From positions 52,658 to 116,657 of the forward strand of contig JAILGE010000007.1 of assembly GCA_024697065.1 (NCBI GenBank): a DNA stretch of 64,000 bases. Direction: 5' to 3'. Position numbers and translations under genes: made by a program. This DNA is from Lachnospiraceae bacterium. Lineage in GTDB: Bacteria > Bacillota > Clostridia > Lachnospirales > Lachnospiraceae. This document shows, one piece after another, positions 1 to 64,000 of this stretch. Each line of letters begins with the position of its first letter. The first letter of the stretch is position 1. The notes beneath the pieces are model-generated. The model ran no database searches and had not been told where the DNA came from. It worked only from the letters and a program-made list of their open reading frames with translations.

Positions 1-1073
1 TTCCCGGAGATCCTTTTGAAAAGCTTGTTGTTCATGATATCGAGACCATTCTCGCAGACGATGAGGTTAAGGTCGTATGTGAAGCAATGGGAGGAGTTGA
101 GCCTGCTTTTACATTCTCCAAGAGAGCCATGGAAGCCGGCAAGAGTGTCTGCACTTCCAATAAGGAGCTTGTTGCCGCAAAGGGCGATGAGCTTATGAAG
201 ATCGCTAAAGAGAATAATGTTAATTATCTTTTCGAAGCAAGCGTAGGAGGCGGTATTCCCATTATCCGTACTCTTAATGATGCGCTTACCGCTGAGAGGA
301 TCGAGAGCATTCAGGGAATCCTCAACGGAACAACAAATTATATTCTTACCAAGATGGAAAGGGAAGGCGCCGATTTCGACGGAGTGCTTAAGGAAGCACA
401 GGAGAAGGGCTATGCAGAGCGCAATCCCGAAGCTGATATCGAAGGTTATGATGCATGCAGAAAGATCGCCATACTTGTATCCGTGATCTCACATAAGAAG
501 GCGGATTGGGAGAAGGTAAGAACAGAGGGTATCACAAAGATCACTCCCGAAGATTTCAGGTATGCACATAAGTTAGGACGTACCATCAAGCTCATTGCCA
601 TGTGTGAGAAGAAAGGCGACGGATACTATGCAATGGTATCCCCCCGTATGATAAAGCAGGATAATCCTATCAACGCAGCTCAGGACGTATTCAATGCCGT
701 GCTTGTTCATTCCGATATGCTTGATGATTCACTCTACTACGGAAGAGGAGCAGGTAAGCTTCCGACAGCCTCTGCTGTTGTCGGAGATGCCATAGAAGAG
801 GCCCGTCATATCGGAGAGCATTTTTCCGCAGGCTGGACTTCCGAGGAAGCAAAGCTCCTTGATATCGATACATACAAGACATCATATTTTGTAAGACTCA
901 AGGGCGCTGCTGCTGACAGAAAGGCTGAACTGGAAGGAGCTTTTTCCAAATTCGAGCTTGTGGATGCAGGTATTGACGGAGAATTTGGAATTGTTACGGG
1001 CGAGCTTGAAGAGGGGGCTTTCCTTAAAGCTTTCGGAAGCCTTAAAGATGCTACAGGTTATATAAGGTTGTAA
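1..1073 (+). CDS. hom: Homoserine dehydrogenase (5' end outside window)
   Basis: Motifs FEASVGGGIPII, GILNGTTNYIL, AQEKGYAE-NP--DIEGYDA and GRGAGKLPTASAV. The frame is open back to base 3, so the true start is upstream of the window. Followed by lysC. Confidence 0.95.
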   Translation, partial: PGDPFEKLVVHDIETILADDEVKVVCEAMGGVEPAFTFSKRAMEAGKSVCTSNKELVAAKGDELMKIAKENNVNYLFEASVGGGIPIIRTLNDALTAERIESIQGILNGTTNYILTKMEREGADFDGVLKEAQEKGYAERNPEADIEGYDACRKIAILVSVISHKKADWEKVRTEGITKITPEDFRYAHKLGRTIKLIAMCEKKGDGYYAMVSPRMIKQDNPINAAQDVFNAVLVHSDMLDDSLYYGRGAGKLPTASAVVGDAIEEARHIGEHFSAGWTSEEAKLLDIDTYKTSYFVRLKGAAADRKAELEGAFSKFELVDAGIDGEFGIVTGELEEGAFLKAFGSLKDATGYIRL

Positions 1074-1110
1074 TAACATCCTTTATATATAAGGAGGAAA
1101 AGAGAGAACT

Positions 1111-2322
1111 ATGCTGATAGTAAAGAAGTTCGGAGGTACGTCGGTAGCTAACAAAGAGCGTATTTTCAATGTCTGCCGCAGATGTATCGAAGAATACAAA
1201 AAGGGCAATGATGTAGTCGTTGTGCTTTCGGCCATGGGAAAAATGACTGATGAGCTCATCGCCAAGGCGAAGGATATTAATCCCAATCCTTCAAAGCGTG
1301 AGATGGATATGCTTTTAACCACAGGTGAGCAGACCTCCGTAGCGCTTGCAGCTATGGCTTTTGATGCGCTCGGCGTGCCTGCGGTATCTTTAAATGCTTT
1401 CCAGGTTGAGATGCGCACAACATCCGCTTATTCCAATGCGAGACTCAAGAGGATCGATACCGAAAGGATCAATCACGAGCTCGATCAGAGGAAGATCGTT
1501 ATCGTTACAGGTTTCCAGGGTGTGAACAAGTACGGAGACTATACAACACTTGGCAGAGGCGGCTCGGATACTACAGCGGTAGCACTTGCTGCAGCTCTTA
1601 AGGCTGATGCCTGCGAGATCTATACGGACGTTGACGGAGTTTACACCGCCGATCCCCGTATCGTTAAGAATGCCAGAAAGCTTTCCGAGATCACTTATGA
1701 TGAAATGCTCGATCTTGCTACTCTCGGTGCGGGAGTGCTTCATAACAGATCGGTTGAAATGGCTAAGAAATACGGCGTACAGCTTGTGGTACGTTCCAGT
1801 CTTACAAATGAAGAGGGAACAGTCGTTAAGGAGGAAGTTAAAGTGGAAAGAATGTTAATTAGCGGTGTAGCTTCTGATAAGAACTGCGCAAAGATTTCTG
1901 TAATGGGAGTAAGCGACAAGCCGGGTGCTGCATTCCGTCTTTTCGATGCTCTTGCCCAGGCAAATATCAATGTAGATATGATCCTTCAGTCTGTAGGTCG
2001 TGACGGAAGACAGGATATAGCATTTACTGTTGTTGGTGATTATGCTGATGATGCTATGAAGACCATTGAGGACAATCAGAAGCGTATCGGCTATGACAAG
2101 GTTGAATGCGAGAAGGGCGTTGCTAAGGTTTCCGTAGTTGGTGCCGGCATGATGAGCAATCCCGGTGTTGCTTCCAAGATGTTCGAATGTCTTTACAACT
2201 CAAATATCAATATCAAGATGATCTCTACTTCCGAGATCCGTGTAACGGTTCTTATCGATGAGAAGGAAGTTGAGCGTGCAATGAATGCGGCTCATGAGAT
2301 CTTCGGTCTTGATGAGGCTTGA
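1111..2322 (+). CDS. lysC: Aspartate kinase
   Basis: KFGGTSV, TTLGRGGSDTTA and DVDGVYTADPR, with two C-terminal ACT domains. RBS AGGAGG upstream. Confidence 0.96.
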   Translation: MLIVKKFGGTSVANKERIFNVCRRCIEEYKKGNDVVVVLSAMGKMTDELIAKAKDINPNPSKREMDMLLTTGEQTSVALAAMAFDALGVPAVSLNAFQVEMRTTSAYSNARLKRIDTERINHELDQRKIVIVTGFQGVNKYGDYTTLGRGGSDTTAVALAAALKADACEIYTDVDGVYTADPRIVKNARKLSEITYDEMLDLATLGAGVLHNRSVEMAKKYGVQLVVRSSLTNEEGTVVKEEVKVERMLISGVASDKNCAKISVMGVSDKPGAAFRLFDALAQANINVDMILQSVGRDGRQDIAFTVVGDYADDAMKTIEDNQKRIGYDKVECEKGVAKVSVVGAGMMSNPGVASKMFECLYNSNINIKMISTSEIRVTVLIDEKEVERAMNAAHEIFGLDEA

Positions 2323-2361
2323 GTCCTTTTGAACTGATACGTTTCGTGACGAGAATATATT

Positions 2362-2394
2362 ACAGCAGAGGAGATACTCCTCTGCTGTTTTTTG
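2362..2394 (+). terminator. Intrinsic terminator after lysC
   Basis: ACAGCAGAGGAG-ATA-CTCCTCTGCTGT 12-bp stem followed by a T run. Confidence 0.85.
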
Positions 2395-2519
2395 TTGCGC
2401 AATAAGGAGATCAAAAACGGAAAAAGTAATATTTTCAAAGATAAAATTCTGATAGAATGTATTTCAGGGCAAACATACAGAGTTGCTGTTTGGTTCATTT
2501 ATGAGCAGATAAGGAGGGA

Positions 2520-3734
2520 ATGATGACTTCTACAGGTCAAAACGCAAATTTACCGGATGCTTCGGGAATACTTGGAACAGTATCAAAAAAGCCCGTATCT
2601 GACGGAGATAAGACTTATGGCATGTCGGATATCTTTCCCGCAAATATGCCTGAATCCGTGCCGGGTATCAGCGCAACAGTCGGAAAGGATGTGTTTGACG
2701 GCGCGGAAGATTTCTTCAGCAAAGACCTTATCAATAATATTTTTGAGATATCCAATGAACTGTATTTAAAGATGCGAGATCCCGCTACCAGTGCGGAAGA
2801 GGATCATGTGACGATAATAAGCCTGCTTACGGATCTGGGAAGAAGGCTGGTTAATGCAGACAGAGCAAGCTTCTGGAGACAGGACAAGGAAGCCGGGACC
2901 ATATGGACAGTTTCGGCAACAGGCACCGGCAGGATTGAGATCCCTATCGGAACGGGAATGGTTGGCAAGGCACTGAAAGAAGGCCGGTCGCTTGTGACAA
3001 ATGATCCGTATAATGATCCTTTCTTTAACGCGGAAGTGGACAGGATAACGGGGTATATAACCAAATCCATACTGGTAATGCCTGTTACCAACAGCAGAGG
3101 CGAGTTTATCGGTGCTTATCAGGTCATCAATAAGCTTGATGGGGACGGTAAGTTCAATATACGCAGAGACTGTAAGAGGCTGTCACTGGCAGCATTTATA
3201 TGTTCCATTACTCTTGAGAGCGAATTGTTCCTGGCTGATGCTGAGAGAGACCGCCTCACAAAGGTACGTAACCGAATAGGTTTTTATCATGATTTCAGTA
3301 TGAGATATGGTGATGGTATAGACAGAAGGGGCAATATGATCGGATCCATGATAATGTGTGATATCGATCATTTTAAAGCTGTAAATGATACCTATGGGCA
3401 TAATGCGGGTGATGCTGTTTTGCGTCATGTTGCTGCTATTGCAGCAGGATCTTTGCGAAGAACGGATACCGTATACAGATGGGGCGGTGAGGAATTCATA
3501 GTATTGCTCAATGATACAGGCATAGAGGGTGCTGTAGCTACCGCTGAAAAGATAAGGGCTGCCGTGGAAGCATCAGAGTGTATATTTGACGGAACGGCTA
3601 TAAGTGTTACTTTAAGCTTCGGCTGCGGGGATATCGATCCTTCTAAGTCGGCTGAAGAAAATATCGCAGTTTGCGACAGGAGATTATATAAAGCTAAAGA
3701 AACCGGGAGAAACCGTGTGGTAAGTGAAGGGTAA
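2520..3734 (+). CDS. GAF domain diguanylate cyclase (GGDEF)
   Basis: GAF-like region (PFFNAEVDRITGYITKSIL) followed by DIDHFKAVNDTYGHNAGD and RWGGEEF. RxxD I-site (RRTD) is present. Confidence 0.92.
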   Translation: MMTSTGQNANLPDASGILGTVSKKPVSDGDKTYGMSDIFPANMPESVPGISATVGKDVFDGAEDFFSKDLINNIFEISNELYLKMRDPATSAEEDHVTIISLLTDLGRRLVNADRASFWRQDKEAGTIWTVSATGTGRIEIPIGTGMVGKALKEGRSLVTNDPYNDPFFNAEVDRITGYITKSILVMPVTNSRGEFIGAYQVINKLDGDGKFNIRRDCKRLSLAAFICSITLESELFLADAERDRLTKVRNRIGFYHDFSMRYGDGIDRRGNMIGSMIMCDIDHFKAVNDTYGHNAGDAVLRHVAAIAAGSLRRTDTVYRWGGEEFIVLLNDTGIEGAVATAEKIRAAVEASECIFDGTAISVTLSFGCGDIDPSKSAEENIAVCDRRLYKAKETGRNRVVSEG

Positions 3735-3786
3735 TGATACGGAGGGACAGTAACGACATATTGATCAGATAAAAAGTTGGACAGGG

Positions 3787-5715
3787 ATGGATAAGATTAA
3801 TAAAGAAAATAAAAAAATAAGCGGATTTGTATATGATGTGCTTTGCATGATCCTGGTGGCAGGTATTGTTTTTTTCCTGACTGTTACCAATGCTTTTACA
3901 AGACTCGATCACATGGCCGGAGATGCACTTTATCAGACCCCGCGCGGTGTATCCGGTCAGATCAAGATAATCGGTATTGATGAAAAAACGCTGGAAAAAT
4001 ACGGCCCCATTAATACCTGGTCCAGATCCGTCTATGCAGAGCTTATAAAAACCCTCACGGCCGATAAGGATAATAAACCGGATATCATCGGTATGGATAT
4101 ACAATTCTCGGGACATGTGGATGAGGCCGGAGATCGGGCTTTTGCGGAGGCGGCAAAAGAATTCGGAGACGTGGTTGTAGTGGGACAGTTTATATATGAA
4201 GATATGCCTCTGACGGATGAGAACGGTATTACCTATTATCCCATTAGGGATTTTTACCTTCCTTATGAAGAACTGGCGGCGGAATGTAATATCGGATACT
4301 CAAATGTTTCACAGGACTCTGACGGTACAGTCAGACGTATTTCCACGGAAAACGCCTATAAGGGGATTACTTACAAAAGTTTTCCCTGGATGATATACCA
4401 AAAGTACTGTGAAAAGAGAAATGAAGAACCGGGGCTTTATTCCATAGACAGATACGGAAGATCCATCATAGATTATTCCGGACGTCCCGGTGATTATGAG
4501 TATATTTCCATGGAAGATGTTTTGGAAGGAAGGATAGATCCCCGTGCCTTTGCCGGATGTATTGTTCTTGTAGGAGCATATGCTCCGGGAATGATGGATA
4601 ATTATAATGTTCCCACCGGAGGAACCCGGCAGATGTACGGTGTGGAAATACATGCGAATATACTTCAGGCCTTTATGCAAAACCGTTTTTCCGTAAACGG
4701 AGATCCGTATTTCTTCGGAGCGATCCTTGCCCTGGCAGCGGCCCTTGTGGTGTTTGCTTTCAGGAGAATGCGTGTTATCGGAGCATCTGTATGCGGTATT
4801 GCTGCAATTGCGGCAGAAGTTGTGTTTGGTGTATTCCTTCATAATAAACACGGTATAGTCATAAGCATAATTTATTTTCCTATAGTGCTTATCGTCTTCT
4901 ATATATACCTCCTGGTGAAGAAATATCTGCAGGAGTATATGAATAAAGCAAGGATACTTAAGGCTTTCAGCAAATATGTTGCCCCGCAGATCATACAGGA
5001 AATATCGGAAACCGGTAATTTCAAAGTAAGTCTTGGCGGTGAGAGCAGGGATATATCGGCTTTGTTTGTTGATATACGTGGCTTTACAACCATGTCCGAG
5101 GCACTGAGTCCCGAGGATGTTGTGGCTATACTGAATCAGTATCTTGCGCTTACTACTAAAGCAGTTTTCGACAATATGGGTACTTTGGATAAGTTTGTCG
5201 GCGACTGCACCATGGCAGTGTTTAATTCTCCTTTTGATCTTGATGATTATGAATTTAAAAGCGTATGTGCCGCAATGGATATCGCAATGGGAAGCGAGCC
5301 GTTGAACAACAGGATCGAAGAACAGTTTGGAAGGAAGATCGGATTCGGGGTAGGAGTTAACTGCGGCCCGGCAGTAACGGGAAATATAGGTTGCGACTTC
5401 AGGATGGACTATACAGCAATAGGAGATACGGTTAATACCGCTGCGAGACTTGAAGCCAATGCGGGAGCGGGAAAGGTCTATATCAGCGATGTCCTTTATG
5501 CCAGAGTAAAGGAGAGAGTGGATGTGGAGGAAGTTGGCGTTATCCCGCTGAAGGGTAAGAAAAACGGTGTGGTTGTTTATTCTGTAACAGCTGTTCATAA
5601 GGATATTCCGGCTCCGGAACCGAAAGAAATGGAAAGACGCAGAAAGCTTTACTGCGTAGCCGGCAACATGCCGGATGAGAGTGAGGAGAAGATTGAAGAA
5701 TCGGGAATAAAATGA
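3787..5715 (+). CDS. CHASE2-domain membrane class III adenylate cyclase
   Basis: N-terminal TM and CHASE2-like region (IIGIDEKTL, GVEIHANIL), then 3 TMs. Cyclase motifs FVDIRGFT, DKFVGD and DYTAIGDTVNTAARLE, with K/D residues of the ATP-specific type. Confidence 0.92.
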   Translation: MDKINKENKKISGFVYDVLCMILVAGIVFFLTVTNAFTRLDHMAGDALYQTPRGVSGQIKIIGIDEKTLEKYGPINTWSRSVYAELIKTLTADKDNKPDIIGMDIQFSGHVDEAGDRAFAEAAKEFGDVVVVGQFIYEDMPLTDENGITYYPIRDFYLPYEELAAECNIGYSNVSQDSDGTVRRISTENAYKGITYKSFPWMIYQKYCEKRNEEPGLYSIDRYGRSIIDYSGRPGDYEYISMEDVLEGRIDPRAFAGCIVLVGAYAPGMMDNYNVPTGGTRQMYGVEIHANILQAFMQNRFSVNGDPYFFGAILALAAALVVFAFRRMRVIGASVCGIAAIAAEVVFGVFLHNKHGIVISIIYFPIVLIVFYIYLLVKKYLQEYMNKARILKAFSKYVAPQIIQEISETGNFKVSLGGESRDISALFVDIRGFTTMSEALSPEDVVAILNQYLALTTKAVFDNMGTLDKFVGDCTMAVFNSPFDLDDYEFKSVCAAMDIAMGSEPLNNRIEEQFGRKIGFGVGVNCGPAVTGNIGCDFRMDYTAIGDTVNTAARLEANAGAGKVYISDVLYARVKERVDVEEVGVIPLKGKKNGVVVYSVTAVHKDIPAPEPKEMERRRKLYCVAGNMPDESEEKIEESGIK

Positions 5716-5836
5716 TGGAACTGAAAAAACAAGGAAATACTAAATCTGTGAATTATCTCCCCAGGCGCAATGAGTATACAAATAACAAAGAAATACAGAG
5801 ATGTAAAATTTTATTATAGAAATATTCGAAAAAGTG

Positions 5837-5864
5837 TTGACAAATAATTATCATGTGGTAGTAT
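5837..5864 (+). promoter_or_regulatory. Strong sigma-A promoter driving the intergenic RNA
   Basis: TTGACA at 5837-5842, 16-bp spacer, extended -10 TGgTAGTAT (5856-5864), and an AT-rich upstream tract. Confidence 0.8.
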
Positions 5865-5869
5865 ATAGA

Positions 5870-6360
5870 CATAGCAACAACACTAGTTGTTGATCACATA
5901 GATCAGAAAGGCGGATCAATGAAACGGATGACAGCAGAAAGGTTGTCTAGGATTACTTGAAGAAGGAGGTACGGTCCACCCGAAAGCTAAGTAAAGTACT
6001 TCAGAGGGAAGGTTCCTAAACAGATGGATGAATTGCATATCGTAACGAGAAAGCGAACAGCGCTCTGTCAATGTGGAACATGAAATCGAGAGGTACAGGA
6101 AGTCGGATCACAGCTTATTTAGGTTTCATCAAAGGAGATAGCGACAGGAAAGCAACAGTCGCGGTTCCGTAGAACCAAAGGTGAAGGATGATGGGCAGAG
6201 AGATCCGGATCGGTAGTCAATTGAATATCGGGGATGTCCGCGATGAGAATCGGTAAACGGACGAAAAGCAGTCAGAATTTATGGAGGTATGGTCCATTGG
6301 ACTACGAATCAGAGTGAGGGCCCTTGCAGATCGAAAATCGGATTTGCAGGGGCTTTCATT
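5870..6360 (+). ncRNA. Candidate large structured non-coding RNA (~490 nt), family unassigned
   Basis: Own promoter and terminator; no ORF of 60 aa or more. Hairpins at 5930-5947, 6141-6162, 6163-6176 and 6236-6262 (GAGA tetraloop). Long-range helices 5919-5925/6123-6129 and 6213-6221/6296-6305. Purine-rich strand. Confidence 0.72.
6313..6360 (+). terminator. Terminator closing the candidate ncRNA
   Basis: GCCCTTGCAGATC...GATTTGCAGGGGC stem (6320-6353), extendable to 6313-6360, followed by TTTCATT. Confidence 0.75.
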
Positions 6361-6456
6361 ATGCGTATTAATATGTTAATATAGCTTTTAATTGTTACAT
6401 TATGTTAACAATTGGATGGATTTTTAATAGAACATGTTTTACGGATGGGAAATGAA

Positions 6457-7842
6457 ATGAGCGAGAATGATAAGATCAATCCTGATGATGCGAAGAGCGT
6501 CAAGAGAAAGATAAGACACAGACGCAGGGTGCGCAATCAGATTTTGTCATATGTTGTATTGCTGATCCTTATAGGGATAGTTTCGGCGGCAGGTGTTATA
6601 GGCGCCAAAAAACTGGTATCTCTGTTTGTTGAGCAGAAGGCCAGGGATGAGGCTGCCATTTCGGAGAATCTGGCATCCCAGGATTCGGTTTCGGATGAGA
6701 ATCTTACAATATCTTCGCCTGATGCAATAAATACTCCTTCGGAGAATTCGGTTTCGGATAATGCTGAAGAGATCGAAGAAAAACCTGAGACGGATCCGGA
6801 GATACTTGCGCTCATTGAATCCATGACACCGGAACAGAAGGCTGGGGCGCTTTTCATGGTAAGCCCTGAGGCTATTACAGGCGTTGACATCGCGACCAGA
6901 GCAGGCGACGGAACGAAGGCGGCTTTGGAAAAATACCCTGTTGGTGCTATCGTGTACAGTAAGCAGAATGTGCTTGATAAGAATCAGTTCATTACCATGG
7001 TGGGGACCACCAGAGAAATGTATGACGGTATATATGCTGCAGATAATGAACTTTTCAGTTTGATGACAGCTGTCAGAGAAGAAGGAGCATTCAATGCCAT
7101 CGCTGAAGGAACGGGAGAAAAAGCAGCAACAGCCGCTTCTGATATCGGAGCATCCGGCGATAAGACCAATGCTTATCAGGCATATCTTGAAATAGGAAGC
7201 TATCTGAATAAGTATCAGATCGATATTGATATCGCTCCTGTCTGCGATGTGGCATCAGAGGGTGGTTATTTCCAGGGGAACAGATCCTTTGGTACCGATG
7301 CTGAAGCTGTGGCTTCCATGACGGCATCTGCAGTATCAGGTCTTTCGGATCAGTCTATCGTATCATGTCTCTCTACATTCCCGGGACAGGGCAGTGTGAC
7401 TGACGGTATCACAGGGGGCAGTACTGCAACGGACAGAAGTCTGGATGATATAAGAGGCTTCGAATATAAGCCTTTTGTTTCCGCTATTGATGAGGGCGCA
7501 GGAATGGTAATGGTAGGTAACCTTGCTGTGGCCGAAGAAGACGGCGCACGAGTTCCTTCCTATATATCTTATGAAATGATCACCGAAGAGCTTAAGGGAG
7601 AACTGGGCTTTGAAGGAGTGGTCATAACCGACGATCTTTCAGTTATCGCAAAGGGGGCGGAATTTGATCAGGGAGAGGCTGCTCTTCGTGCCATAAATGC
7701 AGGCGCGGATATGATCTATGTATCCGGAGATTTTGAGAACACCTATAATGAGGTCCTTAAGGCGATCAATGACGGAGCTATTACAGAGGAGAGACTTAAT
7801 GATGCTCTCGCAAGGATTTATACATTAAAATCCGAAATGTAA
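6457..7842 (+). CDS. Membrane-anchored GH3 (NagZ-like) protein with degenerate active-site motifs
   Basis: Basic N-terminus, a TM and an acidic linker precede a GH3 N-terminal barrel (APVCDV, RSFG, GFEGVVITDDL, AGADMI). The KHFPGHG-type motif reads STFPGQG. Start taken at 6457; the ORF track gives 6412. Confidence 0.8.
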   Translation: MSENDKINPDDAKSVKRKIRHRRRVRNQILSYVVLLILIGIVSAAGVIGAKKLVSLFVEQKARDEAAISENLASQDSVSDENLTISSPDAINTPSENSVSDNAEEIEEKPETDPEILALIESMTPEQKAGALFMVSPEAITGVDIATRAGDGTKAALEKYPVGAIVYSKQNVLDKNQFITMVGTTREMYDGIYAADNELFSLMTAVREEGAFNAIAEGTGEKAATAASDIGASGDKTNAYQAYLEIGSYLNKYQIDIDIAPVCDVASEGGYFQGNRSFGTDAEAVASMTASAVSGLSDQSIVSCLSTFPGQGSVTDGITGGSTATDRSLDDIRGFEYKPFVSAIDEGAGMVMVGNLAVAEEDGARVPSYISYEMITEELKGELGFEGVVITDDLSVIAKGAEFDQGEAALRAINAGADMIYVSGDFENTYNEVLKAINDGAITEERLNDALARIYTLKSEM

Positions 7843-7869
7843 AAAAATTAAAAATATATAAAAAAACAT

Positions 7870-7898
7870 TTGACAAATGAATACCGATGTAGTAATAT
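7870..7898 (+). promoter_or_regulatory. Promoter of tRNA-Gly
   Basis: TTGACA (7870-7875), 17 bp, TAATAT (7893-7898). A leader hairpin TTTTGTCGC...GCGACAAAA lies at 7902-7931. Confidence 0.75.
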
Positions 7899-7938
7899 AG
7901 CTTTTGTCGCGGTGAGTACGAAGCGACAAAAGAAAGAT

Positions 7939-8011
7939 GCGATAGTGGTGCAGTTGGTAGCACACGACCTTGCCAAGGTTGAGCTCGCGGGTTCGAGTCC
8001 CGTCTATCGCT
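7939..8011 (+). tRNA. tRNA-Gly (GCC)
   Basis: Cloverleaf with acceptor GCGATAG/CTATCGC, anticodon loop TTGCCAA and T loop TTCGAGT. CCA is not encoded. Confidence 0.97.
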
Positions 8012-8018
8012 CGTAAAT

Positions 8019-8054
8019 AAAACCCTGTAAGAATGCTTACAGGGTTTTATTTTT
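8019..8054 (+). terminator. Terminator after tRNA-Gly
   Basis: AAAACCCTGTAAG-AATG-CTTACAGGGTTTT followed by a T run. Confidence 0.85.
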
Positions 8055-8155
8055 GCTCGGTTACATATTTGGGAATCTTGGGATTTTATTTCTGCTTCGA
8101 GTGAGTGGAATGAAGCGCAGATCTGAAATTAATGAGTAAGGTGGGATTACATTAT

Positions 8156-9226
8156 ATGAAGAGGTTGTTAGAGAAAATTAAAGCTTTGGTACAAAAAGAA
8201 CGGCGTATAGCTATACCTGTTGCGATTATCATTTGCGGGTGCGTTTTTATTATAATACGCTATTTTACTTCGGATATGTGGATGATTAAAAGCGAACCGG
8301 ATCAGGTCTGTTATTCTTCTGATGTTAATACGTTTCCAAAGCGCGGCGATGATTGGCATAAGATCAGCCGGCAGGCAATACTGACGCATGAGCAGTTTGC
8401 CGGGATAGATGGTTCGACCGGTACGCTTCCTATCACTACTGAGCTGGCCAGACAATTCTATGATGTTTCAGACACAGATATGTGGGGGTATGTACACCAC
8501 AATAAGACGGATGTAGCTTACGAAAATTTGATAATGGGAAATGACAATCATTTGAACTATCGTGAGAATGATAAGCCGATGGAGGCTAGTCAGCGTGTTA
8601 GGATATTGTTTGCGACACCGCCTTCGGTTGATGAGTATGAACAGGCAAAGAATCAGGGTGTAACACTTGAAGTAGACCCTGTTGCTTTGGACGGGTTTGT
8701 GTTTATCACTCATAAAGATAATCCTGTGGAAAGTCTGACTGTTCAACAGATACGTGATATTTATTCGGGGAAAATAACCAATTGGAAGATGGTTGGAGGA
8801 AAGTTTGAGACGATCCGTGCATATCAGCGAACGAAGAATTCCGGTAGCCAGACGGCTATGGAGGAGATGGTGATGAACGGCGAACCGATGGTTGAGCCTC
8901 CGACTACGTTCGTGGCGTTATCTATGGGGGAATTATTGGAAGATGTGGCGGAGTACGATAATAGTACTGCGGCTATAGGTTATACGTATTACTACTATAT
9001 TAACAAGCTTTACATAAATGAGGATATCAAAGTGATCAAGATAGACGGAATATCTCCGGATAATGAGAATCTGATCAGTGGTAAATATCCTTTTACGAAT
9101 TCGTATTGTGCGGTGATCAGGTCTGACGAGCCGGAGGACAGTCCGTACAGAGCGCTGAGGGATTATCTGCTGACTGATGAAGGACAACAGATAATTGAAA
9201 TGGCGGGTTACTGCCCTGTTAGGTGA
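8156..9226 (+). CDS. PstS-like (PBP domain) substrate-binding protein with N-terminal membrane anchor
   Basis: DGSTGTLP, VALDGFVFITHKDNPVESLT, YQRTKNSGSQT and AIGY match the PBP_like_2/PstS pattern. Alternative start at 8132. No pstCAB nearby. Confidence 0.75.
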   Translation: MKRLLEKIKALVQKERRIAIPVAIIICGCVFIIIRYFTSDMWMIKSEPDQVCYSSDVNTFPKRGDDWHKISRQAILTHEQFAGIDGSTGTLPITTELARQFYDVSDTDMWGYVHHNKTDVAYENLIMGNDNHLNYRENDKPMEASQRVRILFATPPSVDEYEQAKNQGVTLEVDPVALDGFVFITHKDNPVESLTVQQIRDIYSGKITNWKMVGGKFETIRAYQRTKNSGSQTAMEEMVMNGEPMVEPPTTFVALSMGELLEDVAEYDNSTAAIGYTYYYYINKLYINEDIKVIKIDGISPDNENLISGKYPFTNSYCAVIRSDEPEDSPYRALRDYLLTDEGQQIIEMAGYCPVR

Positions 9227-9235
9227 AGGTAAAAA

Positions 9236-9700
9236 ATGGCAAATTTTGAAAAGTATGCTTTGGAAATTGCGAAAAACAGAATATATAACGCAGTTGTTTT
9301 GCGATTAAAGGGAAATGCTATAATGATGATTTTGCTTGCACTCGGTTATATAACTTCGCATATGGTGCGTTATATGTTTTTTTGGAAAGGTAACTCCGTG
9401 TTTTTTATAATCGGATTGATTTTTTTAGATACTCTTTTGGCTATTCTTTGGCTTAAGAGTAATGTTTTTCATACGTTACATCTCATGTTATATATTTTTT
9501 GGGGCGGATGGTATTATTGGGCTTATATTTTTGTGGTTATTCACAGCCCTTTGGATGGAATGGATGATAGTTCGTTTGTATTTACATTTTTTTTGGCATT
9601 TCTTATGTGGGTATTCGGTTTTATTCCGTTTATTCAATGCGGAATAGGACGGAAAGAGCGGGGGAAAGCGTTGAAGGCGATGGAACATTTGGATGAGTAA
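9236..9700 (+). CDS. Hypothetical membrane protein (about 4 TMs)
   Basis: 154-aa hydrophobic ORF 9 bp after the previous stop. T-rich, with atypical composition. Confidence 0.65.
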   Translation: MANFEKYALEIAKNRIYNAVVLRLKGNAIMMILLALGYITSHMVRYMFFWKGNSVFFIIGLIFLDTLLAILWLKSNVFHTLHLMLYIFWGGWYYWAYIFVVIHSPLDGMDDSSFVFTFFLAFLMWVFGFIPFIQCGIGRKERGKALKAMEHLDE

Positions 9701-9920
9701 ATCATTCGGACGTTTTTTGGGAAAAAGGTAATCTGTTCGGCAATTTTATTAATTTTCTTTTGTTTCTTTTGTGCTTTTTTGTAAAAACCAATATTGCAAC
9801 TCTTTTATATTATGTTATCCTTATATCGTTGTGGAATTTACAGCCGGTATTATTGACTGCAGATGACAGTTGGTTTTTGCTGTCTGAGGCTTGGAGAATG
9901 ATTCAAGAAAGGACTTCATT

Positions 9921-10166
9921 ATGATCACAAAGACGATCAAGATTCAGAAAGATATGGACATGGATGTCATCCCTTATCTGGTTCAATCAGCTTGCCATTA
10001 CGACTGCACGCTTCACATCAGTGAAGGAAACAAGGACATCAACATGAAAAGTATCATGGGAATGACTGTTCTTACACTCAGAAAGGGAACAAGCTTTGAG
10101 CTTAAGGCTGATGGTTCAGATGAGACCAGAGCCGTTAATGAGATCGCCGGTTGCTTTGAGCAGTGA
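9921..10166 (+). CDS. HPr-family protein lacking His15
   Basis: NMKSIMG (Ser46 motif), ADGSDE and HPr length. No GLHARP motif. RBS AAAGGA before the ATG at 9921. Confidence 0.85.
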   Translation: MITKTIKIQKDMDMDVIPYLVQSACHYDCTLHISEGNKDINMKSIMGMTVLTLRKGTSFELKADGSDETRAVNEIAGCFEQ

Positions 10167-10190
10167 TCCGTTAGATGATCATATTTTTAC

Positions 10191-10220
10191 GCACCCCGCA
10201 TTTTTGCGGGGTGTTTTTTT
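10191..10220 (+). terminator. Terminator after HPr-like gene
   Basis: GCACCCCGCA-TTTT-TGCGGGGTGT followed by a T run. Confidence 0.85.
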
Positions 10221-10327
10221 ATGCTGTAATATCGTTTTCTTTAACGGATTATTTCTGGTTATTGAAATAAATATTTCGGAATTGTTACGCCTCAAATTTT
10301 CGATAAATCCTGAACAAAGCCATAGAC

Positions 10328-10383
10328 TTGACATTTTGGCTTACAATAAATATAATTGTTAACACTTGTTAAGAAAGTGTTAA
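10328..10383 (+). promoter_or_regulatory. Consensus sigma-A promoter followed by three TGTTAA direct repeats
   Basis: TTGACA (10328-10333), 17 bp, TATAAT (10351-10356). TGTTAA at 10357, 10367 and 10378. Confidence 0.8.
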
Positions 10384-10427
10384 GCAAGGTTTCAAAAAGT
10401 TAAAAAATAATTAAGAGGTTTACGAAA

Positions 10428-11513
10428 ATGAGAGCGAAGAGAAATAAGCACAATCTGATCAGTATGATCGCAGTGCTTTTTCTGTGCAGCATGGCTGCAG
10501 TGGTTCTTTTTCCTTCAAATGCAAAAGCTGCTTCACTATACAGCAGTGGAAGTTATTATGAAGTGCTTGCCACATCATGCCTGAGAGAAGCTCCTTCCAA
10601 AGAGTCCAGACAGATAGGATCTGTTAAGCGTGGAGAGAGTGTTCTTATGATACGTGATGAGGGAAACGATTTCTGCTTTGTATCCCACAACGGAGAAGAA
10701 GGATATATTTACAGCGGATGTGTTGATACTGTTGCTGTTGCTGCTGTTGCATCTGTTATAACCGACTCCGTGAAAGAGAAGAACAGCTCCGGCAACAGTG
10801 TCATGGAAATGTCTATGATGCTTGGCGGAAGTGCCGGAAAAACCGGCGCCGTAAAAAAATCCTCCGATGACCGGAATGTTTCCGGGGTTGAGGTGCTTAA
10901 GGCAGTATCGGCTTTTTCAACGGCAGCCATGAATAGCGATCACGAAGTTGCGGATGAACCCGAACCCGAGGAGACAAAAGATATAGCGGAAGGTGTCCTG
11001 TATTGTACTCTTGCTGATGTAAATATGAGAGACGGAGCAGGAAAGTCTTTCGGATGGGTGACTGCGATCCCCGAAGGCTCTGCGGTTGAAGTCATTGGAA
11101 ATATAAAGGACGATTACTGCCTTGTAAAATATAACGGTTATGAAGGTTATGTGATGTCTGCGTGTCTGTTCAGCAGGGTGGAAGATATTACCAAGGCGGG
11201 TGGAAGAGCTCTTGCGTTTACATGTACGGGTTACTGCCCGTGTGAGAAATGCTGCGGTAAATTCTCCTCTGAGGTCACAGGCGTGGAACAGCATACTGCG
11301 ACCGGAACGATACCTACAGCCGGCAGGACCATCGCAGTAGATCCGAATGTGATACCTTACGGCACCAGGATAGAGATAGAAGGTCTGGGTTCCTTTGTGG
11401 CTGAAGACTGCGGCGGGATGGTAGAAGGAAATCATATTGATATATATTTTGACACTCATGAGGAAGCTGTTGCTTTCGGAAGACAGACACGGTATGTGGT
11501 ATTCCCCGAATAG
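10428..11513 (+). CDS. Secreted SH3b-SH3b-3D domain cell-wall protein
   Basis: Signal peptide and two SH3b-like segments (LREAPS...GYIYSG; NMRDGAG...GYVMS). C-terminal 3D domain (TATG, RTIAVDPNVIPYGT, AEDCGG, HIDIYF). Confidence 0.9.
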   Translation: MRAKRNKHNLISMIAVLFLCSMAAVVLFPSNAKAASLYSSGSYYEVLATSCLREAPSKESRQIGSVKRGESVLMIRDEGNDFCFVSHNGEEGYIYSGCVDTVAVAAVASVITDSVKEKNSSGNSVMEMSMMLGGSAGKTGAVKKSSDDRNVSGVEVLKAVSAFSTAAMNSDHEVADEPEPEETKDIAEGVLYCTLADVNMRDGAGKSFGWVTAIPEGSAVEVIGNIKDDYCLVKYNGYEGYVMSACLFSRVEDITKAGGRALAFTCTGYCPCEKCCGKFSSEVTGVEQHTATGTIPTAGRTIAVDPNVIPYGTRIEIEGLGSFVAEDCGGMVEGNHIDIYFDTHEEAVAFGRQTRYVVFPE

Positions 11514-11542
11514 CGGCTGAAAGTCAATAAAATAAAAGCTTT

Positions 11543-11568
11543 AACCGCCTTTTCAAGGCGGTTTTTTG
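11543..11568 (+). terminator. Terminator after the SH3-3D gene
   Basis: AACCGCCTT-TTC-AAGGCGGTT followed by a T run. Confidence 0.85.
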
Positions 11569-11657
11569 TACCCTGAGTTATCTAAATCTCTTTACTAATT
11601 TGTGAATCTATACTATAATGTTTGACAGATAAATCCTTTTTTTAATGCAATTTTTAC

Positions 11658-14069
11658 ATGGGGGTAAGTTCAATGGCTAGAGTTTGCGCAAACTGCGGAC
11701 ACAGACTTGGAAGGAAAGACAAATTCTGCGGTGAATGCGGATCCTCCGACATCACGGAAACAGCTTCGGTCTTTGGTTTTGAGATCGCTCCGAAGACCAA
11801 GAAATGTATATATTGCGGTGAGACACTTGAAGGCAAGGCTAAGTTCTGCTGGAAGTGTGGCAAACCTACAGAAGGCGGTATAGATCTGTCGTTCCTTGAC
11901 AGGAAGGGCAGTGATTATGTCGCGCCCGACAGTATTGTAGGTGCGGATAATCAGACTTCCGGAATGCAGAAATCCGCTGCGCCTGTCCAGACATCACAGG
12001 CATCGGCACAGCCTCTCCCGGAACTCGATTTTCTTAAATCTCCGGAGGATTTTTCGTCTTCGCTGGGTGGAGATGCCGAGATCAATCTCAATTCATCGAG
12101 CAGATTAAGTTCCGCATCAAACAAGAAAGAAGAGAATCAATATGTTCAGCCTGCAGCGGCTGTATGGAGTCTGCCTCAGGAGGATACTCATCCACAGAAT
12201 CCTACCGGTGCTCCCGTTCAGAACAATGTGACTGAAACGGTAGCTCCGGTGGTAGCGCCGGTTCAGTCACCGCAGATGACTGTTACTCCTGTTTCTCAGC
12301 AGATACAGCCTGCGCCTGTCCGGAGTGCGGCACCTGTGCCTGCGGTAAATATTTCCGCAGCTAAGGATAATAAGGATGCAAAAGAGGTTGCAAAAGATGT
12401 TTCGAAAGATGCTTTGATAGAAGCTGCGGCAGAAGCTGAGAAGAAGGCTGCTGAAGAAGCGGCACGCAAGGCTGAGGAAGAAAAAAAACGCGCCGAGGAA
12501 GCGGCACGCAAGGCTGAGGAAGAAAAGAAACGTGCTGCTGAAGAAGCGGAACGCAAAGCTGAAGAGGAAAGAAAGGCAGCCGAGGAAGCAGCACGCAAGG
12601 CCGAGGAAGAAAAGAAACGCGCCGAGGAAGAAGCGGCACGCAAGGCTGAAGAGGAAAGAAAGGCAGCCGAGGAAGCGGCACGCAAAGCTGAAGAAGAAAA
12701 GAAACGTGCCGAGGAAGAAGCAGCACGCAAAGCTGAAGAAGAAAAGAAGCGTGCTGAGGAAGAAGCGGCACGCAAAGCCGAAGAGGAAAGAAAGGCTGCC
12801 GAGGAAGCGGCTCGTAAGGCTGAAGAGGAAAGGAAACGCGCTGAGGAAGAAGCAGCACGCAAAGCCGAAGAGGAAAGAAAGGCTGCCGAGGAAGCGGCAC
12901 GCAAGGCCGAAGAAGAAAGGAAACGCGCCGAGGAAGAAGCGGCACGCAAAGCTGAAGAAGAAAGGAAGGCTGCTGAGGAAGCGGCACGTATAGCAGAAGA
13001 AGAGAGAAAGCGCGAGGAAGAGCTCAAAAAGCTCGAGGAGATGAGAGCCGGTGCGGACAAGGATGCTGCCAAAGCCATCAAAGCCATGAAGGCAGGAGCT
13101 CACGAAGGCAAAGGTTCCCTTGAAGCTGTTCTCGATCGTTATCATGAATATGAGAACAAGTCCGGAGTAAAGATGTCTGAAGAAGCGGATAATTCCTGCT
13201 TCATCGATGTTGAAGATCTTTTAGGTGTACACTATTATGAGGAGAATGCGTTCAAGCTTGCTTTTCCTCTCCTTAAGGATGCTGCTGAGCACGGAAGAGG
13301 TGCATCGGGGCTCTGTTACAGTGAATACATATTAAGGAATCGCACGGAACTGCCCGATGAGCCGGAATGCCTTAAGAATATCCTTGAGATGACTTTGGAA
13401 GACGAAGAACTGATGAAGGATGATTCCAAGAAGATCAGGGCTCTGTTAGCATTGGCAAAGGTCTATAAGGACGGTGTATCGGTTGAAAAGGATATGGCTA
13501 AGGCTTTTGAATGCTACAAAGAGAGTGCAGAACTTGGAAGTCCCAAGGGCATAGCGATGGTTGGACGCTGCTATCTCTATGGAGACGGCGTAAAGCGCGA
13601 TCCAAAGGAAGCTTTTGCATGGAATCTTAAAGGCGCTGAAGCGGGTGAGGAGACCGGCATCCGTAATCTTGCAGTTGCATATGACTACGGTACCGGTGTA
13701 AAGCGTGATCCCAGGGCGGCTGTTGAGTGGTACAAGAAGCTGCTCTCGCTCATCAGTAATGACCGTTTCGCAAAATACCGTATTGCTTATTGCCTTTCCA
13801 ATCCGGATCGTCTGGTGGGCTATAAGCCTGATGACGATATGTACAGGGAGGCTTATGATTATGCTTCTCAGGCTCTGGAAGAGGGCGAGAAAGATGCCGA
13901 ATATGTCATCGGCTATCTCAGGACCCTTCCGATCAACGGAGGTCCGAATTATACGGAGGCATATTCTCACTTTGCAAAGGCTGCAAATAACGGCAATAAC
14001 AAGGCGAGAGAATGGATGGGTAAATTCACCAAACACGGTAACGGAACTTATTCATTGAAGTCTGTATAA
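11658..14069 (+). CDS. Double zinc-ribbon / charged helical repeat / Sel1-repeat protein
   Basis: N-terminal CxxC pairs (CANC..CGEC; CIYC..CWKC), then a P/Q/A linker and an E/A/R/K repeat. C-terminal Sel1 repeats ([53 protein letters not shown]). Confidence 0.85.
12430..13025 (+). repeat. Intragenic tandem repeat, 13-14 aa unit (E)EAARKAEEE(R/K)K(A/R)A, roughly 14 copies
   Basis: 39/42-bp imperfect DNA repeats (e.g. GAGGAAGCGGCACGCAAGGCTGAGGAAGAA) with synonymous variation between copies. Confidence 0.92.
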
Positions 14070-14095
14070 ATATTTATAAAAATATAAAAAAAAGA

Positions 14096-14126
14096 AAAGC
14101 AGGGGTTGACATCCCCTGTTTTTTTT
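14096..14126 (+). terminator. Terminator of the Sel1 gene, overlapping the tRNA promoter
   Basis: AAAAGCAGGGG-TTGACAT-CCCCTGTTTTT then Ts. The loop is the -35 TTGACA (14106-14111), with GATAAT at 14129-14134. Confidence 0.75.
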
Positions 14127-14158
14127 GGGATAATAACTCTCGCGTCTGAAAGTAGCGT

Positions 14159-14232
<74 letters not shown>

Positions 14233-14282
14233 TTGATCGTGAAAACGATCGAATAAGGACAGCCTTTAATTGATGGCAAAAT

Positions 14283-14357
14283 GGTGGGTATGGCGTAGTT
14301 GGTTAACGCGCCAGATTGTGGTTCTGGAGACCGAGGGTTCGAGTCCCTCTACCCACC
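14283..14357 (+). tRNA. tRNA-His (GTG)
   Basis: G-1, acceptor GTGGGTA/TACCCAC, anticodon loop TTGTGGT and C discriminator. Confidence 0.97.
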
Positions 14358-14361
14358 CTCC

Positions 14362-14433
14362 TGGGCTGTCGCCAAGCGGTAAGGCACAGGGTTTTGATCC
14401 CTGCATGCGCCGGTTCGAATCCGGCCGGCCCAG
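14362..14433 (+). tRNA. tRNA-Gln (TTG)
   Basis: Acceptor TGGGCTG/CGGCCCA, anticodon loop TTTTGAT, T loop TTCGAAT. Confidence 0.97.
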
Positions 14434-14450
14434 CTGCTTTTAAATATATT

Positions 14451-14476
14451 TCTCCCCATGAGGGAGATTTTTTATT
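14451..14476 (+). terminator. Terminator after the tRNA cluster
   Basis: TCTCCC...GGGAGA hairpin followed by TTTTTTATT. Confidence 0.65.
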
Positions 14477-14619
14477 GCTTTAACAAAACGGATACATCGG
14501 GCGGTTTCCGGCGGGACAGTACTTTGCGTTTTGTGTGCGGATGCTGTATTATTATCCTGATAAGGGATAAGGGGTATACGATCCCGGAAATGACATCTTA
14601 TGATATGGGAACGATCGTA

Positions 14620-15678
14620 ATGGACAGAGAGATAAAGAAGATCATTCATACAATTGCTGCCGCATCCATGACTTTGCTTCTTTGGGGCTGTGGCAGGCCT
14701 GCCTCCGACCCGATTGAAGAGGGGCTGAATAAAGTGGCTCTTCAGGAATATGATGCCGCTATTGAGATACTTCTCCCGGCTACCGAGAGTAAAGCTCTCA
14801 GGGAAGAAGCGGAACGCGGTATCGGACTGGCATATATGGGGCGTGCTGAGTATGGCAAAGCCGTACAGCATTTTAATAATGCATTGAAAGCCGCGGGAAC
14901 TGCTGACGGCAGCCTTGAGTGTGATATCAATTATTATCTTGCCGTATCCTATGCAAAGCTTGGAGAGACGGATAAGGCCATTGAACGCCTTGATGCGGTC
15001 ATTGCCGTCAATCCGGGGGATGAGGCTGCCATGTTGGAGAGAGGCAAGCTCAGGCTTTCTATCGGAGAGACTGAAGGAGCCGGCGAGGATTTCAACAAGG
15101 CAAGTAATGCCGGAAAGCACAATGGCGGTATTTATATTGACATATATGAGGATTATGCCAAATTCGGAAAGGAATCCGAGGGCGCTGAATTTCTGACCGC
15201 GGCCCAGGCTCTTGATAAGTCGAAATTAAATGACTATGACAACGGCAGGATATGCTATTACTCCGGTCAGGTAGAGGAAGCGGCTAATTATTTTGAACAT
15301 GCAAGAAGTACCGGGAATTCGGATACGGATCTGATCAGGATGCTGGGACGCTGCTATCAGGACCTGGATAAGGGAGAGAATGCTTCTGCAATCTATCAGG
15401 GTTTCCTGGATGAGCATGAGGATCCGTCTGTCTGCAACGAGATGGGGCTTTATTATGCAAAGCAGGGAGAATATGATAAGGCTGCGGATGCATTTGCAAG
15501 AGGGATATCCATTGCCGAAAACAATACTTATATGCAGACTATGAAGCGCAATGAGATAGTATGCAGGGAGTATATGGGAGATTATGAGACTGCTGCCGAG
15601 CTTGCTGCCGGCTATCTTGAGATATACGGCCCGGATGAAGCTATGGAAAAGGAATATGCGTTTTTAATTACTAGATAA
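14620..15678 (+). CDS. TPR-repeat lipoprotein
   Basis: Lipobox LWG-C and multiple TPR-like helices (GLAYMGRAEYGKAVQHF, YYLAVSYAKLGETDKA). Start placed at 14620 because the ORF-track start (14458) lies inside the tRNA terminator. Confidence 0.8.
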   Translation: MDREIKKIIHTIAAASMTLLLWGCGRPASDPIEEGLNKVALQEYDAAIEILLPATESKALREEAERGIGLAYMGRAEYGKAVQHFNNALKAAGTADGSLECDINYYLAVSYAKLGETDKAIERLDAVIAVNPGDEAAMLERGKLRLSIGETEGAGEDFNKASNAGKHNGGIYIDIYEDYAKFGKESEGAEFLTAAQALDKSKLNDYDNGRICYYSGQVEEAANYFEHARSTGNSDTDLIRMLGRCYQDLDKGENASAIYQGFLDEHEDPSVCNEMGLYYAKQGEYDKAADAFARGISIAENNTYMQTMKRNEIVCREYMGDYETAAELAAGYLEIYGPDEAMEKEYAFLITR

Positions 15679-15724
15679 TCCTGCGTAAATTTGTGCAGAT
15701 TCAACAACTGTTCTGCTTCAAACA

Positions 15725-15772
15725 TCACAATATCTTGTGTTAACCTTGAAAGGTATACATTAGATATTGTGT
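15725..15772 (+). promoter_or_regulatory. Tandem NrdR boxes
   Basis: TCACAATATCTTGTGT (15725-15740) and ACATTAGATATTGTGT (15757-15772), starts 32 bp apart. A third similar box GGACTATATCTTGTAT lies at 15935-15950. All are upstream of nrdD. Confidence 0.85.
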
Positions 15773-15779
15773 TTTTTTA

Positions 15780-15808
15780 TTGACAGCCTAAATGCCCTCT
15801 GATAGAAT
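15780..15808 (+). promoter_or_regulatory. nrdD promoter
   Basis: TTGACA (15780-15785), 17 bp, TAGAAT (15803-15808). Confidence 0.8.
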
Positions 15809-15968
15809 ACAAATACACGGTCAAATTCGGCAGTTATGTAAACGTTCTGTTTACACAATCCGCAAAGAACAGACAGTGAAATCAAGTTAGTGAGTTCGAA
15901 ACATGGCACTATTATCGCCAAAAACAGGGGAAACGGACTATATCTTGTATGAGAAAGGATGAGAGGGT

Positions 15969-18362
15969 ATGTTTAGCGTAATCAAGAGAGACGGATCGAA
16001 AGCAGATTTTATGTTAACTAAGATCGGGGATGCCATTCGCAAGGCATTTGAGGCTACCGAGATGGTTTACAACAACGATATCATCGATATGCTTTCGCTC
16101 AAAGTCACTGCGGATTTTCAGGATAAGGTAAAGGACGGGGATATCCATGTAGAGGAGATCCAGGACAGCGTGGAGAAGGTCCTTGAGACTTCCGGATATA
16201 CCGATGTGGCTAAGGCATTCATCTTATACCGCAAGCAGCATGAGAAGATGCGTGAGATGAAGTCTACCATACTTGATTACAAAGACGTTGTTAACAGCTA
16301 TGTGAAGGTTGAGGACTGGCGTGTTAAGGAGAACTCTACCGTAACATATTCCGTGGGTGGACTGATCCTTTCCAATTCGGGTGCCGTAACTGCCAATTAC
16401 TGGCTTTCCGAGATATATGACGAAGAGATCGCCAATGCACACAGAAATGCAGATATCCACATCCATGACCTTTCGATGCTTACCGGATACTGTGCAGGCT
16501 GGTCATTAAAACAGCTTATCCAGGAAGGACTGGGCGGTATCCCCGGAAAGATCACATCTGCACCGGCATCTCATCTTTCGGCTCTTTGCAATCAGATGGT
16601 CAATTTCCTTGGCATAATGCAGAATGAATGGGCCGGAGCACAGGCATTTTCATCATTTGATACTTATCTTGCACCTTTTGTAAAAGTTGATAACTTATCA
16701 TACCGTGAGGTAAAGAAGTGCATAGAGACATTTATCTTCGGTGTGAATACACCCAGCCGCTGGGGTACACAGGCTCCTTTCTCGAATATAACCCTTGACT
16801 GGACGGTGCCTGCTGATCTTGCCGAGCTTCCTGCCATCGTAGGCGGTAAGAATATGGACTTCTGCTACAAGGATTGTAAGAAGGAAATGGATATGGTCAA
16901 CAAGGCATTCCTTGAGACCATGATCGAGGGTGATGCGAACGGAAGAGGATTCCAGTATCCCATCCCCACATATTCAATAACAAGTAACTTTGACTGGTCG
17001 GATACGGAAAACAACCGTCTTCTCTTTGAGATGGCAGCAAAATACGGTACACCTTATTTCTCGAATTACATCAACTCCGATATGGAGCCCAGTGATGTAA
17101 GAAGTATGTGCTGCAGACTTCGCCTTGATCTCAGAGAGCTCAGAAAGAAATCCGGCGGATACTTCGGTTCCGGAGAAAGTACCGGATCTGTGGGCGTTGT
17201 AACCATCAATATGCCAAGGATCGCTTATCTTTCCACAAACAAGAGCGAGTTCTACAAGCGCCTTGACAGACTTATGGATATCGCTGCAAGAAGTCTCAAG
17301 ATCAAGAGAGGAGTAATAACCAAGCTTCTTAATGAGGGACTGTATCCTTACACCAAGAGATATCTCGGAACCTTTAATAATCATTTCTCCACCATCGGTC
17401 TTGTGGGAATGAATGAGGTTGGTCTTAATGCGAACTGGCTTCGCGCGGATATGACAGACAAGCGTACACAGGAATTCACCAAGGAAGTACTCAATCATAT
17501 GCGTGACAGACTCTCCGATTATCAGGAAGAGTACGGTGATCTCTACAACCTTGAGGCTACTCCCGCCGAGAGTACCGCTTACAGACTTGCAAAGCATGAT
17601 AAGGCAAAATGGCCTGCTATCAGGACTGCCGGAAGTGAGGGAGATACACCTTATTACACCAACAGCTCTCATCTTCCTGTTGGATATACGGCTGATATTT
17701 TTGATGCGCTTGATATTCAGGATGAGCTTCAGACACTTTATACTTCCGGAACGGTATTCCATGCATTCTTAGGCGAGAAGCTTCCTGACTGGAAGGCTGC
17801 TGCAACTCTTGTAAGAACAGTTGCGGAAAATTACAGATTGCCTTATTATACACTTTCACCTGTATATTCTATCTGTTCAGAGCACGGATATCTTAAGGGC
17901 GAGGTTAAAGAGTGCCCTCACTGCGGAAAGAGAACAGAGGTATACTCCAGGATCACGGGTTACTATCGTCCCGTTCAGAACTGGAATGACGGAAAGCTTC
18001 AGGAATATGCCGACCGCGTTAACTATGATATGACCAAGTCTTCATTAAAGCGTACGAAGTCGGCTGTGGTGACAATGAGTGATATTTTCGATGAGGGTTC
18101 GTCCGTTACGGTTGAAAAGCCCGAACAGATCAAGTATCTCTTTACCACAAAGACATGTCCCAATTGCAAGCTTGTAAAAGGGTATCTCAAGAATATCGAT
18201 TATATGCTGATCGATGCTGAGGAAAATATCGAACTTGCACAGAAATATAAAATAAGACAGGCGCCGACTCTTGTAGTCGTTGACGGCGATGATGTTAAAA
18301 AGTATGCAAATGCATCCAACATCAAGAAGTACGCCGAAGAGCATGCGCTTGCCGGAGTATGA
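15969..18362 (+). CDS. nrdD: Anaerobic (class III) ribonucleoside-triphosphate reductase with ATP cone and C-terminal glutaredoxin-like domain
   Basis: ATP cone (VIKRDG...KI..AI), SMCCRL, YNLEATPAES, Zn site CSEH..CPHC and glycyl loop YSRITGYYRPV. C-terminal TCPNC...APTLVV. Confidence 0.95.
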   Translation: MFSVIKRDGSKADFMLTKIGDAIRKAFEATEMVYNNDIIDMLSLKVTADFQDKVKDGDIHVEEIQDSVEKVLETSGYTDVAKAFILYRKQHEKMREMKSTILDYKDVVNSYVKVEDWRVKENSTVTYSVGGLILSNSGAVTANYWLSEIYDEEIANAHRNADIHIHDLSMLTGYCAGWSLKQLIQEGLGGIPGKITSAPASHLSALCNQMVNFLGIMQNEWAGAQAFSSFDTYLAPFVKVDNLSYREVKKCIETFIFGVNTPSRWGTQAPFSNITLDWTVPADLAELPAIVGGKNMDFCYKDCKKEMDMVNKAFLETMIEGDANGRGFQYPIPTYSITSNFDWSDTENNRLLFEMAAKYGTPYFSNYINSDMEPSDVRSMCCRLRLDLRELRKKSGGYFGSGESTGSVGVVTINMPRIAYLSTNKSEFYKRLDRLMDIAARSLKIKRGVITKLLNEGLYPYTKRYLGTFNNHFSTIGLVGMNEVGLNANWLRADMTDKRTQEFTKEVLNHMRDRLSDYQEEYGDLYNLEATPAESTAYRLAKHDKAKWPAIRTAGSEGDTPYYTNSSHLPVGYTADIFDALDIQDELQTLYTSGTVFHAFLGEKLPDWKAAATLVRTVAENYRLPYYTLSPVYSICSEHGYLKGEVKECPHCGKRTEVYSRITGYYRPVQNWNDGKLQEYADRVNYDMTKSSLKRTKSAVVTMSDIFDEGSSVTVEKPEQIKYLFTTKTCPNCKLVKGYLKNIDYMLIDAEENIELAQKYKIRQAPTLVVVDGDDVKKYANASNIKKYAEEHALAGV

Positions 18363-18373
18363 AAGGAAATACA

Positions 18374-19297
18374 ATGATTTCAAAGCTTATTGACAAGATC
18401 CAGAAGACCGCTCCCATAGTTGTGGGACTTGACCCTCAGCTTAAGTTCATCCCGAAGTATTTGCTGGATGCGGCTTATAAGGAAAAGGGAGAAAATCCCG
18501 AAGGTGTAGCAGAAGCTATATTTCAATTCAACAAGGGAATAGTTGATGCGACTGCAGATCTTATCCCTGCAGTAAAGCCTCAGATCGCTATGTATGAGAC
18601 TTTCGGCATACCCGGACTTATAGCTTTTGACCGTACCGTAAAATATTGCAAGGAAAAAGGTCTTGTTGTCATAGGCGACATCAAGAGAGGCGATATCGGA
18701 TCCACATCTGCAGCTTATGCCCAGGGACATCTCGGCCATGTAACTCTCGGCGGAAAAGAATTCAGAGGTTTCGAAGAGGATTTCGCAACTGTTAATCCTT
18801 ACCTCGGAAGTGATGGCGTTAAGCCCTTCATCGATGTCTGCAAGGAAGAGGACAAAGGTATATTTGTTCTGGTCAAGACTTCAAATCCTTCAAGCGGTGA
18901 ATTCCAGGACCGCGTTACGGACGGAAGAAAGATCTCCGAGTGGGTTGCTCAGAAGGTTGATGAATGGGGAAGCGACTGTATGGACGGAGAATACAGCAAT
19001 GTCGGCGCAGTAGTCGGTGCCACATATCCCGAAGAAGGCAAAGTGCTGCGCGATATCATGCCCAAAGCATTCATCCTTGTTCCCGGTTACGGTGCACAGG
19101 GAGGAAAGGGCGCAGATCTTGTGCACTTCTTTAACCATGACGGACTGGGAGCCATAGTTAACTCATCAAGAGGTATCATAGCTGCTTATACACAGGAAAA
19201 ATATTCAAGCTTCGGCGAAGCAAATTATGCAGATGCCGCAAGGGCTGCAGTGCTTGATATGAAAGAAGATATTCTTGGTGCATTAGGTACAAAATAA
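18374..19297 (+). CDS. pyrF: Orotidine-5'-phosphate decarboxylase
   Basis: VVGLDP, KPQIA, DIKRGDIGST, KTSNPSS and PGYGAQGG. Confidence 0.95.
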   Translation: MISKLIDKIQKTAPIVVGLDPQLKFIPKYLLDAAYKEKGENPEGVAEAIFQFNKGIVDATADLIPAVKPQIAMYETFGIPGLIAFDRTVKYCKEKGLVVIGDIKRGDIGSTSAAYAQGHLGHVTLGGKEFRGFEEDFATVNPYLGSDGVKPFIDVCKEEDKGIFVLVKTSNPSSGEFQDRVTDGRKISEWVAQKVDEWGSDCMDGEYSNVGAVVGATYPEEGKVLRDIMPKAFILVPGYGAQGGKGADLVHFFNHDGLGAIVNSSRGIIAAYTQEKYSSFGEANYADAARAAVLDMKEDILGALGTK

Positions 19298-19352
19298 GTT
19301 GACAAAATAATGAAAATGCATTACTTTTATTTCCGTAATGCAGACAGCGAAG

Positions 19353-19386
19353 GGGCTGTGCATGCTCGCATGCGCAGCCCTTTTGT
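19353..19386 (+). terminator. GC-rich terminator/attenuator between pyrF and the amino-acid ABC operon
   Basis: 12-bp stem GGGCTGTGCATG/CATGCGCAGCCC followed by TTTTGT. Confidence 0.7.
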
Positions 19387-19431
19387 GTCGGAGGAAAAAT
19401 GATGCGTCACGGGACGCAAAAGGAGAGAACT

Positions 19432-20343
19432 ATGAAAAAGAGAATGATGGGACTTGCAGCAGCTGCGATCTTTTCGGTATCCGCACTTGCAGGCTGCACA
19501 ACAACAGAAGACAGAAACGCTGCAGTACAGCCGGAGACTCCCGAAACAACAGAATCTTCGGATGAAGCTACAACTGCCGCATCAGAAGAAACAGTTGCAT
19601 CAGAGGCTGCAACCGAAGCTGCAGAGACAGCAGAGTATACTCTTTTGGCTGACGGAGTGCTTTCGGTAGGTTGTGAAGTAGGTTATCCTCCTTTCGAGAA
19701 ATTCGCTGAAGACGGTACAACTCCCGTTGGTTTTGATATCGATATAATCAGCGAAGTTGCTGACAGACTCGGCCTTGAGCTTAATATCATCAATACATCT
19801 TTTGACGGTATCTTCGCAGGTATCGGTACAAATTATGATATCGTATGCTCAGCATGCACCATCACTCCCGAGCGTCAGGAGACAATGCTTTTCTCCGCTC
19901 CTTATATCAATAACTATCAGGCAGTGGTTCTTCCCGCTGACAGTGATGAGACCATCGCTTCTTTCAACGATCTTGACGGCAAGGTTGTAGCACTTCAGAA
20001 GGGAACAACTTCAGATGAGCTTATCGGTGACTACGAGTCTACAGGTACTATCTCTGTTAAGATCGTAGCAAGTGAAAAAGTAACAAGCTGCTTTACACAG
20101 CTTACAAACGGCGAGGTTGATGCTGTTGTTGCCGATTCAACCGTAGCTGACGGATTTGTTGCTTCTTACCCTGATAAGTACAGGATCGCATATCTTGATG
20201 AAGCTGAACCCGAGTCATTCGGTATCGCCATCGGCAAAGATAACGAGGGACTTCAGACAGCTATCAATGAGGTGCTTGCAGAGATGGAAGCTGACGGAAC
20301 AGTAGATGAGATATATGAATACTGGTTTGGTTCAGCTGAATGA
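19432..20343 (+). CDS. Polar amino-acid ABC transporter substrate-binding lipoprotein
   Basis: Lipobox LAG-C, GYPPFE, GFDIDI and ITPERQETMLFSAPY. RBS AAGGAG. Confidence 0.92.
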   Translation: MKKRMMGLAAAAIFSVSALAGCTTTEDRNAAVQPETPETTESSDEATTAASEETVASEAATEAAETAEYTLLADGVLSVGCEVGYPPFEKFAEDGTTPVGFDIDIISEVADRLGLELNIINTSFDGIFAGIGTNYDIVCSACTITPERQETMLFSAPYINNYQAVVLPADSDETIASFNDLDGKVVALQKGTTSDELIGDYESTGTISVKIVASEKVTSCFTQLTNGEVDAVVADSTVADGFVASYPDKYRIAYLDEAEPESFGIAIGKDNEGLQTAINEVLAEMEADGTVDEIYEYWFGSAE

Positions 20344-20373
20344 TTAACTATCGGAATCCGACGGTGTTGAGAG

Positions 20374-21480
20374 ATGAGTTCTGAACTTAAGAAAGAAAAC
20401 GAAAAAAAATTAAGTAAGAGAGCCGGGGTCAGTTTACTGATCCTGGTTCTTGTTATTATAGCTATCGCCATTTTGGGAATGTTTAAGCCTGATCAGGCTA
20501 CCATGATCTCTCAGGCAACACCCGAGATGCAGGCTCTGATCGCCAAAGATAATGAGGCAGTCGGCGAAGCGACCGGAGAAGTGCAGGCTGAGCCGGAAAA
20601 CGGCGAGGAATCCGGCAGCAAAAGACCCAAGAGAAAATATGTGACTATCACATATAATGATCTGATCTTTATCAATTACTGCTCTTTTTCTTCATCGGGT
20701 GCAAATGAGCGCATAGAAAGATATGTGGGATTTGCAGGCAAGGTTTTCATAGCCGATGAAGGCGCTGCAAGGATAGTTGGCCAGATGGTCAACTACACAT
20801 ACAGGATACTCGGCTGCGGTGAGAGTCTCATACACGGCGCTAAGCTTACCATAGTGCTTACCATACTTACGGTAATAGTCGGCGTTCTTCTCGGAACGGT
20901 ACTGGCACTTGGAAAGATCTCCAAGAGAAAGTGGCTCTCAAAACTCTGCTCCGGCTATATTTTCTTCTTTAGAGGAACTCCTCTTTTGATGCAGCTTTTG
21001 GTAATTTACTTTACGGTACCCGGAATACTCGGATTTACATGGAGAGGTCTGTTTAGCGGACTCGAAGCGGTTAACCGGGGAGCTTTTGCAGCGGCGTTCA
21101 TTGCATTCTCGCTCAATTCCGGAGCTTATTGTGCCGAGATCGTCAGAGCGGCTATTCAGTCCATAGATAAGGGACAGAATGAAGCTGCCAGGGCTCTGGG
21201 CATGAATTACCGTCAGACCATGACAAAGATAATCATTCCTCAGGCAGTAAGGAGAATGATCCCGCCTGTATGTAATGAGTTCATAATGATCTTAAAGGAT
21301 GTTTCCATCGTATTTGCTATCGGTCTGGCGGATATCACGCAGATCTCCAACAGCATTGTCGCTGCCAATGCCGGTGACTATCTGGTATTTGTTCCGGCGG
21401 TTATCATCTATCTGATCATAACGGCCGTATTCAGCAAACTGTTTGAAAATATTGAAAAGAAATATTCCGTTTATGAATAA
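20374..21480 (+). CDS. Amino-acid ABC transporter permease with N-terminal extension
   Basis: FRGTPLLMQL and SGAYCAEIVRAAIQSIDKGQNEAARALGM. Confidence 0.92.
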   Translation: MSSELKKENEKKLSKRAGVSLLILVLVIIAIAILGMFKPDQATMISQATPEMQALIAKDNEAVGEATGEVQAEPENGEESGSKRPKRKYVTITYNDLIFINYCSFSSSGANERIERYVGFAGKVFIADEGAARIVGQMVNYTYRILGCGESLIHGAKLTIVLTILTVIVGVLLGTVLALGKISKRKWLSKLCSGYIFFFRGTPLLMQLLVIYFTVPGILGFTWRGLFSGLEAVNRGAFAAAFIAFSLNSGAYCAEIVRAAIQSIDKGQNEAARALGMNYRQTMTKIIIPQAVRRMIPPVCNEFIMILKDVSIVFAIGLADITQISNSIVAANAGDYLVFVPAVIIYLIITAVFSKLFENIEKKYSVYE

Positions 21481-21506
21481 GAAATTCAGCCGATCGGGGA
21501 TAATCA

Positions 21507-22283
21507 ATGGAGAATTACGAATACATACTTGAAACAGAACATGTTCAGAAGAACTTCGGTGAGCTTGAAGTTTTAAAAGATATCAGTCTCAAGGTAAAAA
21601 AGGGCGAAGTTATCTGCATAATAGGACCCTCAGGTGCGGGAAAATCCACTTTTTTGAGATCTCTTAACCAGCTTGAGAAGATAACCGGAGGAAAGATATT
21701 TATCAAAGGCGATATGTTCCTTCACAGAGAAAATGATAAAACGGTAGAGAAGCTGGACCGTAAAAAGAGACAGGAACTGCTGCTTGAAATGGGAATGTGT
21801 TTCCAGCGTTTTAATCTTTTCCCCCATAAAACCGTTCTTCAAAATGTGATGCTTGCACCGGTCGAAGTTAAAAAGGCCGATAAAGACACAGTAAAAAAAG
21901 AGGCCATGGAGCTGTTGGCCAAAGTCGGTCTTGAGGAGAAGGCGGATGAATATCCCAACCGTCTCTCGGGTGGACAGCAGCAGAGAGTTGCCATAGCAAG
22001 AGCGTTGGCCATGAAGCCTGAGATAATGCTTTTTGACGAACCTACTTCGGCGCTTGATCCCGAACTGGTAGGAGACGTTTTGAATGTTATGAAGGAACTT
22101 GCATCCGAAGGGATGACGATGCTCTGCGTAACTCATGAGATGGGTTTTGCAAGAGAAGTGGCAGACAGGGTTCTGTTCATGGCAGATGGTATTGTTATGG
22201 AGGAAGGGACTCCGGAAGAGATCTTCGAACACCCGAAGAAGGAAAGGACAATAAGCTTTCTTAAGTCGGTTTTAAAACAATAA
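21507..22283 (+). CDS. Amino-acid ABC transporter ATP-binding protein (GlnQ family)
   Basis: [24 protein letters not shown] and [11 protein letters not shown]. Confidence 0.95.
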
Positions 22284-23239
22284 TGCATGCGATATTACTT
22301 TTTATAACAGCAATCATTTGGGGACTTGCATTCGTGGCTCAAAGCAGTGGAGGAGACACGGCAGGTCCTTTTACATTTAATTGCATAAGAAGCCTTCTGG
22401 GAAGTGCAGTGCTTGTGCCTGTATTTTTGATCTTCGACAGGGGAAAAGATAAAGAAAGATACGACAGGAAAACTCTTGTAAAAGCGGGAGTTATCTGCGG
22501 AGTATTGATGTTTTTTGCCAGCAATACTCAACAGCTTGGAATAAATCTGGGATGCGATGCGGGTAAAGCCGGATTTATAACTGCAACTTACATTCTTATG
22601 GTCCCTGTTTTCGGACTGTTTCTCAAAAAGAAATGCGGATGGAATGTATGGTTGGCTGTTTTTCTGGCACTTGTGGGGCTGTATATGCTCTGTCTGAAAA
22701 CGGGAACGGGAGGCATCGGGATTGATGATGCCTTGGTGCTCTTGTGTGCGGTATGTTTTACTGTTCATATACTTACAGTGGATCATTTTTCGCCGAAGGT
22801 AAACGGCGTTAAATTATCCTGTATACAGTTTCTTGTTTCGGGAACACTGGGTATAATCCCTTCATTCTTTCTTGAGGTGGGTACGGACAGCGTCAGCCAA
22901 AGAGTATGGTTATCACATCTCATGACCGCCGATGCATGGATCCCCATCCTGTATGCCGGGATAATGAGCTGCGGTGTGGCTTATACATTTCAGATAATCG
23001 GGCAAAAGGGAACCGATCCTGCAGTGGCATCTTTGATCATGAGCCTTGAATCGGTATTTGCTGCTTTGGGGGGCGCGCTGATCCTGGGGGAGAGGATGAC
23101 AGCCGACGAGTTAATGGGATGCTGCTTCATGTTTGCGGCCATAATTCTGGCTCAGATCAAATTTAAAAGATCCCGAAAAGGAAATGACGGGGCGGGATCC
23201 GGACAGACCGCTAATCTTGAAAATGAAAGCCGTTTATGA
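22283..23239 (+). CDS. DMT/EamA family transporter
   Basis: About 10 TMs, with AIIWGLAFVAQ, KAGFITATYILMVP and SLESVFAALGG. Confidence 0.9.
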   Translation: MHAILLFITAIIWGLAFVAQSSGGDTAGPFTFNCIRSLLGSAVLVPVFLIFDRGKDKERYDRKTLVKAGVICGVLMFFASNTQQLGINLGCDAGKAGFITATYILMVPVFGLFLKKKCGWNVWLAVFLALVGLYMLCLKTGTGGIGIDDALVLLCAVCFTVHILTVDHFSPKVNGVKLSCIQFLVSGTLGIIPSFFLEVGTDSVSQRVWLSHLMTADAWIPILYAGIMSCGVAYTFQIIGQKGTDPAVASLIMSLESVFAALGGALILGERMTADELMGCCFMFAAIILAQIKFKRSRKGNDGAGSGQTANLENESRL

Positions 23240-23290
23240 TAAAATTAGCACGCGAAATCGGAGCGTATATGTTTGACGCGGAGGGAAAAA

Positions 23291-23950
23291 ATGGAACAGT
23301 ATAAGAAAGAATTTATAGATTTCATGATAGAGAGCAAAGTCCTCAAATTCGGAGACTTTACCTTAAAGAGTGGTAGAAAATCTCCGTTTTTCATGAATGC
23401 GGGGGCTTATGTAACAGGTTCTCAGCTGAAGCGTCTCGGAGAATTTTATGCCAAAGCGATCCATGATAATTTCGGAACTGATTTTGATGTACTCTTCGGA
23501 CCGGCATACAAGGGAATACCTCTTTCGGTAGCAACTGCCATTGCTTTCAGTGAGCTTTACGGCAAGGAGGTACGCTACTGCTCCAACAGAAAGGAAGTCA
23601 AGGATCACGGTGATGTGGGTATCCTTTTGGGATCCAAGCTAAACGACGGAGACAGGGTCGTGATGATCGAGGATGTTACAACATCAGGTAAATCCATTGA
23701 GGAGACATATCCCATCATCAATGCACAGGCAAAGGTTGAGATCAGGGGACTTATTGTTTCGCTTAACAGAATGGAGAAGGGACTTGAGAGTGATAAGTCA
23801 GCTCTCCTTGAGATACAGGATAAGTACGGCTTTCCCACTGCTGCCATAGTAACCATGGCAGATGTAAGAGAGTATCTTGAGCCTACATTCGATGAAGATA
23901 TCAAGAAAGCTATCGCTGCATATTATGAACAGTATGGCGCAAAAGCCTGA
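23291..23950 (+). CDS. pyrE: Orotate phosphoribosyltransferase
   Basis: FTLKSGRKSPFF, FGPAYKGIP and PRPP motif VMIEDVTTSG. Confidence 0.95.
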   Translation: MEQYKKEFIDFMIESKVLKFGDFTLKSGRKSPFFMNAGAYVTGSQLKRLGEFYAKAIHDNFGTDFDVLFGPAYKGIPLSVATAIAFSELYGKEVRYCSNRKEVKDHGDVGILLGSKLNDGDRVVMIEDVTTSGKSIEETYPIINAQAKVEIRGLIVSLNRMEKGLESDKSALLEIQDKYGFPTAAIVTMADVREYLEPTFDEDIKKAIAAYYEQYGAKA

Positions 23951-23971
23951 TAAATAAAGAAGGGAAAAAAC

Positions 23972-24124
23972 ATGGAAGAGAAGATCTATAAGATAATGAA
24001 ACATACCGGAGGTCTTAATATCGCACTCGGTGTGGTCAGCGTTGTTGTAGGTGTTACCGTGGGCGTTTTCATGATCATTTCGGGAGCGCGTCTCCTTTCC
24101 GGTAAGAGCAAGATCATGTTCTGA
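23972..24124 (+). CDS. Small membrane protein, 50 aa (not in the ORF track)
   Basis: MEEKIYKIMKHTGGLNIALGVVSVVVGVTVGVFMIISGARLLSGKSKIMF, with RBS AAGGGA. It fills the pyrE gap, and its stop is 1 bp before the next start. Confidence 0.75.
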   Translation: MEEKIYKIMKHTGGLNIALGVVSVVVGVTVGVFMIISGARLLSGKSKIMF

Positions 24125-24125
24125 A

Positions 24126-24449
24126 ATGGGACTTTTAGGTCATTACAAATTTACAAATAAGAAACATCCTCTTACGGGGATAATGTCCACGATACTCGGC
24201 TCCATAGCGGTGATCACGTTAGGGCTTGCAGTATATCTCGGATTTCTTGCAAGAGGCGAGGTGGCACCGCAGTATGCATTGGCGGTATTCCTCGGACTGA
24301 TCATGGCTGTGGTCGGTCTTGTACTGGGGATTTACTCAAGGCTGAAGCGGGATCTCTATTATTTTTTCCCGAATCTCGGGATATTATTAAACGGGGGTAC
24401 CATATTCACAGTGTGGGTAATGTTCACAGAGAGTTTTATTGCAGGATGA
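24126..24449 (+). CDS. Hypothetical membrane protein (DUF6142-like)
   Basis: 107 aa with 3 TMs and the YKFTNKKHP motif. Family recalled from memory, not searched. Confidence 0.7.
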   Translation: MGLLGHYKFTNKKHPLTGIMSTILGSIAVITLGLAVYLGFLARGEVAPQYALAVFLGLIMAVVGLVLGIYSRLKRDLYYFFPNLGILLNGGTIFTVWVMFTESFIAG

Positions 24450-24464
24450 TATTAAAACTGATTT

Positions 24465-26570
24465 ATGGAAGAATTTGGTAATTTTGAAATAGAATCAACG
24501 GATGAGATCTTAAAAGAGAGGCTGGAGTTAAGCTGTATCCGTTTAAAGGAAATTGCGGAAGACGGAGAATCTTCAAAATGGTTTTCCTTTTTTTGTGTTC
24601 AGGCGTCTCTGCTTCTGAGGATAAAGGAGATCGCAGACAGGATCGGTGATGACGTATCGAAAGTTCCGGCAGATGAATTAAAGGCTTTCAACAAAGAGCT
24701 TTACGCAGATATACTTCCTGAGAATTACGAAAACAGTTATACCAATCCGGATCATGCCAAAGCGGTATTCGGAGAAAAATGCGGAAGCGCTGTCAGCGTG
24801 ATCGCTGCGGAAATGAGATCCGCCATTGCGTGTGCGTTTGAAAATGATACAGATGGTATCCTGATCCGTATGGAACTATTGCTTGAGCTTTATTCCACAG
24901 TGAGGGATTTCCTGGAAGAGCAGGTTTCCGATGAGGAGCTTGCAGAATATCTGAGAAAGGATATTTACCTGTACGTAAGTGATTATTATGAGACGGAAAG
25001 CGTCAAGCGTATTGCCGATCTGGTGGATCCCGGAAAAGATTTTGCATATAAGATAATCAGTTCGAATATCAGTTCATCCGGAGAAGATACGGATTACCTT
25101 TATCGCTTCGGTGAATATATAACTGAAAATGAGATAAAGACTGCTAAATTCCTGGCTTCTCTTAAAGAGGATGAGATAGAGAGCATGGCTTCCACTTTTA
25201 CGGAAGGTTACAGAAGAGGATTTGTTCTTACGGGAAAAGATCTTTCAAAGAAGACTTCCGTGAATATCAGATATCCTTTGGGATTTGAACGTATTATAAA
25301 AAAGGTCATAGATAATTTTGAAGCCACAGGCCTGAAGTGTGTGATATATCGCGCAAAACAGGGACTGTTCAGGAATTACAGCGTATCGAAGAACGGTTTC
25401 TTCGGAGCGAATCCGAATCCACAGTATGATTTCGATCATCAGGAAGATCAGGCTCTTATACTGGACGGACAGCTGGTGACGAGACATCTTGAATGCTTAA
25501 AGGCTGCATGGGAACAGTATCATGATAAAGCAAAAGGCCATGCGGGCCCGGCAGTTCTTGAGTGTTTTGGTACCAGGCCCTTTGTTCCAAAGCGCAAGCA
25601 GACTGTACTTCACTTAAGTGAGAAACAGCAAAAGATCGCTACGAGATTCAGAACCGAATCCGGAACCATGACAAATCATTATATACCCGGTGAAGAAAGA
25701 AGCTTTACTATCATGGCTCTTCCCGTGCCGGAGATAGGTGATGATTTTGAGGATATATTCAAAGCCGTCATAAAGATCAATACTCTTGATAATGAGAAGT
25801 TCACGAAGATACAGCAGAGCATCATTGATGTTCTTGATACGGCGGAATATATACATGTAAAGGGTATGAAGGACAACCGGACTGATCTTACTGTCCATCT
25901 GATGAAACTGGAAGATCCCGGTCATCAGACCAAGTTTGAAAACTGTGTTGCGGATGTGAACATACCGGTGGGAGAAGTATTTACCACGCCTGTTCTAAAG
26001 GGGACAAACGGAGTGCTCCACGTGACAGGAGTATACTTAAATGAACTTGAGTTTAAGGATCTTGAACTTGATTTCACTGACGGAAGGGTATCAGGATACT
26101 CATGCGGTAATTTTGAGGATGAGTCGGAATGCCGGAAGTATATTGAAGAAAACATCCTCTTCCATCAAAAGGATCTGCCCATGGGAGAAGCTGCCATAGG
26201 TACCAATACGACAGCATATGTGCTTTCAAGAAAATACGGTTTTGAAGCGTTCCTGCCGATACTCATCGCCGAAAAGACAGGGCCTCATTTTGCGGTGGGA
26301 GACAGTTGCTACTCGCATGCCGAGGATATTTCGGTGTATAATCCTGACGGGAAGGAGATCGTATCCAGAGATAATGAGATTTCAATACTCAGGAAGGACG
26401 ATCCTCTTAAAGCATACTTCAACTGCCATACGGATGTGACTATCCCGTATGAGGAACTGGGGCTTCTTGAAGCGGTAGGATATGACGGTACCAAAACAGT
26501 GATAATAAAAGACGGAAGATTTTCTCTTCCGGGAACAGAAGAGCTGAATAAAGCTTTCGAAGAATATTGA
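24465..26570 (+). CDS. Aminopeptidase (thermophilic metalloprotease M29 family)
   Basis: NIPVGEVFTTP, GEAAIGTN, EKTGPHFAVGD and HTDVTIPY. Confidence 0.85.
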   Translation: MEEFGNFEIESTDEILKERLELSCIRLKEIAEDGESSKWFSFFCVQASLLLRIKEIADRIGDDVSKVPADELKAFNKELYADILPENYENSYTNPDHAKAVFGEKCGSAVSVIAAEMRSAIACAFENDTDGILIRMELLLELYSTVRDFLEEQVSDEELAEYLRKDIYLYVSDYYETESVKRIADLVDPGKDFAYKIISSNISSSGEDTDYLYRFGEYITENEIKTAKFLASLKEDEIESMASTFTEGYRRGFVLTGKDLSKKTSVNIRYPLGFERIIKKVIDNFEATGLKCVIYRAKQGLFRNYSVSKNGFFGANPNPQYDFDHQEDQALILDGQLVTRHLECLKAAWEQYHDKAKGHAGPAVLECFGTRPFVPKRKQTVLHLSEKQQKIATRFRTESGTMTNHYIPGEERSFTIMALPVPEIGDDFEDIFKAVIKINTLDNEKFTKIQQSIIDVLDTAEYIHVKGMKDNRTDLTVHLMKLEDPGHQTKFENCVADVNIPVGEVFTTPVLKGTNGVLHVTGVYLNELEFKDLELDFTDGRVSGYSCGNFEDESECRKYIEENILFHQKDLPMGEAAIGTNTTAYVLSRKYGFEAFLPILIAEKTGPHFAVGDSCYSHAEDISVYNPDGKEIVSRDNEISILRKDDPLKAYFNCHTDVTIPYEELGLLEAVGYDGTKTVIIKDGRFSLPGTEELNKAFEEY

Positions 26571-26619
26571 TATCAGCTGCAGAAAAATGCAGTTAACAGG
26601 ATAACAGGAGGACAAAGAA

Positions 26620-27123
26620 ATGCCGCAGGTTAGTATAGTTATGGGTAGTGATTCCGATATGCCAGTAATGAGAAAGGCTGCCGAAGTCTTAAAGGAGCTC
26701 GGTGTGGATTTTGAGATGAGGATCATCTCTGCACATCGTGAGCCGGATGAGTTCTTCGAGTATGCAAAAACTGCAGAGAGCAGAGGGATCAGGGTTGTGA
26801 TAGCAGGTGCCGGAATGGCGGCTCATCTTCCCGGAATGTGTGCGGCCATCTTCCCCCTTCCGGTGATCGGGATACCGATGCATACCACATCTTTGGGAGG
26901 ACGTGATTCACTGTATTCTATCGTACAGATGCCTGCAGGTATACCTGTTGCGACCGTTGCCATCAATGGCGGAAAGAATGCGGGAATACTCGCTGCCAAG
27001 ATCCTTGCAGTATCTGATGAGGCTCTTCTCAGAAGACTTAAGGATCTTACCACTGACATGAAAGCTCAGGTAATGGATAAGGATGCAAAGCTGCAGGAAT
27101 GCGGTTTTGAAAAATATGAGTAA
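26620..27123 (+). CDS. purE: N5-CAIR mutase
   Basis: IVMGSDSD, SAHR, AGMAAHLPG and GIPVATVAING. Confidence 0.97.
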   Translation: MPQVSIVMGSDSDMPVMRKAAEVLKELGVDFEMRIISAHREPDEFFEYAKTAESRGIRVVIAGAGMAAHLPGMCAAIFPLPVIGIPMHTTSLGGRDSLYSIVQMPAGIPVATVAINGGKNAGILAAKILAVSDEALLRRLKDLTTDMKAQVMDKDAKLQECGFEKYE

Positions 27124-27175
27124 GTTTTACACTGAAGCGTAAACACAAAAACCATAAAGTTGGGAGAATCAAAAA

Positions 27176-28204
27176 ATGGATTACAAGAACGCGGGAGTAG
27201 ATATTGAAGCCGGTTACAGATCGGTGGAACTGATGAAGAAGTATGTTGCGGAGACAATGAGACCCGAAGTGATGGGCGGCCTCGGAGGATTCTCCGGCGC
27301 GTTTTCATTAAAAGCGATCAAGGAGATGGATGAGCCTGTTCTTTTATCCGGAACAGACGGTGTAGGTACCAAGCTTAAGCTTGCTTTTATCCTGGATAAG
27401 CATGATACGGTTGGAATAGACTGCGTTGCTATGTGTGTTAATGACGTTGCATGTGCAGGCGGCGAACCTCTTTTCTTCCTGGATTATATCGCATGCGGGA
27501 AGAACTATCCCGAGAAGATCGCAACCATCGTAAAGGGTGTCGCTGAAGGCTGTAAGCAGGCAGGGTGTGCACTTATTGGCGGTGAGACAGCGGAGATGCC
27601 CGGCTTCTATCCTGAAGATGAGTATGATCTTGCAGGTTTTTCAGTCGGTGCTGCAGATAAGAAGAATCTTATTACCGGCGAGAATATAAAGGCAGGAGAT
27701 GTGCTTGTTGGTATCGCCTCCAGTGGTGTTCATTCCAACGGTTTTTCTCTTGTGAGAAAAGTATTCCAGATGAATGAGGATAATCTCATCCGTTATAACC
27801 CTGAGTTAGGTAAGCCCCTTGGAGAGGCACTCATCGAGCCCACAAAGATCTATGTTAAGGCTCTTAAGGCAGTAAGAGAGTCCGGCGTTACCATCAAGGG
27901 CTGCAGCCATATCACAGGCGGCGGATTCTATGAGAACATTCCCAGGATGCTTCCTGACGGAATCTGTGCAAAGGTTAAAAAGGACAGTTACGAAGTTCCT
28001 GCTATCTTCAAGCTTCTTCAGTCTGCAGGAAAGATCGAAGAGCGTATCATGTACAATACCTACAATATGGGTATCGGAATGGTGATAGCTGTTGATCCGG
28101 ATGATGCGGATAAGGCTGTTAAAGCTCTGGAAGCTGCAGGTGAGAATGCTTATATCATCGGTGAAGCAGCAGCATCCGATAAGAAGGAGACAGTATTATG
28201 CTAA
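27176..28204 (+). CDS. purM: Phosphoribosylformylglycinamidine cyclo-ligase
   Basis: [27 protein letters not shown] and HITGGG. Confidence 0.97.
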
Positions 28205-28800
28205 GGATTGCGGTATGTGTCTCGGGAGGCGGCACCAATCTGCAGGCAATAATAGATGCCATTGCGGACGGGCGTATAGCCGATACCGAGATTGTCCGTG
28301 TTATTTCAAACAAGAAGGATGCATATGCATTGGAGCGTGCGGCCAAGGCGGGGATCGAGGCAGTTGCAGTAGCCAGAACGGATTACCCTGATAAGCAGAG
28401 CTTTCAGGACGCGCTTCTTGGTGCTGTTGATGAGGCTGCTCCGGATCTGGTAGTGCTTGCGGGATTCCTGGTAGTCCTTCCCGAAAAGATGGTTGCTAAA
28501 TACCGTAAGAGGATAATCAATATACATCCTTCCCTCATTCCTTCTTTCTGCGGAGACGGTTTCTACGGACTCAGAGTCCATGAAGCAGCTTTGGCAAGAG
28601 GTGTGAAGGTCACGGGCGCAACCGTACACTTTGTTGATGAGGGGACGGATACCGGCCCGATAATCAAGCAGAAGGCGGTGGAGATATTTGACGGTGATAC
28701 ACCTGAAGTTCTCCAGAAGCGTGTTATGGAACAGGCTGAATGGAAGATACTCCCCGAGACGATCAATGAGATCGCTGCGGGAAAGATCAAGATCGGCTGA
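28198..28800 (+). CDS. purN: Phosphoribosylglycinamide formyltransferase
   Basis: [16 protein letters not shown] and [15 protein letters not shown]. Confidence 0.97.
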
Positions 28801-28828
28801 ATATGTATCTTGGCAGGAGGAATTACAG

Positions 28829-30100
28829 ATGAAAGTACTTGTTATCGGAGGCGGTGGAAGAGAACATGCCATTTGCACCGGACTCAGTAAGAGCAGGAAG
28901 ATAACTAAAATGTATTGCGCACCCGGAAATGCAGGTATCGCTGAATTTGCGGAATGTGTTCCCATAGGTGTGATGGAATTTGATAAGCTTGTGGCTTTCG
29001 CCAGGGAAAAAGAAATCGATTATGTTGTTGTCGCTCCCGATGATCCTTTGGCAGGAGGTCTTGTGGATGAATTTGAAAAGGCCGGTATCAGATCATTCGG
29101 CCCCAGAAAAAATGCGGCTATCCTTGAAGGCAGCAAGGCATTTTCAAAAGACCTTATGAAGAAGTACAACATTCCCACTGCGGAATATGAGACCTTCGAT
29201 AACCCTTCCGATGCTTTGGAATATCTTGAAAAGGCTAAGATGCCCATTGTTCTCAAGGCTGACGGACTTGCTCTCGGAAAGGGAGTACTTATCTGTAAAG
29301 ATAAGGAAGAAGCTAAAGCCGGCGTTAAAGAGATCATGGAAGATAAGAAGTTCGGCAGCGCAGGAAACAGAATGGTTGTTGAGCAGTTCATGACCGGAAG
29401 GGAAGTTTCGGTTCTTACATTTGTAGATGGCAAGACTATCCGTGTTATGACAAGTGCGCAGGATCATAAGCGTGCCGGAGACGGAGATACGGGACTTAAT
29501 ACCGGCGGTATGGGTACATTTTCACCAAGTCCCTTCTACACCGAGGAAGTTGATAAGTTCTGCAGGGAAAAGATATATCAGCCTACCGTGGATGCAATGC
29601 GTGCTGAGGGCAGAGAGTTCAGAGGTGTCATATTCTTCGGACTTATGCTGACAGAGGACGGCCCTAAGGTTCTTGAATACAATGCCCGTTTCGGGGATCC
29701 TGAGGCACAGGTAGTGCTTCCCCGTATGAAGAATGATCTTCTTGAGGTAATGGAAGCCTGCACTGACGGAACTCTTGATAAGATTGAACTTCAGTTCGAG
29801 GACAATGCGGCGGTTTGTGTGGTCCTCGCAAGTGAAGGGTATCCCGTTAAATATGAAAAGGGACTTGAGATAACGGGACTTGATAACTTCAAAGATAAGG
29901 ATGATTATTTCTGTTTTCATGCAGGATCTGCTTTCAGGGACGGAAAAGTAGTCACCAACGGAGGTCGTGTCCTGGGGGTTACCGCGAAGGGAGCAACCCT
30001 TAAGGAAGCAAGAGCCAAAGCCTATGAAGCAACCGAATGGGTAAGTTTCGATAATAAATATATGCGCCATGATATAGGCAAGGCCATCGATGAAGCATAA
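28829..30100 (+). CDS. purD: Phosphoribosylamine-glycine ligase
   Basis: MKVLVIGGGGREHA, KADGLALGKGV, NTGGMG and EYNARFGDPE. Start at 28829 after AGGAGG. Confidence 0.97.
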   Translation: MKVLVIGGGGREHAICTGLSKSRKITKMYCAPGNAGIAEFAECVPIGVMEFDKLVAFAREKEIDYVVVAPDDPLAGGLVDEFEKAGIRSFGPRKNAAILEGSKAFSKDLMKKYNIPTAEYETFDNPSDALEYLEKAKMPIVLKADGLALGKGVLICKDKEEAKAGVKEIMEDKKFGSAGNRMVVEQFMTGREVSVLTFVDGKTIRVMTSAQDHKRAGDGDTGLNTGGMGTFSPSPFYTEEVDKFCREKIYQPTVDAMRAEGREFRGVIFFGLMLTEDGPKVLEYNARFGDPEAQVVLPRMKNDLLEVMEACTDGTLDKIELQFEDNAAVCVVLASEGYPVKYEKGLEITGLDNFKDKDDYFCFHAGSAFRDGKVVTNGGRVLGVTAKGATLKEARAKAYEATEWVSFDNKYMRHDIGKAIDEA

Positions 30101-30196
30101 GCATGAAATATGGTTACCATAATTTAATTATGTTTATTTATGAAATTGTGGTATAATGCTTCTCGAATTGTTGTTTTGAAATATGGAGGGAAAACA

Positions 30197-31570
30197 ATGA
30201 AAGTCAGACACGAGAATTTTAGATTTACGGCAAAGCTTGTTGCAGCTGTTGTCATTGCCGTAGCTGTTATGCTTTCAGCAAGGATATTCGGCCACGCTGC
30301 TGAAGATGCTCAGACCGGTGATACCGTAACTGTTGTAGGTGACAGCGTTAATGTAAGATCATCAGCTGATACCACGTCCGATCCCGTTGGTCAGGCAAAG
30401 AGCGGAGACTCCTTCACTGTTGTTGAAGTAACACAGGCAGGAGATCATACATGGTATAAGGTTACGAATTCCAATATATCCGAGGGTTATATCAGAGGAG
30501 ATCTAGTTGAAGTAACTGCAACCGCAGAACCCATAGAGCAGACCGAGCCGGCTGAAGTAACCGAAGAGCCTGCTGAGGAAGCTCCTGCGGAAGAACCCGA
30601 ATCAAGCGATTCCGGCCTTTTGTATGAAGACATCACGGTTGTAGAACCTGAAGAAAGCGAGAAGCTTACAAATATCCCCGCAGGATTTGTCGAGACTCCC
30701 GTTAAAGTTTCGGATGAGCAGTCGGTTACAGGTTATTATAATGCAGACAGCAATTTTATAATCGTATGTGCTACCGACAAGCAGGGCGTTAAGGGCTGGT
30801 ATCTGATGGACCTTGGTCTGATTGCAAAGGATGGTGATGATAGATATGTAACATACAAGGAATCATTATTTAACAGCGGAGCAGGTGCACAGAAGGCTGC
30901 CGCAGGCGGATCTTCCAAGGTGCTTACCATCATTCTCGGTATCGCAGCTGTTGTATTCTTACTTGTAGCGGTAGTATTCGGTATCCGTCTCTTCGGAAAC
31001 GGCGAAGGCGTAGGAAGAAACTATTACGATGATGATGACGACGAAGATGACGATGATGATGATGATGACGACTACGAAGATGACGATGACGAAGATGACG
31101 ATGACGAAGATGAAGATGATGAGCCGGAAGAGAGACCTGTAAGAAAGGCCGCTCCCGATAGGAGCAGAAGCGCAAGACCTGCACAGAGAAGCGCTGCTCC
31201 CGCAGCCAGAAGAAGCTCTTCTGCAGTCCGTCCCGCATCACGTCCTTCGGGATCACATACAACAGTAGCTCCCAAGAATACGGTTCATGCACACAGAGAC
31301 GCTGACAGACAGTCTTTTGCTACAGCCAATGAGCCTTCAAATGTAAGAGAAGTCAGAGAGAGAGCCGTTGACGCTCAGCCTACAAGCGTTGTTTCTACAG
31401 GCGCTTCTTCATCATATGAAGGTGCTCCCGTTACCAGAAACTCGGCTCAGGCAAGAACCGGAAGACCTGTTACCAGAACAGCTGTAAGACGTAATGTTCA
31501 AAGCGGTGCAAGACAGTCTTCACCTGCTTATACAAAAGCAAGAAGACCCATATCCGAAGAAGAGGACTGA
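30197..31570 (+). CDS. SH3b-domain single-pass membrane protein with poly-Asp and Arg-rich tail
   Basis: Signal peptide, SH3b (VNVRSS..WYKV..GYIRGDLV) and a TM (VLTIILGIAAVVFLLVAVVFGI). An acidic run and an R/S/A-rich C-terminus follow. Confidence 0.8.
   Translation: MKVRHENFRFTAKLVAAVVIAVAVMLSARIFGHAAEDAQTGDTVTVVGDSVNVRSSADTTSDPVGQAKSGDSFTVVEVTQAGDHTWYKVTNSNISEGYIRGDLVEVTATAEPIEQTEPAEVTEEPAEEAPAEEPESSDSGLLYEDITVVEPEESEKLTNIPAGFVETPVKVSDEQSVTGYYNADSNFIIVCATDKQGVKGWYLMDLGLIAKDGDDRYVTYKESLFNSGAGAQKAAAGGSSKVLTIILGIAAVVFLLVAVVFGIRLFGNGEGVGRNYYDDDDDEDDDDDDDDDYEDDDDEDDDDEDEDDEPEERPVRKAAPDRSRSARPAQRSAAPAARRSSSAVRPASRPSGSHTTVAPKNTVHAHRDADRQSFATANEPSNVREVRERAVDAQPTSVVSTGASSSYEGAPVTRNSAQARTGRPVTRTAVRRNVQSGARQSSPAYTKARRPISEEED
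31028..31123 (+). repeat. GAY/GAA low-complexity tract encoding about 30 Asp/Glu
   Basis: GATGATGATGACGACGAAGATGAC... read directly from the sequence. Confidence 0.9.
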
Positions 31571-31615
31571 TGATCCTGTAGGGCTTTCGGACATACAGGG
31601 TAAAGATCGGTTTGA

Positions 31616-31663
31616 TTGACACTGGACTCCTTTTGTTATAACATGTTTATAACAAAAGGAGTC
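31616..31663 (+). promoter_or_regulatory. Promoter with a perfect 17-bp inverted repeat (probable GntR operator)
   Basis: TTGACA (31616-31621), 17 bp, TAACAT. GACTCCTTTTGTTATAA-CATGT-TTATAACAAAAGGAGTC spans 31625-31663 and contains the palindrome TGTTATAACA. Confidence 0.7.
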
Positions 31664-31668
31664 TTTTT

Positions 31669-32031
31669 ATGGTCATAGAAATAGATTTCAACAGCAATGA
31701 AGCCTATTATATGCAGATAAGGAATCAGGTCATCAGGCAGATCGCTTACGGAGGATTGGAACCCGGAGAGGGGCTTCCTTCGGTGAGACAGCTTGCCGAG
31801 AGAGTTGGTATAAATATGCATACCGTAAATAAGGCTTATGCTTTGCTGCGGGATGAAGGATACCTGCGGATAGACCGCAGAAGAGGTGCTGTTGTTGATA
31901 TCGCTTTTCGTGAAGGCGATGATATGGATGAGATTTCCGATGATATAAAAATGGCTGTTGCAAAGGCAAGATGTAAGGGTGTGGACAGAACTCTGCTGCA
32001 CAGACTTATTGATGAAGATTTTGACAGCTGA
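31669..32031 (+). CDS. GntR family transcriptional regulator (YtrA-like)
   Basis: YMQIRNQ, LPSVRQLA and NMHTVNKAYALL..EG. Short (120 aa). Confidence 0.92.
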   Translation: MVIEIDFNSNEAYYMQIRNQVIRQIAYGGLEPGEGLPSVRQLAERVGINMHTVNKAYALLRDEGYLRIDRRRGAVVDIAFREGDDMDEISDDIKMAVAKARCKGVDRTLLHRLIDEDFDS

Positions 32032-32061
32032 ATGGTTTAAAGGAAAGACGGAGATATTTTA

Positions 32062-34587
32062 ATGGGAAGTTATACCGAGAAGGCCGGTACCGCATTGGTA
32101 CTTGCCGATAAAGCGGCTGCAGCGATGCATGCCGCGTATATAGGAACGGAGCATATTCTGCTGGGACTTATCCGTGAGGGAAGCGGAAGTGCCGCAATAC
32201 TGCTTAAGAACTATCAGATAACAGAGCAACGTCTTTTGGATCTTATGAAAGATTCGATCCTTCCTTCCGGAGATGTACTTGTGGGAGAGCGGAATAGTAA
32301 CAGGAAGAGAGATTATTCCGTAAAAGCAAGGACAGCGCTTGATGAAGCGGACAGGATCGCCGCCAGATCAGGTGTGGACAGTACAGGTACAGAGCATATC
32401 CTGCTTGGCATCGTATCCCAGCAGGACTGTATTGCTTTGCGCCTTATGCTTGCATGCGGTCTGGATGTCTCCGGGTTTTACAAGGATGCCATGCGTATCA
32501 TGGGGCCTAAGACCGGAGCATATATCAAAGAACTGGTTAAGGAGAAGAACAACAGGAAAACGACTGGCACCGGAAAAACCGGTCAGATGCTTACACAATA
32601 TGGAAGAGATCTTACCGCTCTTGCGGCCGAAGGTAAGCTGGATCCCGTGATAGGGAGAGAGAATGAGACTGCTATAGTACTCAGGATCCTAACCCGCAGG
32701 ATGAAGAACAATCCCTGTCTCGTAGGAGAACCCGGTGTCGGAAAAACTGCCATTGTGGAAGGGATAGCGGCAAAGATCGCGTCAGGAGAAGTTCCTGATA
32801 ATCTTAAAGATAAGAAACTCATATCACTTGATCTGTCCGGAATGGTGGCCGGAAGCCGTTACAGAGGTGAGTTCGAGGAACGTTTGAAACGTCTGATGGA
32901 TGAGGTGACCGCTAACGGAAATGTGATCTTATTTATGGATGAGATCCATACAGTAGTAGGCGCGGGAAGCGCAGAAGGCTCCATTGATGCTTCCAATATA
33001 TTAAAGCCTGCTCTTGCCAGGGGCGAGCTTCATATGATCGGTGCCACCACTGTTACGGAATATCGTAAATATTTTGCAAAGGATGCTGCACTGGAGAGAC
33101 GATTCCAGCCGGTTACTGTTGAGGAGCCGGATCAAGAGGAAACCGTGGCTATCCTTAAAGGACTAAGATCCAAATATGAAGCACATCATGGACTTAAGAT
33201 CACGGATGATGCGCTTGAAGCTGCTGTAAATCTGTCCGCAAGATATATATATGACAGATTTCTGCCGGATAAAGCTATCGATCTTATTGATGAGGCCTGT
33301 GCAGGCAGGAAGCTTTCCATGCTTACTGCGACTCCCGGCATAAGGGATCTGAATACAGAGATCAGATCCAAGGAAGAAGAGATAGAGAATGCCATCTTCG
33401 AGGAAGATTTCGAAAAAGCAGGAGAGCTTAAACGTGAACAGATAGCTCTAAAAAAGAAGCTGGAGAGATTAAAGAATAAGAAAAACAAAACATCGAAAGC
33501 AGATGCTTTTGTAGATGAAAATGCCATAGCAGAGGCAGTGAGCTCCTGGACAAAGATACCTGTAAGCAAGATCGCACAGAAGGAAAGCGAGAGACTGCTT
33601 TCTCTTGAAAAGGAACTTCATAAGAGAGTGGTCGGACAGGATGAAGCTGTCGGAGCGGTATCAAGAGCCATAAGGCGAGGCCGTGTCGGACTTCAGGATC
33701 CCGGAAGACCGATAGGATCGTTTCTGTTCCTTGGACCTACCGGTGTCGGTAAGACCGAATTGTCCAAAGCACTCGCAGAACTGGTATTCGGTACGGAAAA
33801 TGCTCTAATCAGAGTGGATATGTCGGAATTCATGGAGCCTCATTCGGTTTCCAAACTGATCGGATCCCCTCCGGGATATGTAGGTTTCGATGAAGGAGGA
33901 CAGCTTTCGGAACGTGTAAGACAGCATCCGTACTCTGTAGTATTGTTTGATGAGATCGAGAAGGCACACCCGGATGTGTTCAATATGCTTTTGCAGGTAT
34001 TTGATGACGGACATATTACGGACTCCCAGGGCAGAAAGGTTTCATTCAAAAATACGATACTCATAATGACATCCAATGCGGGAGCAAAGAGTATCATAGC
34101 TCCGAAGAATCTTGGATTTACCGCTCATACCTCAAAGGAGTCGGAATATGAGCGTATGAAGAGCGGCGTAATGGATGAGGTTAAGAGGATATTCAAGCCG
34201 GAGTTCATCAACCGTATCGATGAGATGATAGTATTCCATCCTCTGGGAAGAAAAGAGATGCAGGATATTATCGGGATCCTTACATCGGGACTTTGCAAAC
34301 GATGCGAAGCACAGCTGGATATCAGGCTTAAGATCTCACAGGCAGTAAAGAATATGATCATCGATGAGCATACCGATGCCAGGATGGGAGCAAGACCTCT
34401 TAAGCGGGCGATGCAGACCGAGATAGAAGATCTGCTCTCCGAAGAGATATTGACCGGAAGGATAAAGAGCGGTGATGAAGTGACCGCAGCTCTTAAGGAC
34501 GGCAAGGTTGTCTTTGAAAAGAAATCTGATAAGGATAAAGAACAAAAGCGGATAAAGAACAAGCCGGAAAAGAAGACGGCAAAATGA
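32062..34587 (+). CDS. clpC: ATP-dependent Clp protease ATP-binding subunit ClpC
   Basis: Clp_N repeats (GTEHILLG x2) and two AAA modules ([16 protein letters not shown]), plus [14 protein letters not shown] and GARPL. Confidence 0.95.
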
Positions 34588-34652
34588 AAACAGTAAGGTA
34601 ATCTGCCGTAAGGCAGGCAGCAAATGCGGGCAGACCGCACAGGAGGAAAGAC

Positions 34653-35066
34653 ATGGCAACAGTTAAAGAACTCATCCGCACTGAGGCAGACGGAAGCTTA
34701 AGCTTCGGAGATTACTCCCTTAGCGAGAAGGCTAAGAAGGACGACTTCAAGCACGCAGGAGATATCATGAAGGTAAAGACCTACAGCGATATCACCCGTC
34801 TTGAAAAGAACGGACTTGTGCTTTTCGAATCTGTTCCCGGAACATCCGTTACAGGTTTTTGTGAAACTGCGGAAGGTGTTTCTTTTAAAGTAGAGGGCCC
34901 TGCCGATGCGCAGATAACTCTCGGACTCTCTGAGGATACCGGCTATAACGTTACTGCGGCAGGTAAACAGATCGGTACGATGAAGACCAATCTTGGCGGC
35001 AAGCTTGCACTCAGCCTTGAACTTGCCGGAGCAGGAGAAGTTGAAGTAAAGGTGGAAAAGGCCTGA
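34653..35066 (+). CDS. Conserved hypothetical protein
   Basis: 137 aa, strong RBS AGGAGG and host-like codon usage. Lies between clpC and radA. Confidence 0.8.
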   Translation: MATVKELIRTEADGSLSFGDYSLSEKAKKDDFKHAGDIMKVKTYSDITRLEKNGLVLFESVPGTSVTGFCETAEGVSFKVEGPADAQITLGLSEDTGYNVTAAGKQIGTMKTNLGGKLALSLELAGAGEVEVKVEKA

Positions 35067-35070
35067 ATTA

Positions 35071-36453
35071 ATGGCGGCAAAAGCAAAGATCAAGACAGTT
35101 TTTTTCTGTACGGAATGCGGATATGAATCTGCAAAATGGAGCGGCCAGTGTCCCTCCTGCCATGCATGGAATACCATGACGGAGCAGACTGTATCCGATA
35201 CAGTCATAAGAAAAAGTAAAAGTACCGGTTATGAGCCTTCTGTTCCGAAGGCTCTCTCCGATATATCACTTTCGGATGAGGACAGAGTCCCCACCGGAAT
35301 AGAAGAATTCGACAGAGTTCTCGGCGGAGGCATAGTCCCGGGATCTCTTGTTCTTGTGGGAGGAGATCCGGGTATAGGCAAATCCACTCTTCTTTTGCAG
35401 GCATGCAGGGAATTGTCCAATGCCGGAAAGGATGTCCTCTATATCTCTGGCGAGGAATCATTGAAACAGATCCGCATGCGTGCGGACCGCCTTGGCGGAT
35501 TTAAAGGCGATATGCAGCTCCTTTGCGAGACGGATCTTACGATGATATCCGATACCATCAGAAATAAAAAGCCGGGGATCGTTGTGATAGATTCGATACA
35601 GACTATGTTCAACGAAGATATCTCAGGTACTCCCGGATCCGTCTCTCAGGTAAGAGAATCAACTGCTGTTCTTTTACAGCTTTCCAAAACACTTGGAATA
35701 TCAATATTCATAGTCGGTCATGTGACCAAGGAGGGGACTGTTGCAGGCCCCAGGATCCTTGAGCATATGGTGGATACCGTACTTTATTTTGAGGGCGACA
35801 GACATGCATCCTATCGTATCCTCAGAGGTGTGAAGAACAGATTCGGATCCACAAATGAGATCGGTGTTTTTGAAATGCAGCAGGAGGGACTGAAAGAAGT
35901 GAAGAACCCTTCCGAATATCTTCTGCAGGGCAGACCCAAAGACGCCAGCGGAACGGTGACTTCCTGCTCCATGGAGGGAACGAGACCTATACTTCTTGAG
36001 ATACAGGCACTGGTCTGCCAGACAGCTTTCGGTATACCCAGGAGACAATCCTCCGGTGCCGATCTTAACCGTATAAATCTGTTGATGGCAGTGCTGGAAA
36101 AGCGCCTCGGCCTTCACCTTGGAGCCTGCGATGCTTATGTTAATATCGCCGGCGGAATGAAGATAATAGAACCGGCGGTGGACCTGGCCATAGCAATGGC
36201 TGTATCGTCCAGCTTTCTTAATGTTCCCGCCGGTGACAGACTGATAGCAATGGGAGAAGTGGGATTGTCGGGTGAAGTCAGGAATATCAGCCAGATAGAG
36301 CAGCGTGTGCAGGAAGCACTTAAAATGGGATATGAGACCTGCGTTATCCCCAAGGTCAGCGCAGAGCGTGTGAAGGGGATAAAAGGTATTGAGAATATTA
36401 AGATAGTTCCGGTTGAATCCGTTAAAGATGCGATAGCACTTATCAGACACTAA
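35071..36453 (+). CDS. radA: DNA repair protein RadA/Sms
   Basis: CTECG..CPSC zinc finger, GGDPGIGKST and KNRFG. Confidence 0.97.
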   Translation: MAAKAKIKTVFFCTECGYESAKWSGQCPSCHAWNTMTEQTVSDTVIRKSKSTGYEPSVPKALSDISLSDEDRVPTGIEEFDRVLGGGIVPGSLVLVGGDPGIGKSTLLLQACRELSNAGKDVLYISGEESLKQIRMRADRLGGFKGDMQLLCETDLTMISDTIRNKKPGIVVIDSIQTMFNEDISGTPGSVSQVRESTAVLLQLSKTLGISIFIVGHVTKEGTVAGPRILEHMVDTVLYFEGDRHASYRILRGVKNRFGSTNEIGVFEMQQEGLKEVKNPSEYLLQGRPKDASGTVTSCSMEGTRPILLEIQALVCQTAFGIPRRQSSGADLNRINLLMAVLEKRLGLHLGACDAYVNIAGGMKIIEPAVDLAIAMAVSSSFLNVPAGDRLIAMGEVGLSGEVRNISQIEQRVQEALKMGYETCVIPKVSAERVKGIKGIENIKIVPVESVKDAIALIRH

Positions 36454-36468
36454 AGAGGAATTTACAGT

Positions 36469-37272
36469 ATGAGGATCCTTATCACCAACGATGATGGTAT
36501 TGAAGCACCCGGCATCATAAAGCTTGCGGAAAATGCGAAGAAATTCGGAGAAGTAACAGTCATTGCACCTGCGACTCAGAGCAGTGCCATGTCACATCAT
36601 ATATCGCTGGGACTTGAGTTGGATTATAGAAAATTCGACTTCCCTGTAGAGGGCGTGGAAGCCTATGCTCTGGCAGGAACCCCTGCAGATTGCATAAGAG
36701 CAGCTTTTCTTGGCATTGTTTCCAAAGATAAACTTCCGGATGTAGTCTTTTCCGGGATCAATAACGGCTCGAATTGCGGATATGATATCCAGTATTCGGC
36801 GACAGTGGGGGCCGCAATGGAAGCCCTGCTTTATGAGGTGCCTGTAATATGCTTCTCACAGGCTTGCTGGGAAGCAACTCTTGATCATAAGAATGAATTT
36901 GATCCGGAAACGGATTTTATGAAGGTGGATAAGACTGTATATACGGATGTATGTGATGCAAATATAGAGAGCATTACAAGGGAGCTTTTAGCTAAGAAGC
37001 TTCCCAGAGGGCAGGCATGGAATGTTAATTTTCCAAACTGTGTTCCTGATCTTTATAAGGGCATACTCTATGACAGATTCCCTTCCCAGAGAGCATTTTG
37101 GGATGATATCTATACCGTGATCACAAGACCTGACGGCAGCAGGTATGTAGGGATGGAGAGCTATAAGATCAAGCCTGCGGAAGAAGGCAGTGATATCAGA
37201 GCGATACAGGACGGATATATCTCCATTGGTATCATTAAAAATAAAGTCATGACAAACGGAGAAGATTATTGA
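36469..37272 (+). CDS. surE: 5'/3'-nucleotidase SurE
   Basis: ILITNDDG, GTPADC, SGINNGSN and YSATVGAA. Confidence 0.93.
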   Translation: MRILITNDDGIEAPGIIKLAENAKKFGEVTVIAPATQSSAMSHHISLGLELDYRKFDFPVEGVEAYALAGTPADCIRAAFLGIVSKDKLPDVVFSGINNGSNCGYDIQYSATVGAAMEALLYEVPVICFSQACWEATLDHKNEFDPETDFMKVDKTVYTDVCDANIESITRELLAKKLPRGQAWNVNFPNCVPDLYKGILYDRFPSQRAFWDDIYTVITRPDGSRYVGMESYKIKPAEEGSDIRAIQDGYISIGIIKNKVMTNGEDY

Positions 37273-37754
37273 AGATCCTTGTAATCAGCGATTCCCACGG
37301 TGATAATAATGCCGTGATTTCCGTTATAAAAAAGGAAAAGCCTGAGATGCTGATCCATCTTGGGGATATCGAAAATGATACTGCGGATATAGAGAAGGCG
37401 CTTGGTGTTCCTTCAAAACCCGCAGTTTTCATACGCGGAAATTGCGATCAATATGATAAAAGTTTAAGACCCGTTGCGGTCTTTGAACTTGAAGGCCACA
37501 GATTCTTTGCTTCCCACGGTCATCTCCAGAGAGCTTCATGGGATATATCCAATCTCGTTTATTCGGCCGAAGAAAATGACTGTGATATCGCACTCTACGG
37601 CCATACCCATGTTCCTTTGGATGAGGAGATGGGGGCAGTGAGAGTCCTTAATCCCGGCAGCATATCCAGACCCAGAGGCGACTCCGGGAAAAGCTATATC
37701 ATCATGGAAATGGATGATGATGGCGAATACAGTGTGGAATTCAAAAACATTTGA
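37269..37754 (+). CDS. YfcE-family metallophosphoesterase
   Basis: SDSHG, HLGD, RGNCD, GHTH and NPGS. TTG start overlaps the surE stop. Confidence 0.9.
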   Translation: MKILVISDSHGDNNAVISVIKKEKPEMLIHLGDIENDTADIEKALGVPSKPAVFIRGNCDQYDKSLRPVAVFELEGHRFFASHGHLQRASWDISNLVYSAEENDCDIALYGHTHVPLDEEMGAVRVLNPGSISRPRGDSGKSYIIMEMDDDGEYSVEFKNI

Positions 37755-37918
37755 ATATTTAAATTCGGATCAGAAGGGATCCGCATCAAATATTACTTGA
37801 AAATATAGAAGTAACATAATACAATTAACCCGTTTGGAGAGCATTCATTTCACAGCCGAAAGAATGACTGCTCCGACGGGTTTTACAATTTAATACATCT
37901 TTAAGGAGGATGAAAGCA

Positions 37919-39445
37919 ATGAAAAAAGGAAGATTGATTCTTACCGTATTGCTGATGACAATGGCTGCTGCACTGAGCGGATGCACAGGTGGCAAGACGG
38001 CGGACACTCCGGATACCCGGATCACTATCGGTATTCCTCAGGATCTCGATGACGGGCTTGACCCGCACAAGGTTAGTGCGGCAGGTACCAAGGAGATACT
38101 GTTCAATATCTATGAAGGTCTTGTAAAATATGATGAGACGGGTGCTCTGATACCTGCTGTTGCAAGTGATTATAAAGTCAGCGAAGACGGACTTACTTAC
38201 ACATTTACGCTCCGTGACGGCGTTAAGTTTCATGACGGTAGCAATGTGACAGCAGAAGATGTGATCTATTCCATCGAACGCTGTTCTAAAGCAGAGGGCG
38301 GACAGGATCCTTTGGTTCCACCTTTCACCAATATCTCTGAAGTAAATAAAGTTGACGACAAGACTATCGAGATCAAGCTTGTGGCTGCAGATCCCGATTT
38401 CCTTGCATACATGACCGTTGCCATCATTCAGGCATCCAATGACGATCCTGAGACAAAGGTCATCGGTACAGGTCCGTACAAGTTTGTCTCACATACACCC
38501 ATGGAGTCTGTTGAGCTTGAAGCATTCAATGATTACTGGGGTGAGAAAGCTCACATCGGAAAGGTGACACTTAAGATCGTCTCCGATCCTGCTGCCATAG
38601 TAATGGATCTTAAGGGTGGCTCGCTTGATATGTTCTGCAGACTTACGGACAGTCAGGTAAGCGAGCTTAAAGGTAGCAATTTCAATATTGAAGTAGGTAC
38701 CATGAATCTTGCACAGGCTCTTTACCTCAACAACTCGGTTGAGCCTTTTAATGATGTAAGAGTTAGACAGGCTATCTGCTATGCCATCGATCCTCAGGAG
38801 ATCATGGATTTTGTATCCGGAGGAGAAGGTACCGAGATCGGTTCCGCAGCATTCCCTTCATTCAGCAAATATTATGATCCTGCGCTTAATGATAATTACA
38901 ACAGGGATGTGGAAAAGGCAAAAGAGCTTCTTAAGGAAGCAGGATATGAGAACGGTTTTTCATTCTCAATAACAGTTCCTTCTGCATATACACCTCATGT
39001 TAAGACTGCGGAAGTAATATCCGAGGAGCTTAAGGAAGTAGGCATCACAGCCGATCTGAAGCTTGTAGAGTGGGATTCATGGCTTTCGGATACTTACACA
39101 AATCATAATTATGAAGCTACTGTTATCGGAATCGATCTGAATCCCGTTACCGCAAGAAATCTTCTTCAGAGATATACATCGGACGGACATGGTAACTTCA
39201 TGGAATTCAGCAGCGAAAAGTATGATGAAGTATTTGCAAAGGCTGTTGCATCAACAGATGATGCGGAGCAGACCGCTCTGTATAAAGAGTGCTTACAGAT
39301 ACTCTCGGATGAAGCTGCAAGTGCATATATTCAGGACCTGCCTTCATTTGTTGCATTGAACAACAAGATAAGCGGATATAAGTTCTATCCTATATATGCT
39401 CAGGATTTTGCAAGTCTTTACTATATCGACGAAGCAAACGATTGA
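37919..39445 (+). CDS. Peptide/nickel ABC transporter substrate-binding lipoprotein (family 5)
   Basis: Lipobox LSG-C, YEGLV, YTFTLRDGVKFHDGS and IGTGPYK. Confidence 0.93.
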   Translation: MKKGRLILTVLLMTMAAALSGCTGGKTADTPDTRITIGIPQDLDDGLDPHKVSAAGTKEILFNIYEGLVKYDETGALIPAVASDYKVSEDGLTYTFTLRDGVKFHDGSNVTAEDVIYSIERCSKAEGGQDPLVPPFTNISEVNKVDDKTIEIKLVAADPDFLAYMTVAIIQASNDDPETKVIGTGPYKFVSHTPMESVELEAFNDYWGEKAHIGKVTLKIVSDPAAIVMDLKGGSLDMFCRLTDSQVSELKGSNFNIEVGTMNLAQALYLNNSVEPFNDVRVRQAICYAIDPQEIMDFVSGGEGTEIGSAAFPSFSKYYDPALNDNYNRDVEKAKELLKEAGYENGFSFSITVPSAYTPHVKTAEVISEELKEVGITADLKLVEWDSWLSDTYTNHNYEATVIGIDLNPVTARNLLQRYTSDGHGNFMEFSSEKYDEVFAKAVASTDDAEQTALYKECLQILSDEAASAYIQDLPSFVALNNKISGYKFYPIYAQDFASLYYIDEAND

Positions 39446-39499
39446 TCATCACCTGCGGCGGGGGCTGTCCCGTCGTAGGTTTTTTATGAATAAGATAGT

Positions 39500-40444
39500 A
39501 TGAGATTTAAGTATTTAATCAAAAAGATCATATCAATGCTGCTTACTCTTTTCGGAGTATCTTTTTTGGTGTTTGCGGCTTTTGAGATAATTCCGGGTGA
39601 TCCTGCCATATCAAAACTCGGAACCGATGCGACACCTGAAATGATAGCTGCGCTTCGTGAGCAGATGGGACTTAACAGACCTTTTATCGTAAGATATTTT
39701 GACTGGCTTGGTGACTGCATAAGAGGAGATTTCGGCAGATCATACAGTTATAACAGGACTGTGATCAGTATGATAGGAGATAAACTTCCCATCACGGTTA
39801 CCATGACGATCATCTCCATGCTGCTGGTTATAGCAGTATCCATTCCTGTTGCGTTACTTTTAGCTAAGTATATGGGAAGTACCATAGACAGAGCCGGATA
39901 TATCTCAAACCAGATATTAATGGCTGTACCTTCATTTTTCTTAGGTATACTTATAACTTATATATTCGGACTGACCTTAAGATTTTTCACTCCCGGGGGT
40001 TACATATCTTACAGACAGAACTTTGCGGGATTTATCGGATACCTTCTTGCACCTTCGGTGGCTATAGCTATTCCAAAGTGTGCAATGTCTGTCAAGCTTC
40101 TTAGAAGTGCGATACTTGAAGAGTGGAACAAGGACTACGTGCGTACGGCGTACAGCAGAGGTAATTCCACCATGCAGGTAATGTACAGACATGTTCTTAA
40201 AAATGCGCTCATACCCCTTATCACATTCTGGGGCATGGCTGTTGCTGATATGATAGCAGGCTCCATAGTTGTGGAGCAGGTCTTTAATATCCCCGGACTC
40301 GGAAGGATATTACTCACATCTATTTCAAACAGAGATTATCCCGTGGTGGAAGCCATAATCCTTCTCATCGCGGTTGTGGTCATAGTGATGAATCTGATCG
40401 TGGATATACTATACAGATGTATAGACCCGAGGATAAGTAAATAA
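39500..40444 (+). CDS. Peptide/nickel ABC permease (OppB/DppB-like)
   Basis: IPGDPA, GDFGRSY and RDYPVV. Confidence 0.93.
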   Translation: MRFKYLIKKIISMLLTLFGVSFLVFAAFEIIPGDPAISKLGTDATPEMIAALREQMGLNRPFIVRYFDWLGDCIRGDFGRSYSYNRTVISMIGDKLPITVTMTIISMLLVIAVSIPVALLLAKYMGSTIDRAGYISNQILMAVPSFFLGILITYIFGLTLRFFTPGGYISYRQNFAGFIGYLLAPSVAIAIPKCAMSVKLLRSAILEEWNKDYVRTAYSRGNSTMQVMYRHVLKNALIPLITFWGMAVADMIAGSIVVEQVFNIPGLGRILLTSISNRDYPVVEAIILLIAVVVIVMNLIVDILYRCIDPRISK

Positions 40445-40445
40445 T

Positions 40446-41273
40446 ATGGCGTTTATAAAAAGTATAAAAAAGATTTTTAATAAATATCACGGTTTTAATT
40501 TCAATGCAGGTCTGGTGATCACGGGGCTTATATTTATCATTGCGCTTGTAGGATGTTTCTATACTCCTTATGAACCTACGGCCATGAACGTATCCATCAG
40601 AAATACCGCACCGTCTTTGGCGCATATCTTCGGATGCGATGACAGCGGACGAGATGTGTTCAGCAGAGTGATGGAGGGGATACGTAATACTTTTTTCATA
40701 TCCACCATGACTGTATTGATAGGATCGGGGTTCGGTATAATCCTGGGAGCCGCGGCGGGCTATTACGGTGGAAAATTTGATGAGATACTGATGCGTATCA
40801 ATGATGCACTATTTGCTTTTCCAAGTGTATTGCTGGCACTTGTGATCGTATCATTGCTGGGACCGGGGTTTCTTAATGTGACCGTTGCGCTGGGGATTGC
40901 TTTTATCCCAAGCTTTGCAAGGATAGTAAGATCGGGATTCAAATCACAGGTAAATATGGATTATGTTCAGAGTGCAAGGCTTATGGGTGCGGGAGATCTG
41001 AGGATTATATTTGTTCATATCCTTCCGAATATCCTTCCTGTTCTTATGAGCTCGGTTATGATCGGATTCAATAATGCAGTACTGGCAGAGGCGGGGTTAA
41101 GCTACCTTGGAATAGGCGTTCAGCCTCCGAGAGCATCCCTTGGTCTCATGCTTAAGGATGGACAGGCACTCCTCGCAACCGCTCCATGGAACGCTCTGTT
41201 TCCGGGAATGGTGATCGTACTTATGGTGCTTGGTTTTGCACTTTTATCGGAAGGGATTTCAGAGGCCTCATAA
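40446..41273 (+). CDS. Peptide/nickel ABC permease (OppC/DppC-like)
   Basis: HIFGCDDSGRDVFSR, HILPN and AGLSYLGIG. Confidence 0.93.
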   Translation: MAFIKSIKKIFNKYHGFNFNAGLVITGLIFIIALVGCFYTPYEPTAMNVSIRNTAPSLAHIFGCDDSGRDVFSRVMEGIRNTFFISTMTVLIGSGFGIILGAAAGYYGGKFDEILMRINDALFAFPSVLLALVIVSLLGPGFLNVTVALGIAFIPSFARIVRSGFKSQVNMDYVQSARLMGAGDLRIIFVHILPNILPVLMSSVMIGFNNAVLAEAGLSYLGIGVQPPRASLGLMLKDGQALLATAPWNALFPGMVIVLMVLGFALLSEGISEAS

Positions 41274-42064
41274 TGCTTTTAGAGATTAAGAATCTTACAA
41301 TTGAATTCCATGATCATGACAGACCTGAAAGAGTGGTGGAGGATGTTTCCTTTTCATTGGATAAGGGAGAGATCCTCGGTATTGTCGGCGAATCAGGCTC
41401 CGGGAAATCGATGACCGCCCTGGCGGTGGCGGGACTTCTTCCCAGAAAGAAGATGGAGAAATCAGGTGAGATACTTTTTGAAGAAAAGAATCTTCTGACA
41501 TTGCCGCGTCATGATCTTAGAGGTTTGCAGGGAGACGAGATCTCGGTCATTTTTCAGGAACCCATGACGGCGCTTAATCCCACGATGAAGATCGGCAAAC
41601 AGGTTGAAGAAGCACTTCTCCTTCACAGACATATGACGGACGAAGAGAGAAAGGCAAAAGTCATGGAATGGCTTGAGAAAGTAGAGCTTGATGATTCGGA
41701 GCGTGTGTACGAAGCCTATCCCCATGAGCTTTCGGGAGGCATGAGACAGCGTGTCATGATCGCCGCAGCCATGGTTTCTGATCCCCAGATACTTATTGCC
41801 GATGAGCCTACGACAGCACTTGATGTTACTGTTCAGTCTCAGATCATAAAGCTTCTTTTAAAGATCAATAAGGACTCGGGAGTTTCCATACTTTTCATAT
41901 CTCACGATCTGAGTCTGATCAAACAGATCACTCATAATGTTATAGTAATGCAAAAAGGACGTATCGTTGAGCAGGGGGATACGGATGAGATCTTTCTCCA
42001 TCCGAAGGAAGAATATACAAAGAAGCTCATATCCAGCATACCATCGGTAGATTTAAGGAAATAA
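41273..42064 (+). CDS. Peptide/nickel ABC ATP-binding protein (OppD-like)
   Basis: GESGSGKS, LSGGMRQRV and DEPTTALDVT. ATG overlaps the previous TAA. Confidence 0.93.
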   Translation: MLLEIKNLTIEFHDHDRPERVVEDVSFSLDKGEILGIVGESGSGKSMTALAVAGLLPRKKMEKSGEILFEEKNLLTLPRHDLRGLQGDEISVIFQEPMTALNPTMKIGKQVEEALLLHRHMTDEERKAKVMEWLEKVELDDSERVYEAYPHELSGGMRQRVMIAAAMVSDPQILIADEPTTALDVTVQSQIIKLLLKINKDSGVSILFISHDLSLIKQITHNVIVMQKGRIVEQGDTDEIFLHPKEEYTKKLISSIPSVDLRK

Positions 42065-42067
42065 GCA

Positions 42068-42808
42068 ATGGCTGAAGATATAATTGTAAAAGGTACGGAT
42101 GTTACAGTATCATTTATGAATAAGGTCGGGAACCGGAAAGAAAAAAAGACTGTTCTCGACGGACTTGATTTTGATGTTCGAAGAGGCGAGATACTGGGGC
42201 TTGCGGGGGAGAGCGGAAGCGGTAAGTCTACTCTTGCAAAAGCTGTGCTTGGAATGGTACCGCTTGAGCGCGGGAAGATCGAAAGTGAAGTTACCAATCC
42301 CCAGATGATATTTCAGGATCCGTACAGCTCGCTTAATCCGGCCAAGACAATATCTTGGATAATGCAGGAGCCTCTTAAGCTCGGAAAGAAAAAATACTCC
42401 TCAGAGGAGAGGCTTTCCAAAGTAGAAGAGATGCTTTGTGAGGTAGGGCTTGATGCGGGATATATGCAAAGAAAGCCGGGAGAGCTTTCGGGAGGCCAGA
42501 GGCAGAGGATATGTATCGGTACTGCTCTCATGCAGGCTCCGGGGCTTCTTATCGCCGACGAACCGGTTTCGGCACTTGATGTGACCATACAGGCACAGGT
42601 GCTCGATCTCATGAGGGAGATACACAGGAAGAAAAAGCTTACGATTCTTTTTATTTCACACGATCTTCGTACGATGTATAATTTCTGTGACAGAGTAATG
42701 ATCCTTCAGAAAGGGAAGATCGTTGAAAGCGGGAAGCCTTATGATCTTTACAGAGACCCAAAGGAACCCTATACAAGATTATTGCTGGAAAGTGCAGGTA
42801 TAATATGA
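42068..42808 (+). CDS. Peptide/nickel ABC ATP-binding protein (OppF-like)
   Basis: GESGSGKST, LSGGQRQR and DEPVSALDVT. Confidence 0.93.
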   Translation: MAEDIIVKGTDVTVSFMNKVGNRKEKKTVLDGLDFDVRRGEILGLAGESGSGKSTLAKAVLGMVPLERGKIESEVTNPQMIFQDPYSSLNPAKTISWIMQEPLKLGKKKYSSEERLSKVEEMLCEVGLDAGYMQRKPGELSGGQRQRICIGTALMQAPGLLIADEPVSALDVTIQAQVLDLMREIHRKKKLTILFISHDLRTMYNFCDRVMILQKGKIVESGKPYDLYRDPKEPYTRLLLESAGII

Positions 42809-43356
42809 AAGATTATTTTAAAAAATTTTACCCAACATTTTCGACACCGGATACGTATCATATAGATTTTGCAAAATTATATAAGATGGGCTACAGAGGT
42901 GTGATCTTTGATATCGATAATACTCTTGTAGGTCATGACGCGCCTTCGGATTTCAGGTGTCAGGAACTTATCGGCAGGCTTAAGACCATGGGATTCAGGA
43001 CTGTTATCGTTTCCAATAACGGTGAATCCAGAGTCAGTAAATTTGCAAAGGCCAATAACTGCACCTATGTTTACAGAGCATTGAAACCTTCCGGAATGGG
43101 ATATATAAAAGCTCTTGAAAAACTTGGACTTGATAAAAAGCAGGTCATCTGTGTCGGTGACCAGCTATTTACTGATATATGGGGAGCAAACAGAGCGGGG
43201 ATGGACAGCATTCTCGTGGGAAGACTTTTTAAGAAAGAAGTATTCCATATATACATGAAGCGCGTATTTGAGATTTTTGTACTTAGAAGATATTACAGAT
43301 TGAGGAAAGAGAATATCATCCCTTCTCCCAACATGAGGAATATAAATGACAGATAA
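42805..43356 (+). CDS. yqeG: YqeG-family HAD IIIA phosphatase
   Basis: DIDNTL, SNN, KP and VGDQLFTDIWGA. Confidence 0.88.
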   Translation: MKDYFKKFYPTFSTPDTYHIDFAKLYKMGYRGVIFDIDNTLVGHDAPSDFRCQELIGRLKTMGFRTVIVSNNGESRVSKFAKANNCTYVYRALKPSGMGYIKALEKLGLDKKQVICVGDQLFTDIWGANRAGMDSILVGRLFKKEVFHIYMKRVFEIFVLRRYYRLRKENIIPSPNMRNINDR

Positions 43357-44269
43357 TTTGATCTTGGTGGATACATTCACCAGGCTTGCGGGACTTATCG
43401 GTCATCCCGTGGGTCATTCCTTATCTCCTTATCTCCAGGGCAGACTTGCTTCTCATATGGGGATAAATATGGTTTATCTCGGATTTGATACGGAACCGGG
43501 AAGCTTAAAAGAAGTGATCGAAGGCGGTATCGCCATGAAGGCAGTGGGCTTTAACGTAACAGTGCCTTACAAGAAAGAAGTGATGCAGTATCTGACCGAA
43601 GTTGATCCGAATGCTGCCCGTATAGGTGCGGTCAATACGCTCAAACCAAAGGGAGACAGCTTTGCCGGTTATAATACCGATATGCCCGGTTTTTGCAGAG
43701 CTCTTAAATATGACGGAGTTGATGTTAAGGGAAGAAATGTTGTTATGATCGGCGCAGGAGGTGCTGCCAATGCGGTTCTGTGCGGCCTGCTTGAGGAAGG
43801 CGCGAAGTCGGTCCTTATACTTAACAGGACCGTGTCATCCGCAGAAGCTCTTGCTGACAGGTTCAGAAGCGACTATCCGGATCGGACTATAGAGACGATG
43901 GCACTTACTGATGATTATATTTCTTTCATGAAGAGATCGGAGTTCGCAGATTCGCCATGGATCGCCATTCAGTGCACAAGTGTCGGGATGCATCCCGATG
44001 ATGGGAATACTGCCATAAAGGATGATGAATTCTATAAACTCACGGATATAGGGTATGATGTGATCTTCAACCCTTCAGAGACGGAATTCATGAAAAGGAT
44101 AAAGGCTTGCGGCGGCAGAGCTTACAATGGTCTTAAGATGCTTATATTCCAGGGATTCAGATCCTTTGAGATATGGAATGATGTTGTGGTTGAAGACGGA
44201 TTTGCTTCAGAGCTTATCCCTGACATGGAAGAAATATTGAGAAGAAACAGGACCGGAGAAAGATCATGA
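43346..44269 (+). CDS. aroE: Shikimate dehydrogenase
   Basis: GHPVGHSLSP, NVTVPYK, GAVNT, GYNTD and GAGGAA. Confidence 0.95.
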   Translation: MTDNLILVDTFTRLAGLIGHPVGHSLSPYLQGRLASHMGINMVYLGFDTEPGSLKEVIEGGIAMKAVGFNVTVPYKKEVMQYLTEVDPNAARIGAVNTLKPKGDSFAGYNTDMPGFCRALKYDGVDVKGRNVVMIGAGGAANAVLCGLLEEGAKSVLILNRTVSSAEALADRFRSDYPDRTIETMALTDDYISFMKRSEFADSPWIAIQCTSVGMHPDDGNTAIKDDEFYKLTDIGYDVIFNPSETEFMKRIKACGGRAYNGLKMLIFQGFRSFEIWNDVVVEDGFASELIPDMEEILRRNRTGERS

Positions 44270-44928
44270 AAAAAAGGATCATATGTTTTGGAGATTCAAA
44301 TACCTGGGGATACAATCCCGCAGACGGGTCCCGATTTGATGAGAATACAAGATGGCCAATGGTCATGCAAAACATACTGGGCAGTGACTATCAGGTCATT
44401 GAAGAAGGACAAAACGGAAGGACCATCGCATGCGAGGATCCGTGGGAATGGGGAACCAAGCGCGGCCTCGATTATGTGATCCCGATGATAGAATCCCATA
44501 AGCCCTTCGATATGCTGATCATAATGCTTGGAAGCAATGATCTTAAACGAAAATTCGGTTTGCCTGCTCCTGATATAGCAGGCAGTCTCCAGAATATGCT
44601 GCTAAATGTTAGAGCTCATCTTGAGTATCATCTTGGCATTAAGAAAGAGGACGTAAAGATACTTGTCATTGCTCCGCCGCACTTAAAGGAAGGCGTTACA
44701 GAGTCGCCCTTTGCGGATTTTTTTGACGGTGATTATTCCGTTAAGCAGTCAAGGGAACTTGCAAAGTGGTATAAGCTCGTAGCGGATCAGTTTGGATGTG
44801 ATTTCTTTGATGCGGCATCCGTGGCTGAAGCCGGAGATACTGACTGTCTTCATCTGGTTAAGGAAGGACATGCGGCATTGGGCGCTGCGGTTGCGAAGAT
44901 AGTTGGCGGGGAGCTGAGTGACCGGTGA
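44266..44928 (+). CDS. SGNH/GDSL hydrolase
   Basis: FGDSNTWG, EGQNGRT, MLGSND and DCLH. Confidence 0.9.
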   Translation: MKKRIICFGDSNTWGYNPADGSRFDENTRWPMVMQNILGSDYQVIEEGQNGRTIACEDPWEWGTKRGLDYVIPMIESHKPFDMLIIMLGSNDLKRKFGLPAPDIAGSLQNMLLNVRAHLEYHLGIKKEDVKILVIAPPHLKEGVTESPFADFFDGDYSVKQSRELAKWYKLVADQFGCDFFDAASVAEAGDTDCLHLVKEGHAALGAAVAKIVGGELSDR

Positions 44929-44945
44929 AAAAATAATAATATAGC

Positions 44946-45281
44946 TTGACAACCGCGGTGTGCAGTTGTATAACCGTATTGAGCAAATGCTACGAACAGA
45001 ACAAGAGCTTGTCTGAAACGGATCACAGAGAACTGTCGTATGGTGCGAGACAGTATCACGCCTAATGAGCTTATCCTCTGCGAGCAGTGCACCGAAAGGG
45101 ATTTTTCAAGTAGGTGTCACCGGTTTTCCACCGTTAAAAGGAAGCCTGATAAAAGCCAACCTGTATGTACGGGGCGGAGTCGGGAATGAGTGACCGGATT
45201 TCCGGTAATCAAAGTGGTATCACGGATAGAATGATTATTCGCCTTTGAGATTGCTGTTTTTGCAATTCAAAGGCTTTTTTG
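44946..45281 (+). promoter_or_regulatory. T-box riboswitch leader with promoter and terminator
   Basis: TTGACA-17-TATAAC (44946-44974). Stem I carries AGAGA and GGTGCGA loops; stem II carries AGTA, followed by CCGTTA. T-box AATCAAAGTGGTATCACGG at 45207-45225. Terminator GCCTTTGA...TCAAAGGC plus T6 at 45241-45280. Confidence 0.85.
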
Positions 45282-45292
45282 TTTTCAGGGAT

Positions 45293-45838
45293 ATGATGGA
45301 TGCAGAGAGATTTTTAAATGATGTATTAAAGCGATATGAAGCCTCTTTTGATATTGAGAGACCCTATGAGTATCACAACAGACGCTTTGACGCATATGCG
45401 CATTTATCCGCAAGCAGTGAGAAATATGTTCTTGTGAAATCTGCCACGCTTTGGAGGACAGAGAATTTCGAACATGTTTTTTTCGAGAAGACTGAGGATC
45501 TTGATGAAGGAAAGCTTGATGATATCGTACTTCTCATGAGAGAGCATATGGAACCGGAACTTGTACGTGAAGGAAGAAAGTATCCAGGCGAAGATCACAT
45601 GATGACATTTTTGTCATATGTAGTTATATGTGAAAAGAAAATGTCTCCGGAGATCATTTCAAAGATCAGAAGGATTAATTTTGGCAGAAGTTATCTGCTT
45701 ACTTTCAGAGGCAGATGCGAAGCACACATCATAGTTGCGGATCTGGAAGAAGGAAAGATCTACACCAATCGTTACGGAAGATATATGTCTGCTATGTATG
45801 AGGATGTTATGAAAAAACAGCAGGCATTAATCTCATAA
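45293..45838 (+). CDS. Hypothetical protein directly behind the T-box
   Basis: Start moved to ATG 45293 because the ORF-track start is inside the terminator. 181 aa, no motif recognised. Confidence 0.75.
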   Translation: MMDAERFLNDVLKRYEASFDIERPYEYHNRRFDAYAHLSASSEKYVLVKSATLWRTENFEHVFFEKTEDLDEGKLDDIVLLMREHMEPELVREGRKYPGEDHMMTFLSYVVICEKKMSPEIISKIRRINFGRSYLLTFRGRCEAHIIVADLEEGKIYTNRYGRYMSAMYEDVMKKQQALIS

Positions 45839-45871
45839 AACGCATTCTAAGATTCAAAGGAGGCTAAAAAA

Positions 45872-47665
45872 ATGAATGCAGCAGTAATATTATTGGTAAG
45901 CATCGCTGTTCTTGCCTGCGGTTACGTCTTCTACGGCGGATGGCTTGCAAAGAAGTGGGGCATCGATCCGAAGAAAAAGACTCCCGCTTATGAACATGAG
46001 GATGGAATGGACTATGTTCCCGCCAAGGCACCTGTTCTTATGGGACATCATTTTTCATCAATTGCCGGCGCCGGCCCCATTAACGGTCCTATTCAGGCAG
46101 CGGTATTTGGATGGGTTCCCGTACTTTTATGGATCATTATCGGCGGAATCTTCATGGGTGGTGTTCATGACTTTGGAGCGCTCTTTGCATCCATCAGAAA
46201 TGACGGAAAGTCCATCGGTGAAGTCATCGCAGATACAATGGGACAAAAGACCAAGAAGATCTTCCTGGCATTTGGATATCTTTCACTCTTACTTGTAGTA
46301 GCTGCATTCGGCTCCATAGTTGCAAGTACATTCGGTATTACAAATATGGCAGGTGCACCGGTCAATGAAGCGGCTTATGAAGCTAATACTTCTACAGCCA
46401 TGATCTCATTATTGTTCATCCTGCTTGCTATAGTATTCGGTCTGCTCGTTTACAGAGCTCATATGCCTATCGGTGTTGCAAGTGTGATCGGGATTATCGG
46501 TATCGTCGCTATTACGGCTCTCGGCCTTAATTTCCATCCTATAGCACTTTCCTACAAAGAATGGATGATAGTTCTCGGTGTTTATATTGCGGTTGCTTCC
46601 GTAACACCTGTATGGATACTTCTCCAGCCGAGAGATTATCTCTCAAGCTTTTTGCTGTACTTTATGATCGTTGTATCTGTTGTCGGTATTCTCGGATGTG
46701 CCGTTAGCGGTAATGCAAATCTTGAGATACCTGCTTTTCTTGGCGGATTTACGGCACCTGCATCCAACGGACTCTTTACAACAGGAACAATGTTCCCGGC
46801 TCTTTTCGTAACCATTGCATGCGGAGCGATCTCCGGATTCCATTCATTGGTTTCATCAGGTACAACATCAAAGCAGATATCCAGTGAAAAGGATGCACAG
46901 CCTGTTGCATACGGCTCAATGCTTATTGAATGTGTTGTAGGTGTCATCTCCCTTTGTGCGGTTGGTTTTTGCTGGAATCAGATAAAGGATGCCGCTGCTT
47001 CCGAGGCCGGACTCGCAGGAGCTGGTCTTGCTTCTCCTACAGCCGTATTTGCCACAGGTGTATCACAGATGATAGGATCTTTCGCAGGTGGCGCGGACGG
47101 TCAGGTTGCCAGAGTTATGTACAATATGCTTGTACTTGCGGTTTCCGTATTCTGTCTCACATCACTGGATACAGCAACGCGTCTTGCCAGATATATGTTC
47201 CAGGAATTCTGGCTTGCCAAGGGTGAGCAGCCTGCGGATGCAAAGGGCGTAAAGAAGGTACTTGCAAATCCTTATTTTGCTACGATCCTTACTGTTGTTC
47301 TCGGTATTGCTCTCGGTCTTACAGGTTACTCCAAGATATGGCCGCTTTTCGGTGCCGCAAACCAGTTGCTTGCAGCGGTAGGACTTATTGCTGTATGTAC
47401 ATGGCTTAAGTCCATAGGACGTAACAATAAAATGTTCTACGTTCCCATGGTATTTATGCTGATCGTGGCTATATCATCCCTTATCCAGACAATAATGGCG
47501 AAGTGCAGGATCCTTGCTGATCCTGCGGGAGCAGACAAGGGATGGATGGCAGCACAGTGCGGTATAGCAGTTCTTCTTGTGATACTTGCCATTACCATTG
47601 TGATCGATGCAGCTGCCACATTGTTTAAGTCATCGGATAAGACAAAAGCATCCGAAGCAAAATGA
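45872..47665 (+). CDS. cstA: Carbon starvation protein A family transporter
   Basis: DGMDYVP, GHHFSSIAGAGPINGP, ACGAISGFHSL, LDTATRLARY and WPLFGAANQLLA. Confidence 0.93.
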   Translation: MNAAVILLVSIAVLACGYVFYGGWLAKKWGIDPKKKTPAYEHEDGMDYVPAKAPVLMGHHFSSIAGAGPINGPIQAAVFGWVPVLLWIIIGGIFMGGVHDFGALFASIRNDGKSIGEVIADTMGQKTKKIFLAFGYLSLLLVVAAFGSIVASTFGITNMAGAPVNEAAYEANTSTAMISLLFILLAIVFGLLVYRAHMPIGVASVIGIIGIVAITALGLNFHPIALSYKEWMIVLGVYIAVASVTPVWILLQPRDYLSSFLLYFMIVVSVVGILGCAVSGNANLEIPAFLGGFTAPASNGLFTTGTMFPALFVTIACGAISGFHSLVSSGTTSKQISSEKDAQPVAYGSMLIECVVGVISLCAVGFCWNQIKDAAASEAGLAGAGLASPTAVFATGVSQMIGSFAGGADGQVARVMYNMLVLAVSVFCLTSLDTATRLARYMFQEFWLAKGEQPADAKGVKKVLANPYFATILTVVLGIALGLTGYSKIWPLFGAANQLLAAVGLIAVCTWLKSIGRNNKMFYVPMVFMLIVAISSLIQTIMAKCRILADPAGADKGWMAAQCGIAVLLVILAITIVIDAAATLFKSSDKTKASEAK

Positions 47666-47715
47666 TGATCACAGACCGGAAACGTATGTGAACGTCATCG
47701 TTATATCAGGATCCA

Positions 47716-47754
47716 AAAACAGGACTTTGTCATGGAACAGGGTCCTGTTTTTTT
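47716..47754 (+). terminator. Terminator after cstA
   Basis: AAAACAGGAC...GTCCTGTTTT followed by a T run. Confidence 0.75.
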
Positions 47755-47821
47755 GCTTGTAAGCTTACTTATATGTTTATGTAACCGTGAATATGATATA
47801 ATCTGTAAAAGGGGAAAGATA

Positions 47822-49750
47822 ATGAATACCTATTATAATAACGGGTATGATGTCGCGGCATTTTTCATATGTGTGTTTGCTTTTATCTATTTCTTCCAGG
47901 CACAGCATATCCGAAAACAACAGCACAGTCTGTATCTTCTTCTTCTGATATGCCTTCCTTTGACCTGTATGGGCAATATTCTTGCCGGCGGTATCGCTGC
48001 CCGCAGTACGGGGAAAGCATATGAGGTTCTGCGTGCCAATTTATTCATAGCATTTTATTTCGCTGCCAATTCATTGATATTCCCGCTTTTTACATTGTAT
48101 ATCCAGGGATTGAACGGTATTCTTTTTAACAAGAAAAGAAGCTATTATTTCAAATATCTTATCCCGTATTTCTTCGGACTGATCCTCATCATACTGAACT
48201 TCCGTTACAGATTCATGTTCTATTATGATGACAACTGTATATATCACAGGGGCAAATACATGTATCTGCTTTATTTCGGCGGTGCATGGTATGTGCTTGT
48301 GGCGCTTATTTCCTTTGCCGTTAACAGGGCTTATATGCCCAAGAGGAAAGTCAAGTATCTGTTCTTAAGTATGTTTTATTCAATAGTGGGATTTCTTGTT
48401 CAGCTCATGTTCAAAGAGTATCAGGTTCAGCTGTTCGGCGAATCCCTGACGGCACTGGCACTTCTTATCACCTGTGAAAATGAAGAGCAGGAAGTGGATA
48501 CCGACACCAGACTATATAATTACAATACTTTTATTGATGACTTCAATACAGCCAAGACCAAGGGTGACAGATATTCCATTATCACAGTTGTGCTTGCTAA
48601 TTCCGAGCATGCAATGCCGGATCTCTCACAGTGGGAATACGGTACTCTTCTCAGATCCATAGCATGGGAGCTTAATGAAACCGGTGCCGGAGTCAGAGTG
48701 TACCGTTACGGAAGTGAGAAGTTCGTGCTTATGCCGGAGGAGTCTACCGTATTCGACAGAGCTACAAGGACCGACAGGATAATCGAAAGGATAACGGACA
48801 GATTTTCACGTGAATGGAAGGTGGGAGATAAGTCTGTTATCATAAATGTGGTGATAACCGTTGCCAGAATGCCCGGTGAGATAGAAGGGCTGACCATAAA
48901 GGATCTCTTTTACAAAGGAAATCTCAATTTCAGCAAGAGCAATATAATAGTCAGAAGATCGGAAGATCTGGAATCTCTTCGTAACAGAGCGGAGATAAGA
49001 GATGCGGTGAGACGCGGTTGCAATTCGGGAGCATTTAAGGTTTACTATCAGCCCATATGGTCAAAGAAAAAGGGCAAAGTTGTCAGCGCTGAAGCTCTGG
49101 TAAGATTGAGTGATCCTATATTGGGTATGATATATCCAGATGATTTTATTGATGTGGCGGAAGAATCAGGCCTCATTAATGAGCTGGGAAAGATCGTGTT
49201 TGAAAATGTCTGCAGGTTTTATTCCGAGAAAAGACCTGACAGACACGGCTTAAAGTGGATAGAGATCAACGTGTCTCCGTATCAGCTCTGCGATCGCGAT
49301 CTTACGGATACATTTTTAAAACTCCTCAGGGAATACAATGTGCCAGTATCATTTATCAATCTGGAGCTTACGGAGACTGCTGATTCAATGAGTGACGGTA
49401 GGATGAACGAGACCTTAAAGGAACTCAGGGATTTGGGATTCTCTTTTTCAATGGATGATTACGGCACGGGTTATTCCAATCTTTCAAGCCTGGTGTCCGG
49501 AAATTATAAGCTTGTTAAGGTTGATAAATCCATTCTCTGGAATGCGGATAACAAAGAAGGCGATGACCTGCTCATAAAAGTGATGGAGATACTGAATTCC
49601 ATGAATATCGAGACTCTCCAGGAAGGTGTAGAGACAAAGGAACAGTTAGATAAAGTTACAGGGCTTGGATGTGATCTGATACAGGGGTATTATTTTTCAA
49701 AACCTGTACCGGAAGAAGAATTTGTGGAGTATATAAAAAACCAGATATGA
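47822..49750 (+). CDS. Membrane (about 7 TM) degenerate-GGDEF + EAL c-di-GMP phosphodiesterase
   Basis: YYQPI..AEALVR, IEINVS, LELTE, DDYGTGYS and EGVET are intact. The GGDEF position reads YGSEK. Start at 47822 after GGGGA. Confidence 0.88.
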   Translation: MNTYYNNGYDVAAFFICVFAFIYFFQAQHIRKQQHSLYLLLLICLPLTCMGNILAGGIAARSTGKAYEVLRANLFIAFYFAANSLIFPLFTLYIQGLNGILFNKKRSYYFKYLIPYFFGLILIILNFRYRFMFYYDDNCIYHRGKYMYLLYFGGAWYVLVALISFAVNRAYMPKRKVKYLFLSMFYSIVGFLVQLMFKEYQVQLFGESLTALALLITCENEEQEVDTDTRLYNYNTFIDDFNTAKTKGDRYSIITVVLANSEHAMPDLSQWEYGTLLRSIAWELNETGAGVRVYRYGSEKFVLMPEESTVFDRATRTDRIIERITDRFSREWKVGDKSVIINVVITVARMPGEIEGLTIKDLFYKGNLNFSKSNIIVRRSEDLESLRNRAEIRDAVRRGCNSGAFKVYYQPIWSKKKGKVVSAEALVRLSDPILGMIYPDDFIDVAEESGLINELGKIVFENVCRFYSEKRPDRHGLKWIEINVSPYQLCDRDLTDTFLKLLREYNVPVSFINLELTETADSMSDGRMNETLKELRDLGFSFSMDDYGTGYSNLSSLVSGNYKLVKVDKSILWNADNKEGDDLLIKVMEILNSMNIETLQEGVETKEQLDKVTGLGCDLIQGYYFSKPVPEEEFVEYIKNQI

Positions 49751-50595
49751 TAAGAATTAATGAGATAGGTGATTTAAGTAACAAAGAGCTTGAAGTATAT
49801 AAGGATCTCAATGAAGCCGAACTGAGGCATTATTACGAGCCGAAGGGAGGCATTTTTATTGCCGAGAGCATGAAAGTTATCAGACGTGCTCTTGATGCCG
49901 GGATGCAGCCGGAGTCTCTGCTTATGGAGAAAAAACTTGTGGCTGACGGGGAAGCAAAAGACATACTTGGACTTTTGCCCGATGATATTCTGGTATATAC
50001 GGCCGAAAAGAAAGTGCTCGAAGAGATAACGGGATACAATCTGACAGGCGGTATGCTCTGCGCAATGAAAAGACCGAAGCTTTTTTACTTTGATGATCTT
50101 TTATCAGACAAGGCAGGCATGAATAAGATAGCAGTACTTGAGAATGTCCAGAATCCTACGAATACCGGAGCGATATTTAGAAGTGCCGCTGCCTTCGGGG
50201 TGGACGGAGTGATCCTTACCAAAGGCTGCAGTGATCCCCTTGAGAGGCGTTCCATCAGAGTAAGCATGGGAACTGTATTCGCTATACCATGGACATACTA
50301 TTCCGATATGGATACTGACATAGCTTCTGCTTTGAAGCAAAGGGGTTTTTCAACCATTGCCATGGCGTTAGCAGAGGGCGCAAAGAGTCTGGATGATCAG
50401 GTGTTGAAACAGGAAGAGAAAGTAGCTGTCATGATAGGTAATGAAGCACATGGTCTTTCGGAAGCTGTACTTGCAAATGCCGATCATAAAGTCATTATCC
50501 CCATGTCAAACGGTGTGGACTCGCTCAATGCAGCAGCAGCCAGTGCAGTTGCCTTTTGGGAGCTTATGAGAGTCAGAGAACAGGTTGAAAAATAA
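49747..50595 (+). CDS. TrmH/SpoU family RNA methyltransferase
   Basis: NPTNTGAIFRSA, IGNEAHGL and IPMSNGVDSLNAA. Confidence 0.92.
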   Translation: MIRINEIGDLSNKELEVYKDLNEAELRHYYEPKGGIFIAESMKVIRRALDAGMQPESLLMEKKLVADGEAKDILGLLPDDILVYTAEKKVLEEITGYNLTGGMLCAMKRPKLFYFDDLLSDKAGMNKIAVLENVQNPTNTGAIFRSAAAFGVDGVILTKGCSDPLERRSIRVSMGTVFAIPWTYYSDMDTDIASALKQRGFSTIAMALAEGAKSLDDQVLKQEEKVAVMIGNEAHGLSEAVLANADHKVIIPMSNGVDSLNAAAASAVAFWELMRVREQVEK

Positions 50596-50601
50596 GAACT
50601 G

Positions 50602-52242
50602 ATGTTCTATAATTCTCCTATGTCTTTATACGGTAGCGGAAAATATTATACAGATACTCCAATCGATTTCGGAAGGGGAGCAGGCCGGAGTACATCTGGC
50701 AGTGAAGGCGGATGGGATTATGTCAGACCTTCCGCACAGGGGAGAGATTTATCCGGTTTTAATCCGCTTCCCGGCTATGAAAAAGACAATACGGATAATT
50801 TTCCTGCGGATACCCCTGATGAGATAAAAGCTCTCTGGAAAGAATGCAGGAGCGAGAGTGTCTTTCTGTTAAGGAATGAGTCTTTCTACAGACAGGCACA
50901 GATGATGAAGGATTTTAAGGATGCCTACGAGCCTGTTCCGTATTCAGCTCATTTCCCTGTTTTCGCAAATATGAAGGTCTCACAGATGCGCAGTTACTTT
51001 TCTTTCAGGAGAGAAGCCAGACGCAGCGTGTTTCTTAAAGTATCCCCGGCTTATATCTATGTATATGTATTCGAGATCCTTTGCGGTATAGGGATCAGGG
51101 ATGAAAGGCAGGCTTTTGATATGTTGGATGAGCTTGCTGATGCATATAAGGATGAGTATCCGGCTCTTACGGAAGACATAAGACGCTGGATGAAAGATTA
51201 TGCCGTCTGTCACGGCATGACTGATGAGATCGAGACATATTTTGAGAAAGAGAAGCTCTCGGATAAAAATATAGAGATCATTTTTTATCCTGACCGTTAT
51301 GACAGGGATCAGATATTTGAGGCGGTCTGTGAATTTTCAGCTTATAAGATAGATAAATCCGTTTTTTACAAGAAGTATCCCGATACGGTAAAGCAGGCTG
51401 TTGTCAGGACCATCGAGGCGATGAATGAATACTATCAAAGCCTTTGCAAGAGATCATTTTTCGAATACTGTTTCGGTCTGATGAAGCAGAATCCTTACAG
51501 ACCATTTAACGGAGCAGTATTTTTTACTCCGGATAAGCAGGCGCAGGCGGAGATAAGGATAGATCCGGTGAGAGTATTCAGATGCAGAGAGGGGATATGG
51601 ACCTTGAGCTGCATAAATACACACGGAAAGAACAAAGCGCTGGGCAATGTGTTAAGGAAGCTGGACAGACAGTTAAGGATCGCTTACGGTTTTAACCGTG
51701 AGCTTAAGGACAATTCGCCGGATCCGTTAATGGATATTTATATCAGAAAAGCTGTGGAAGCGACCAGACAGGATGAATATCTTGAATTGCATCCGCCGAT
51801 AGAAGTTGACCTGTCAAAGCTTGCGGATATAAGAAGCGATGCTGATGTGATAAGAGATGCTTTGTTGACGGAAGAAGAAAGAGATGATATTTATGCGGCG
51901 CCTGTTATTGATGACGGCGGATTTACCACTGATGGATACAACGGTGCCGGATCGGGAACGGAACCGGTATCAGAACCGGAACCTGTATCAGAACCGGTAT
52001 CTGCACCAGGATCAGAATCAGAATCGCTGCTTACCGAAGATGAGATCGGATTTCTGAGACTCGTATCAGAGCATGGGGACTGGAGGTCATTCTTAAAGAA
52101 GATACATGTCATGGAAGGTGTTATGGTGGATGCCGTAAATGCCGCATTCCTGGATATCATCGGTGACAGCGTGATAGAGGATGATAACGGAGAGCTTCGC
52201 ATAGTAGCCGATTATGAGAATGATGTCCTTGATCATATCTGA
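50602..52242 (+). CDS. TerB_N / TerB_C domain protein
   Basis: N-terminal YFSFRREAR..YIYVYVFEILCGIG pattern. C-terminal VDLSKLADIRSDA..IRDALL and VDAVNAAFLDIIGDSVIE pattern. A PEPVSE-type linker lies at about 51955-52025. Confidence 0.75.
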   Translation: MFYNSPMSLYGSGKYYTDTPIDFGRGAGRSTSGSEGGWDYVRPSAQGRDLSGFNPLPGYEKDNTDNFPADTPDEIKALWKECRSESVFLLRNESFYRQAQMMKDFKDAYEPVPYSAHFPVFANMKVSQMRSYFSFRREARRSVFLKVSPAYIYVYVFEILCGIGIRDERQAFDMLDELADAYKDEYPALTEDIRRWMKDYAVCHGMTDEIETYFEKEKLSDKNIEIIFYPDRYDRDQIFEAVCEFSAYKIDKSVFYKKYPDTVKQAVVRTIEAMNEYYQSLCKRSFFEYCFGLMKQNPYRPFNGAVFFTPDKQAQAEIRIDPVRVFRCREGIWTLSCINTHGKNKALGNVLRKLDRQLRIAYGFNRELKDNSPDPLMDIYIRKAVEATRQDEYLELHPPIEVDLSKLADIRSDADVIRDALLTEEERDDIYAAPVIDDGGFTTDGYNGAGSGTEPVSEPEPVSEPVSAPGSESESLLTEDEIGFLRLVSEHGDWRSFLKKIHVMEGVMVDAVNAAFLDIIGDSVIEDDNGELRIVADYENDVLDHI

Positions 52243-52281
52243 GTGATATCCTAATGGTTTTGTTTATGAAAGGTTTTAAGT

Positions 52282-53619
52282 ATGGAAGAAGTTAAAAAAG
52301 TTCCGCGCAGGATAGCGCAGACATTGATAAGTTCGTTAAAAGGCGGTGTTGTTCCCAGGATAGGCCTGCCTTATATTACGGTTGGAAGACGCAGAGAGGT
52401 TGAAGCGCTTTTAAAAGATATAGAGATGATAGAAGAAGGAGGAGCATCCTTCAGATTTATCGTGGGAAAATACGGCGCCGGCAAATCCTTTCTCCTTCAG
52501 TCCATAAGGAATTATGCAATGGACAGGAATATGGTAGTAGTGGATGCGGATCTGTCTCCGGAGAGAAGACTTCAGGGAAGCGGAGGACAGGGGCTGGCAA
52601 CATACAGAGAACTTATCGGAAATCTGTCAGTCAGGACCAAGCCCGAAGGCGGCGCCCTCACTATAGTTTTAGACAGATGGATACAGTCGGTGCAGTCTGA
52701 AGTGGCGGCAACAGAGGGAATATCACCGGATGATCCTGCATTTGCTAAGCGGACTGAACAGCGTATATACAGTGTTATACGATCAATGAATGACATGGTT
52801 CACGGCTTTGACTTTGCCAGGGTTATCTCACTTTATTACAAGGCATATGTAAATGATGATGATGATATGAGAGCAAAGGCGGTAAGATGGCTTCGCGGAG
52901 AATATAGCACCAAATCCGAAGCCAAGGCTGATCTGGGTGTTACGTCATATATTTCCGATGATGACTGGTATGAATATTTAAAGCTTTTCGCAGGTTTTTT
53001 CAGAAAAGCCGGATACAGAGGAATGCTTGTATTCATAGATGAGCTTGTAAATATCTACAAAGTACCAAACAGCATCACACGTCAATACAATTACGAGAAG
53101 ATCCTCACAATGTATAATGATGCGATGCAGGGAAAGGCCCATTTCATAGGAACGGTAATGTGCGGTACGCCCCAGGCTATAGAAGATACCAGACGCGGAG
53201 TTTACAGTTATGAGGCTCTGCGTTCCAGATTATCCGAGGGAAAATTTGCCCAGTCCGGGGTTCAGGATCTGCTAGCTCCGGTCATAAGGCTTGAGCCTCT
53301 GACTGCCGAAGAGATGTTGGTGCTTACGGAGAAGCTTGCAAAAATACATGCAGGGCTTTACGGATATGAAGAGATCCTTACGGAGAATGATCTGGCAGAT
53401 TTCATAAGGATAGAATACGGCAGGATAGGTGCGGATACTTCCATAACTCCCCGTGAGGTCATCAGGGATTTTATTGAATTACTGGATATCATTTACCAGA
53501 ATCCGGGAATGAGACCTGCGGATCTTTTAGGGTCGGACAGATTTTCCTATGCCAGACCTGATACGGGAGACACGTCAGACATTCCGGAAGACAACATGTT
53601 TGCGGAATTTAAGCTTTAA
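52282..53619 (+). CDS. P-loop ATPase, DUF2791/BrxD-like
   Basis: SLKGGVVPRIGL, GRRREVEAL, Walker A GKYGAGKS, SPERRL and Walker B VFIDE. Confidence 0.85.
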   Translation: MEEVKKVPRRIAQTLISSLKGGVVPRIGLPYITVGRRREVEALLKDIEMIEEGGASFRFIVGKYGAGKSFLLQSIRNYAMDRNMVVVDADLSPERRLQGSGGQGLATYRELIGNLSVRTKPEGGALTIVLDRWIQSVQSEVAATEGISPDDPAFAKRTEQRIYSVIRSMNDMVHGFDFARVISLYYKAYVNDDDDMRAKAVRWLRGEYSTKSEAKADLGVTSYISDDDWYEYLKLFAGFFRKAGYRGMLVFIDELVNIYKVPNSITRQYNYEKILTMYNDAMQGKAHFIGTVMCGTPQAIEDTRRGVYSYEALRSRLSEGKFAQSGVQDLLAPVIRLEPLTAEEMLVLTEKLAKIHAGLYGYEEILTENDLADFIRIEYGRIGADTSITPREVIRDFIELLDIIYQNPGMRPADLLGSDRFSYARPDTGDTSDIPEDNMFAEFKL

Positions 53620-53636
53620 GAGATTCGAGGCGGGAA

Positions 53637-55940
53637 ATGGATATTTACAGAAGGTATGCGCCTTTTATACAAGAATTCATTTACAGGAATAACTGGGAGA
53701 ATCTCCGTGCTATCCAGGCGGCAGCAGGAGATGCCATATTCAATACAAATGAAAATGTTCTTTTGTCGGCATCGACAGCATCAGGCAAAACCGAGGCTGC
53801 TTTTTTTCCTATACTCACGCTCTTAAATGAAGAACCTTCATCATCCATCGGTGTTTTGTATATAGCACCCCTAAAGGCTCTTATCAATGATCAGTTCATC
53901 AGATTAAACGATCTGTGTGAAGAGGCAGGTATTCCTGTCTGGCACTGGCACGGTGATGTTTCACCGGATAAGAAGCGGAAAATGATAAAGCATCCGGAAG
54001 GCATATTACAGATCACTCCGGAATCTCTGGAGGCAATGCTCCTAAGAAGGCACAGTGAGATCCCAAAGATCTTTGGTGATCTTAAGTTTGTTGTGATAGA
54101 TGAGATACACTCATTTCTGCGCTCCGACAGGGGCGGACAGATGTTATGTCTGTTAGAGAGACTGTCACGGGCAGCCTCCGTTAATCCCAGACGTGTAGGA
54201 CTCTCGGCTACGATAGGTGATCCGGGACTTGTGGGTGAATTCCTGGCAGCAGGTACGGGCAGAGGCACTGTTATCCCGAGGATAGAATCTGCGGGAGCCA
54301 ATTGGCGAATAAATATGGAGCACTTCTATCTGACAGCGCCTCAGGCATCGGAAAATCCCGTGAGGAACAAGCCTCAGTCAAAGAACGGGGGATCAGTGTC
54401 AGCTGACGATGAGGCTTTGAGAATGCGGATGGGGGATTTTCCCACGGAGCAAAAAAGCGATACAGCGCCTTCGGCAGCCGATCCCGGAATGGGATATATA
54501 TTTGAACATACCAGAGGAAAGAAGTGTCTTGTATTCTCAAATTCAAGAGAAGAATGCGAGGCTGTTACCCATGAGCTCAGACAGTATTGCGAAGCCATGC
54601 ATGAGCCTGACAGATTCCTGATCCATCACGGCAATCTGTCTACATCATACAGGGAAAGCGCGGAAGATATCATAAAAGAAGAAGACAGTCTTGTTACCAT
54701 ATGTACGACTTCAACTCTTGAACTCGGTATCGATATAGGAAGGCTGGAGAGGGCATTCCAGATAGATGCACCGTTTACGGTCTCTTCATTCCTGCAGCGT
54801 ATGGGAAGGACCGGAAGAAGAGGCGCACCTTCCGAAATGTGGTTTGTTATGCGTGAAGAACATGCAGAGCAAAGAGCGCTGCTTCCGGAGACGATCCCGT
54901 GGAAGCTTTTACAGGGCATCGCATTGATACAGTTGTATATTGAAGAGCGTTGGGTAGAACCTCCCACAACCGAAAGGTATCCGTACAGTTTATTATACCA
55001 TCAGACCATGAGTATCCTTGCGTCAGGAGGAGAGATGACTCCTGCCGAGCTTGCCGGCAGAGTGCTTACTCTTTCGTATTTTAGAAATGTCTCTCAGGAT
55101 GATTTCAGGATGCTTTTGAATCATCTTATTGAGAAGGATCATATTCAGCTGACTGAGCGCGGAGGTCTGATCGTAGGGCTTGAAGGTGAACGTGTAGTCA
55201 ATAATTTTAAATTCTATGCAGTGTTTCAGGATAATGAAGAATACAGCGTGCGCTGTGAATCCGAAGAACTGGGAACACTTGTTGCACCACCGCCTGTAGG
55301 CGACAAGATCGCCATTGCGGGACATGTATGGGTAGTGGAAGAAGTTGATCCGAAGCGCCATCAGGTTTACTGTTCTCTTGTTAAGGGAAATGTACCTGCC
55401 TATTTCGGAGATGTTCCCGGAGATATAAATACCAGGATCCTGTTAAGAATGAAGAAAGTCCTGGAGGAGAGGTTAACTTATCCTTACCTTTTAACCAATG
55501 CAAAGGCCAGATTATTCCAGGCAAGAGATACGGCCGAGAGATCCTTTGTTACTTCAAAGCCACTTGTTAATATCGGAGGCAGGATGTATTGCATTTTCCC
55601 GTGGCTCGGGACATATTCATTTCTTGCTATGGAGAGGTTCCTTAAAATACGTTGCGCGGAGAGGCTGGGACTTAAGGGATTTATTTCATTAAGACCGTAT
55701 TATATGCAGTTTACCATGGCGGTTTCCGAACAGGAATTCTACGATATACTCGCAGAAGAACTGGAGAAACCCTTAGATCCCATGGAACTTGTCTTTCCGA
55801 AGGAAGTGCCTGTTTTTGACAAATATGATGATATGCTCCCTGAAGAACTGGTAAAAAAGGGATTTGCTTACGGTGTTTTAAATATCGGGGAAATGCAAAA
55901 CTGCATACGTGGATGGATATCCGGACGGCGTGAACTTTAA
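53637..55940 (+). CDS. Lhr-like SF2 DEAD/DEAH-box helicase
   Basis: STASGKT, PLKALINDQ, TPESLE, DEIH, SAT, TSTLELGIDIG and QRMGRTGRR. Confidence 0.9.
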   Translation: MDIYRRYAPFIQEFIYRNNWENLRAIQAAAGDAIFNTNENVLLSASTASGKTEAAFFPILTLLNEEPSSSIGVLYIAPLKALINDQFIRLNDLCEEAGIPVWHWHGDVSPDKKRKMIKHPEGILQITPESLEAMLLRRHSEIPKIFGDLKFVVIDEIHSFLRSDRGGQMLCLLERLSRAASVNPRRVGLSATIGDPGLVGEFLAAGTGRGTVIPRIESAGANWRINMEHFYLTAPQASENPVRNKPQSKNGGSVSADDEALRMRMGDFPTEQKSDTAPSAADPGMGYIFEHTRGKKCLVFSNSREECEAVTHELRQYCEAMHEPDRFLIHHGNLSTSYRESAEDIIKEEDSLVTICTTSTLELGIDIGRLERAFQIDAPFTVSSFLQRMGRTGRRGAPSEMWFVMREEHAEQRALLPETIPWKLLQGIALIQLYIEERWVEPPTTERYPYSLLYHQTMSILASGGEMTPAELAGRVLTLSYFRNVSQDDFRMLLNHLIEKDHIQLTERGGLIVGLEGERVVNNFKFYAVFQDNEEYSVRCESEELGTLVAPPPVGDKIAIAGHVWVVEEVDPKRHQVYCSLVKGNVPAYFGDVPGDINTRILLRMKKVLEERLTYPYLLTNAKARLFQARDTAERSFVTSKPLVNIGGRMYCIFPWLGTYSFLAMERFLKIRCAERLGLKGFISLRPYYMQFTMAVSEQEFYDILAEELEKPLDPMELVFPKEVPVFDKYDDMLPEELVKKGFAYGVLNIGEMQNCIRGWISGRREL

Positions 55941-55986
55941 CGGTTTTAAGTCATGTATCATAATATGCCCAAAAGCATCCCGGTTT

Positions 55987-56004
55987 GTTAAGGATAATTT
56001 AAGG
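55987..56004 (+). promoter_or_regulatory. OmpR/PhoB-type direct repeat upstream of the DUF975-RR-HK operon
   Basis: GTTAAG-GATAA-TTTAAG(G), an 11-bp period matching the NTTAAG-N5-TTTAAG pattern. Confidence 0.55.
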
Positions 56005-56110
56005 TTATCAGATCTAAACGGAAAGATTTGAGCTGTAAGATGAACACATAAACTTAAATCCATAACAGCCTGCGAATATGAGCCGGCAAAAAAATGAGGA
56101 GGAAAAGATC

Positions 56111-56968
56111 ATGTGGACAAGAAAACAGCTTAAGGAAAGGGGAAAAAAAGCATTCACAGCCAATTATTGGAAGTGCCTGCTGGTAGCTCTTATATTTGCA
56201 ATGATCGCAGGAGGCGGCGGAAGCGGATACAGCGGAGGCGGCGGAAGGAGCGGAGCAGGAGCATTCGGAACAGCTGCTGAAGTAGATACTGTTGAGGATA
56301 CGGATGCCGATACGGATGAAGATGCGAATGACGAAGCTGATGATAATGAAGTTACAAATCAGGGCGACGTTGAATTCGCTCAGAGCTTTTCCGACAGTGC
56401 TGCGCAAAAGGGAGTTAAGGTTGCTGCGCTGATCATCGGTGGCATAGTTGCGGTGGTCATTGTTCTGTTAGTCCTTGTGATCGCATCGGTGGTTTCCGCA
56501 TTCGTTCTTAATCCCTTTGAACTTGGATGCTGCAGATTTTTTTACAGAAATCTTGATGAGCCGGCTAAAGTTTCAAATGTAGTATATGCATTTGATCATA
56601 ATTATATGAATCTGGTAAAGAACTTATTCTTCAGGGATCTTTACGTAATGCTTTGGAGTTTGCTTTTTATCATCCCCGGTATTGTAAAGGCATATGAATA
56701 CAGGATGATACCCTATATTTTGCAGGACAATCCGGAAATGAGCAAAGATGAAGTTTTTGATCTCAGCAGGAAGATGATGACGGGAAATAAATGGAAAGCT
56801 TTTGTTCTTGATCTTTCCTTTATGGGATGGCACATTTTATCGCTCTTTACATGTGGATTGTTATCTATCTTCTATGTAAGTCCTTACCAGAATTCAACAA
56901 ATGCCGCACTATACGAAGCTATCAAGCTTGAAAACGGTGCACAGGGAGATATCGTATATGAAGCATAA
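56111..56968 (+). CDS. DUF975 family membrane protein
   Basis: MWTRKQLKERGK, LWSLLFIIPGIVKAYEYRMIPYIL, MTGNKWKAFVLDLSF and VSPY..ALY. Confidence 0.85.
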   Translation: MWTRKQLKERGKKAFTANYWKCLLVALIFAMIAGGGGSGYSGGGGRSGAGAFGTAAEVDTVEDTDADTDEDANDEADDNEVTNQGDVEFAQSFSDSAAQKGVKVAALIIGGIVAVVIVLLVLVIASVVSAFVLNPFELGCCRFFYRNLDEPAKVSNVVYAFDHNYMNLVKNLFFRDLYVMLWSLLFIIPGIVKAYEYRMIPYILQDNPEMSKDEVFDLSRKMMTGNKWKAFVLDLSFMGWHILSLFTCGLLSIFYVSPYQNSTNAALYEAIKLENGAQGDIVYEA

Positions 56969-57644
56969 GATACTCATCGCAGATGATGAAGCTGAGATCA
57001 GAAACCTGTTACGTCTGTATCTTGAGAATGAAGGATATGATGTGACGGAAGCGAAGGACGGAGTCGAAGCACTCCGTCTCCTTCGTGACGAAAAGCCGGA
57101 TCTTTGCCTTTTGGATATAATGATGCCTGCCTCGGACGGATACCGGGTACTTAAGGAACTCAGAGAAACAAGTAATATCCCTGTTATTTTTATTTCTGCC
57201 AAGGATGCTGATTCGGAAAAGATTTTAGGGCTTAACCTGGGGGCGGATGATTATATCGCAAAACCTTTTGATCCCCTTGAAGCAGTGGCAAGAGTCAATT
57301 CCAATATCAGAAGATTTTATTCGCTGGGAGCTGCGAGCGGTGCGGTAAAGGAGTCTGTTAAGATAAAGGATCTTGAACTTGATATAGAATCCTGTATCCT
57401 CAAAAAACAGGGGCAGCCCATAGAACTCACAAGTGTGGAATATAAACTCATGGAACTGTTTATGACACATCCGGGCAAGGTCTTTACCAAGCAGCAGTTA
57501 TACGAACACGGCTGGGGAGATGAGTTTTTCCTGGCTGATAATAATATAATGGTCTGCATATCAAAGCTCCGTTCAAAATTATCCGACGACCCTTCGGCGT
57601 ATATCAAAACTCTGAGAGGGTTGGGATACCGTATGGAGAATTAA
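56958..57644 (+). CDS. OmpR-family response regulator
   Basis: ILIADDE, LLDIMMP, GADDYIAKPF and winged helix (TLRGLGYR). Confidence 0.95.
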   Translation: MKHKILIADDEAEIRNLLRLYLENEGYDVTEAKDGVEALRLLRDEKPDLCLLDIMMPASDGYRVLKELRETSNIPVIFISAKDADSEKILGLNLGADDYIAKPFDPLEAVARVNSNIRRFYSLGAASGAVKESVKIKDLELDIESCILKKQGQPIELTSVEYKLMELFMTHPGKVFTKQQLYEHGWGDEFFLADNNIMVCISKLRSKLSDDPSAYIKTLRGLGYRMEN

Positions 57645-58868
57645 ATGGATAAGCTGAAAGAATTAAGGATTTCTTTGATAAGAAAATTCTTAAGGACGGT
57701 GTTTGTGGTCAGTGTGGTGGAATATTTCCTCATCACATTGCTTTCACACACCGTTCAGCCTTTTGTGATTCATTTCTTTTTTAATGATGCAGAACCAGGA
57801 AGCCTGGGGATGATGGGTGTGCTGGTGGTAGCCATCATTGTTCTTGCAACCCTTATATCCGAGCTTATCATGATAATAATCCCCGGCAGGCTCGGTGCAC
57901 TGATCTCGAATATATCAGTCAGCATGGATAAGATCTCGGCGCTTGTTTTGGGAGATGCGGGGCTGTCATTGACTAAAATGGGGAAGATCCGGTCGCTGGA
58001 ACTGTTCGCCGTGATCTTAGCTTCACTTGTGATCCTGATAATCCCCTTCTTGATCGCTGCCGTGTATTTTGCGGGGATCATAATAAAGGATTTTAAACAG
58101 ATAGAGAAAGCCGATAAAGAAAAGCAAAGGGAATATGAGAGAAAAAGAAACCGTATGCTTTCCGATATCGCTCATGATCTGCGGACACCAATGACGACGG
58201 TATCGGGATATGCAAGGGCTTTGTCTGACGGACTGATAAAGGATGACGAAACACAAAAGAAATATCTTGATACCATAAGAGCAAAAACCGCGCGGATGAA
58301 TGAGCTCATCAATTTTCTGTTTGATTATGTTAAAACAGACAGTGAAGGTTTTGAGCTTCATAAAGAAAAGACGGATATCTGTGAGCTTGCAAGGGAATGC
58401 GTTGTCGTGCTCTACAGTGACATGGAAGAAAAGGAGATAGAGACGGATGTCGATATCCCTGACGAGATCATCGAGATAGAAGCGGACAAACTCCAGCTTT
58501 CGAGAGTGATAACAAATCTGATAAACAATGCGATCAAGCATAATGACAAAGGAACACGTATCGGGATAATCCTTGAAAGGGATTACAATTCTTTACGCCT
58601 CATGATCGCGGACAACGGGAAAAAGATAGATGATGATATGGCTGAACATATCTTCGAGCCATTCTATATGGGAGACGAATCGAGAAACAGCAGAGGGGGA
58701 ACGGGACTCGGTCTGTCTATAGCCGAAAGGATAATCTCTCTTCACGGATTTAAGATAAAGCTTATCCGGTCGCCGTTTATCAAAAAATATCCCAAAGCAG
58801 AAAGCTACGAGAAGATGTTTATGATAACGATGGATATTCCGGATGCGAAAGAGTTAACTCCCACTTGA
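57645..58868 (+). CDS. Sensor histidine kinase
   Basis: TMs, IAHDLRTP, NLINNAIKH and GTGLGLSI. Confidence 0.95.
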   Translation: MDKLKELRISLIRKFLRTVFVVSVVEYFLITLLSHTVQPFVIHFFFNDAEPGSLGMMGVLVVAIIVLATLISELIMIIIPGRLGALISNISVSMDKISALVLGDAGLSLTKMGKIRSLELFAVILASLVILIIPFLIAAVYFAGIIIKDFKQIEKADKEKQREYERKRNRMLSDIAHDLRTPMTTVSGYARALSDGLIKDDETQKKYLDTIRAKTARMNELINFLFDYVKTDSEGFELHKEKTDICELARECVVVLYSDMEEKEIETDVDIPDEIIEIEADKLQLSRVITNLINNAIKHNDKGTRIGIILERDYNSLRLMIADNGKKIDDDMAEHIFEPFYMGDESRNSRGGTGLGLSIAERIISLHGFKIKLIRSPFIKKYPKAESYEKMFMITMDIPDAKELTPT

Positions 58869-58916
58869 TTTTATGTAAATGTGGTGTTAAACTGTCTAAC
58901 GATAAGAGATGTTTAG

Positions 58917-58947
58917 TAAGAGAAGGTTCGCGCCTTCTCTTATTTGT
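58917..58947 (+). terminator. rimP leader hairpin (probable weak, NusA-dependent attenuator)
   Basis: TAAGAGAAGG-TTCGCG-CCTTCTCTTA with a poor U tract, just upstream of rimP. The position matches the ylxS/rimP leader known in B. subtilis. Confidence 0.6.
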
Positions 58948-58967
58948 TGTAAGAGACGGAGAATGAT

Positions 58968-59432
58968 ATGTCTGCAAAACAGTATGAGGAGATGGCGGAA
59001 AGCCTTGTTACTCCCATCACGGAATCTATGGGGATTTCCGTTTATGATGTGGAATATGTAAAAGAAGGCGGCGACCATTATCTGCGGATCTACATCGACA
59101 AACCGGGCGGCGTGAACATAAATGACTGTGAAGCTGTAAGCCGTGCCTTTTCCGACAGGCTCGATGAGGTTGATCCCATTCCGGATGCTTATATCATGGA
59201 AGTGAGCAGCCCGGGGCTCGGCAGGAGTCTGAAGAAGGACCGGCACTTTGAAAAGAGTATAGGCGCCGAAGTTGATATAAAGCTTTTTGAAGCTCAGGAT
59301 GGCACAAAGGAATACAGCGGAGTACTCAAGGCTTTTGATAAAGATACGGTGACCATAACCGTAGACGGCAATGAAGATAAGTCTTTTGCGAGAAAAGGAA
59401 TTGCATCAACGAGACTTAAGATAGATTTTTAA
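58968..59432 (+). CDS. rimP: Ribosome maturation factor RimP
   Basis: LRIYIDKPGGV..DCE, YIMEVSSPGL.R and synteny with nusA. Confidence 0.96.
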   Translation: MSAKQYEEMAESLVTPITESMGISVYDVEYVKEGGDHYLRIYIDKPGGVNINDCEAVSRAFSDRLDEVDPIPDAYIMEVSSPGLGRSLKKDRHFEKSIGAEVDIKLFEAQDGTKEYSGVLKAFDKDTVTITVDGNEDKSFARKGIASTRLKIDF

Positions 59433-59482
59433 AAAGATCATCAGTACATTTAACACCAATATTTCCAGGAGGAAAAAGGAAA

Positions 59483-60673
59483 ATGAACACAGAACTGAAG
59501 CAGGCACTTGATGTACTTGAAAGGGAGAAAGAGATTCCCAGAGATAGTATTTTTGAGGCGATCAGCAATTCGCTTGTAACAGCATGCGGAAAGAAGTACA
59601 AGAGCTCCGACAATATCCGTGTCGATATCGACAGGGATGAATGTGAGTTCCATGTTATCGCCACCAAGGAAGTAATAGAGCTTGCCGATGATGTAATGGA
59701 TCCGGCTATCGAGATCAGTCTTGATGATGCAAAGAAGGTTGAGCCTGATGCAAAGCCCGGAGATATGGTTGAGATCGAGATCGATTCCAGAGAGTTCGGA
59801 CGTATCGCAACCCAGACCGCTAAGAGCGTTATCACACAGAGACTTCGTGAAGAAGAAAGAAATGTTATCTTTAATCAGTTTGCTGACAAGCGCAGAGAAG
59901 TTATCACAGGTGTGATCCAGAGACGTGTAGGAAAGGGCTGGAGCGTAAATCTCGGAAGAACAGATGCTCTTCTTCCCGATTCCGAGACTGTTCCTTCGGA
60001 ACACCTTAAGGCAAACAGCAGGGTAAAGGTTTATGTTCTTGAAGTCCTTGCAACATCAAAGGGATCAAGGATCACCGTAAGCCGTTCTCATCCGGATCTT
60101 GTAAAGCGTCTCTTTGAAGAGGAAGTTACAGAGATCAAGGACGGTACCGTTGAGATCATGAATATCGCGAGAGAGCCCGGCAGTCGTACCAAGATCGCAG
60201 TTCTTTCCAACAATCCCAATGTGGATCCTGTGGGTGCATGTGTCGGAGTTAACGGTATCCGTGTTAATGCCATTGTTAATGAGCTTTTCGGAGAGAAGAT
60301 CGATATCATCTGCTGGGATGAGAATCCCGGTGAGCTTATAAAGAATGCGCTTTCACCTGCAAAGATCGTAAATGTATTTGCCGATCCCGAAGAGAAGAAG
60401 GCAAATGTTGTCGTTCCCGACAGCCAGCTTTCACTTGCCATCGGTAAGGCAGGACAGAATGCAAGACTTGCCGCAAAGCTTACAAATTACAAGATCGATA
60501 TCAAATCCGAATCACAGGCTAAGGATGCCTTCGGATTCAGGATCGAGGACTATATGGACGGTGAGTACGAAGAAGGTACTTATGAAGAGGCTTCTTTCGA
60601 AGGAGAATATGAAAATGAAGCTCCTGAGACAGCTGAGTCTGCAGAAGTGACAGAAGCACCTGAGGAAAACTGA
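59483..60673 (+). CDS. nusA: Transcription termination factor NusA
   Basis: FGRIATQTAK, AREPGSRTKIAV, DPVGACVG and AIGKAGQNARLAAKLT. Confidence 0.97.
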   Translation: MNTELKQALDVLEREKEIPRDSIFEAISNSLVTACGKKYKSSDNIRVDIDRDECEFHVIATKEVIELADDVMDPAIEISLDDAKKVEPDAKPGDMVEIEIDSREFGRIATQTAKSVITQRLREEERNVIFNQFADKRREVITGVIQRRVGKGWSVNLGRTDALLPDSETVPSEHLKANSRVKVYVLEVLATSKGSRITVSRSHPDLVKRLFEEEVTEIKDGTVEIMNIAREPGSRTKIAVLSNNPNVDPVGACVGVNGIRVNAIVNELFGEKIDIICWDENPGELIKNALSPAKIVNVFADPEEKKANVVVPDSQLSLAIGKAGQNARLAAKLTNYKIDIKSESQAKDAFGFRIEDYMDGEYEEGTYEEASFEGEYENEAPETAESAEVTEAPEEN

Positions 60674-60695
60674 GAAACTGAAAGTAAGGTTGCCT

Positions 60696-60965
60696 ATGGC
60701 TAAGAAGATCCCGCAGCGGTCATGCGCCGGATGCGGAGCTGTAAAAGATAAAACTGAACTGATGCGTGTCATACGTACGCCGGAAGGTCAGATCACATTG
60801 GACCGGACCGGCAGAGCTGCAGGGCGCGGTGCCTATGTGTGCAGAGACCTTGCATGTCTGACTAAGCTCAGGAAGAAGAACGGACTGGCAAGATCCTTTG
60901 GGATGCCGGTTCCGGAAGAGATTTATGATGCTTTGGAAAAGGAGTTTGAAGTTGACGCCAGATAA
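60696..60965 (+). CDS. ylxR: YlxR family RNA-binding protein
   Basis: PQRSCAGC, GRGAYVC and synteny. Confidence 0.93.
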   Translation: MAKKIPQRSCAGCGAVKDKTELMRVIRTPEGQITLDRTGRAAGRGAYVCRDLACLTKLRKKNGLARSFGMPVPEEIYDALEKEFEVDAR

Positions 60966-61287
60966 AATCCTTTCACTCCTTGGCATGGCGCAGAAGGCCG
61001 GTAAGATTTCCGGCGGAGCGTTTCAGGTCGAACAGAGTGTCAAAAGTAAAAAAGCAAAGCTGGTGATCATATCCGAAGATATGTCGGAACGATCGGCCAA
61101 ACAATATAATGATATGTGTTCCTATCACAAGGTACCGCTCGTAAAGTACGGAGATATGGAGTCTCTCGGACATGCGATAGGTAAGGAATACAGAGCGGCA
61201 GTAGCGGTTAATGATGCAGGATTTGCTGAGAGTCTGTTGAAGCTTATCAATGCATCGGATAATGGAGGTAGTCGGATTAATGGGTAG
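60952..61287 (+). CDS. ylxQ: L7Ae-family protein YlxQ
   Basis: [12 protein letters not shown] and LGHAIGK. TTG start after GGAG. Confidence 0.9.
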
Positions 61288-64000
61288 AAGGATCAGTTCA
61301 TTTTCAAAGGAATGGAAAGACGGCAAGGGAGAGCAGCTTGCCAACAGTTTCGTGATAGAACTGTTAAAAAAGCATGGTGTGGACGGAAAGACCGCATCCA
61401 GCAATATATCCGATGAGGAAGCCGCAAGTATAATGTCCGACCTTAAGAAGGCCGGTTATACCACCGGAGATGCTGCTGCTTCGGATGCAAAGGATCAGGC
61501 TAAAAGCACGGATAAAAAGGAAAATCCTGCGAAAAAGGATGCGCCGGCACCCAGGGCAGAAGAAAAGTCTGCAAAGAATGATGCTCAGAAGACTGCAGCG
61601 AAAGATGCTCAGCCCAAGAAAAAGAAGATCATCATTGTCGCAGGCAGCAATCAGGGTGGTCAGGGAAGAACCGCAGCGGCAGCTCCTTCACGCGGCCAGG
61701 GCGGTAACTTTTCAAGAGGACCGATCAAGCCCAGAGAGAATATGATAGACCGTGCGGGTGCAGCTGCACGTCGTGAAGAATATGAGAGAGAGCAGGCAGA
61801 AGCCGCAAAGGCCGCAGAAGAAAAGACCGCTGCAGCTGCCAAAGCTGAAGAAGCTGCTTCTCAGACAAGCACTAAACCTGCGGAAACAGAACCCGCAAGA
61901 GAAGTAAGAAATGAAAGACCTGAGAGGAAAGAGAGAACTGACAGGCCCGAAAGAACTGACAGACCTGAAAGATCCGACAGACCTCAGTCCGGTGACCGAC
62001 CTGCAAGAAGCTTTGACCAGAGAGGTTATGATCAGAGAAGTGAAGGAGGATTCAGATCTCAGGGACAGAGACGCTCCGGTGACGGATCCGGCAGACCTTA
62101 CGGCGGTCAGGGTGGAAGACCCGGTAACAGCCAGGGAGGCGGACGTCCTTTCGGTGGCGGCCAGGGAGGCAGACCCGGAGCCGGCAGACCTTTTGGCGGC
62201 AACCAGGGAGGCGGACGTCCTTTCGGCGGCGGCCAGGGAGGCGGAAGACCCTTCGGCGGCGGCCAGGGAGGCAGACCCGGAGCAGGCAGAGCAGAAGCTG
62301 CTCCCATCCCTCAGGAAACAAGAAGAGGCAAGCACTCGGAGAAGGATCGTGATCGTGAGAATCGCAGAGATTCAAGGTATGACGATGAAGAACGCGGACG
62401 CGATCGTAACAGTGCTGCAGGAAGATTCATCAAGCCTGTTGCCAAGAAAGTTGAAGAACCTGAGGATGATATCAAGGTGATCAAGCTCCCCGAGACAGTG
62501 ACCATCAAGGAGTTTGCGGAGCGTATGCATATTCAGCCCGCAGATATCGTTAAGAAGCTCTTCATGCAGGGTGAAATGGTGACAGTCAATCAGGAGATCG
62601 ATTTTGAGAAGGCTGAGCTTATAGCACTTGATTATGAGATCATGTGTGAGAAGGAAGAGAAAGTCGATGTTATCGCAGAGCTTCTCAAAGAAGAGGATGA
62701 AGATGAGAGCAAGCTTGTTTCACGTCCTCCCGTTATCTGTGTAATGGGTCACGTTGATCACGGTAAGACTTCACTCCTTGATGCCATCAGAAAGACCAAT
62801 GTTATCGAACAGGAAGCCGGCGGTATCACTCAGAAGATCGGTGCTTATACCGTTAGCGTTGAAGGCAGGAAGATCACATTCCTTGATACACCGGGACATG
62901 AAGCCTTTACTGCAATGCGTATGAGAGGTGCCAATGCAACGGATATCGCTGTACTCGTTGTCGCAGCCGATGACGGTGTTATGCCTCAGACTGTTGAAGC
63001 TATAAATCATGCAAAAGCAGCCGGTATTGAACTGATAGTTGCCGTTAATAAGATAGATAAGCCCGGCGCTAATGTTGACAGGGTTAAGCAGGAGCTCACG
63101 GAATATGAGCTTGTATCCGAAGACTGGGGCGGAACTACAGTATTCGTTCCCGTATCCGCAAAGTCGGGAGAAGGCATAGACAAGCTTCTCGAGATGATCC
63201 TTCTTACGGCGGATGTACTTGAGCTTAAGGCTAATCCCAACAGACGTGCCAGAGGTCTTGTTATCGAGGCTGAGCTTGATAAGGGACGCGGACCCGTAGC
63301 TACAATACTGGTGCAGAAGGGTACACTTAAGGTTGGTGATTTCGTATCTGCAGGTGCATCTCATGGTAAGGTTCGTGCGATGATCGATGATAAGGGAAGG
63401 CGCGTTAAGGAAGCAGGTCCCTCTACACCTGTTGAGATACTTGGCCTGAGCGATGTTCCCAATGCAGGTGAGGTATTCATCTGTCATCCCAACGAGAAGG
63501 AAGCAAAATCCTTCGCTGCTACTTTCATCACCCAGAACAAGGAGAAGAAGATCGCAGAGACACGTTCCAAGATGTCACTTACGGATCTCTTCGACAAGAT
63601 CAAGGAAGGTACATTAAAAGAACTTAATCTCATCATCAAGGCTGACGTACAGGGATCTGTTGAAGCGGTTAAGCAGTCTCTGGAGAAGCTTTCAAATGAT
63701 GAAGTCATCGTTAAAGTTATTCATGGCGGTGTTGGTGCCATAAATGAATCCGATGTCGTACTTGCAAGTGCTTCAAATGCCATAATCATCGGTTTCGATG
63801 TCAGACCTGACGTTGTTGCTAAGCAGACTGCTGAGCGTGAAGGCGTAGATATCAGACTCTATGATGTAATCTATAAGGCTATAGAAGACGTTGAAGCTGC
63901 CATGAAGGGTATGCTTGAGCCCGTATATGAAGAGAAAGTCATCGGTCACGCAGAAGTCCGTCAGATCTTCAAGGCATCGGCTATCGGTAATATCGCAGGA
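61280..64000 (+). CDS. infB: Translation initiation factor IF-2 (3' end outside window; missed by the ORF track)
   Basis: ATG 61280 after GGAGG. Frame contains [33 protein letters not shown] and DTPGHEAF. Open to the window end. Confidence 0.97.
62085..62290 (+). repeat. Gly-rich repeat in the IF-2 N-terminus ([10 protein letters not shown] / GGRPGAGR)
   Basis: CAGGGAGGCGGACGTCCTTTCGGCGGCGGC-type units repeated several times. Confidence 0.85.

Follow-up and report, generated by a model that had tools for sequence, protein, structure and literature searches.

A large structured RNA outside Rfam, very probably the product of a stand-alone gene beside a membrane-anchored GH3 gene in Lachnospiraceae

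What is encoded between positions 5716 and 6456 of this Lachnospiraceae window, the 64,000-nucleotide stretch of DNA that was analysed? An earlier note had described the gap as free of open reading frames that reach 60 aa, and indeed it contains no such frame; the longest has 51 aa and lies on the minus strand. Two options had been put forward, a chromosomal RNA related to ROOL or an undescribed family of large RNAs. Our analysis makes it very probable that positions 5837–6362 of the + strand, to which all features below belong, are a stand-alone gene whose product is a large, structured non-coding RNA outside Rfam. The fuller claim, that this identity holds and that the product also functions in trans as an independent RNA, is made with clearly less assurance, as reasonably probable.

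The promoter lies at 5837–5864, where TTGACA (5837–5842) is followed by a 16-nt spacer and the extended −10 element TGgTAGTAT (5856–5864). This promoter, which the earlier note had singled out, scores 10/12, with TG, and is of the same class as the tRNA promoters within the window. Both hexamers are kept in all homologs described below, namely type I, the homolog L006, and type II. By these sequence features it is a near-consensus sigma-A promoter of the stable-RNA type, from which transcription is predicted to start at about 5869–5872. At the other end, a terminator stem had been claimed at 6313–6360, and a long, GC-rich hairpin is found at 6314–6359 (6314–6330 with 6343–6359), followed by a U-rich tail. 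Its 17 pairs (helix 12 of the model below) are 99.2% paired across 28 aligned homologs, with double changes at 5 pairs. In the proposed mechanism, the sigma-A promoter would drive the RNA and the hairpin would both end and protect a product of ~490 nt. The mature RNA is placed at 5870–6362 and is purine-rich (A 33%, G 29%); both of its ends are deduced from the promoter and terminator, as the metatranscriptome contigs do not contain the exact 5′ or 3′ end.

The presence of a discrete transcript, which had been named as a check, was verified in rumen metatranscriptomes. Contigs from RNA runs cover 5881–6333 only, with none from the flanking genes, and this segment is represented in at least 14 studies. 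In the RNA runs of 14 studies, 0.69–0.82 of the words of the RNA stretch are present, and at most 0.11 of those of the downstream GH3 gene. In run X12 the depth is 2723x for the RNA vs 2–7x for neighbouring genes and 2.6x just beyond the terminator (6314–6359), a drop of ~1000-fold at that point; the RNA stands ~1000 times above the level of nearby mRNAs, including that of the GH3 gene. One low-depth contig (2.6x) spans 6312–6572 and enters the GH3 gene, indicating that a little read-through exists. The RNA is seen in many independent metatranscriptomes of both cattle and sheep, and it is among the most abundant host transcripts in the rumen.

Homologs were found in two forms. Type I comprises about 31 distinct sequences from 18 GTDB Lachnospiraceae species and from rumen metagenomes, and its carriers include the isolate Lachnospiraceae bacterium XPB1003. 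Type II is a diverged, purine-rich form elsewhere in Lachnospiraceae, which was located via the GH3 gene and gives a reciprocal nhmmer match of E = 3.3e-7, unique within the 64-kb window. There is one copy per locus, with an RNA length of 400–516 nt. In close relatives (L007–L009), orthologs of the GH3 gene are present and the RNA is absent from the locus. No open reading frame conserved in position was found among the homologs, and a coding role for 5870–6362 was rejected for this reason. The locus has the features generally used to recognise a gene for a stand-alone structured non-coding RNA: its own promoter and terminator, a discrete abundant transcript, helices kept in homologs by compensatory changes, and no conserved reading frame.

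These homologs were compared with the known RNA families by cmscan against Rfam 15, applied to the whole window at the gathering score, to 5700–6480 at E ≤ 10, and to seven homolog loci. In this check, which the earlier note had asked for, neither the RNA nor its homologs of either type gave a match even at E ≤ 10 to any family, ROOL, GOLLD, OLE, raiA, RNase P, tmRNA and T-box among them. ROOL (RF03087) was rejected on the lack of a covariance model match in the window, at 5700–6480, or in the seven homolog loci, and GOLLD (RF01998) and the raiA motif RNA on the lack of a model match. With ROOL and GOLLD, the RNA shares a large, ornate, multi-junction form, occurrence in rumen and gut Firmicutes, and very abundant transcripts. 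ROOL and GOLLD typically reside on phages, prophages or plasmids, and often close to clusters of tRNA genes; in contrast, the RNA described here is shorter, at 400–516 nt, occupies a fixed chromosomal place, and is not found in phages, viral contigs or plasmids. Searches by blastn of 50,697 phage records and 72,556 plasmids gave no match, nor did the signature pattern in IMG/VR viral contigs. A shorter pattern matched 36 viral sequences, which were judged to be chance matches because nhmmer supported none of the 36. A phage, plasmid or mobile origin was rejected on the lack of any sequence match and on the conserved chromosomal gene order. With neither a model match nor an association with phages or plasmids, the ROOL-like option is unsupported, and it is the other option, an undescribed family, that the transcript, the covarying homologs and the lack of an Rfam match favour. 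The raiA RNA, which occurs in thousands of species, is likewise abundant and structured, belongs to Firmicutes, and has a promoter and a terminator of its own, but the present RNA is about twice as long and has a different gene neighbour.

RNase P RNA, which is characterised by the conserved regions CR-I to CR-V and helix P4, is of similar size, and types A and B were both rejected, as there was no match at E ≤ 10 and the covarying helices are incompatible with P4-type pairing. Close relatives lack the RNA at this locus, which also could not be the case for an essential RNase P. Two resemblances to RNase P are taken as leads only: the superficial one of the motifs M1 and M2 (GAGGUAcaGUCCA) to the conserved RNase P sequence GAGGAAAGUCC, and that of GCUUAU..GUUUCA to the 3′ end of the Escherichia coli RNase P RNA. 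Here, however, GCUUAUU pairs with GAUGGGC and not with a GAGG..GUCC motif. For tmRNA, which would show a tRNA-like domain and a tag reading frame, neither Rfam nor ARAGORN gave a match; on the window, the latter reported four tRNAs only, and tmRNA was rejected. A T-box or riboswitch leader was rejected on the aptamer and leader models, none of which matched. The only T-box in the window is at 44983–45249. In the literature on ornate and large RNAs, on XPB1003, and on the motif sequences, no description of the RNA was found. By these sequence comparisons, the RNA represents an undescribed large RNA family, known in a few tens of species within Lachnospiraceae.

The predicted fold of the window RNA is more stable than that of shuffled sequences, with a z-score of −5.5 for the + strand and −1.5 for the − strand; the homolog L010 has z = −6.2. 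Type II is thermodynamically poor (z = −0.4), indicating that the ornate architecture is not universal. A model of 12 helices was evaluated on the 28 aligned homologs, in which 95.3% of cells hold. Compensatory changes occur at 27 of 74 pairs vs 5–8 in slid controls, and none of 500 shuffles attained the observed score. In this model, the RNA is predicted to consist of a 5′ hairpin (P1), a central domain in which P4 encloses P5–P8, a side domain of P3 and the variable insert V2, and a 3′ hairpin (P9/P9a); P1–P9 are helices 1–9 and P9a is helix 10. Isolated covarying column pairs were left out of the analysis, being swamped by the four-clade phylogeny. A helix closing the 5′ and 3′ ends (CAU/AUG) and an extension of P2 (UAC/GUG), which are compatible in 24–28 of the 28 sequences, were omitted from the model because they are short, compete with each other, and lack compensatory changes.

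P1 is formed by CAACAAC (5875–5881) and GUUGUUG (5886–5892) within 5875–5892. It is 99.5% paired, with an apical C-G/G-C swap in 10 sequences, and reads CAACAC/GUGUUG in L006. P3 (5996–6096) pairs GUACUU (5996–6001) with AGGUAC (6091–6096) and encloses V2 (6002–6090); it is 99.4% paired and has double changes at 2 pairs, including GCACC/GGGUGC in L035, where V2 has shrunk to a simple hairpin. The central domain is closed by P4 (6103–6208; UCGGAU 6103–6108 with AUCCGG 6203–6208), in which every one of the 6 pairs has changed on its two sides. Inside it, P5 (6113–6196) pairs GCUUAUU (6113–6119) with GAUGGGC (6190–6196), is 99% paired, and has double changes at 4 pairs. A conserved internal loop, UAGG/GAU, separates it from P6 (6124–6186; UUUCAUC 6124–6130 with GGUGAAG 6180–6186), which is 100% paired and has C-G in place of U-A in L035. 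Two hairpins follow: P7 (6141–6162; GCGAC 6141–6145 with GUCGC 6158–6162), whose equivalents in homologs are GCAGCG/CGCUGC, GCAACG/CGUUGC and GCGGUG/CAUCGC, and P8 (6163–6176; GGUUC 6163–6167 with GAACC 6172–6176), whose equivalents are GCA/UGC, GCG/CGC and GUU/AAC. At the 3′ side, P9 (6236–6262) pairs GUCCG (6236–6240) with CGGAC (6258–6262) and has U-A in place of G-C in clade B; it carries the bulge GUAAA and the inner hairpin P9a (CGAU-GAGA-AUCG, 6241–6252), for which 4 different pair types are seen.

The complementary segments listed in the earlier note are all present in the window and canonical at the positions it gave, and their fates differ in the homologs. The hairpins GCGAC/GTCGC, GGTTC/GAACC and GTCCG-CGAT-GAGA-ATCG-GTAAA-CGGAC correspond to P7, P8 and P9/P9a, respectively; like the terminator stem, each exceeds chance and covaries in the 28 homologs. 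The remaining proposals do not extend beyond the window's own clade: this is the case for the hairpins GACAGC/GTTGTC and TTACTT/AAGTAA, for the long-range helix ATGAAAC/GTTTCAT, for the outer part of the long-range helix GTAGTCAAT/ATTGGACTAC, and for the pseudoknot in which CAGAG/CTCTG crosses GTTCC/GGAAC. As a set, these non-conserved helices have 57.6% of cells paired vs 55.3% in shuffles. In place of ATGAAAC/GTTTCAT stands P6, in which GTTTCATC pairs instead with GGTGAAG/GATGGAG at 6180–6186, with covariation. The 3′ strand of the pseudoknot is shared by a nested alternative, ACAGA/TCTGT, in a region that is a clade-specific insert. ATGAAAC, GACAGC/GTTGTC and TTACTT all lie in a further variable insert, V1 (5903–5957), which is lacking in L017 and L022. 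Judged by this alignment, the long-range architecture first proposed is largely wrong, and the interpretation as a family is unaffected.

The helices are connected by segments that are conserved and mostly unpaired in the model. A nearly invariant single-stranded linker, AUCACAUAGA, occupies 5893–5902, and its CACAUAGA is found in type II too. The signature motif is duplicated, with the invariant GGAGGUAnGGUCCA present in both copies. In M1 (AAGGAGGUACGGUCCACC, 5962–5980), GAGGUA..G.CC.CC is invariant in the 28 sequences and is retained in L006 and type II. M2 (GGAGGUAUGGUCCAUUGGAC, 6283–6302), which includes the palindrome GUCCAUUGGAC at 6292–6302, is invariant in the 28 sequences save one position and takes the form GGAGGUAAAGGCCAUUGGAC in type II. 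Most homologs were gathered by a pattern that demanded part of M2 and part of the terminator, so the base invariance of those parts is in part due to the method of collection; the AUUGGA of M2 lay outside the pattern, and its invariance is not such an artefact. M1 and M2 are mutually complementary with the sequence after M2, a complementarity that probably clamps the 5′ and 3′ halves of the RNA together. The corresponding helix, P2 (GUCCA 5974–5978 with UGGAC 6298–6302), is tentative: it is 94.3% paired, has 0 compensatory changes, and in 5 sequences contains an A-A mismatch. Type II keeps both of its strands but not the rival partner GUCAA (6216–6220). That rival lies in a conserved junction, GGUAGUCAAUUGAAUAUCGGGG (6212–6233), in which CAA..GAAUA is invariant.

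Such a combination of large size, many junctions, covarying helices, and many invariant unpaired nucleotides would also be expected of an assembly made of RNA only, a homo-oligomeric particle as for ROOL, GOLLD, raiA and OLE, or of a ribozyme, in either case acting independently of the neighbouring gene; the invariant M2 palindrome could pair two molecules. Complexes of this kind are reported for known ornate RNAs (DOI 10.1101/2024.12.08.627333). The RNA studied here has no homology to ROOL, GOLLD, raiA or OLE, its type II form has little predicted structure, and its link to the GH3 gene would be left unexplained, all of which make this reading rather unlikely.

The purine-rich composition raises a different possibility, in which the RNA is a sponge of the CsrB/RsmZ type whose GGA and AGGAGG segments titrate a CsrA- or Hfq-like regulator. 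Like those RNAs, it is abundant, stands alone with a strong promoter and a terminator of its own, and carries repeated GGA-containing motifs, with conserved segments ACAGGAAG, GGAGGAUGA and AGGAGGU; type II is richer still in purines and poorly folded. GGA occurs 13–18 times, however, vs 11–14 expected by composition with an sd of about 3, an excess of ~1 sd, and the RNA is much more structured than CsrB or RsmZ, with its conserved GGAs mostly inside helices and not in hairpin loops. A motif scan of the window found no CsrA-like ORF, the fixed place beside the GH3 gene would go unexplained, and CsrB/RsmZ-type RNAs are not known from Firmicutes. This role is therefore considered quite unlikely.

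In every RNA locus examined, the RNA lies directly upstream of, and on the same strand as, a gene for a membrane-anchored, NagZ-like GH3 protein (6457–7842 in the window, 461 aa, Pfam PF00933), whose start codon follows the terminator at a distance of 95–250 nt. The other neighbours vary: upstream of the RNA there is an aspartate kinase, a CHASE2 cyclase, a TetR-family gene region or a LUD-domain gene, and after GH3 a tRNA-Gly gene followed by HPr, a PadR gene, or a Y1 transposase. Clades B–E carry, in the interval from the terminator to GH3, a promoter that is both strong and conserved (TTGCAA or TTGATA, 17 nt, TGnTATTAT); in clades C, D and E it is a clear TTGCAA-17-TGnTATTAT, accompanied by a GTTTACATAA motif at the same place. 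The putative counterpart in the window, placed by analogy with these, is at 6374–6402, outside the RNA, with an extended −10 element TGTTAATAT (6374–6382) and the motif GTTACATTA (6394–6402); it is weak and was not called there by the promoter scan.

This arrangement bears on whether the RNA is instead a giant 5′ leader of GH3, with a terminator that is opened by a signal (through a riboswitch, a T-box or protein antitermination) and with the terminated leader as the abundant species. The constant order and strand, the short distance to the start codon, the contig across 6312–6572, and the weakness of the intervening promoter in the window itself would all fit a leader. Yet GH3 has its own promoter, which argues that the RNA is not simply a leader, and the RNA exceeds the GH3 transcript ~1000-fold from a promoter of stable-RNA type. 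Moreover, the aligned homologs have no conserved competitor for the 5′ strand of the terminator, with a match in clade C only, the riboswitch and T-box models do not match the RNA, and the GH3 orthologs in L007–L009 manage without the RNA. A role as leader or attenuator is accordingly unlikely.

Constant adjacency could also point to an antisense function, with the RNA pairing to the 5′ UTR of the GH3 mRNA or to its ribosome-binding site, and a short motif, ACAUAAC / GUUUACAUAA, is indeed shared by the 5′ end of the RNA and the GH3 5′ UTR. The two transcripts carry it in the same sense, however, and it is not complementary, and the best RNAduplex sites shift between clades with z from −2.5 to +1.8, no better than shuffles. 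Pairing with the GH3 translation start region was rejected, as RNAduplex gave no conserved or significant site, and an antisense role is very unlikely.

The reading that we favour, tentatively, is that of a trans-acting ribonucleoprotein functionally linked to the neighbouring GH3 and to cell-wall turnover, in the manner of OLE with OapA. In such a particle, tied to the membrane GH3 protein, the RNA component would act in trans, and its purine-rich segments that are conserved and unpaired (M1, M2, the P5/P6 loop and the 6212–6233 junction) would be surfaces for protein or tertiary contacts. The RNA resembles OLE in being large (about 0.5–0.6 kb), very abundant, structured, and found in anaerobic Firmicutes. 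The OLE gene always lies beside the gene of a membrane protein, its partner OapA; here a single-pass GH3 protein takes the place of OapA, the known range is narrow (Lachnospiraceae), and the RNA is not part of an operon, with a promoter and a terminator to itself. OLE itself (RF01071) was rejected for want of a covariance model match and of an adjacent oapA; the neighbours are GH3 downstream and, upstream, the gene of a CHASE2 cyclase or of an aspartate kinase. The longest invariant run of the GH3 protein, R..R..RR.RNQI, is in the cytoplasmic tail beside the membrane helix. A specific version of the favoured reading, a membrane-bound particle in which this tail binds the M1/M2 core, is doubtful. 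The orthologs without RNA at the locus (L007–L009) carry the Arg-rich tail as well, and the tail could reflect membrane topology alone. The adjacency of the RNA and GH3 could also have been kept because so short a spacer is seldom hit by rearrangements.

It is rare for a new RNA of large size and elaborate structure to be found in bacteria; the few known ones, RNase P, tmRNA, OLE, GOLLD, ROOL and raiA, have each led to new biochemistry or new structural biology. The RNA described here combines abundance, a fold supported by covariation, and an unusual duplicated signature motif, and in metatranscriptomes of the rumen the reads of RNAs like it now go unannotated. Its strictly conserved gene partner offers a concrete handle on function, and because the host XPB1003 is a cultured isolate, that function is directly testable. 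If the membrane-bound particle is real, an abundant cytoplasmic RNA would be coupled to an extracellular domain that binds or trims peptidoglycan, and the RNA and GH3 would be a second, independent case of the OLE/OapA type, for cell-wall turnover, in a major group of fibre-degrading bacteria of the rumen.

The stretch at window positions 5837–6362 (+ strand) encodes a structured non-coding RNA that is transcribed strongly from a gene of its own, is terminated efficiently, and belongs to a new family. The locus lies between the CHASE2 adenylate/guanylate cyclase gene (3787–5715, + strand) and the membrane-anchored NagZ-like gene GH3 (6457–7842, + strand), in a gap that, as the earlier note had reported from the sequence alone, lacks any ORF of at least 60 aa; a 51-aa ORF on the minus strand is the longest. 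A coding role for the RNA stretch is excluded by ORF analysis. The promoter described in that note is present (TTGACA at 5837–5842, a 16-nt spacer, and TGgTAGTAT at 5856–5864), as is the long terminator hairpin (6314–6330/6343–6359), the pairs of which covary across the family. The tRNA genes of the window share this kind of promoter, with a perfect TTGACA and a 17-nt spacer. The stretch is purine-rich (A 33%, G 29%), and positions 5868–6362 of the + strand fold with −150 kcal/mol (z = −5.5 against dinucleotide shuffles), compared with z = −1.5 for the minus strand.

Transcription is visible in cattle and sheep rumen metatranscriptomes from 14 different studies, in which 0.69–0.82 of the sampled words of the RNA stretch are found; for the GH3 gene this fraction is at most 0.11 in any RNA run. 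Contigs assembled from the RNA runs are confined to 5881–6333 and cover neither flank. In rumen run X12, contig depths over the first 20 kb of the window are 2723× for the RNA, 2–7× for protein-coding neighbors from the same organism, and 2.6× for a contig that extends from 6312 into GH3. On the 5′ side the RNA contigs stop about 15 nt after the predicted start, and on the 3′ side they break off within the terminator hairpin loop; such ends are typical of short-read assembly at transcript ends and palindromes, and the start and end of the RNA are thus predicted rather than exact.

Position 6122 is G in the window and A in all four rumen RNA runs that show the site, as well as in the close homologs L003, L023, and L042 (UUUAAGUUUC); this difference is strain variation in the P5–P6 loop, not editing. 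One contig from a second rumen run, X8, joins 6130 to 6279 at a depth of 28, with 148 nt missing between two ...GGAG... repeats (AAAGGAG and AUGGAGG); it may reflect chimeric assembly or a naturally occurring shorter form. Another X8 contig carries, at a loose end before 6110, the RNA in its clade C (L026-like) form (AGCAGGCAGGGTACAGGAGAACCGGATCAG), fused at the conserved AGCTTATTTA, which indicates co-expression of several family members in a single rumen sample.

In terms of known RNAs, a scan of the window with the 4227 models of Rfam 15 returned four tRNAs and one T-box only, none of them at the RNA locus, and the RNA region searched at E ≤ 10 gave only noise. Rfam likewise yielded nothing beyond noise for the RNA of one type II homolog (the diverged form described below) and of seven homolog loci, and ARAGORN found no tmRNA; the earlier note had reported that hallmark sequences of tmRNA, RNase P, and T-box are lacking here. 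The RNA shows no defining feature of ROOL, GOLLD, OLE, raiA, RNase P, tmRNA, T-box, or CsrB-type RNAs. Of the two alternatives first proposed, a ROOL-like RNA is not supported and an undescribed large family is. No similarity was detected to phage records, plasmid records, or IMG/VR contigs. A full-text literature search on ornate RNAs, the host isolate, and the motif sequences found the RNA undescribed, with a small risk of a description in sources outside the search. Among large structured bacterial RNAs, it is best assigned to a new family. The T-box leader, at 44983–45249 (93.4 bits against an Rfam gathering score of 93), is unrelated to it.

Homologous RNAs occupy the same place on contigs encoding GH3 relatives. 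The signature pattern GGAGGTANGGTCC-N18-30-CCCTTGCAG matched 18 GTDB species, all rumen Lachnospiraceae, one of them a cultured isolate, "Lachnospiraceae bacterium XPB1003"; the RNA copy of this isolate reaches 524.5 bits against 526.7 for the window's own. A slightly looser pattern matched 11 metagenome contigs. The window-like RNAs (type I) amount to about 31 distinct sequences of 400–516 nt that form four main clades, three shortened forms (L017, L022, and L035), and the divergent L006. There is one copy per locus and one in the 64-kb window; in the close relatives L007–L009 the RNA is absent and the spacing between aspartate kinase and GH3 is only 283 nt. Type II, a very purine-rich RNA of ~430 nt, precedes distant GH3 genes (38–44% identity) in a different gene neighborhood and keeps the promoter type, CACAUAGA, signature motif M1, GGAUGAUAG, and the second motif copy M2, followed by its own terminator. 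A profile built from type II matches the 64-kb window once, exactly at the RNA (E = 3.3e-7).

RNAalifold applied to 20 sequences gave 65 pairs, 19 with compensatory changes, and refinement clade by clade led to a model of 12 helices and 74 pairs, which was counted on 28 sequences. Standard pairs occupy 95.3% of cells, compared with 89.4% in shuffles and 35–51% with slid partners; 27 pairs changed on both sides versus 5–8 when slid, the covariation score is 0.258 versus 0.03–0.085 when slid, and none of 500 shuffles attained the observed value. The + strand model comprises a 5′ hairpin, P1 (5875–5881/5886–5892); P3 (5996–6001/6091–6096), which encloses a variable domain; P4 (6103–6108/6203–6208), in which 6/6 pairs covary; P5 (6113–6119/6190–6196); P6 (6124–6130/6180–6186); P7 (6141–6145/6158–6162); P8 (6163–6167/6172–6176); P9 (6236–6240/6258–6262) with P9a (6241–6244/6249–6252) inside it; a 3-bp M2 stem (6283–6285/6293–6295); and the terminator. 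All complementary segments listed in the earlier note are where it placed them, and its GCGAC/GTCGC, GGTTC/GAACC, and GAGA-looped GTCCG...CGGAC hairpins were right, with covarying pairs. The GACAGC/GTTGTC and TTACTT/AAGTAA hairpins, the long-range ATGAAAC/GTTTCAT helix, the outer six pairs of GTAGTCAAT/ATTGGACTAC, and the pseudoknot proved to be confined to the window's own clade; over the whole family these helices pair in 57.6% of cells against 55.3% in shuffles, a comparison of low power for helices inside the variable inserts V1 (5903–5957) and V2 (6002–6090) because the alignment is weak there. The better-supported partner for GTTTCATC is that of P6.

The most striking feature of the RNA is a duplicated invariant motif, M1 (5962–5980, + strand; (A/G)GAGGUAYRGUCCACC) and M2 (6283–6302, + strand; AGGAGGUANGGUCCAUUGGAC). 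The GUCCA within M1 can pair with a UGGAC that comes just after M2, a conserved pairing termed P2, both strands of which are kept in type II. M1 and M2 likely form a clamp, for which there are two candidate registers: P2 has no compensatory change and contains an A-A mismatch in the five sequences whose M1 reads GACCG, and in these five and L006 M1 is complementary instead to GGUC of M2 itself. Thermodynamic folding is strong in type I RNAs (z = −5.5 and −6.2) and poor in type II (z = −0.4). The invariant palindrome GUCCAUUGGAC could act as a dimerization element, as would suit an RNA-only assembly, although such an assembly, or a catalytic role, appears improbable.

The type I gene order is homoserine dehydrogenase, aspartate kinase, RNA, GH3, tRNA-Gly, HPr, and an SH3/3D cell-wall protein, all on the same strand. 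In the window, two inserted genes, one for a GAF-GGDEF diguanylate cyclase and the other for the CHASE2 cyclase, separate aspartate kinase from the RNA (2520–5715), an insertion found only in the window's clade (the window, L001–L003, L023, and L042); the RNA directly follows aspartate kinase in the other type I clades, and the upstream genes of L006 are different again. In type II, an Fe-hydrogenase/MCP gene and a LUD-domain gene precede the RNA and GH3, and PadR or a Y1 transposase lies downstream. The RNA–GH3 pair is unseparated in every locus examined. In one type II lineage (L051–L054), an IS200/IS605-type Y1 transposase gene sits directly 3′ of GH3 (4125–4529 in L051 coordinates), indicating that rearrangements occur right beside the pair without splitting it. 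The tRNA-Gly(GCC) gene of the window (7939–8012) has its own TTGACA-17-TAATAT promoter at 7870–7898, and the type I loci that were scanned for tRNA (L004, L006, L010, L012, and L017) have this tRNA after GH3 as well.

In clades B–E, GH3 has a strong promoter of its own (TTGCAA or TTGATA, 17 nt, TGnTATTAT), located past the RNA terminator and ahead of the GH3 start codon, with the conserved element GTTTACATAA after it. In the window, a weaker extended −10 (TGTTAATAT, 6374–6382) and GTTACATTA are all that is present. The conserved element, at 6393–6402 in the window and present in L030, L010, L017, L035, and others, follows the −10 in loci that have the RNA; in loci that lack the RNA (L007/L009), it precedes the −35. 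A similar ACATAAC opens the RNA's own 5′ end, and the element may serve as an operator or be a 5′ element that the two genes share. That the RNA serves as a leader or attenuator of GH3 is unlikely, as a promoter intervenes between its terminator and GH3, no conserved antiterminator was found, the RNA is about 1000 times as abundant as GH3 transcripts, and some orthologs of GH3 occur without the RNA. A CsrB-like sponge lacks support since GGA is not enriched, and antisense control of GH3 lacks support as well.

GH3 is a single-pass membrane protein of which the cytoplasmic tail carries, directly before the membrane helix, R-x2-R-x2-R-R-x-R-N-Q-I (6505–6543, residues 17–29; noted in P0004–P0104 as well). 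Across 12 homologs that are only about 40% identical, no other invariant run in the protein is as long. In type II hosts, a poly-acidic stretch of 40–50 residues lies ahead of this motif, and two RNA-less orthologs have E in the motif where RNA-bearing ones have Y, F, or I. The GH3 domain of the window is without the KH...D-x-H acid/base dyad of NagZ/YbbD (STFPGQGSVTDGITGG versus KHFPGHGDTDVDSH; ~7372–7419, residues ~306–321) and has REEGA instead of the DQEGG substrate loop; the nucleophile region VVITDD is retained, and type II orthologs retain KHFPGLG..DTH. Judging by these residues, type I GH3 proteins may be inactive or use a different mechanism.

The only functional clue is the unbroken adjacency of the RNA and GH3 across deep divergence. 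OLE RNA has a membrane partner, OapA. By analogy, the RNA would be the RNA part of a ribonucleoprotein connected with the GH3 protein and cell-wall turnover. A functional tie to GH3 is a tentative proposal, and direct binding of the RNA to the Arg-rich tail would be doubtful; counting against such a ribonucleoprotein, the tail also occurs in GH3 proteins whose loci are without the RNA. For this new RNA family, a cultured host is available.

What the first reader, a model, noticed from the sequence alone, without database searches (positions are those of the whole stretch)
50602..55940. Three-gene TerB_N/C + BrxD-like ATPase + Lhr-like helicase module, a probable anti-phage system
SEEN: three closely spaced co-oriented genes inserted between a trmH gene and a DUF975/two-component operon. 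The ATPase has intact Walker A/B (GKYGAGKS, IDE). The helicase has motifs I-VI (DEIH, QRMGRTGRR). I recognise no methylase, pglZ or nuclease gene nearby. KNOWN: TerB_N/TerB_C proteins were described in operons with an AAA+ ATPase and an SF2 helicase and predicted to act in stress response or phage defence; DUF2791 and Lhr-like helicases correspond to BrxD and BrxHI of type 2 BREX. INFERENCE: this is a minimal BREX-related defence module whose sensor and effector are not obvious. It may already be named in recent defence catalogues.
Basis: partly seen in the sequence, partly recalled or inferred. Interest (0 to 1): 0.68.

Follow-up and report, generated by a model that had tools for sequence, protein, structure and literature searches.

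The report
Shango anti-phage operon (sngABC)
The three genes are a complete copy of Shango, an anti-phage defence system named in 2022-2023 whose mechanism is still unknown. Here it sits alone among housekeeping genes of an uncultured rumen or gut Lachnospiraceae bacterium, so it is an ordinary new member of a known system.

Summary
Three intact, co-oriented genes lie at 50602-55940. All three match the PADLOC Shango models over nearly their full length: SngA 2.3e-59, SngB 3.6e-190, SngC 4.4e-277. These scores are far above the BrxD and BrxHI models, and NCBIfam's BrxD model falls below its cut-off. Shango was validated in E. coli and P. aeruginosa, but its mechanism is unknown.

The window holds no PglZ, PglX, DNA methylase, nuclease, integrase or other defence system. 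It is therefore not BREX, although SngB and SngC are homologues of the BrxD-BrxHI pair of type 2 BREX.

Findings that go beyond the name:
- The cassette is orthologous, and under purifying selection, in the sister species Lachnospiraceae XPB1003. The difference between the two species is the DUF975/two-component block, not Shango.
- SngB and SngC are 65-76% identical across Bacillota and Bacteroidota, whereas SngA is only 24-35% identical.
- This SngA has TerB_N and TerB_C but no TerB domain and no transmembrane segment.
- A TTGAAA-17-TATAAT promoter-like element travels with the cassette and suggests a leaderless sngA starting at 50620.

Most likely mechanism (inferred): SngA is the variable sensor or adaptor, SngB an ORC/Cdc6-like loader, and SngC an Lhr-like helicase that disrupts phage DNA replication.

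The parts
50585..50613 (+). Promoter-like element: -35 TTGAAA (50585-50590), 17-nt spacer, -10 TATAAT (50608-50613). It overlaps the end of the SpoU gene and the first in-frame ATG (50602).
   Evidence: It is the best sigma-70-type match in the region, 11 of 12 positions. The block including GATGTTCTATAAT is conserved in L001. It is also conserved in L081, where the upstream gene is tpiA, SngA is only 35% identical, and the ATG inside the motif is followed by a stop after 4 codons. A -35-like TTGTAT sits at the same 17-nt spacing there. The 13-mer occurs nowhere else in the window. Among the loci fetched by then, it occurs only in front of sngA. Function is inferred; no transcript 5' ends were available.
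50620..52242 (+). sngA. The ORF is open from 50602 (546 aa); the probable start is 50620 (540 aa). Domains are TerB_N plus TerB_C, with no TerB (PF05099) domain. It is the fast-evolving subunit.
   Evidence: PADLOC SngA 2.3e-59, covering residues 71-543 against profile positions 67-524 of 528. Pfam finds TerB_N and TerB_C only, even at E<=10. The gene caller uses the 540-aa start. The AF2 model has pLDDT 67 and shows: disordered 1-63, helical 126-291, beta sheet 295-337, long helices 345-431, disordered acidic/Pro linker 433-474, and a C-terminal helix-helix-helix-hairpin at 479-545. There is no convincing transmembrane segment.
52282..53619 (+). sngB: a BrxD-like (DUF2791, ORC/Cdc6-type AAA+) ATPase with intact Walker A and B motifs.
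   Evidence: PADLOC SngB 3.6e-190 over its full length, against BrxD 3.9e-50. Pfam PF10923 7e-169. NCBIfam BrxD is below its cut-off. Motifs confirmed. An SD-like AAAGG lies upstream.
53637..55940 (+). sngC: an Lhr-like SF2 DEIH helicase with RecA1, RecA2, a winged-helix region, a beta-barrel and an alpha/beta C-terminal domain. No nuclease domain was found.
   Evidence: PADLOC SngC 4.4e-277 over its full length, against BrxHI 4.6e-120. The nearest solved structures are Lhr 5v9x (phmmer 3e-31; Foldseek 1.2e-19, 873 alignment columns, global TM-score only 0.26) and MrfA 6znp. Motifs I, II, III and VI are present. Conservation runs through to about residue 750.
58915..58944 (+). Terminator-like hairpin that probably ends the transcription unit. 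In the sister species the same hairpin follows sngC directly. Here it is separated from sngC by the DUF975, response-regulator and histidine-kinase block (56078-58868).
   Evidence: 13-bp stem, free energy -16.5 kcal/mol, z = -3.6. It is conserved in L001 immediately after sngC. The simple scan did not flag it because the T-run is short, and it found no + strand terminator-like site between the sngC stop (55940) and the DUF975 start (56078).

Best explanation
This is a complete Shango (sngA-sngB-sngC) anti-phage operon in the chromosome of a rumen or gut Lachnospiraceae.

Shown:
- All three family memberships hold, with intact catalytic motifs.
- The genes are under purifying selection.
- The position is orthologous in a sister species.
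- SngB and SngC are homologous to the BrxD-BrxHI pair of type 2 BREX.
- There is no recognisable nuclease, methylase or membrane domain.

Inferred mechanism: SngA is the diversifying sensor or adaptor subunit. It evolves about 2-3 times faster than its partners and carries a disordered acidic linker and a small C-terminal winged-helix-shaped module with conserved acidic residues. SngB, an ORC/Cdc6-type AAA+ ATPase, loads or activates SngC on DNA. SngC is an Lhr-like helicase (Lhr itself is a 3'-5' translocase), and it unwinds or strips phage replication or recombination intermediates. Phage DNA replication then fails without programmed death of the cell. Any DNA degradation would be left to host nucleases.

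The operon probably has its own promoter (50585-50613) and a leaderless sngA start at 50620. In this genome it probably reads on into the DUF975/two-component genes.

Sub-confidences: it is Shango, 0.95; it defends this host against phages, about 0.75; the mechanism as stated, about 0.3.
For: - Family membership: PADLOC SngA, SngB and SngC at 2.3e-59, 3.6e-190 and 4.4e-277, nearly end to end and well above the BrxD and BrxHI models.
- Motifs are intact.
- Selection: dN/dS is 0.03-0.07 against XPB1003, like the flanking housekeeping genes.
- The triad is invariably intact in every other locus whose gene content was examined (at least 10 distinct ones).
- Mobility and defence context elsewhere: next to Fic, an integrase, type I R-M S subunits and DUF1016; next to conjugative-element genes; SngB/BrxD-like ATPase matches on 691 plasmids.
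- Rate asymmetry: SngB 65-72% and SngC 66-76%, against SngA 24-35%.
- SngC resembles Lhr and MrfA over its whole length.
- BrxD is proposed as a loader or activator of BrxHI, and BrxHI has a wHTH, a beta-barrel and an Lhr-type C-terminal domain (PMC12839542). This matches the secondary-structure layout of the SngC model.
- Promoter conservation.
Against: - No member of this Bacillota/Bacteroidota clade has been tested. The validated systems are proteobacterial. A proteobacterial SngB is only about 41% identical, and its SngA carries a TerB domain that this one lacks.
- The locus is not in a defence island. It is stably inherited, has the same G+C as its flanks, and has no mobile-element scars. 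A housekeeping DNA-metabolism role would look the same.
- No effector is identifiable, so 'helicase as effector' is an argument from absence.
- The structure models are mediocre (pLDDT 65-67).
- The winged-helix match of SngA is weak: E about 0.5, and the aligned residues were not reported.
- Transcription, the transcription start site and any complex between the three proteins are untested. RNA data were unusable.
Confidence: 0.7

Rival explanations
1. In this lineage the triad is a DNA-repair or replication-stress module, related to Lhr and MrfA, and not a dedicated anti-phage system. Any phage effect would be incidental.
For: The context is entirely housekeeping: purine genes, ClpC, RadA, CstA, the SpoU methylase, then rimP-nusA. 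The position is orthologous and the genes are under strong purifying selection in two species with saturated dS. SngB and SngC show very high cross-phylum conservation. The nearest solved relatives, Lhr and MrfA, are DNA-damage-response helicases (their roles are from established knowledge). There was no presence/absence variation in three metagenome runs.
Against: Distribution is patchy and context differs in every other genome. The SpoU neighbourhood of a related Lachnospiraceae (NK4A179) carries no copy. SngB/BrxD-like ATPase matches occur on plasmids, and triads lie beside defence and integrase genes and on a few predicted viral contigs. The family has experimentally shown anti-phage activity. 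The fast-evolving SngA fits an arms race better than a repair factor. NCBIfam Lhr and ligase-associated helicase models score far below their cut-offs.
Confidence: 0.12
2. Shango acts by abortive infection. Once SngA senses infection, unrestrained SngB/SngC ATPase and helicase activity depletes ATP or unwinds host DNA, and the cell stops growing or dies before phage release.
For: There is no nuclease or modification gene, so self and non-self discrimination is not obvious. Two ATPases sit in one system. Many sensor-plus-NTPase systems act this way (general knowledge).
Against: [quoted passage not shown] That is not the usual abortive-infection signature. No toxin-like domain was found.
Confidence: 0.13
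3. Membrane surveillance: SngA is a TerB protein that monitors the inner membrane and signals phage-induced membrane perturbation to SngB and SngC. This is the idea offered in the literature.
For: It was proposed for Shango and Bunzi because TerB is membrane-associated. A proteobacterial SngA does contain a TerB domain (PF05099, 3.1e-07).
Against: The window's SngA, and two other SngA proteins of its clade, have no TerB domain. The only hydrophobic peak (147-165) is a conserved helix inside the TerB_N bundle of the model. SngC is a DNA helicase with several nucleic-acid-binding modules.
Confidence: 0.04
4. It is a remnant of a type 2 BREX system that has lost its core genes.
For: SngB hits the Pfam BrxC_BrxD family. 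SngC hits the PADLOC BrxHI model at 4.6e-120.
Against: The Sng-specific models score about 2-4 times higher. NCBIfam BrxD scores 169.5 bits against a cut-off of 350. None of the 46 other ORFs is PglZ, PglX, PglW or BrxC. The same three-gene unit recurs on its own in every examined locus.
Confidence: 0.01

Closest known systems
Shango (SngABC) of E. coli and P. aeruginosa PA14 (Millman et al. 2022; Johnson et al. 2023)
   Same: The three genes are in the same order: a TerB_N/TerB_C protein, a DUF2791 ATPase and a DEAD/DEAH helicase. All three PADLOC Shango models match nearly over their full length. A proteobacterial plasmid copy gives very similar model scores.
   Different: It belongs to a distinct clade of Bacillota and Bacteroidota. 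SngB is about 41% and SngC about 31-35% identical to SngB/SngC-like pairs on predicted viral contigs, whose taxonomy and sngA were not examined; a Pantoea (proteobacterial) plasmid SngB is 41.5% identical. SngA lacks the TerB (PF05099) domain that the Pantoea SngA has. It lies alone in a core-genome region, not in a defence hotspot. It has not been tested experimentally.
BrxD-BrxHI pair of type 2 BREX (Pgl)
   Same: It is a homologous pair: an ORC/Cdc6-type AAA+ ATPase plus an Lhr-like helicase with a wHTH, a beta-barrel and an Lhr-type C-terminal domain. The two genes are tightly linked in both systems. A loader-plus-helicase relationship has been proposed for BREX (PMC12839542).
   Different: PglZ, PglX, PglW and BrxC are absent. 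The BrxD equivalog model scores below its cut-off. The pair is partnered with SngA instead of a modification module.
Lhr and MrfA (YprA) DNA-damage-response helicases
   Same: They are the best solved-structure relatives of SngC, and the alignment spans the whole length. The DExH core and C-terminal accessory domains are shared.
   Different: Sequence identity is only about 17-20%. NCBIfam Lhr-type models score far below their cut-offs. No MrfB-like exonuclease partner is present, and the operon partners differ.
TerB of the tellurite-resistance (ter) operon, and the TerB-containing defence systems Bunzi and Dionysus
   Same: They share the naming and the TerB_N/TerB_C domains, which were first defined next to TerB (established knowledge: Anantharaman, Iyer and Aravind 2012). 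All are linked to phage defence.
   Different: There is no TerB domain, no transmembrane helices and no pore-forming or lipid-binding partner here. The partners here are DNA motors.
Hachiman (HamAB)
   Same: It is a defence system built around an SF2 helicase that surveys DNA. HamB is a detectable but weak relative.
   Different: Hachiman has a dedicated nuclease effector (HamA), and HamB is Ski2-like. SngC groups instead with BrxHI, DruE and DpdJ (PMC12278908). No nuclease is present here.

Membership tests
Shango defence system | SngA-family protein (TerB_N plus TerB_C architecture) | tested here: met
   PADLOC PDLC03958 SngA, 2.3e-59, 200 bits, profile positions 67-524 of 528. Pfam TerB_N 43.6 bits and TerB_C 62.7 bits, both above their cut-offs.
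Shango defence system | SngB-family ATPase | tested here: met
   PADLOC SngB 3.6e-190, 631 bits, profile positions 4-439 of 439, against 169 bits for BrxD. Walker A and B motifs are intact.
Shango defence system | SngC-family SF2 helicase | tested here: met
   PADLOC SngC 4.4e-277, 920 bits, profile positions 5-716 of 720, against 400 bits for BrxHI. Motifs I, II, III and VI are present.
Shango defence system | All three genes adjacent and co-oriented in one cluster | tested here: met
   The gaps are 39 nt and 17 nt, all on the + strand. The same order is seen in all other loci examined.
Shango defence system | Protects against phage infection | not testable with these tools
   This is shown only for the E. 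coli and P. aeruginosa homologues.
BREX type 2 | PglZ alkaline-phosphatase-family protein | tested here: not met
   No such Pfam or PADLOC hit among the 46 other ORFs of the window.
BREX type 2 | PglX DNA methyltransferase, plus BrxC/PglY and PglW | tested here: not met
   The same screens found no DNA methyltransferase, no BrxC and no kinase/NERD protein. The PADLOC table shows only the top 25 of 32 families, so a very weak hit cannot be excluded.
BREX type 2 | BrxD equivalog | tested here: not met
   NCBIfam NF033438 scores 169.5 bits against a cut-off of 350.
Tellurite-resistance TerB family (PF05099) | TerB domain | tested here: not met
   Pfam gives no PF05099 hit even at E<=10. A Pantoea SngA does have one at 3.1e-07.
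Lhr / ligase-associated DEXH helicases | Score above the NCBIfam equivalog cut-off | tested here: not met
   TIGR04121 scores 197.7 against 850; PRK13767 scores 174.7 against 849; PRK09751 (Lhr) scores 90.3 against 1496. The fold-level resemblance is real.

The most novel reading that the evidence does not exclude
In the gut and rumen Bacillota/Bacteroidota clade, Shango works without any TerB domain or membrane link. SngB and SngC form a nearly invariant, horizontally exchanged loader-plus-Lhr-like-helicase motor, shared in origin with type 2 BREX. SngA is a rapidly diversifying specificity subunit that decides which phages are recognised. The cassette carries its own promoter and expresses sngA as a leaderless mRNA.
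Probability: 0.3. Interest if true: 0.5.

Novelty: new member of a known kind. Interest (0 to 1): 0.27.

Why it matters
As an annotation it is routine: PADLOC or DefenseFinder would label it Shango. Its value lies in Shango's mechanism, which is still unknown. Three observations narrow the options:
- The subunits evolve at very different rates, with SngA variable and SngB/SngC near-invariant across phyla.
- A whole clade lacks the TerB domain, which weakens the 'membrane surveillance' idea.
- SngB and SngC are clearly homologous to the BrxD-BrxHI pair.

Together these point to concrete experiments: SngA swaps, loader-helicase biochemistry, and comparison with type 2 BREX. The locus also shows that a defence cassette can sit alone and be inherited stably inside a core-gene region. 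Methods that rely on defence islands miss such cases.

Tried and rejected
- A DNA search of sngB and sngC against 5,426 complete E. coli genomes (blastn, distant mode) found nothing. The sequences are too divergent at the DNA level, so no direct comparison with the validated E. coli system was possible.
- SngB against 50,697 phage genomes found no match. IMG/VR gave only 8 loci (L086-L093) carrying an SngB/SngC-like pair of another clade, plus one fragmentary helicase match.
- A second word-indexed protein search with the SngA alignment found no new homologues, so the SngA structure model rests on 9 sequences (pLDDT 67). The exhaustive profile search did show a large family: 4,466 clusters at E<=1e-3.
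- Foldseek of the SngA model against PDB gave no hit at E<=0.001. The best were weak matches to LysR-type winged-helix domains. Sequence searches of SngA and SngB against PDB found nothing, apart from the YjbR domain that relatives carry and this protein lacks.
- A metagenome scan with the upstream EAL protein, meant to score locus occupancy in relatives, found only two close relatives. Both are on contigs that end before the sngA position. Presence or absence across the genus therefore remains unresolved. Three runs of one study all carry the cassette at even depth, with no deletion joint.
- RNA evidence for co-transcription was unusable. The only 'RNA' runs are low-depth contigs flagged as genomic.
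- No flanking repeats, tRNA gene or integrase mark an insertion of Shango.
- Anantharaman et al. 2012 (PMC4104200) is not held in the library. Statements about it rest on my own knowledge.
- Incomplete BREX was considered and rejected (see the rival explanations).


Full report
**1. What is there**

The window carries three long, intact, co-oriented ORFs at 50602-52242, 52282-53619 and 53637-55940.
- The first has Pfam TerB_N and TerB_C.
- The second matches BrxC_BrxD (DUF2791) over its full length at 7e-169.
- The third has DEAD plus Helicase_C.

- SngB: GKYGAGKS at 62-69 and LVFIDE at 249-254.
- SngC: ASTASGKT at 45, DEIH at 155, SAT at 190 and QRMGRTGRR at 387.

**2. Identity**

Against PADLOC-DB the three proteins match SngA (2.3e-59, 200 bits), SngB (3.6e-190, 631 bits) and SngC (4.4e-277, 920 bits) nearly end to end. 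The BREX models score much lower: BrxD 169 bits and BrxHI 400 bits. NCBIfam's BrxD equivalog scores 169.5 bits against a cut-off of 350.

This is the Shango system. It was described in parallel by Millman et al. 2022 (E. coli) and Johnson et al. 2023. [quoted passage not shown]

I found no paper that establishes a mechanism:
- A 2025 preprint still calls the role of TerB proteins unclear and repeats the 'membrane surveillance' idea.
- The Hachiman paper places SngC with BrxHI, DruE and DpdJ in a separate SF2 clade.
- The PDB holds no sequence relative of SngA or SngB.

**3. Surroundings**

All 46 other sizeable ORFs of the window are ordinary chromosomal genes. They include homoserine dehydrogenase, aspartokinase, NrdD, purine genes, ClpC, RadA, SurE, an oligopeptide ABC transporter, shikimate dehydrogenase, CstA, an EAL phosphodiesterase, a SpoU/RlmB-like RNA methyltransferase, then DUF975, a response regulator, a histidine kinase, RimP and NusA.

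A PADLOC screen of all of them gave only generic hits: ABC ATPases, two-component proteins and a class III cyclase. It gave no PglZ, PglX or BrxC. There is no integrase, no transposase and no tRNA gene at the borders, and G+C does not shift. So this is not BREX, not a defence island, and not visibly a mobile element.

**4. Comparative genomics**

The organism is a Lachnospiraceae from gut or rumen metagenomes. The nearest species representative is Lachnospiraceae bacterium XPB1003. It has the same order, CstA-EAL-SpoU-SngA-SngB-SngC, followed by RimP-NusA.
- Protein identities are 75%, 92% and 91% for SngA, SngB and SngC, against 71-97% for the flanks.
- dN/dS is 0.03-0.07, like the flanks, with saturated dS.

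The cassette has therefore been inherited vertically and kept by selection in both species. The 2.9-kb DUF975/two-component block (56078-58868) is missing from XPB1003. There, sngC is followed directly by the hairpin that in the window lies at 58915-58944. So the difference between the two species is the DUF975 block, not Shango.

The triad is not a universal housekeeping operon, because the same clade occurs in unrelated contexts:
- after tpiA in another Lachnospiraceae;
- after a DUF308 gene in Ruminococcus flavefaciens;
- next to conjugative-element genes in Chryseobacterium;
- next to Fic, an integrase, type I R-M S subunits and DUF1016 on a Bacteroidota-like contig.

SngB/BrxD-like ATPase matches occur on 691 plasmids. 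There are none in 50,697 phage genomes, and only a handful on predicted viral contigs. Three metagenome runs of one study carry the cassette at even depth with no deletion variant.

**5. Anatomy and evolution of the parts**

The subunits evolve at very different rates. Across seven independent loci, SngB is 65-72% and SngC 66-76% identical to the window's proteins. These loci span Bacillota and Bacteroidota. SngA in the same loci is only 24-35% identical. Between the two sister species, SngA's changes are concentrated in three places: the disordered N-terminus (61% identity), the acidic, Pro-rich linker at 433-478 (22%), and the C-terminal module (69%).

The SngA model has pLDDT 67. Its layout is:
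- a disordered head (1-63);
- a helical TerB_N bundle carrying the invariant Q-x-R-x-Y-F-x2-R-x3-R motif;
- a small beta sheet and long helices;
- a disordered linker;
- a C-terminal three-helix-plus-hairpin module.

Foldseek matches an approximately 69-residue segment weakly to LysR-type winged-helix domains (E about 0.5, probability 0.96-0.99). The tool did not report which residues aligned; assigning the match to the C-terminal module (479-545) is my inference from its secondary structure. Its invariant residues are acidic (D510, N513, D522, D537, Y538), so metal or protein binding is as likely as DNA binding.

SngA has no TerB (PF05099) domain even at E<=10, and neither do two other clade members. 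A Pantoea plasmid SngA does have one. There is no convincing transmembrane segment. Many relatives carry an N-terminal YjbR/MmcQ domain that this protein lacks.

SngC's best structural relatives are Lhr (5v9x; the alignment spans the protein, although the global TM-score is only 0.26) and MrfA. Its predicted layout is RecA1, RecA2, a helical winged-helix region, a beta-barrel and an alpha/beta C-terminal domain. This matches the published description of BrxHI. The same paper describes BrxD as an ORC/Cdc6-type AAA+ ATPase that may load or activate BrxHI (PMC12839542). That paper does not mention Shango or TerB (no occurrence of either term). No nuclease domain was found in any subunit.

**6. 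Expression signals**

The SpoU stop (50595) is 6 nt from the first ATG of the ORF. A near-consensus promoter-like element, TTGAAA-17-TATAAT, spans 50585-50613. The block GATGTTCTATAAT, with a -35 at the same spacing, is conserved in XPB1003. It is also conserved in the tpiA-linked cassette, where that ATG is followed by a stop after four codons, so the block is not conserved as coding sequence.

The second ATG (50620) lies 6 nt after the -10 hexamer and has no Shine-Dalgarno sequence. sngB and sngC do have SD-like sequences. The gene caller and the N-termini of homologues favour 50620. I infer that the cassette carries its own promoter and a leaderless or near-leaderless sngA. This is untested.

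**7. Mechanism**

Shown: membership, intact motifs, selection, homology to BrxD-BrxHI, and absence of nuclease, methylase and membrane features.

Inferred, at about 0.3: SngA is the variable sensor or adaptor. SngB loads or activates SngC. SngC, an Lhr-like helicase, disrupts phage replication or recombination intermediates without killing the cell. This is consistent with the dose-independent protection reported for P. aeruginosa.

Rivals:
- a DNA-repair or replication-stress role in this lineage (0.12);
- abortive infection through runaway ATPase and helicase activity (0.13);
- membrane surveillance (0.04), weakened here by the missing TerB domain;
- a BREX remnant (0.01).

**8. Verdict**

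It is a new member of a known kind, from a clade that has not been tested experimentally. Interest is modest. It rests on the rate asymmetry between subunits, the TerB-less architecture and the cassette promoter, each of which bears on an unsolved mechanism.

Noticed in passing
window 44983-45249 (+): A T-box leader (Rfam RF00230, 93.4 bits, just above the gathering score of 93) lies directly upstream of a DUF8052 ORF (45245-45838) and CstA (45872-47665). The CstA-EAL-SpoU unit upstream of Shango may therefore be controlled by tRNA charging.
   Followed up: no
window 55938-58868 vs L001 16100-16130: The DUF975, response-regulator and histidine-kinase block is a 2.9-kb indel relative to Lachnospiraceae XPB1003. 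The breakpoints are at TAAC right after the sngC stop and at TAAC at 58855-58858. The roughly 30 nt of the kinase ORF ending at that TAAC (58830-58858; the ORF's stop is at 58866-58868) resemble the last 30 nt of sngC (55911-55940), which gives an imperfect direct repeat around the block.
   Followed up: partly
window 3787-5715 (+): A CHASE2-domain class III nucleotidyl cyclase; a PADLOC Pycsar cyclase (PycC) hit at 4e-24 in the window-wide screen most likely belongs to it (the screen does not name the member). No effector gene is adjacent, so it is probably an ordinary signalling cyclase. A GAF-GGDEF protein lies next to it at 2520-3734.
   Followed up: no
L074 10001-17118 and L075: A Shango variant in a metagenome contig has a YjbR domain fused to the N-terminus of SngA. 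It also has an amidinotransferase/arginine-deiminase-like gene (PF02274) inserted between sngA and sngB.
   Followed up: no
L084 3123-14223: A Shango of the same clade (SngC 71% identical) on a Bacteroidota-like contig lies beside Fic, a tyrosine integrase, two type I R-M S-subunit genes and DUF1016/YhcG genes. That is a typical defence island or shufflon context, unlike the window.
   Followed up: no
window 51943-52020 (+), within sngA: An 18-nt imperfect tandem repeat (GAACCGGTATCAGAACCG...) encodes the EPVSEPEPVSEPVSAP low-complexity linker of SngA. This is the least conserved part of the protein, at 22% identity to the sister species.
   Followed up: partly
window 54290-54460 approx. (SngC residues 216-272): A disordered, low-complexity insertion lies between the two RecA domains of SngC. 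It probably accounts for much of the length variation among otherwise near-invariant homologues (732-854 aa).
   Followed up: no
window 1-64000: Nearly all genes lie on the + strand, and GC skew is positive throughout the profiled stretch (44000-62000). This is consistent with one replichore of a Bacillota chromosome. tRNA-Gly is at 7939-8012, and tRNA-Arg, tRNA-His and tRNA-Gln are at 14158-14434.
   Followed up: no
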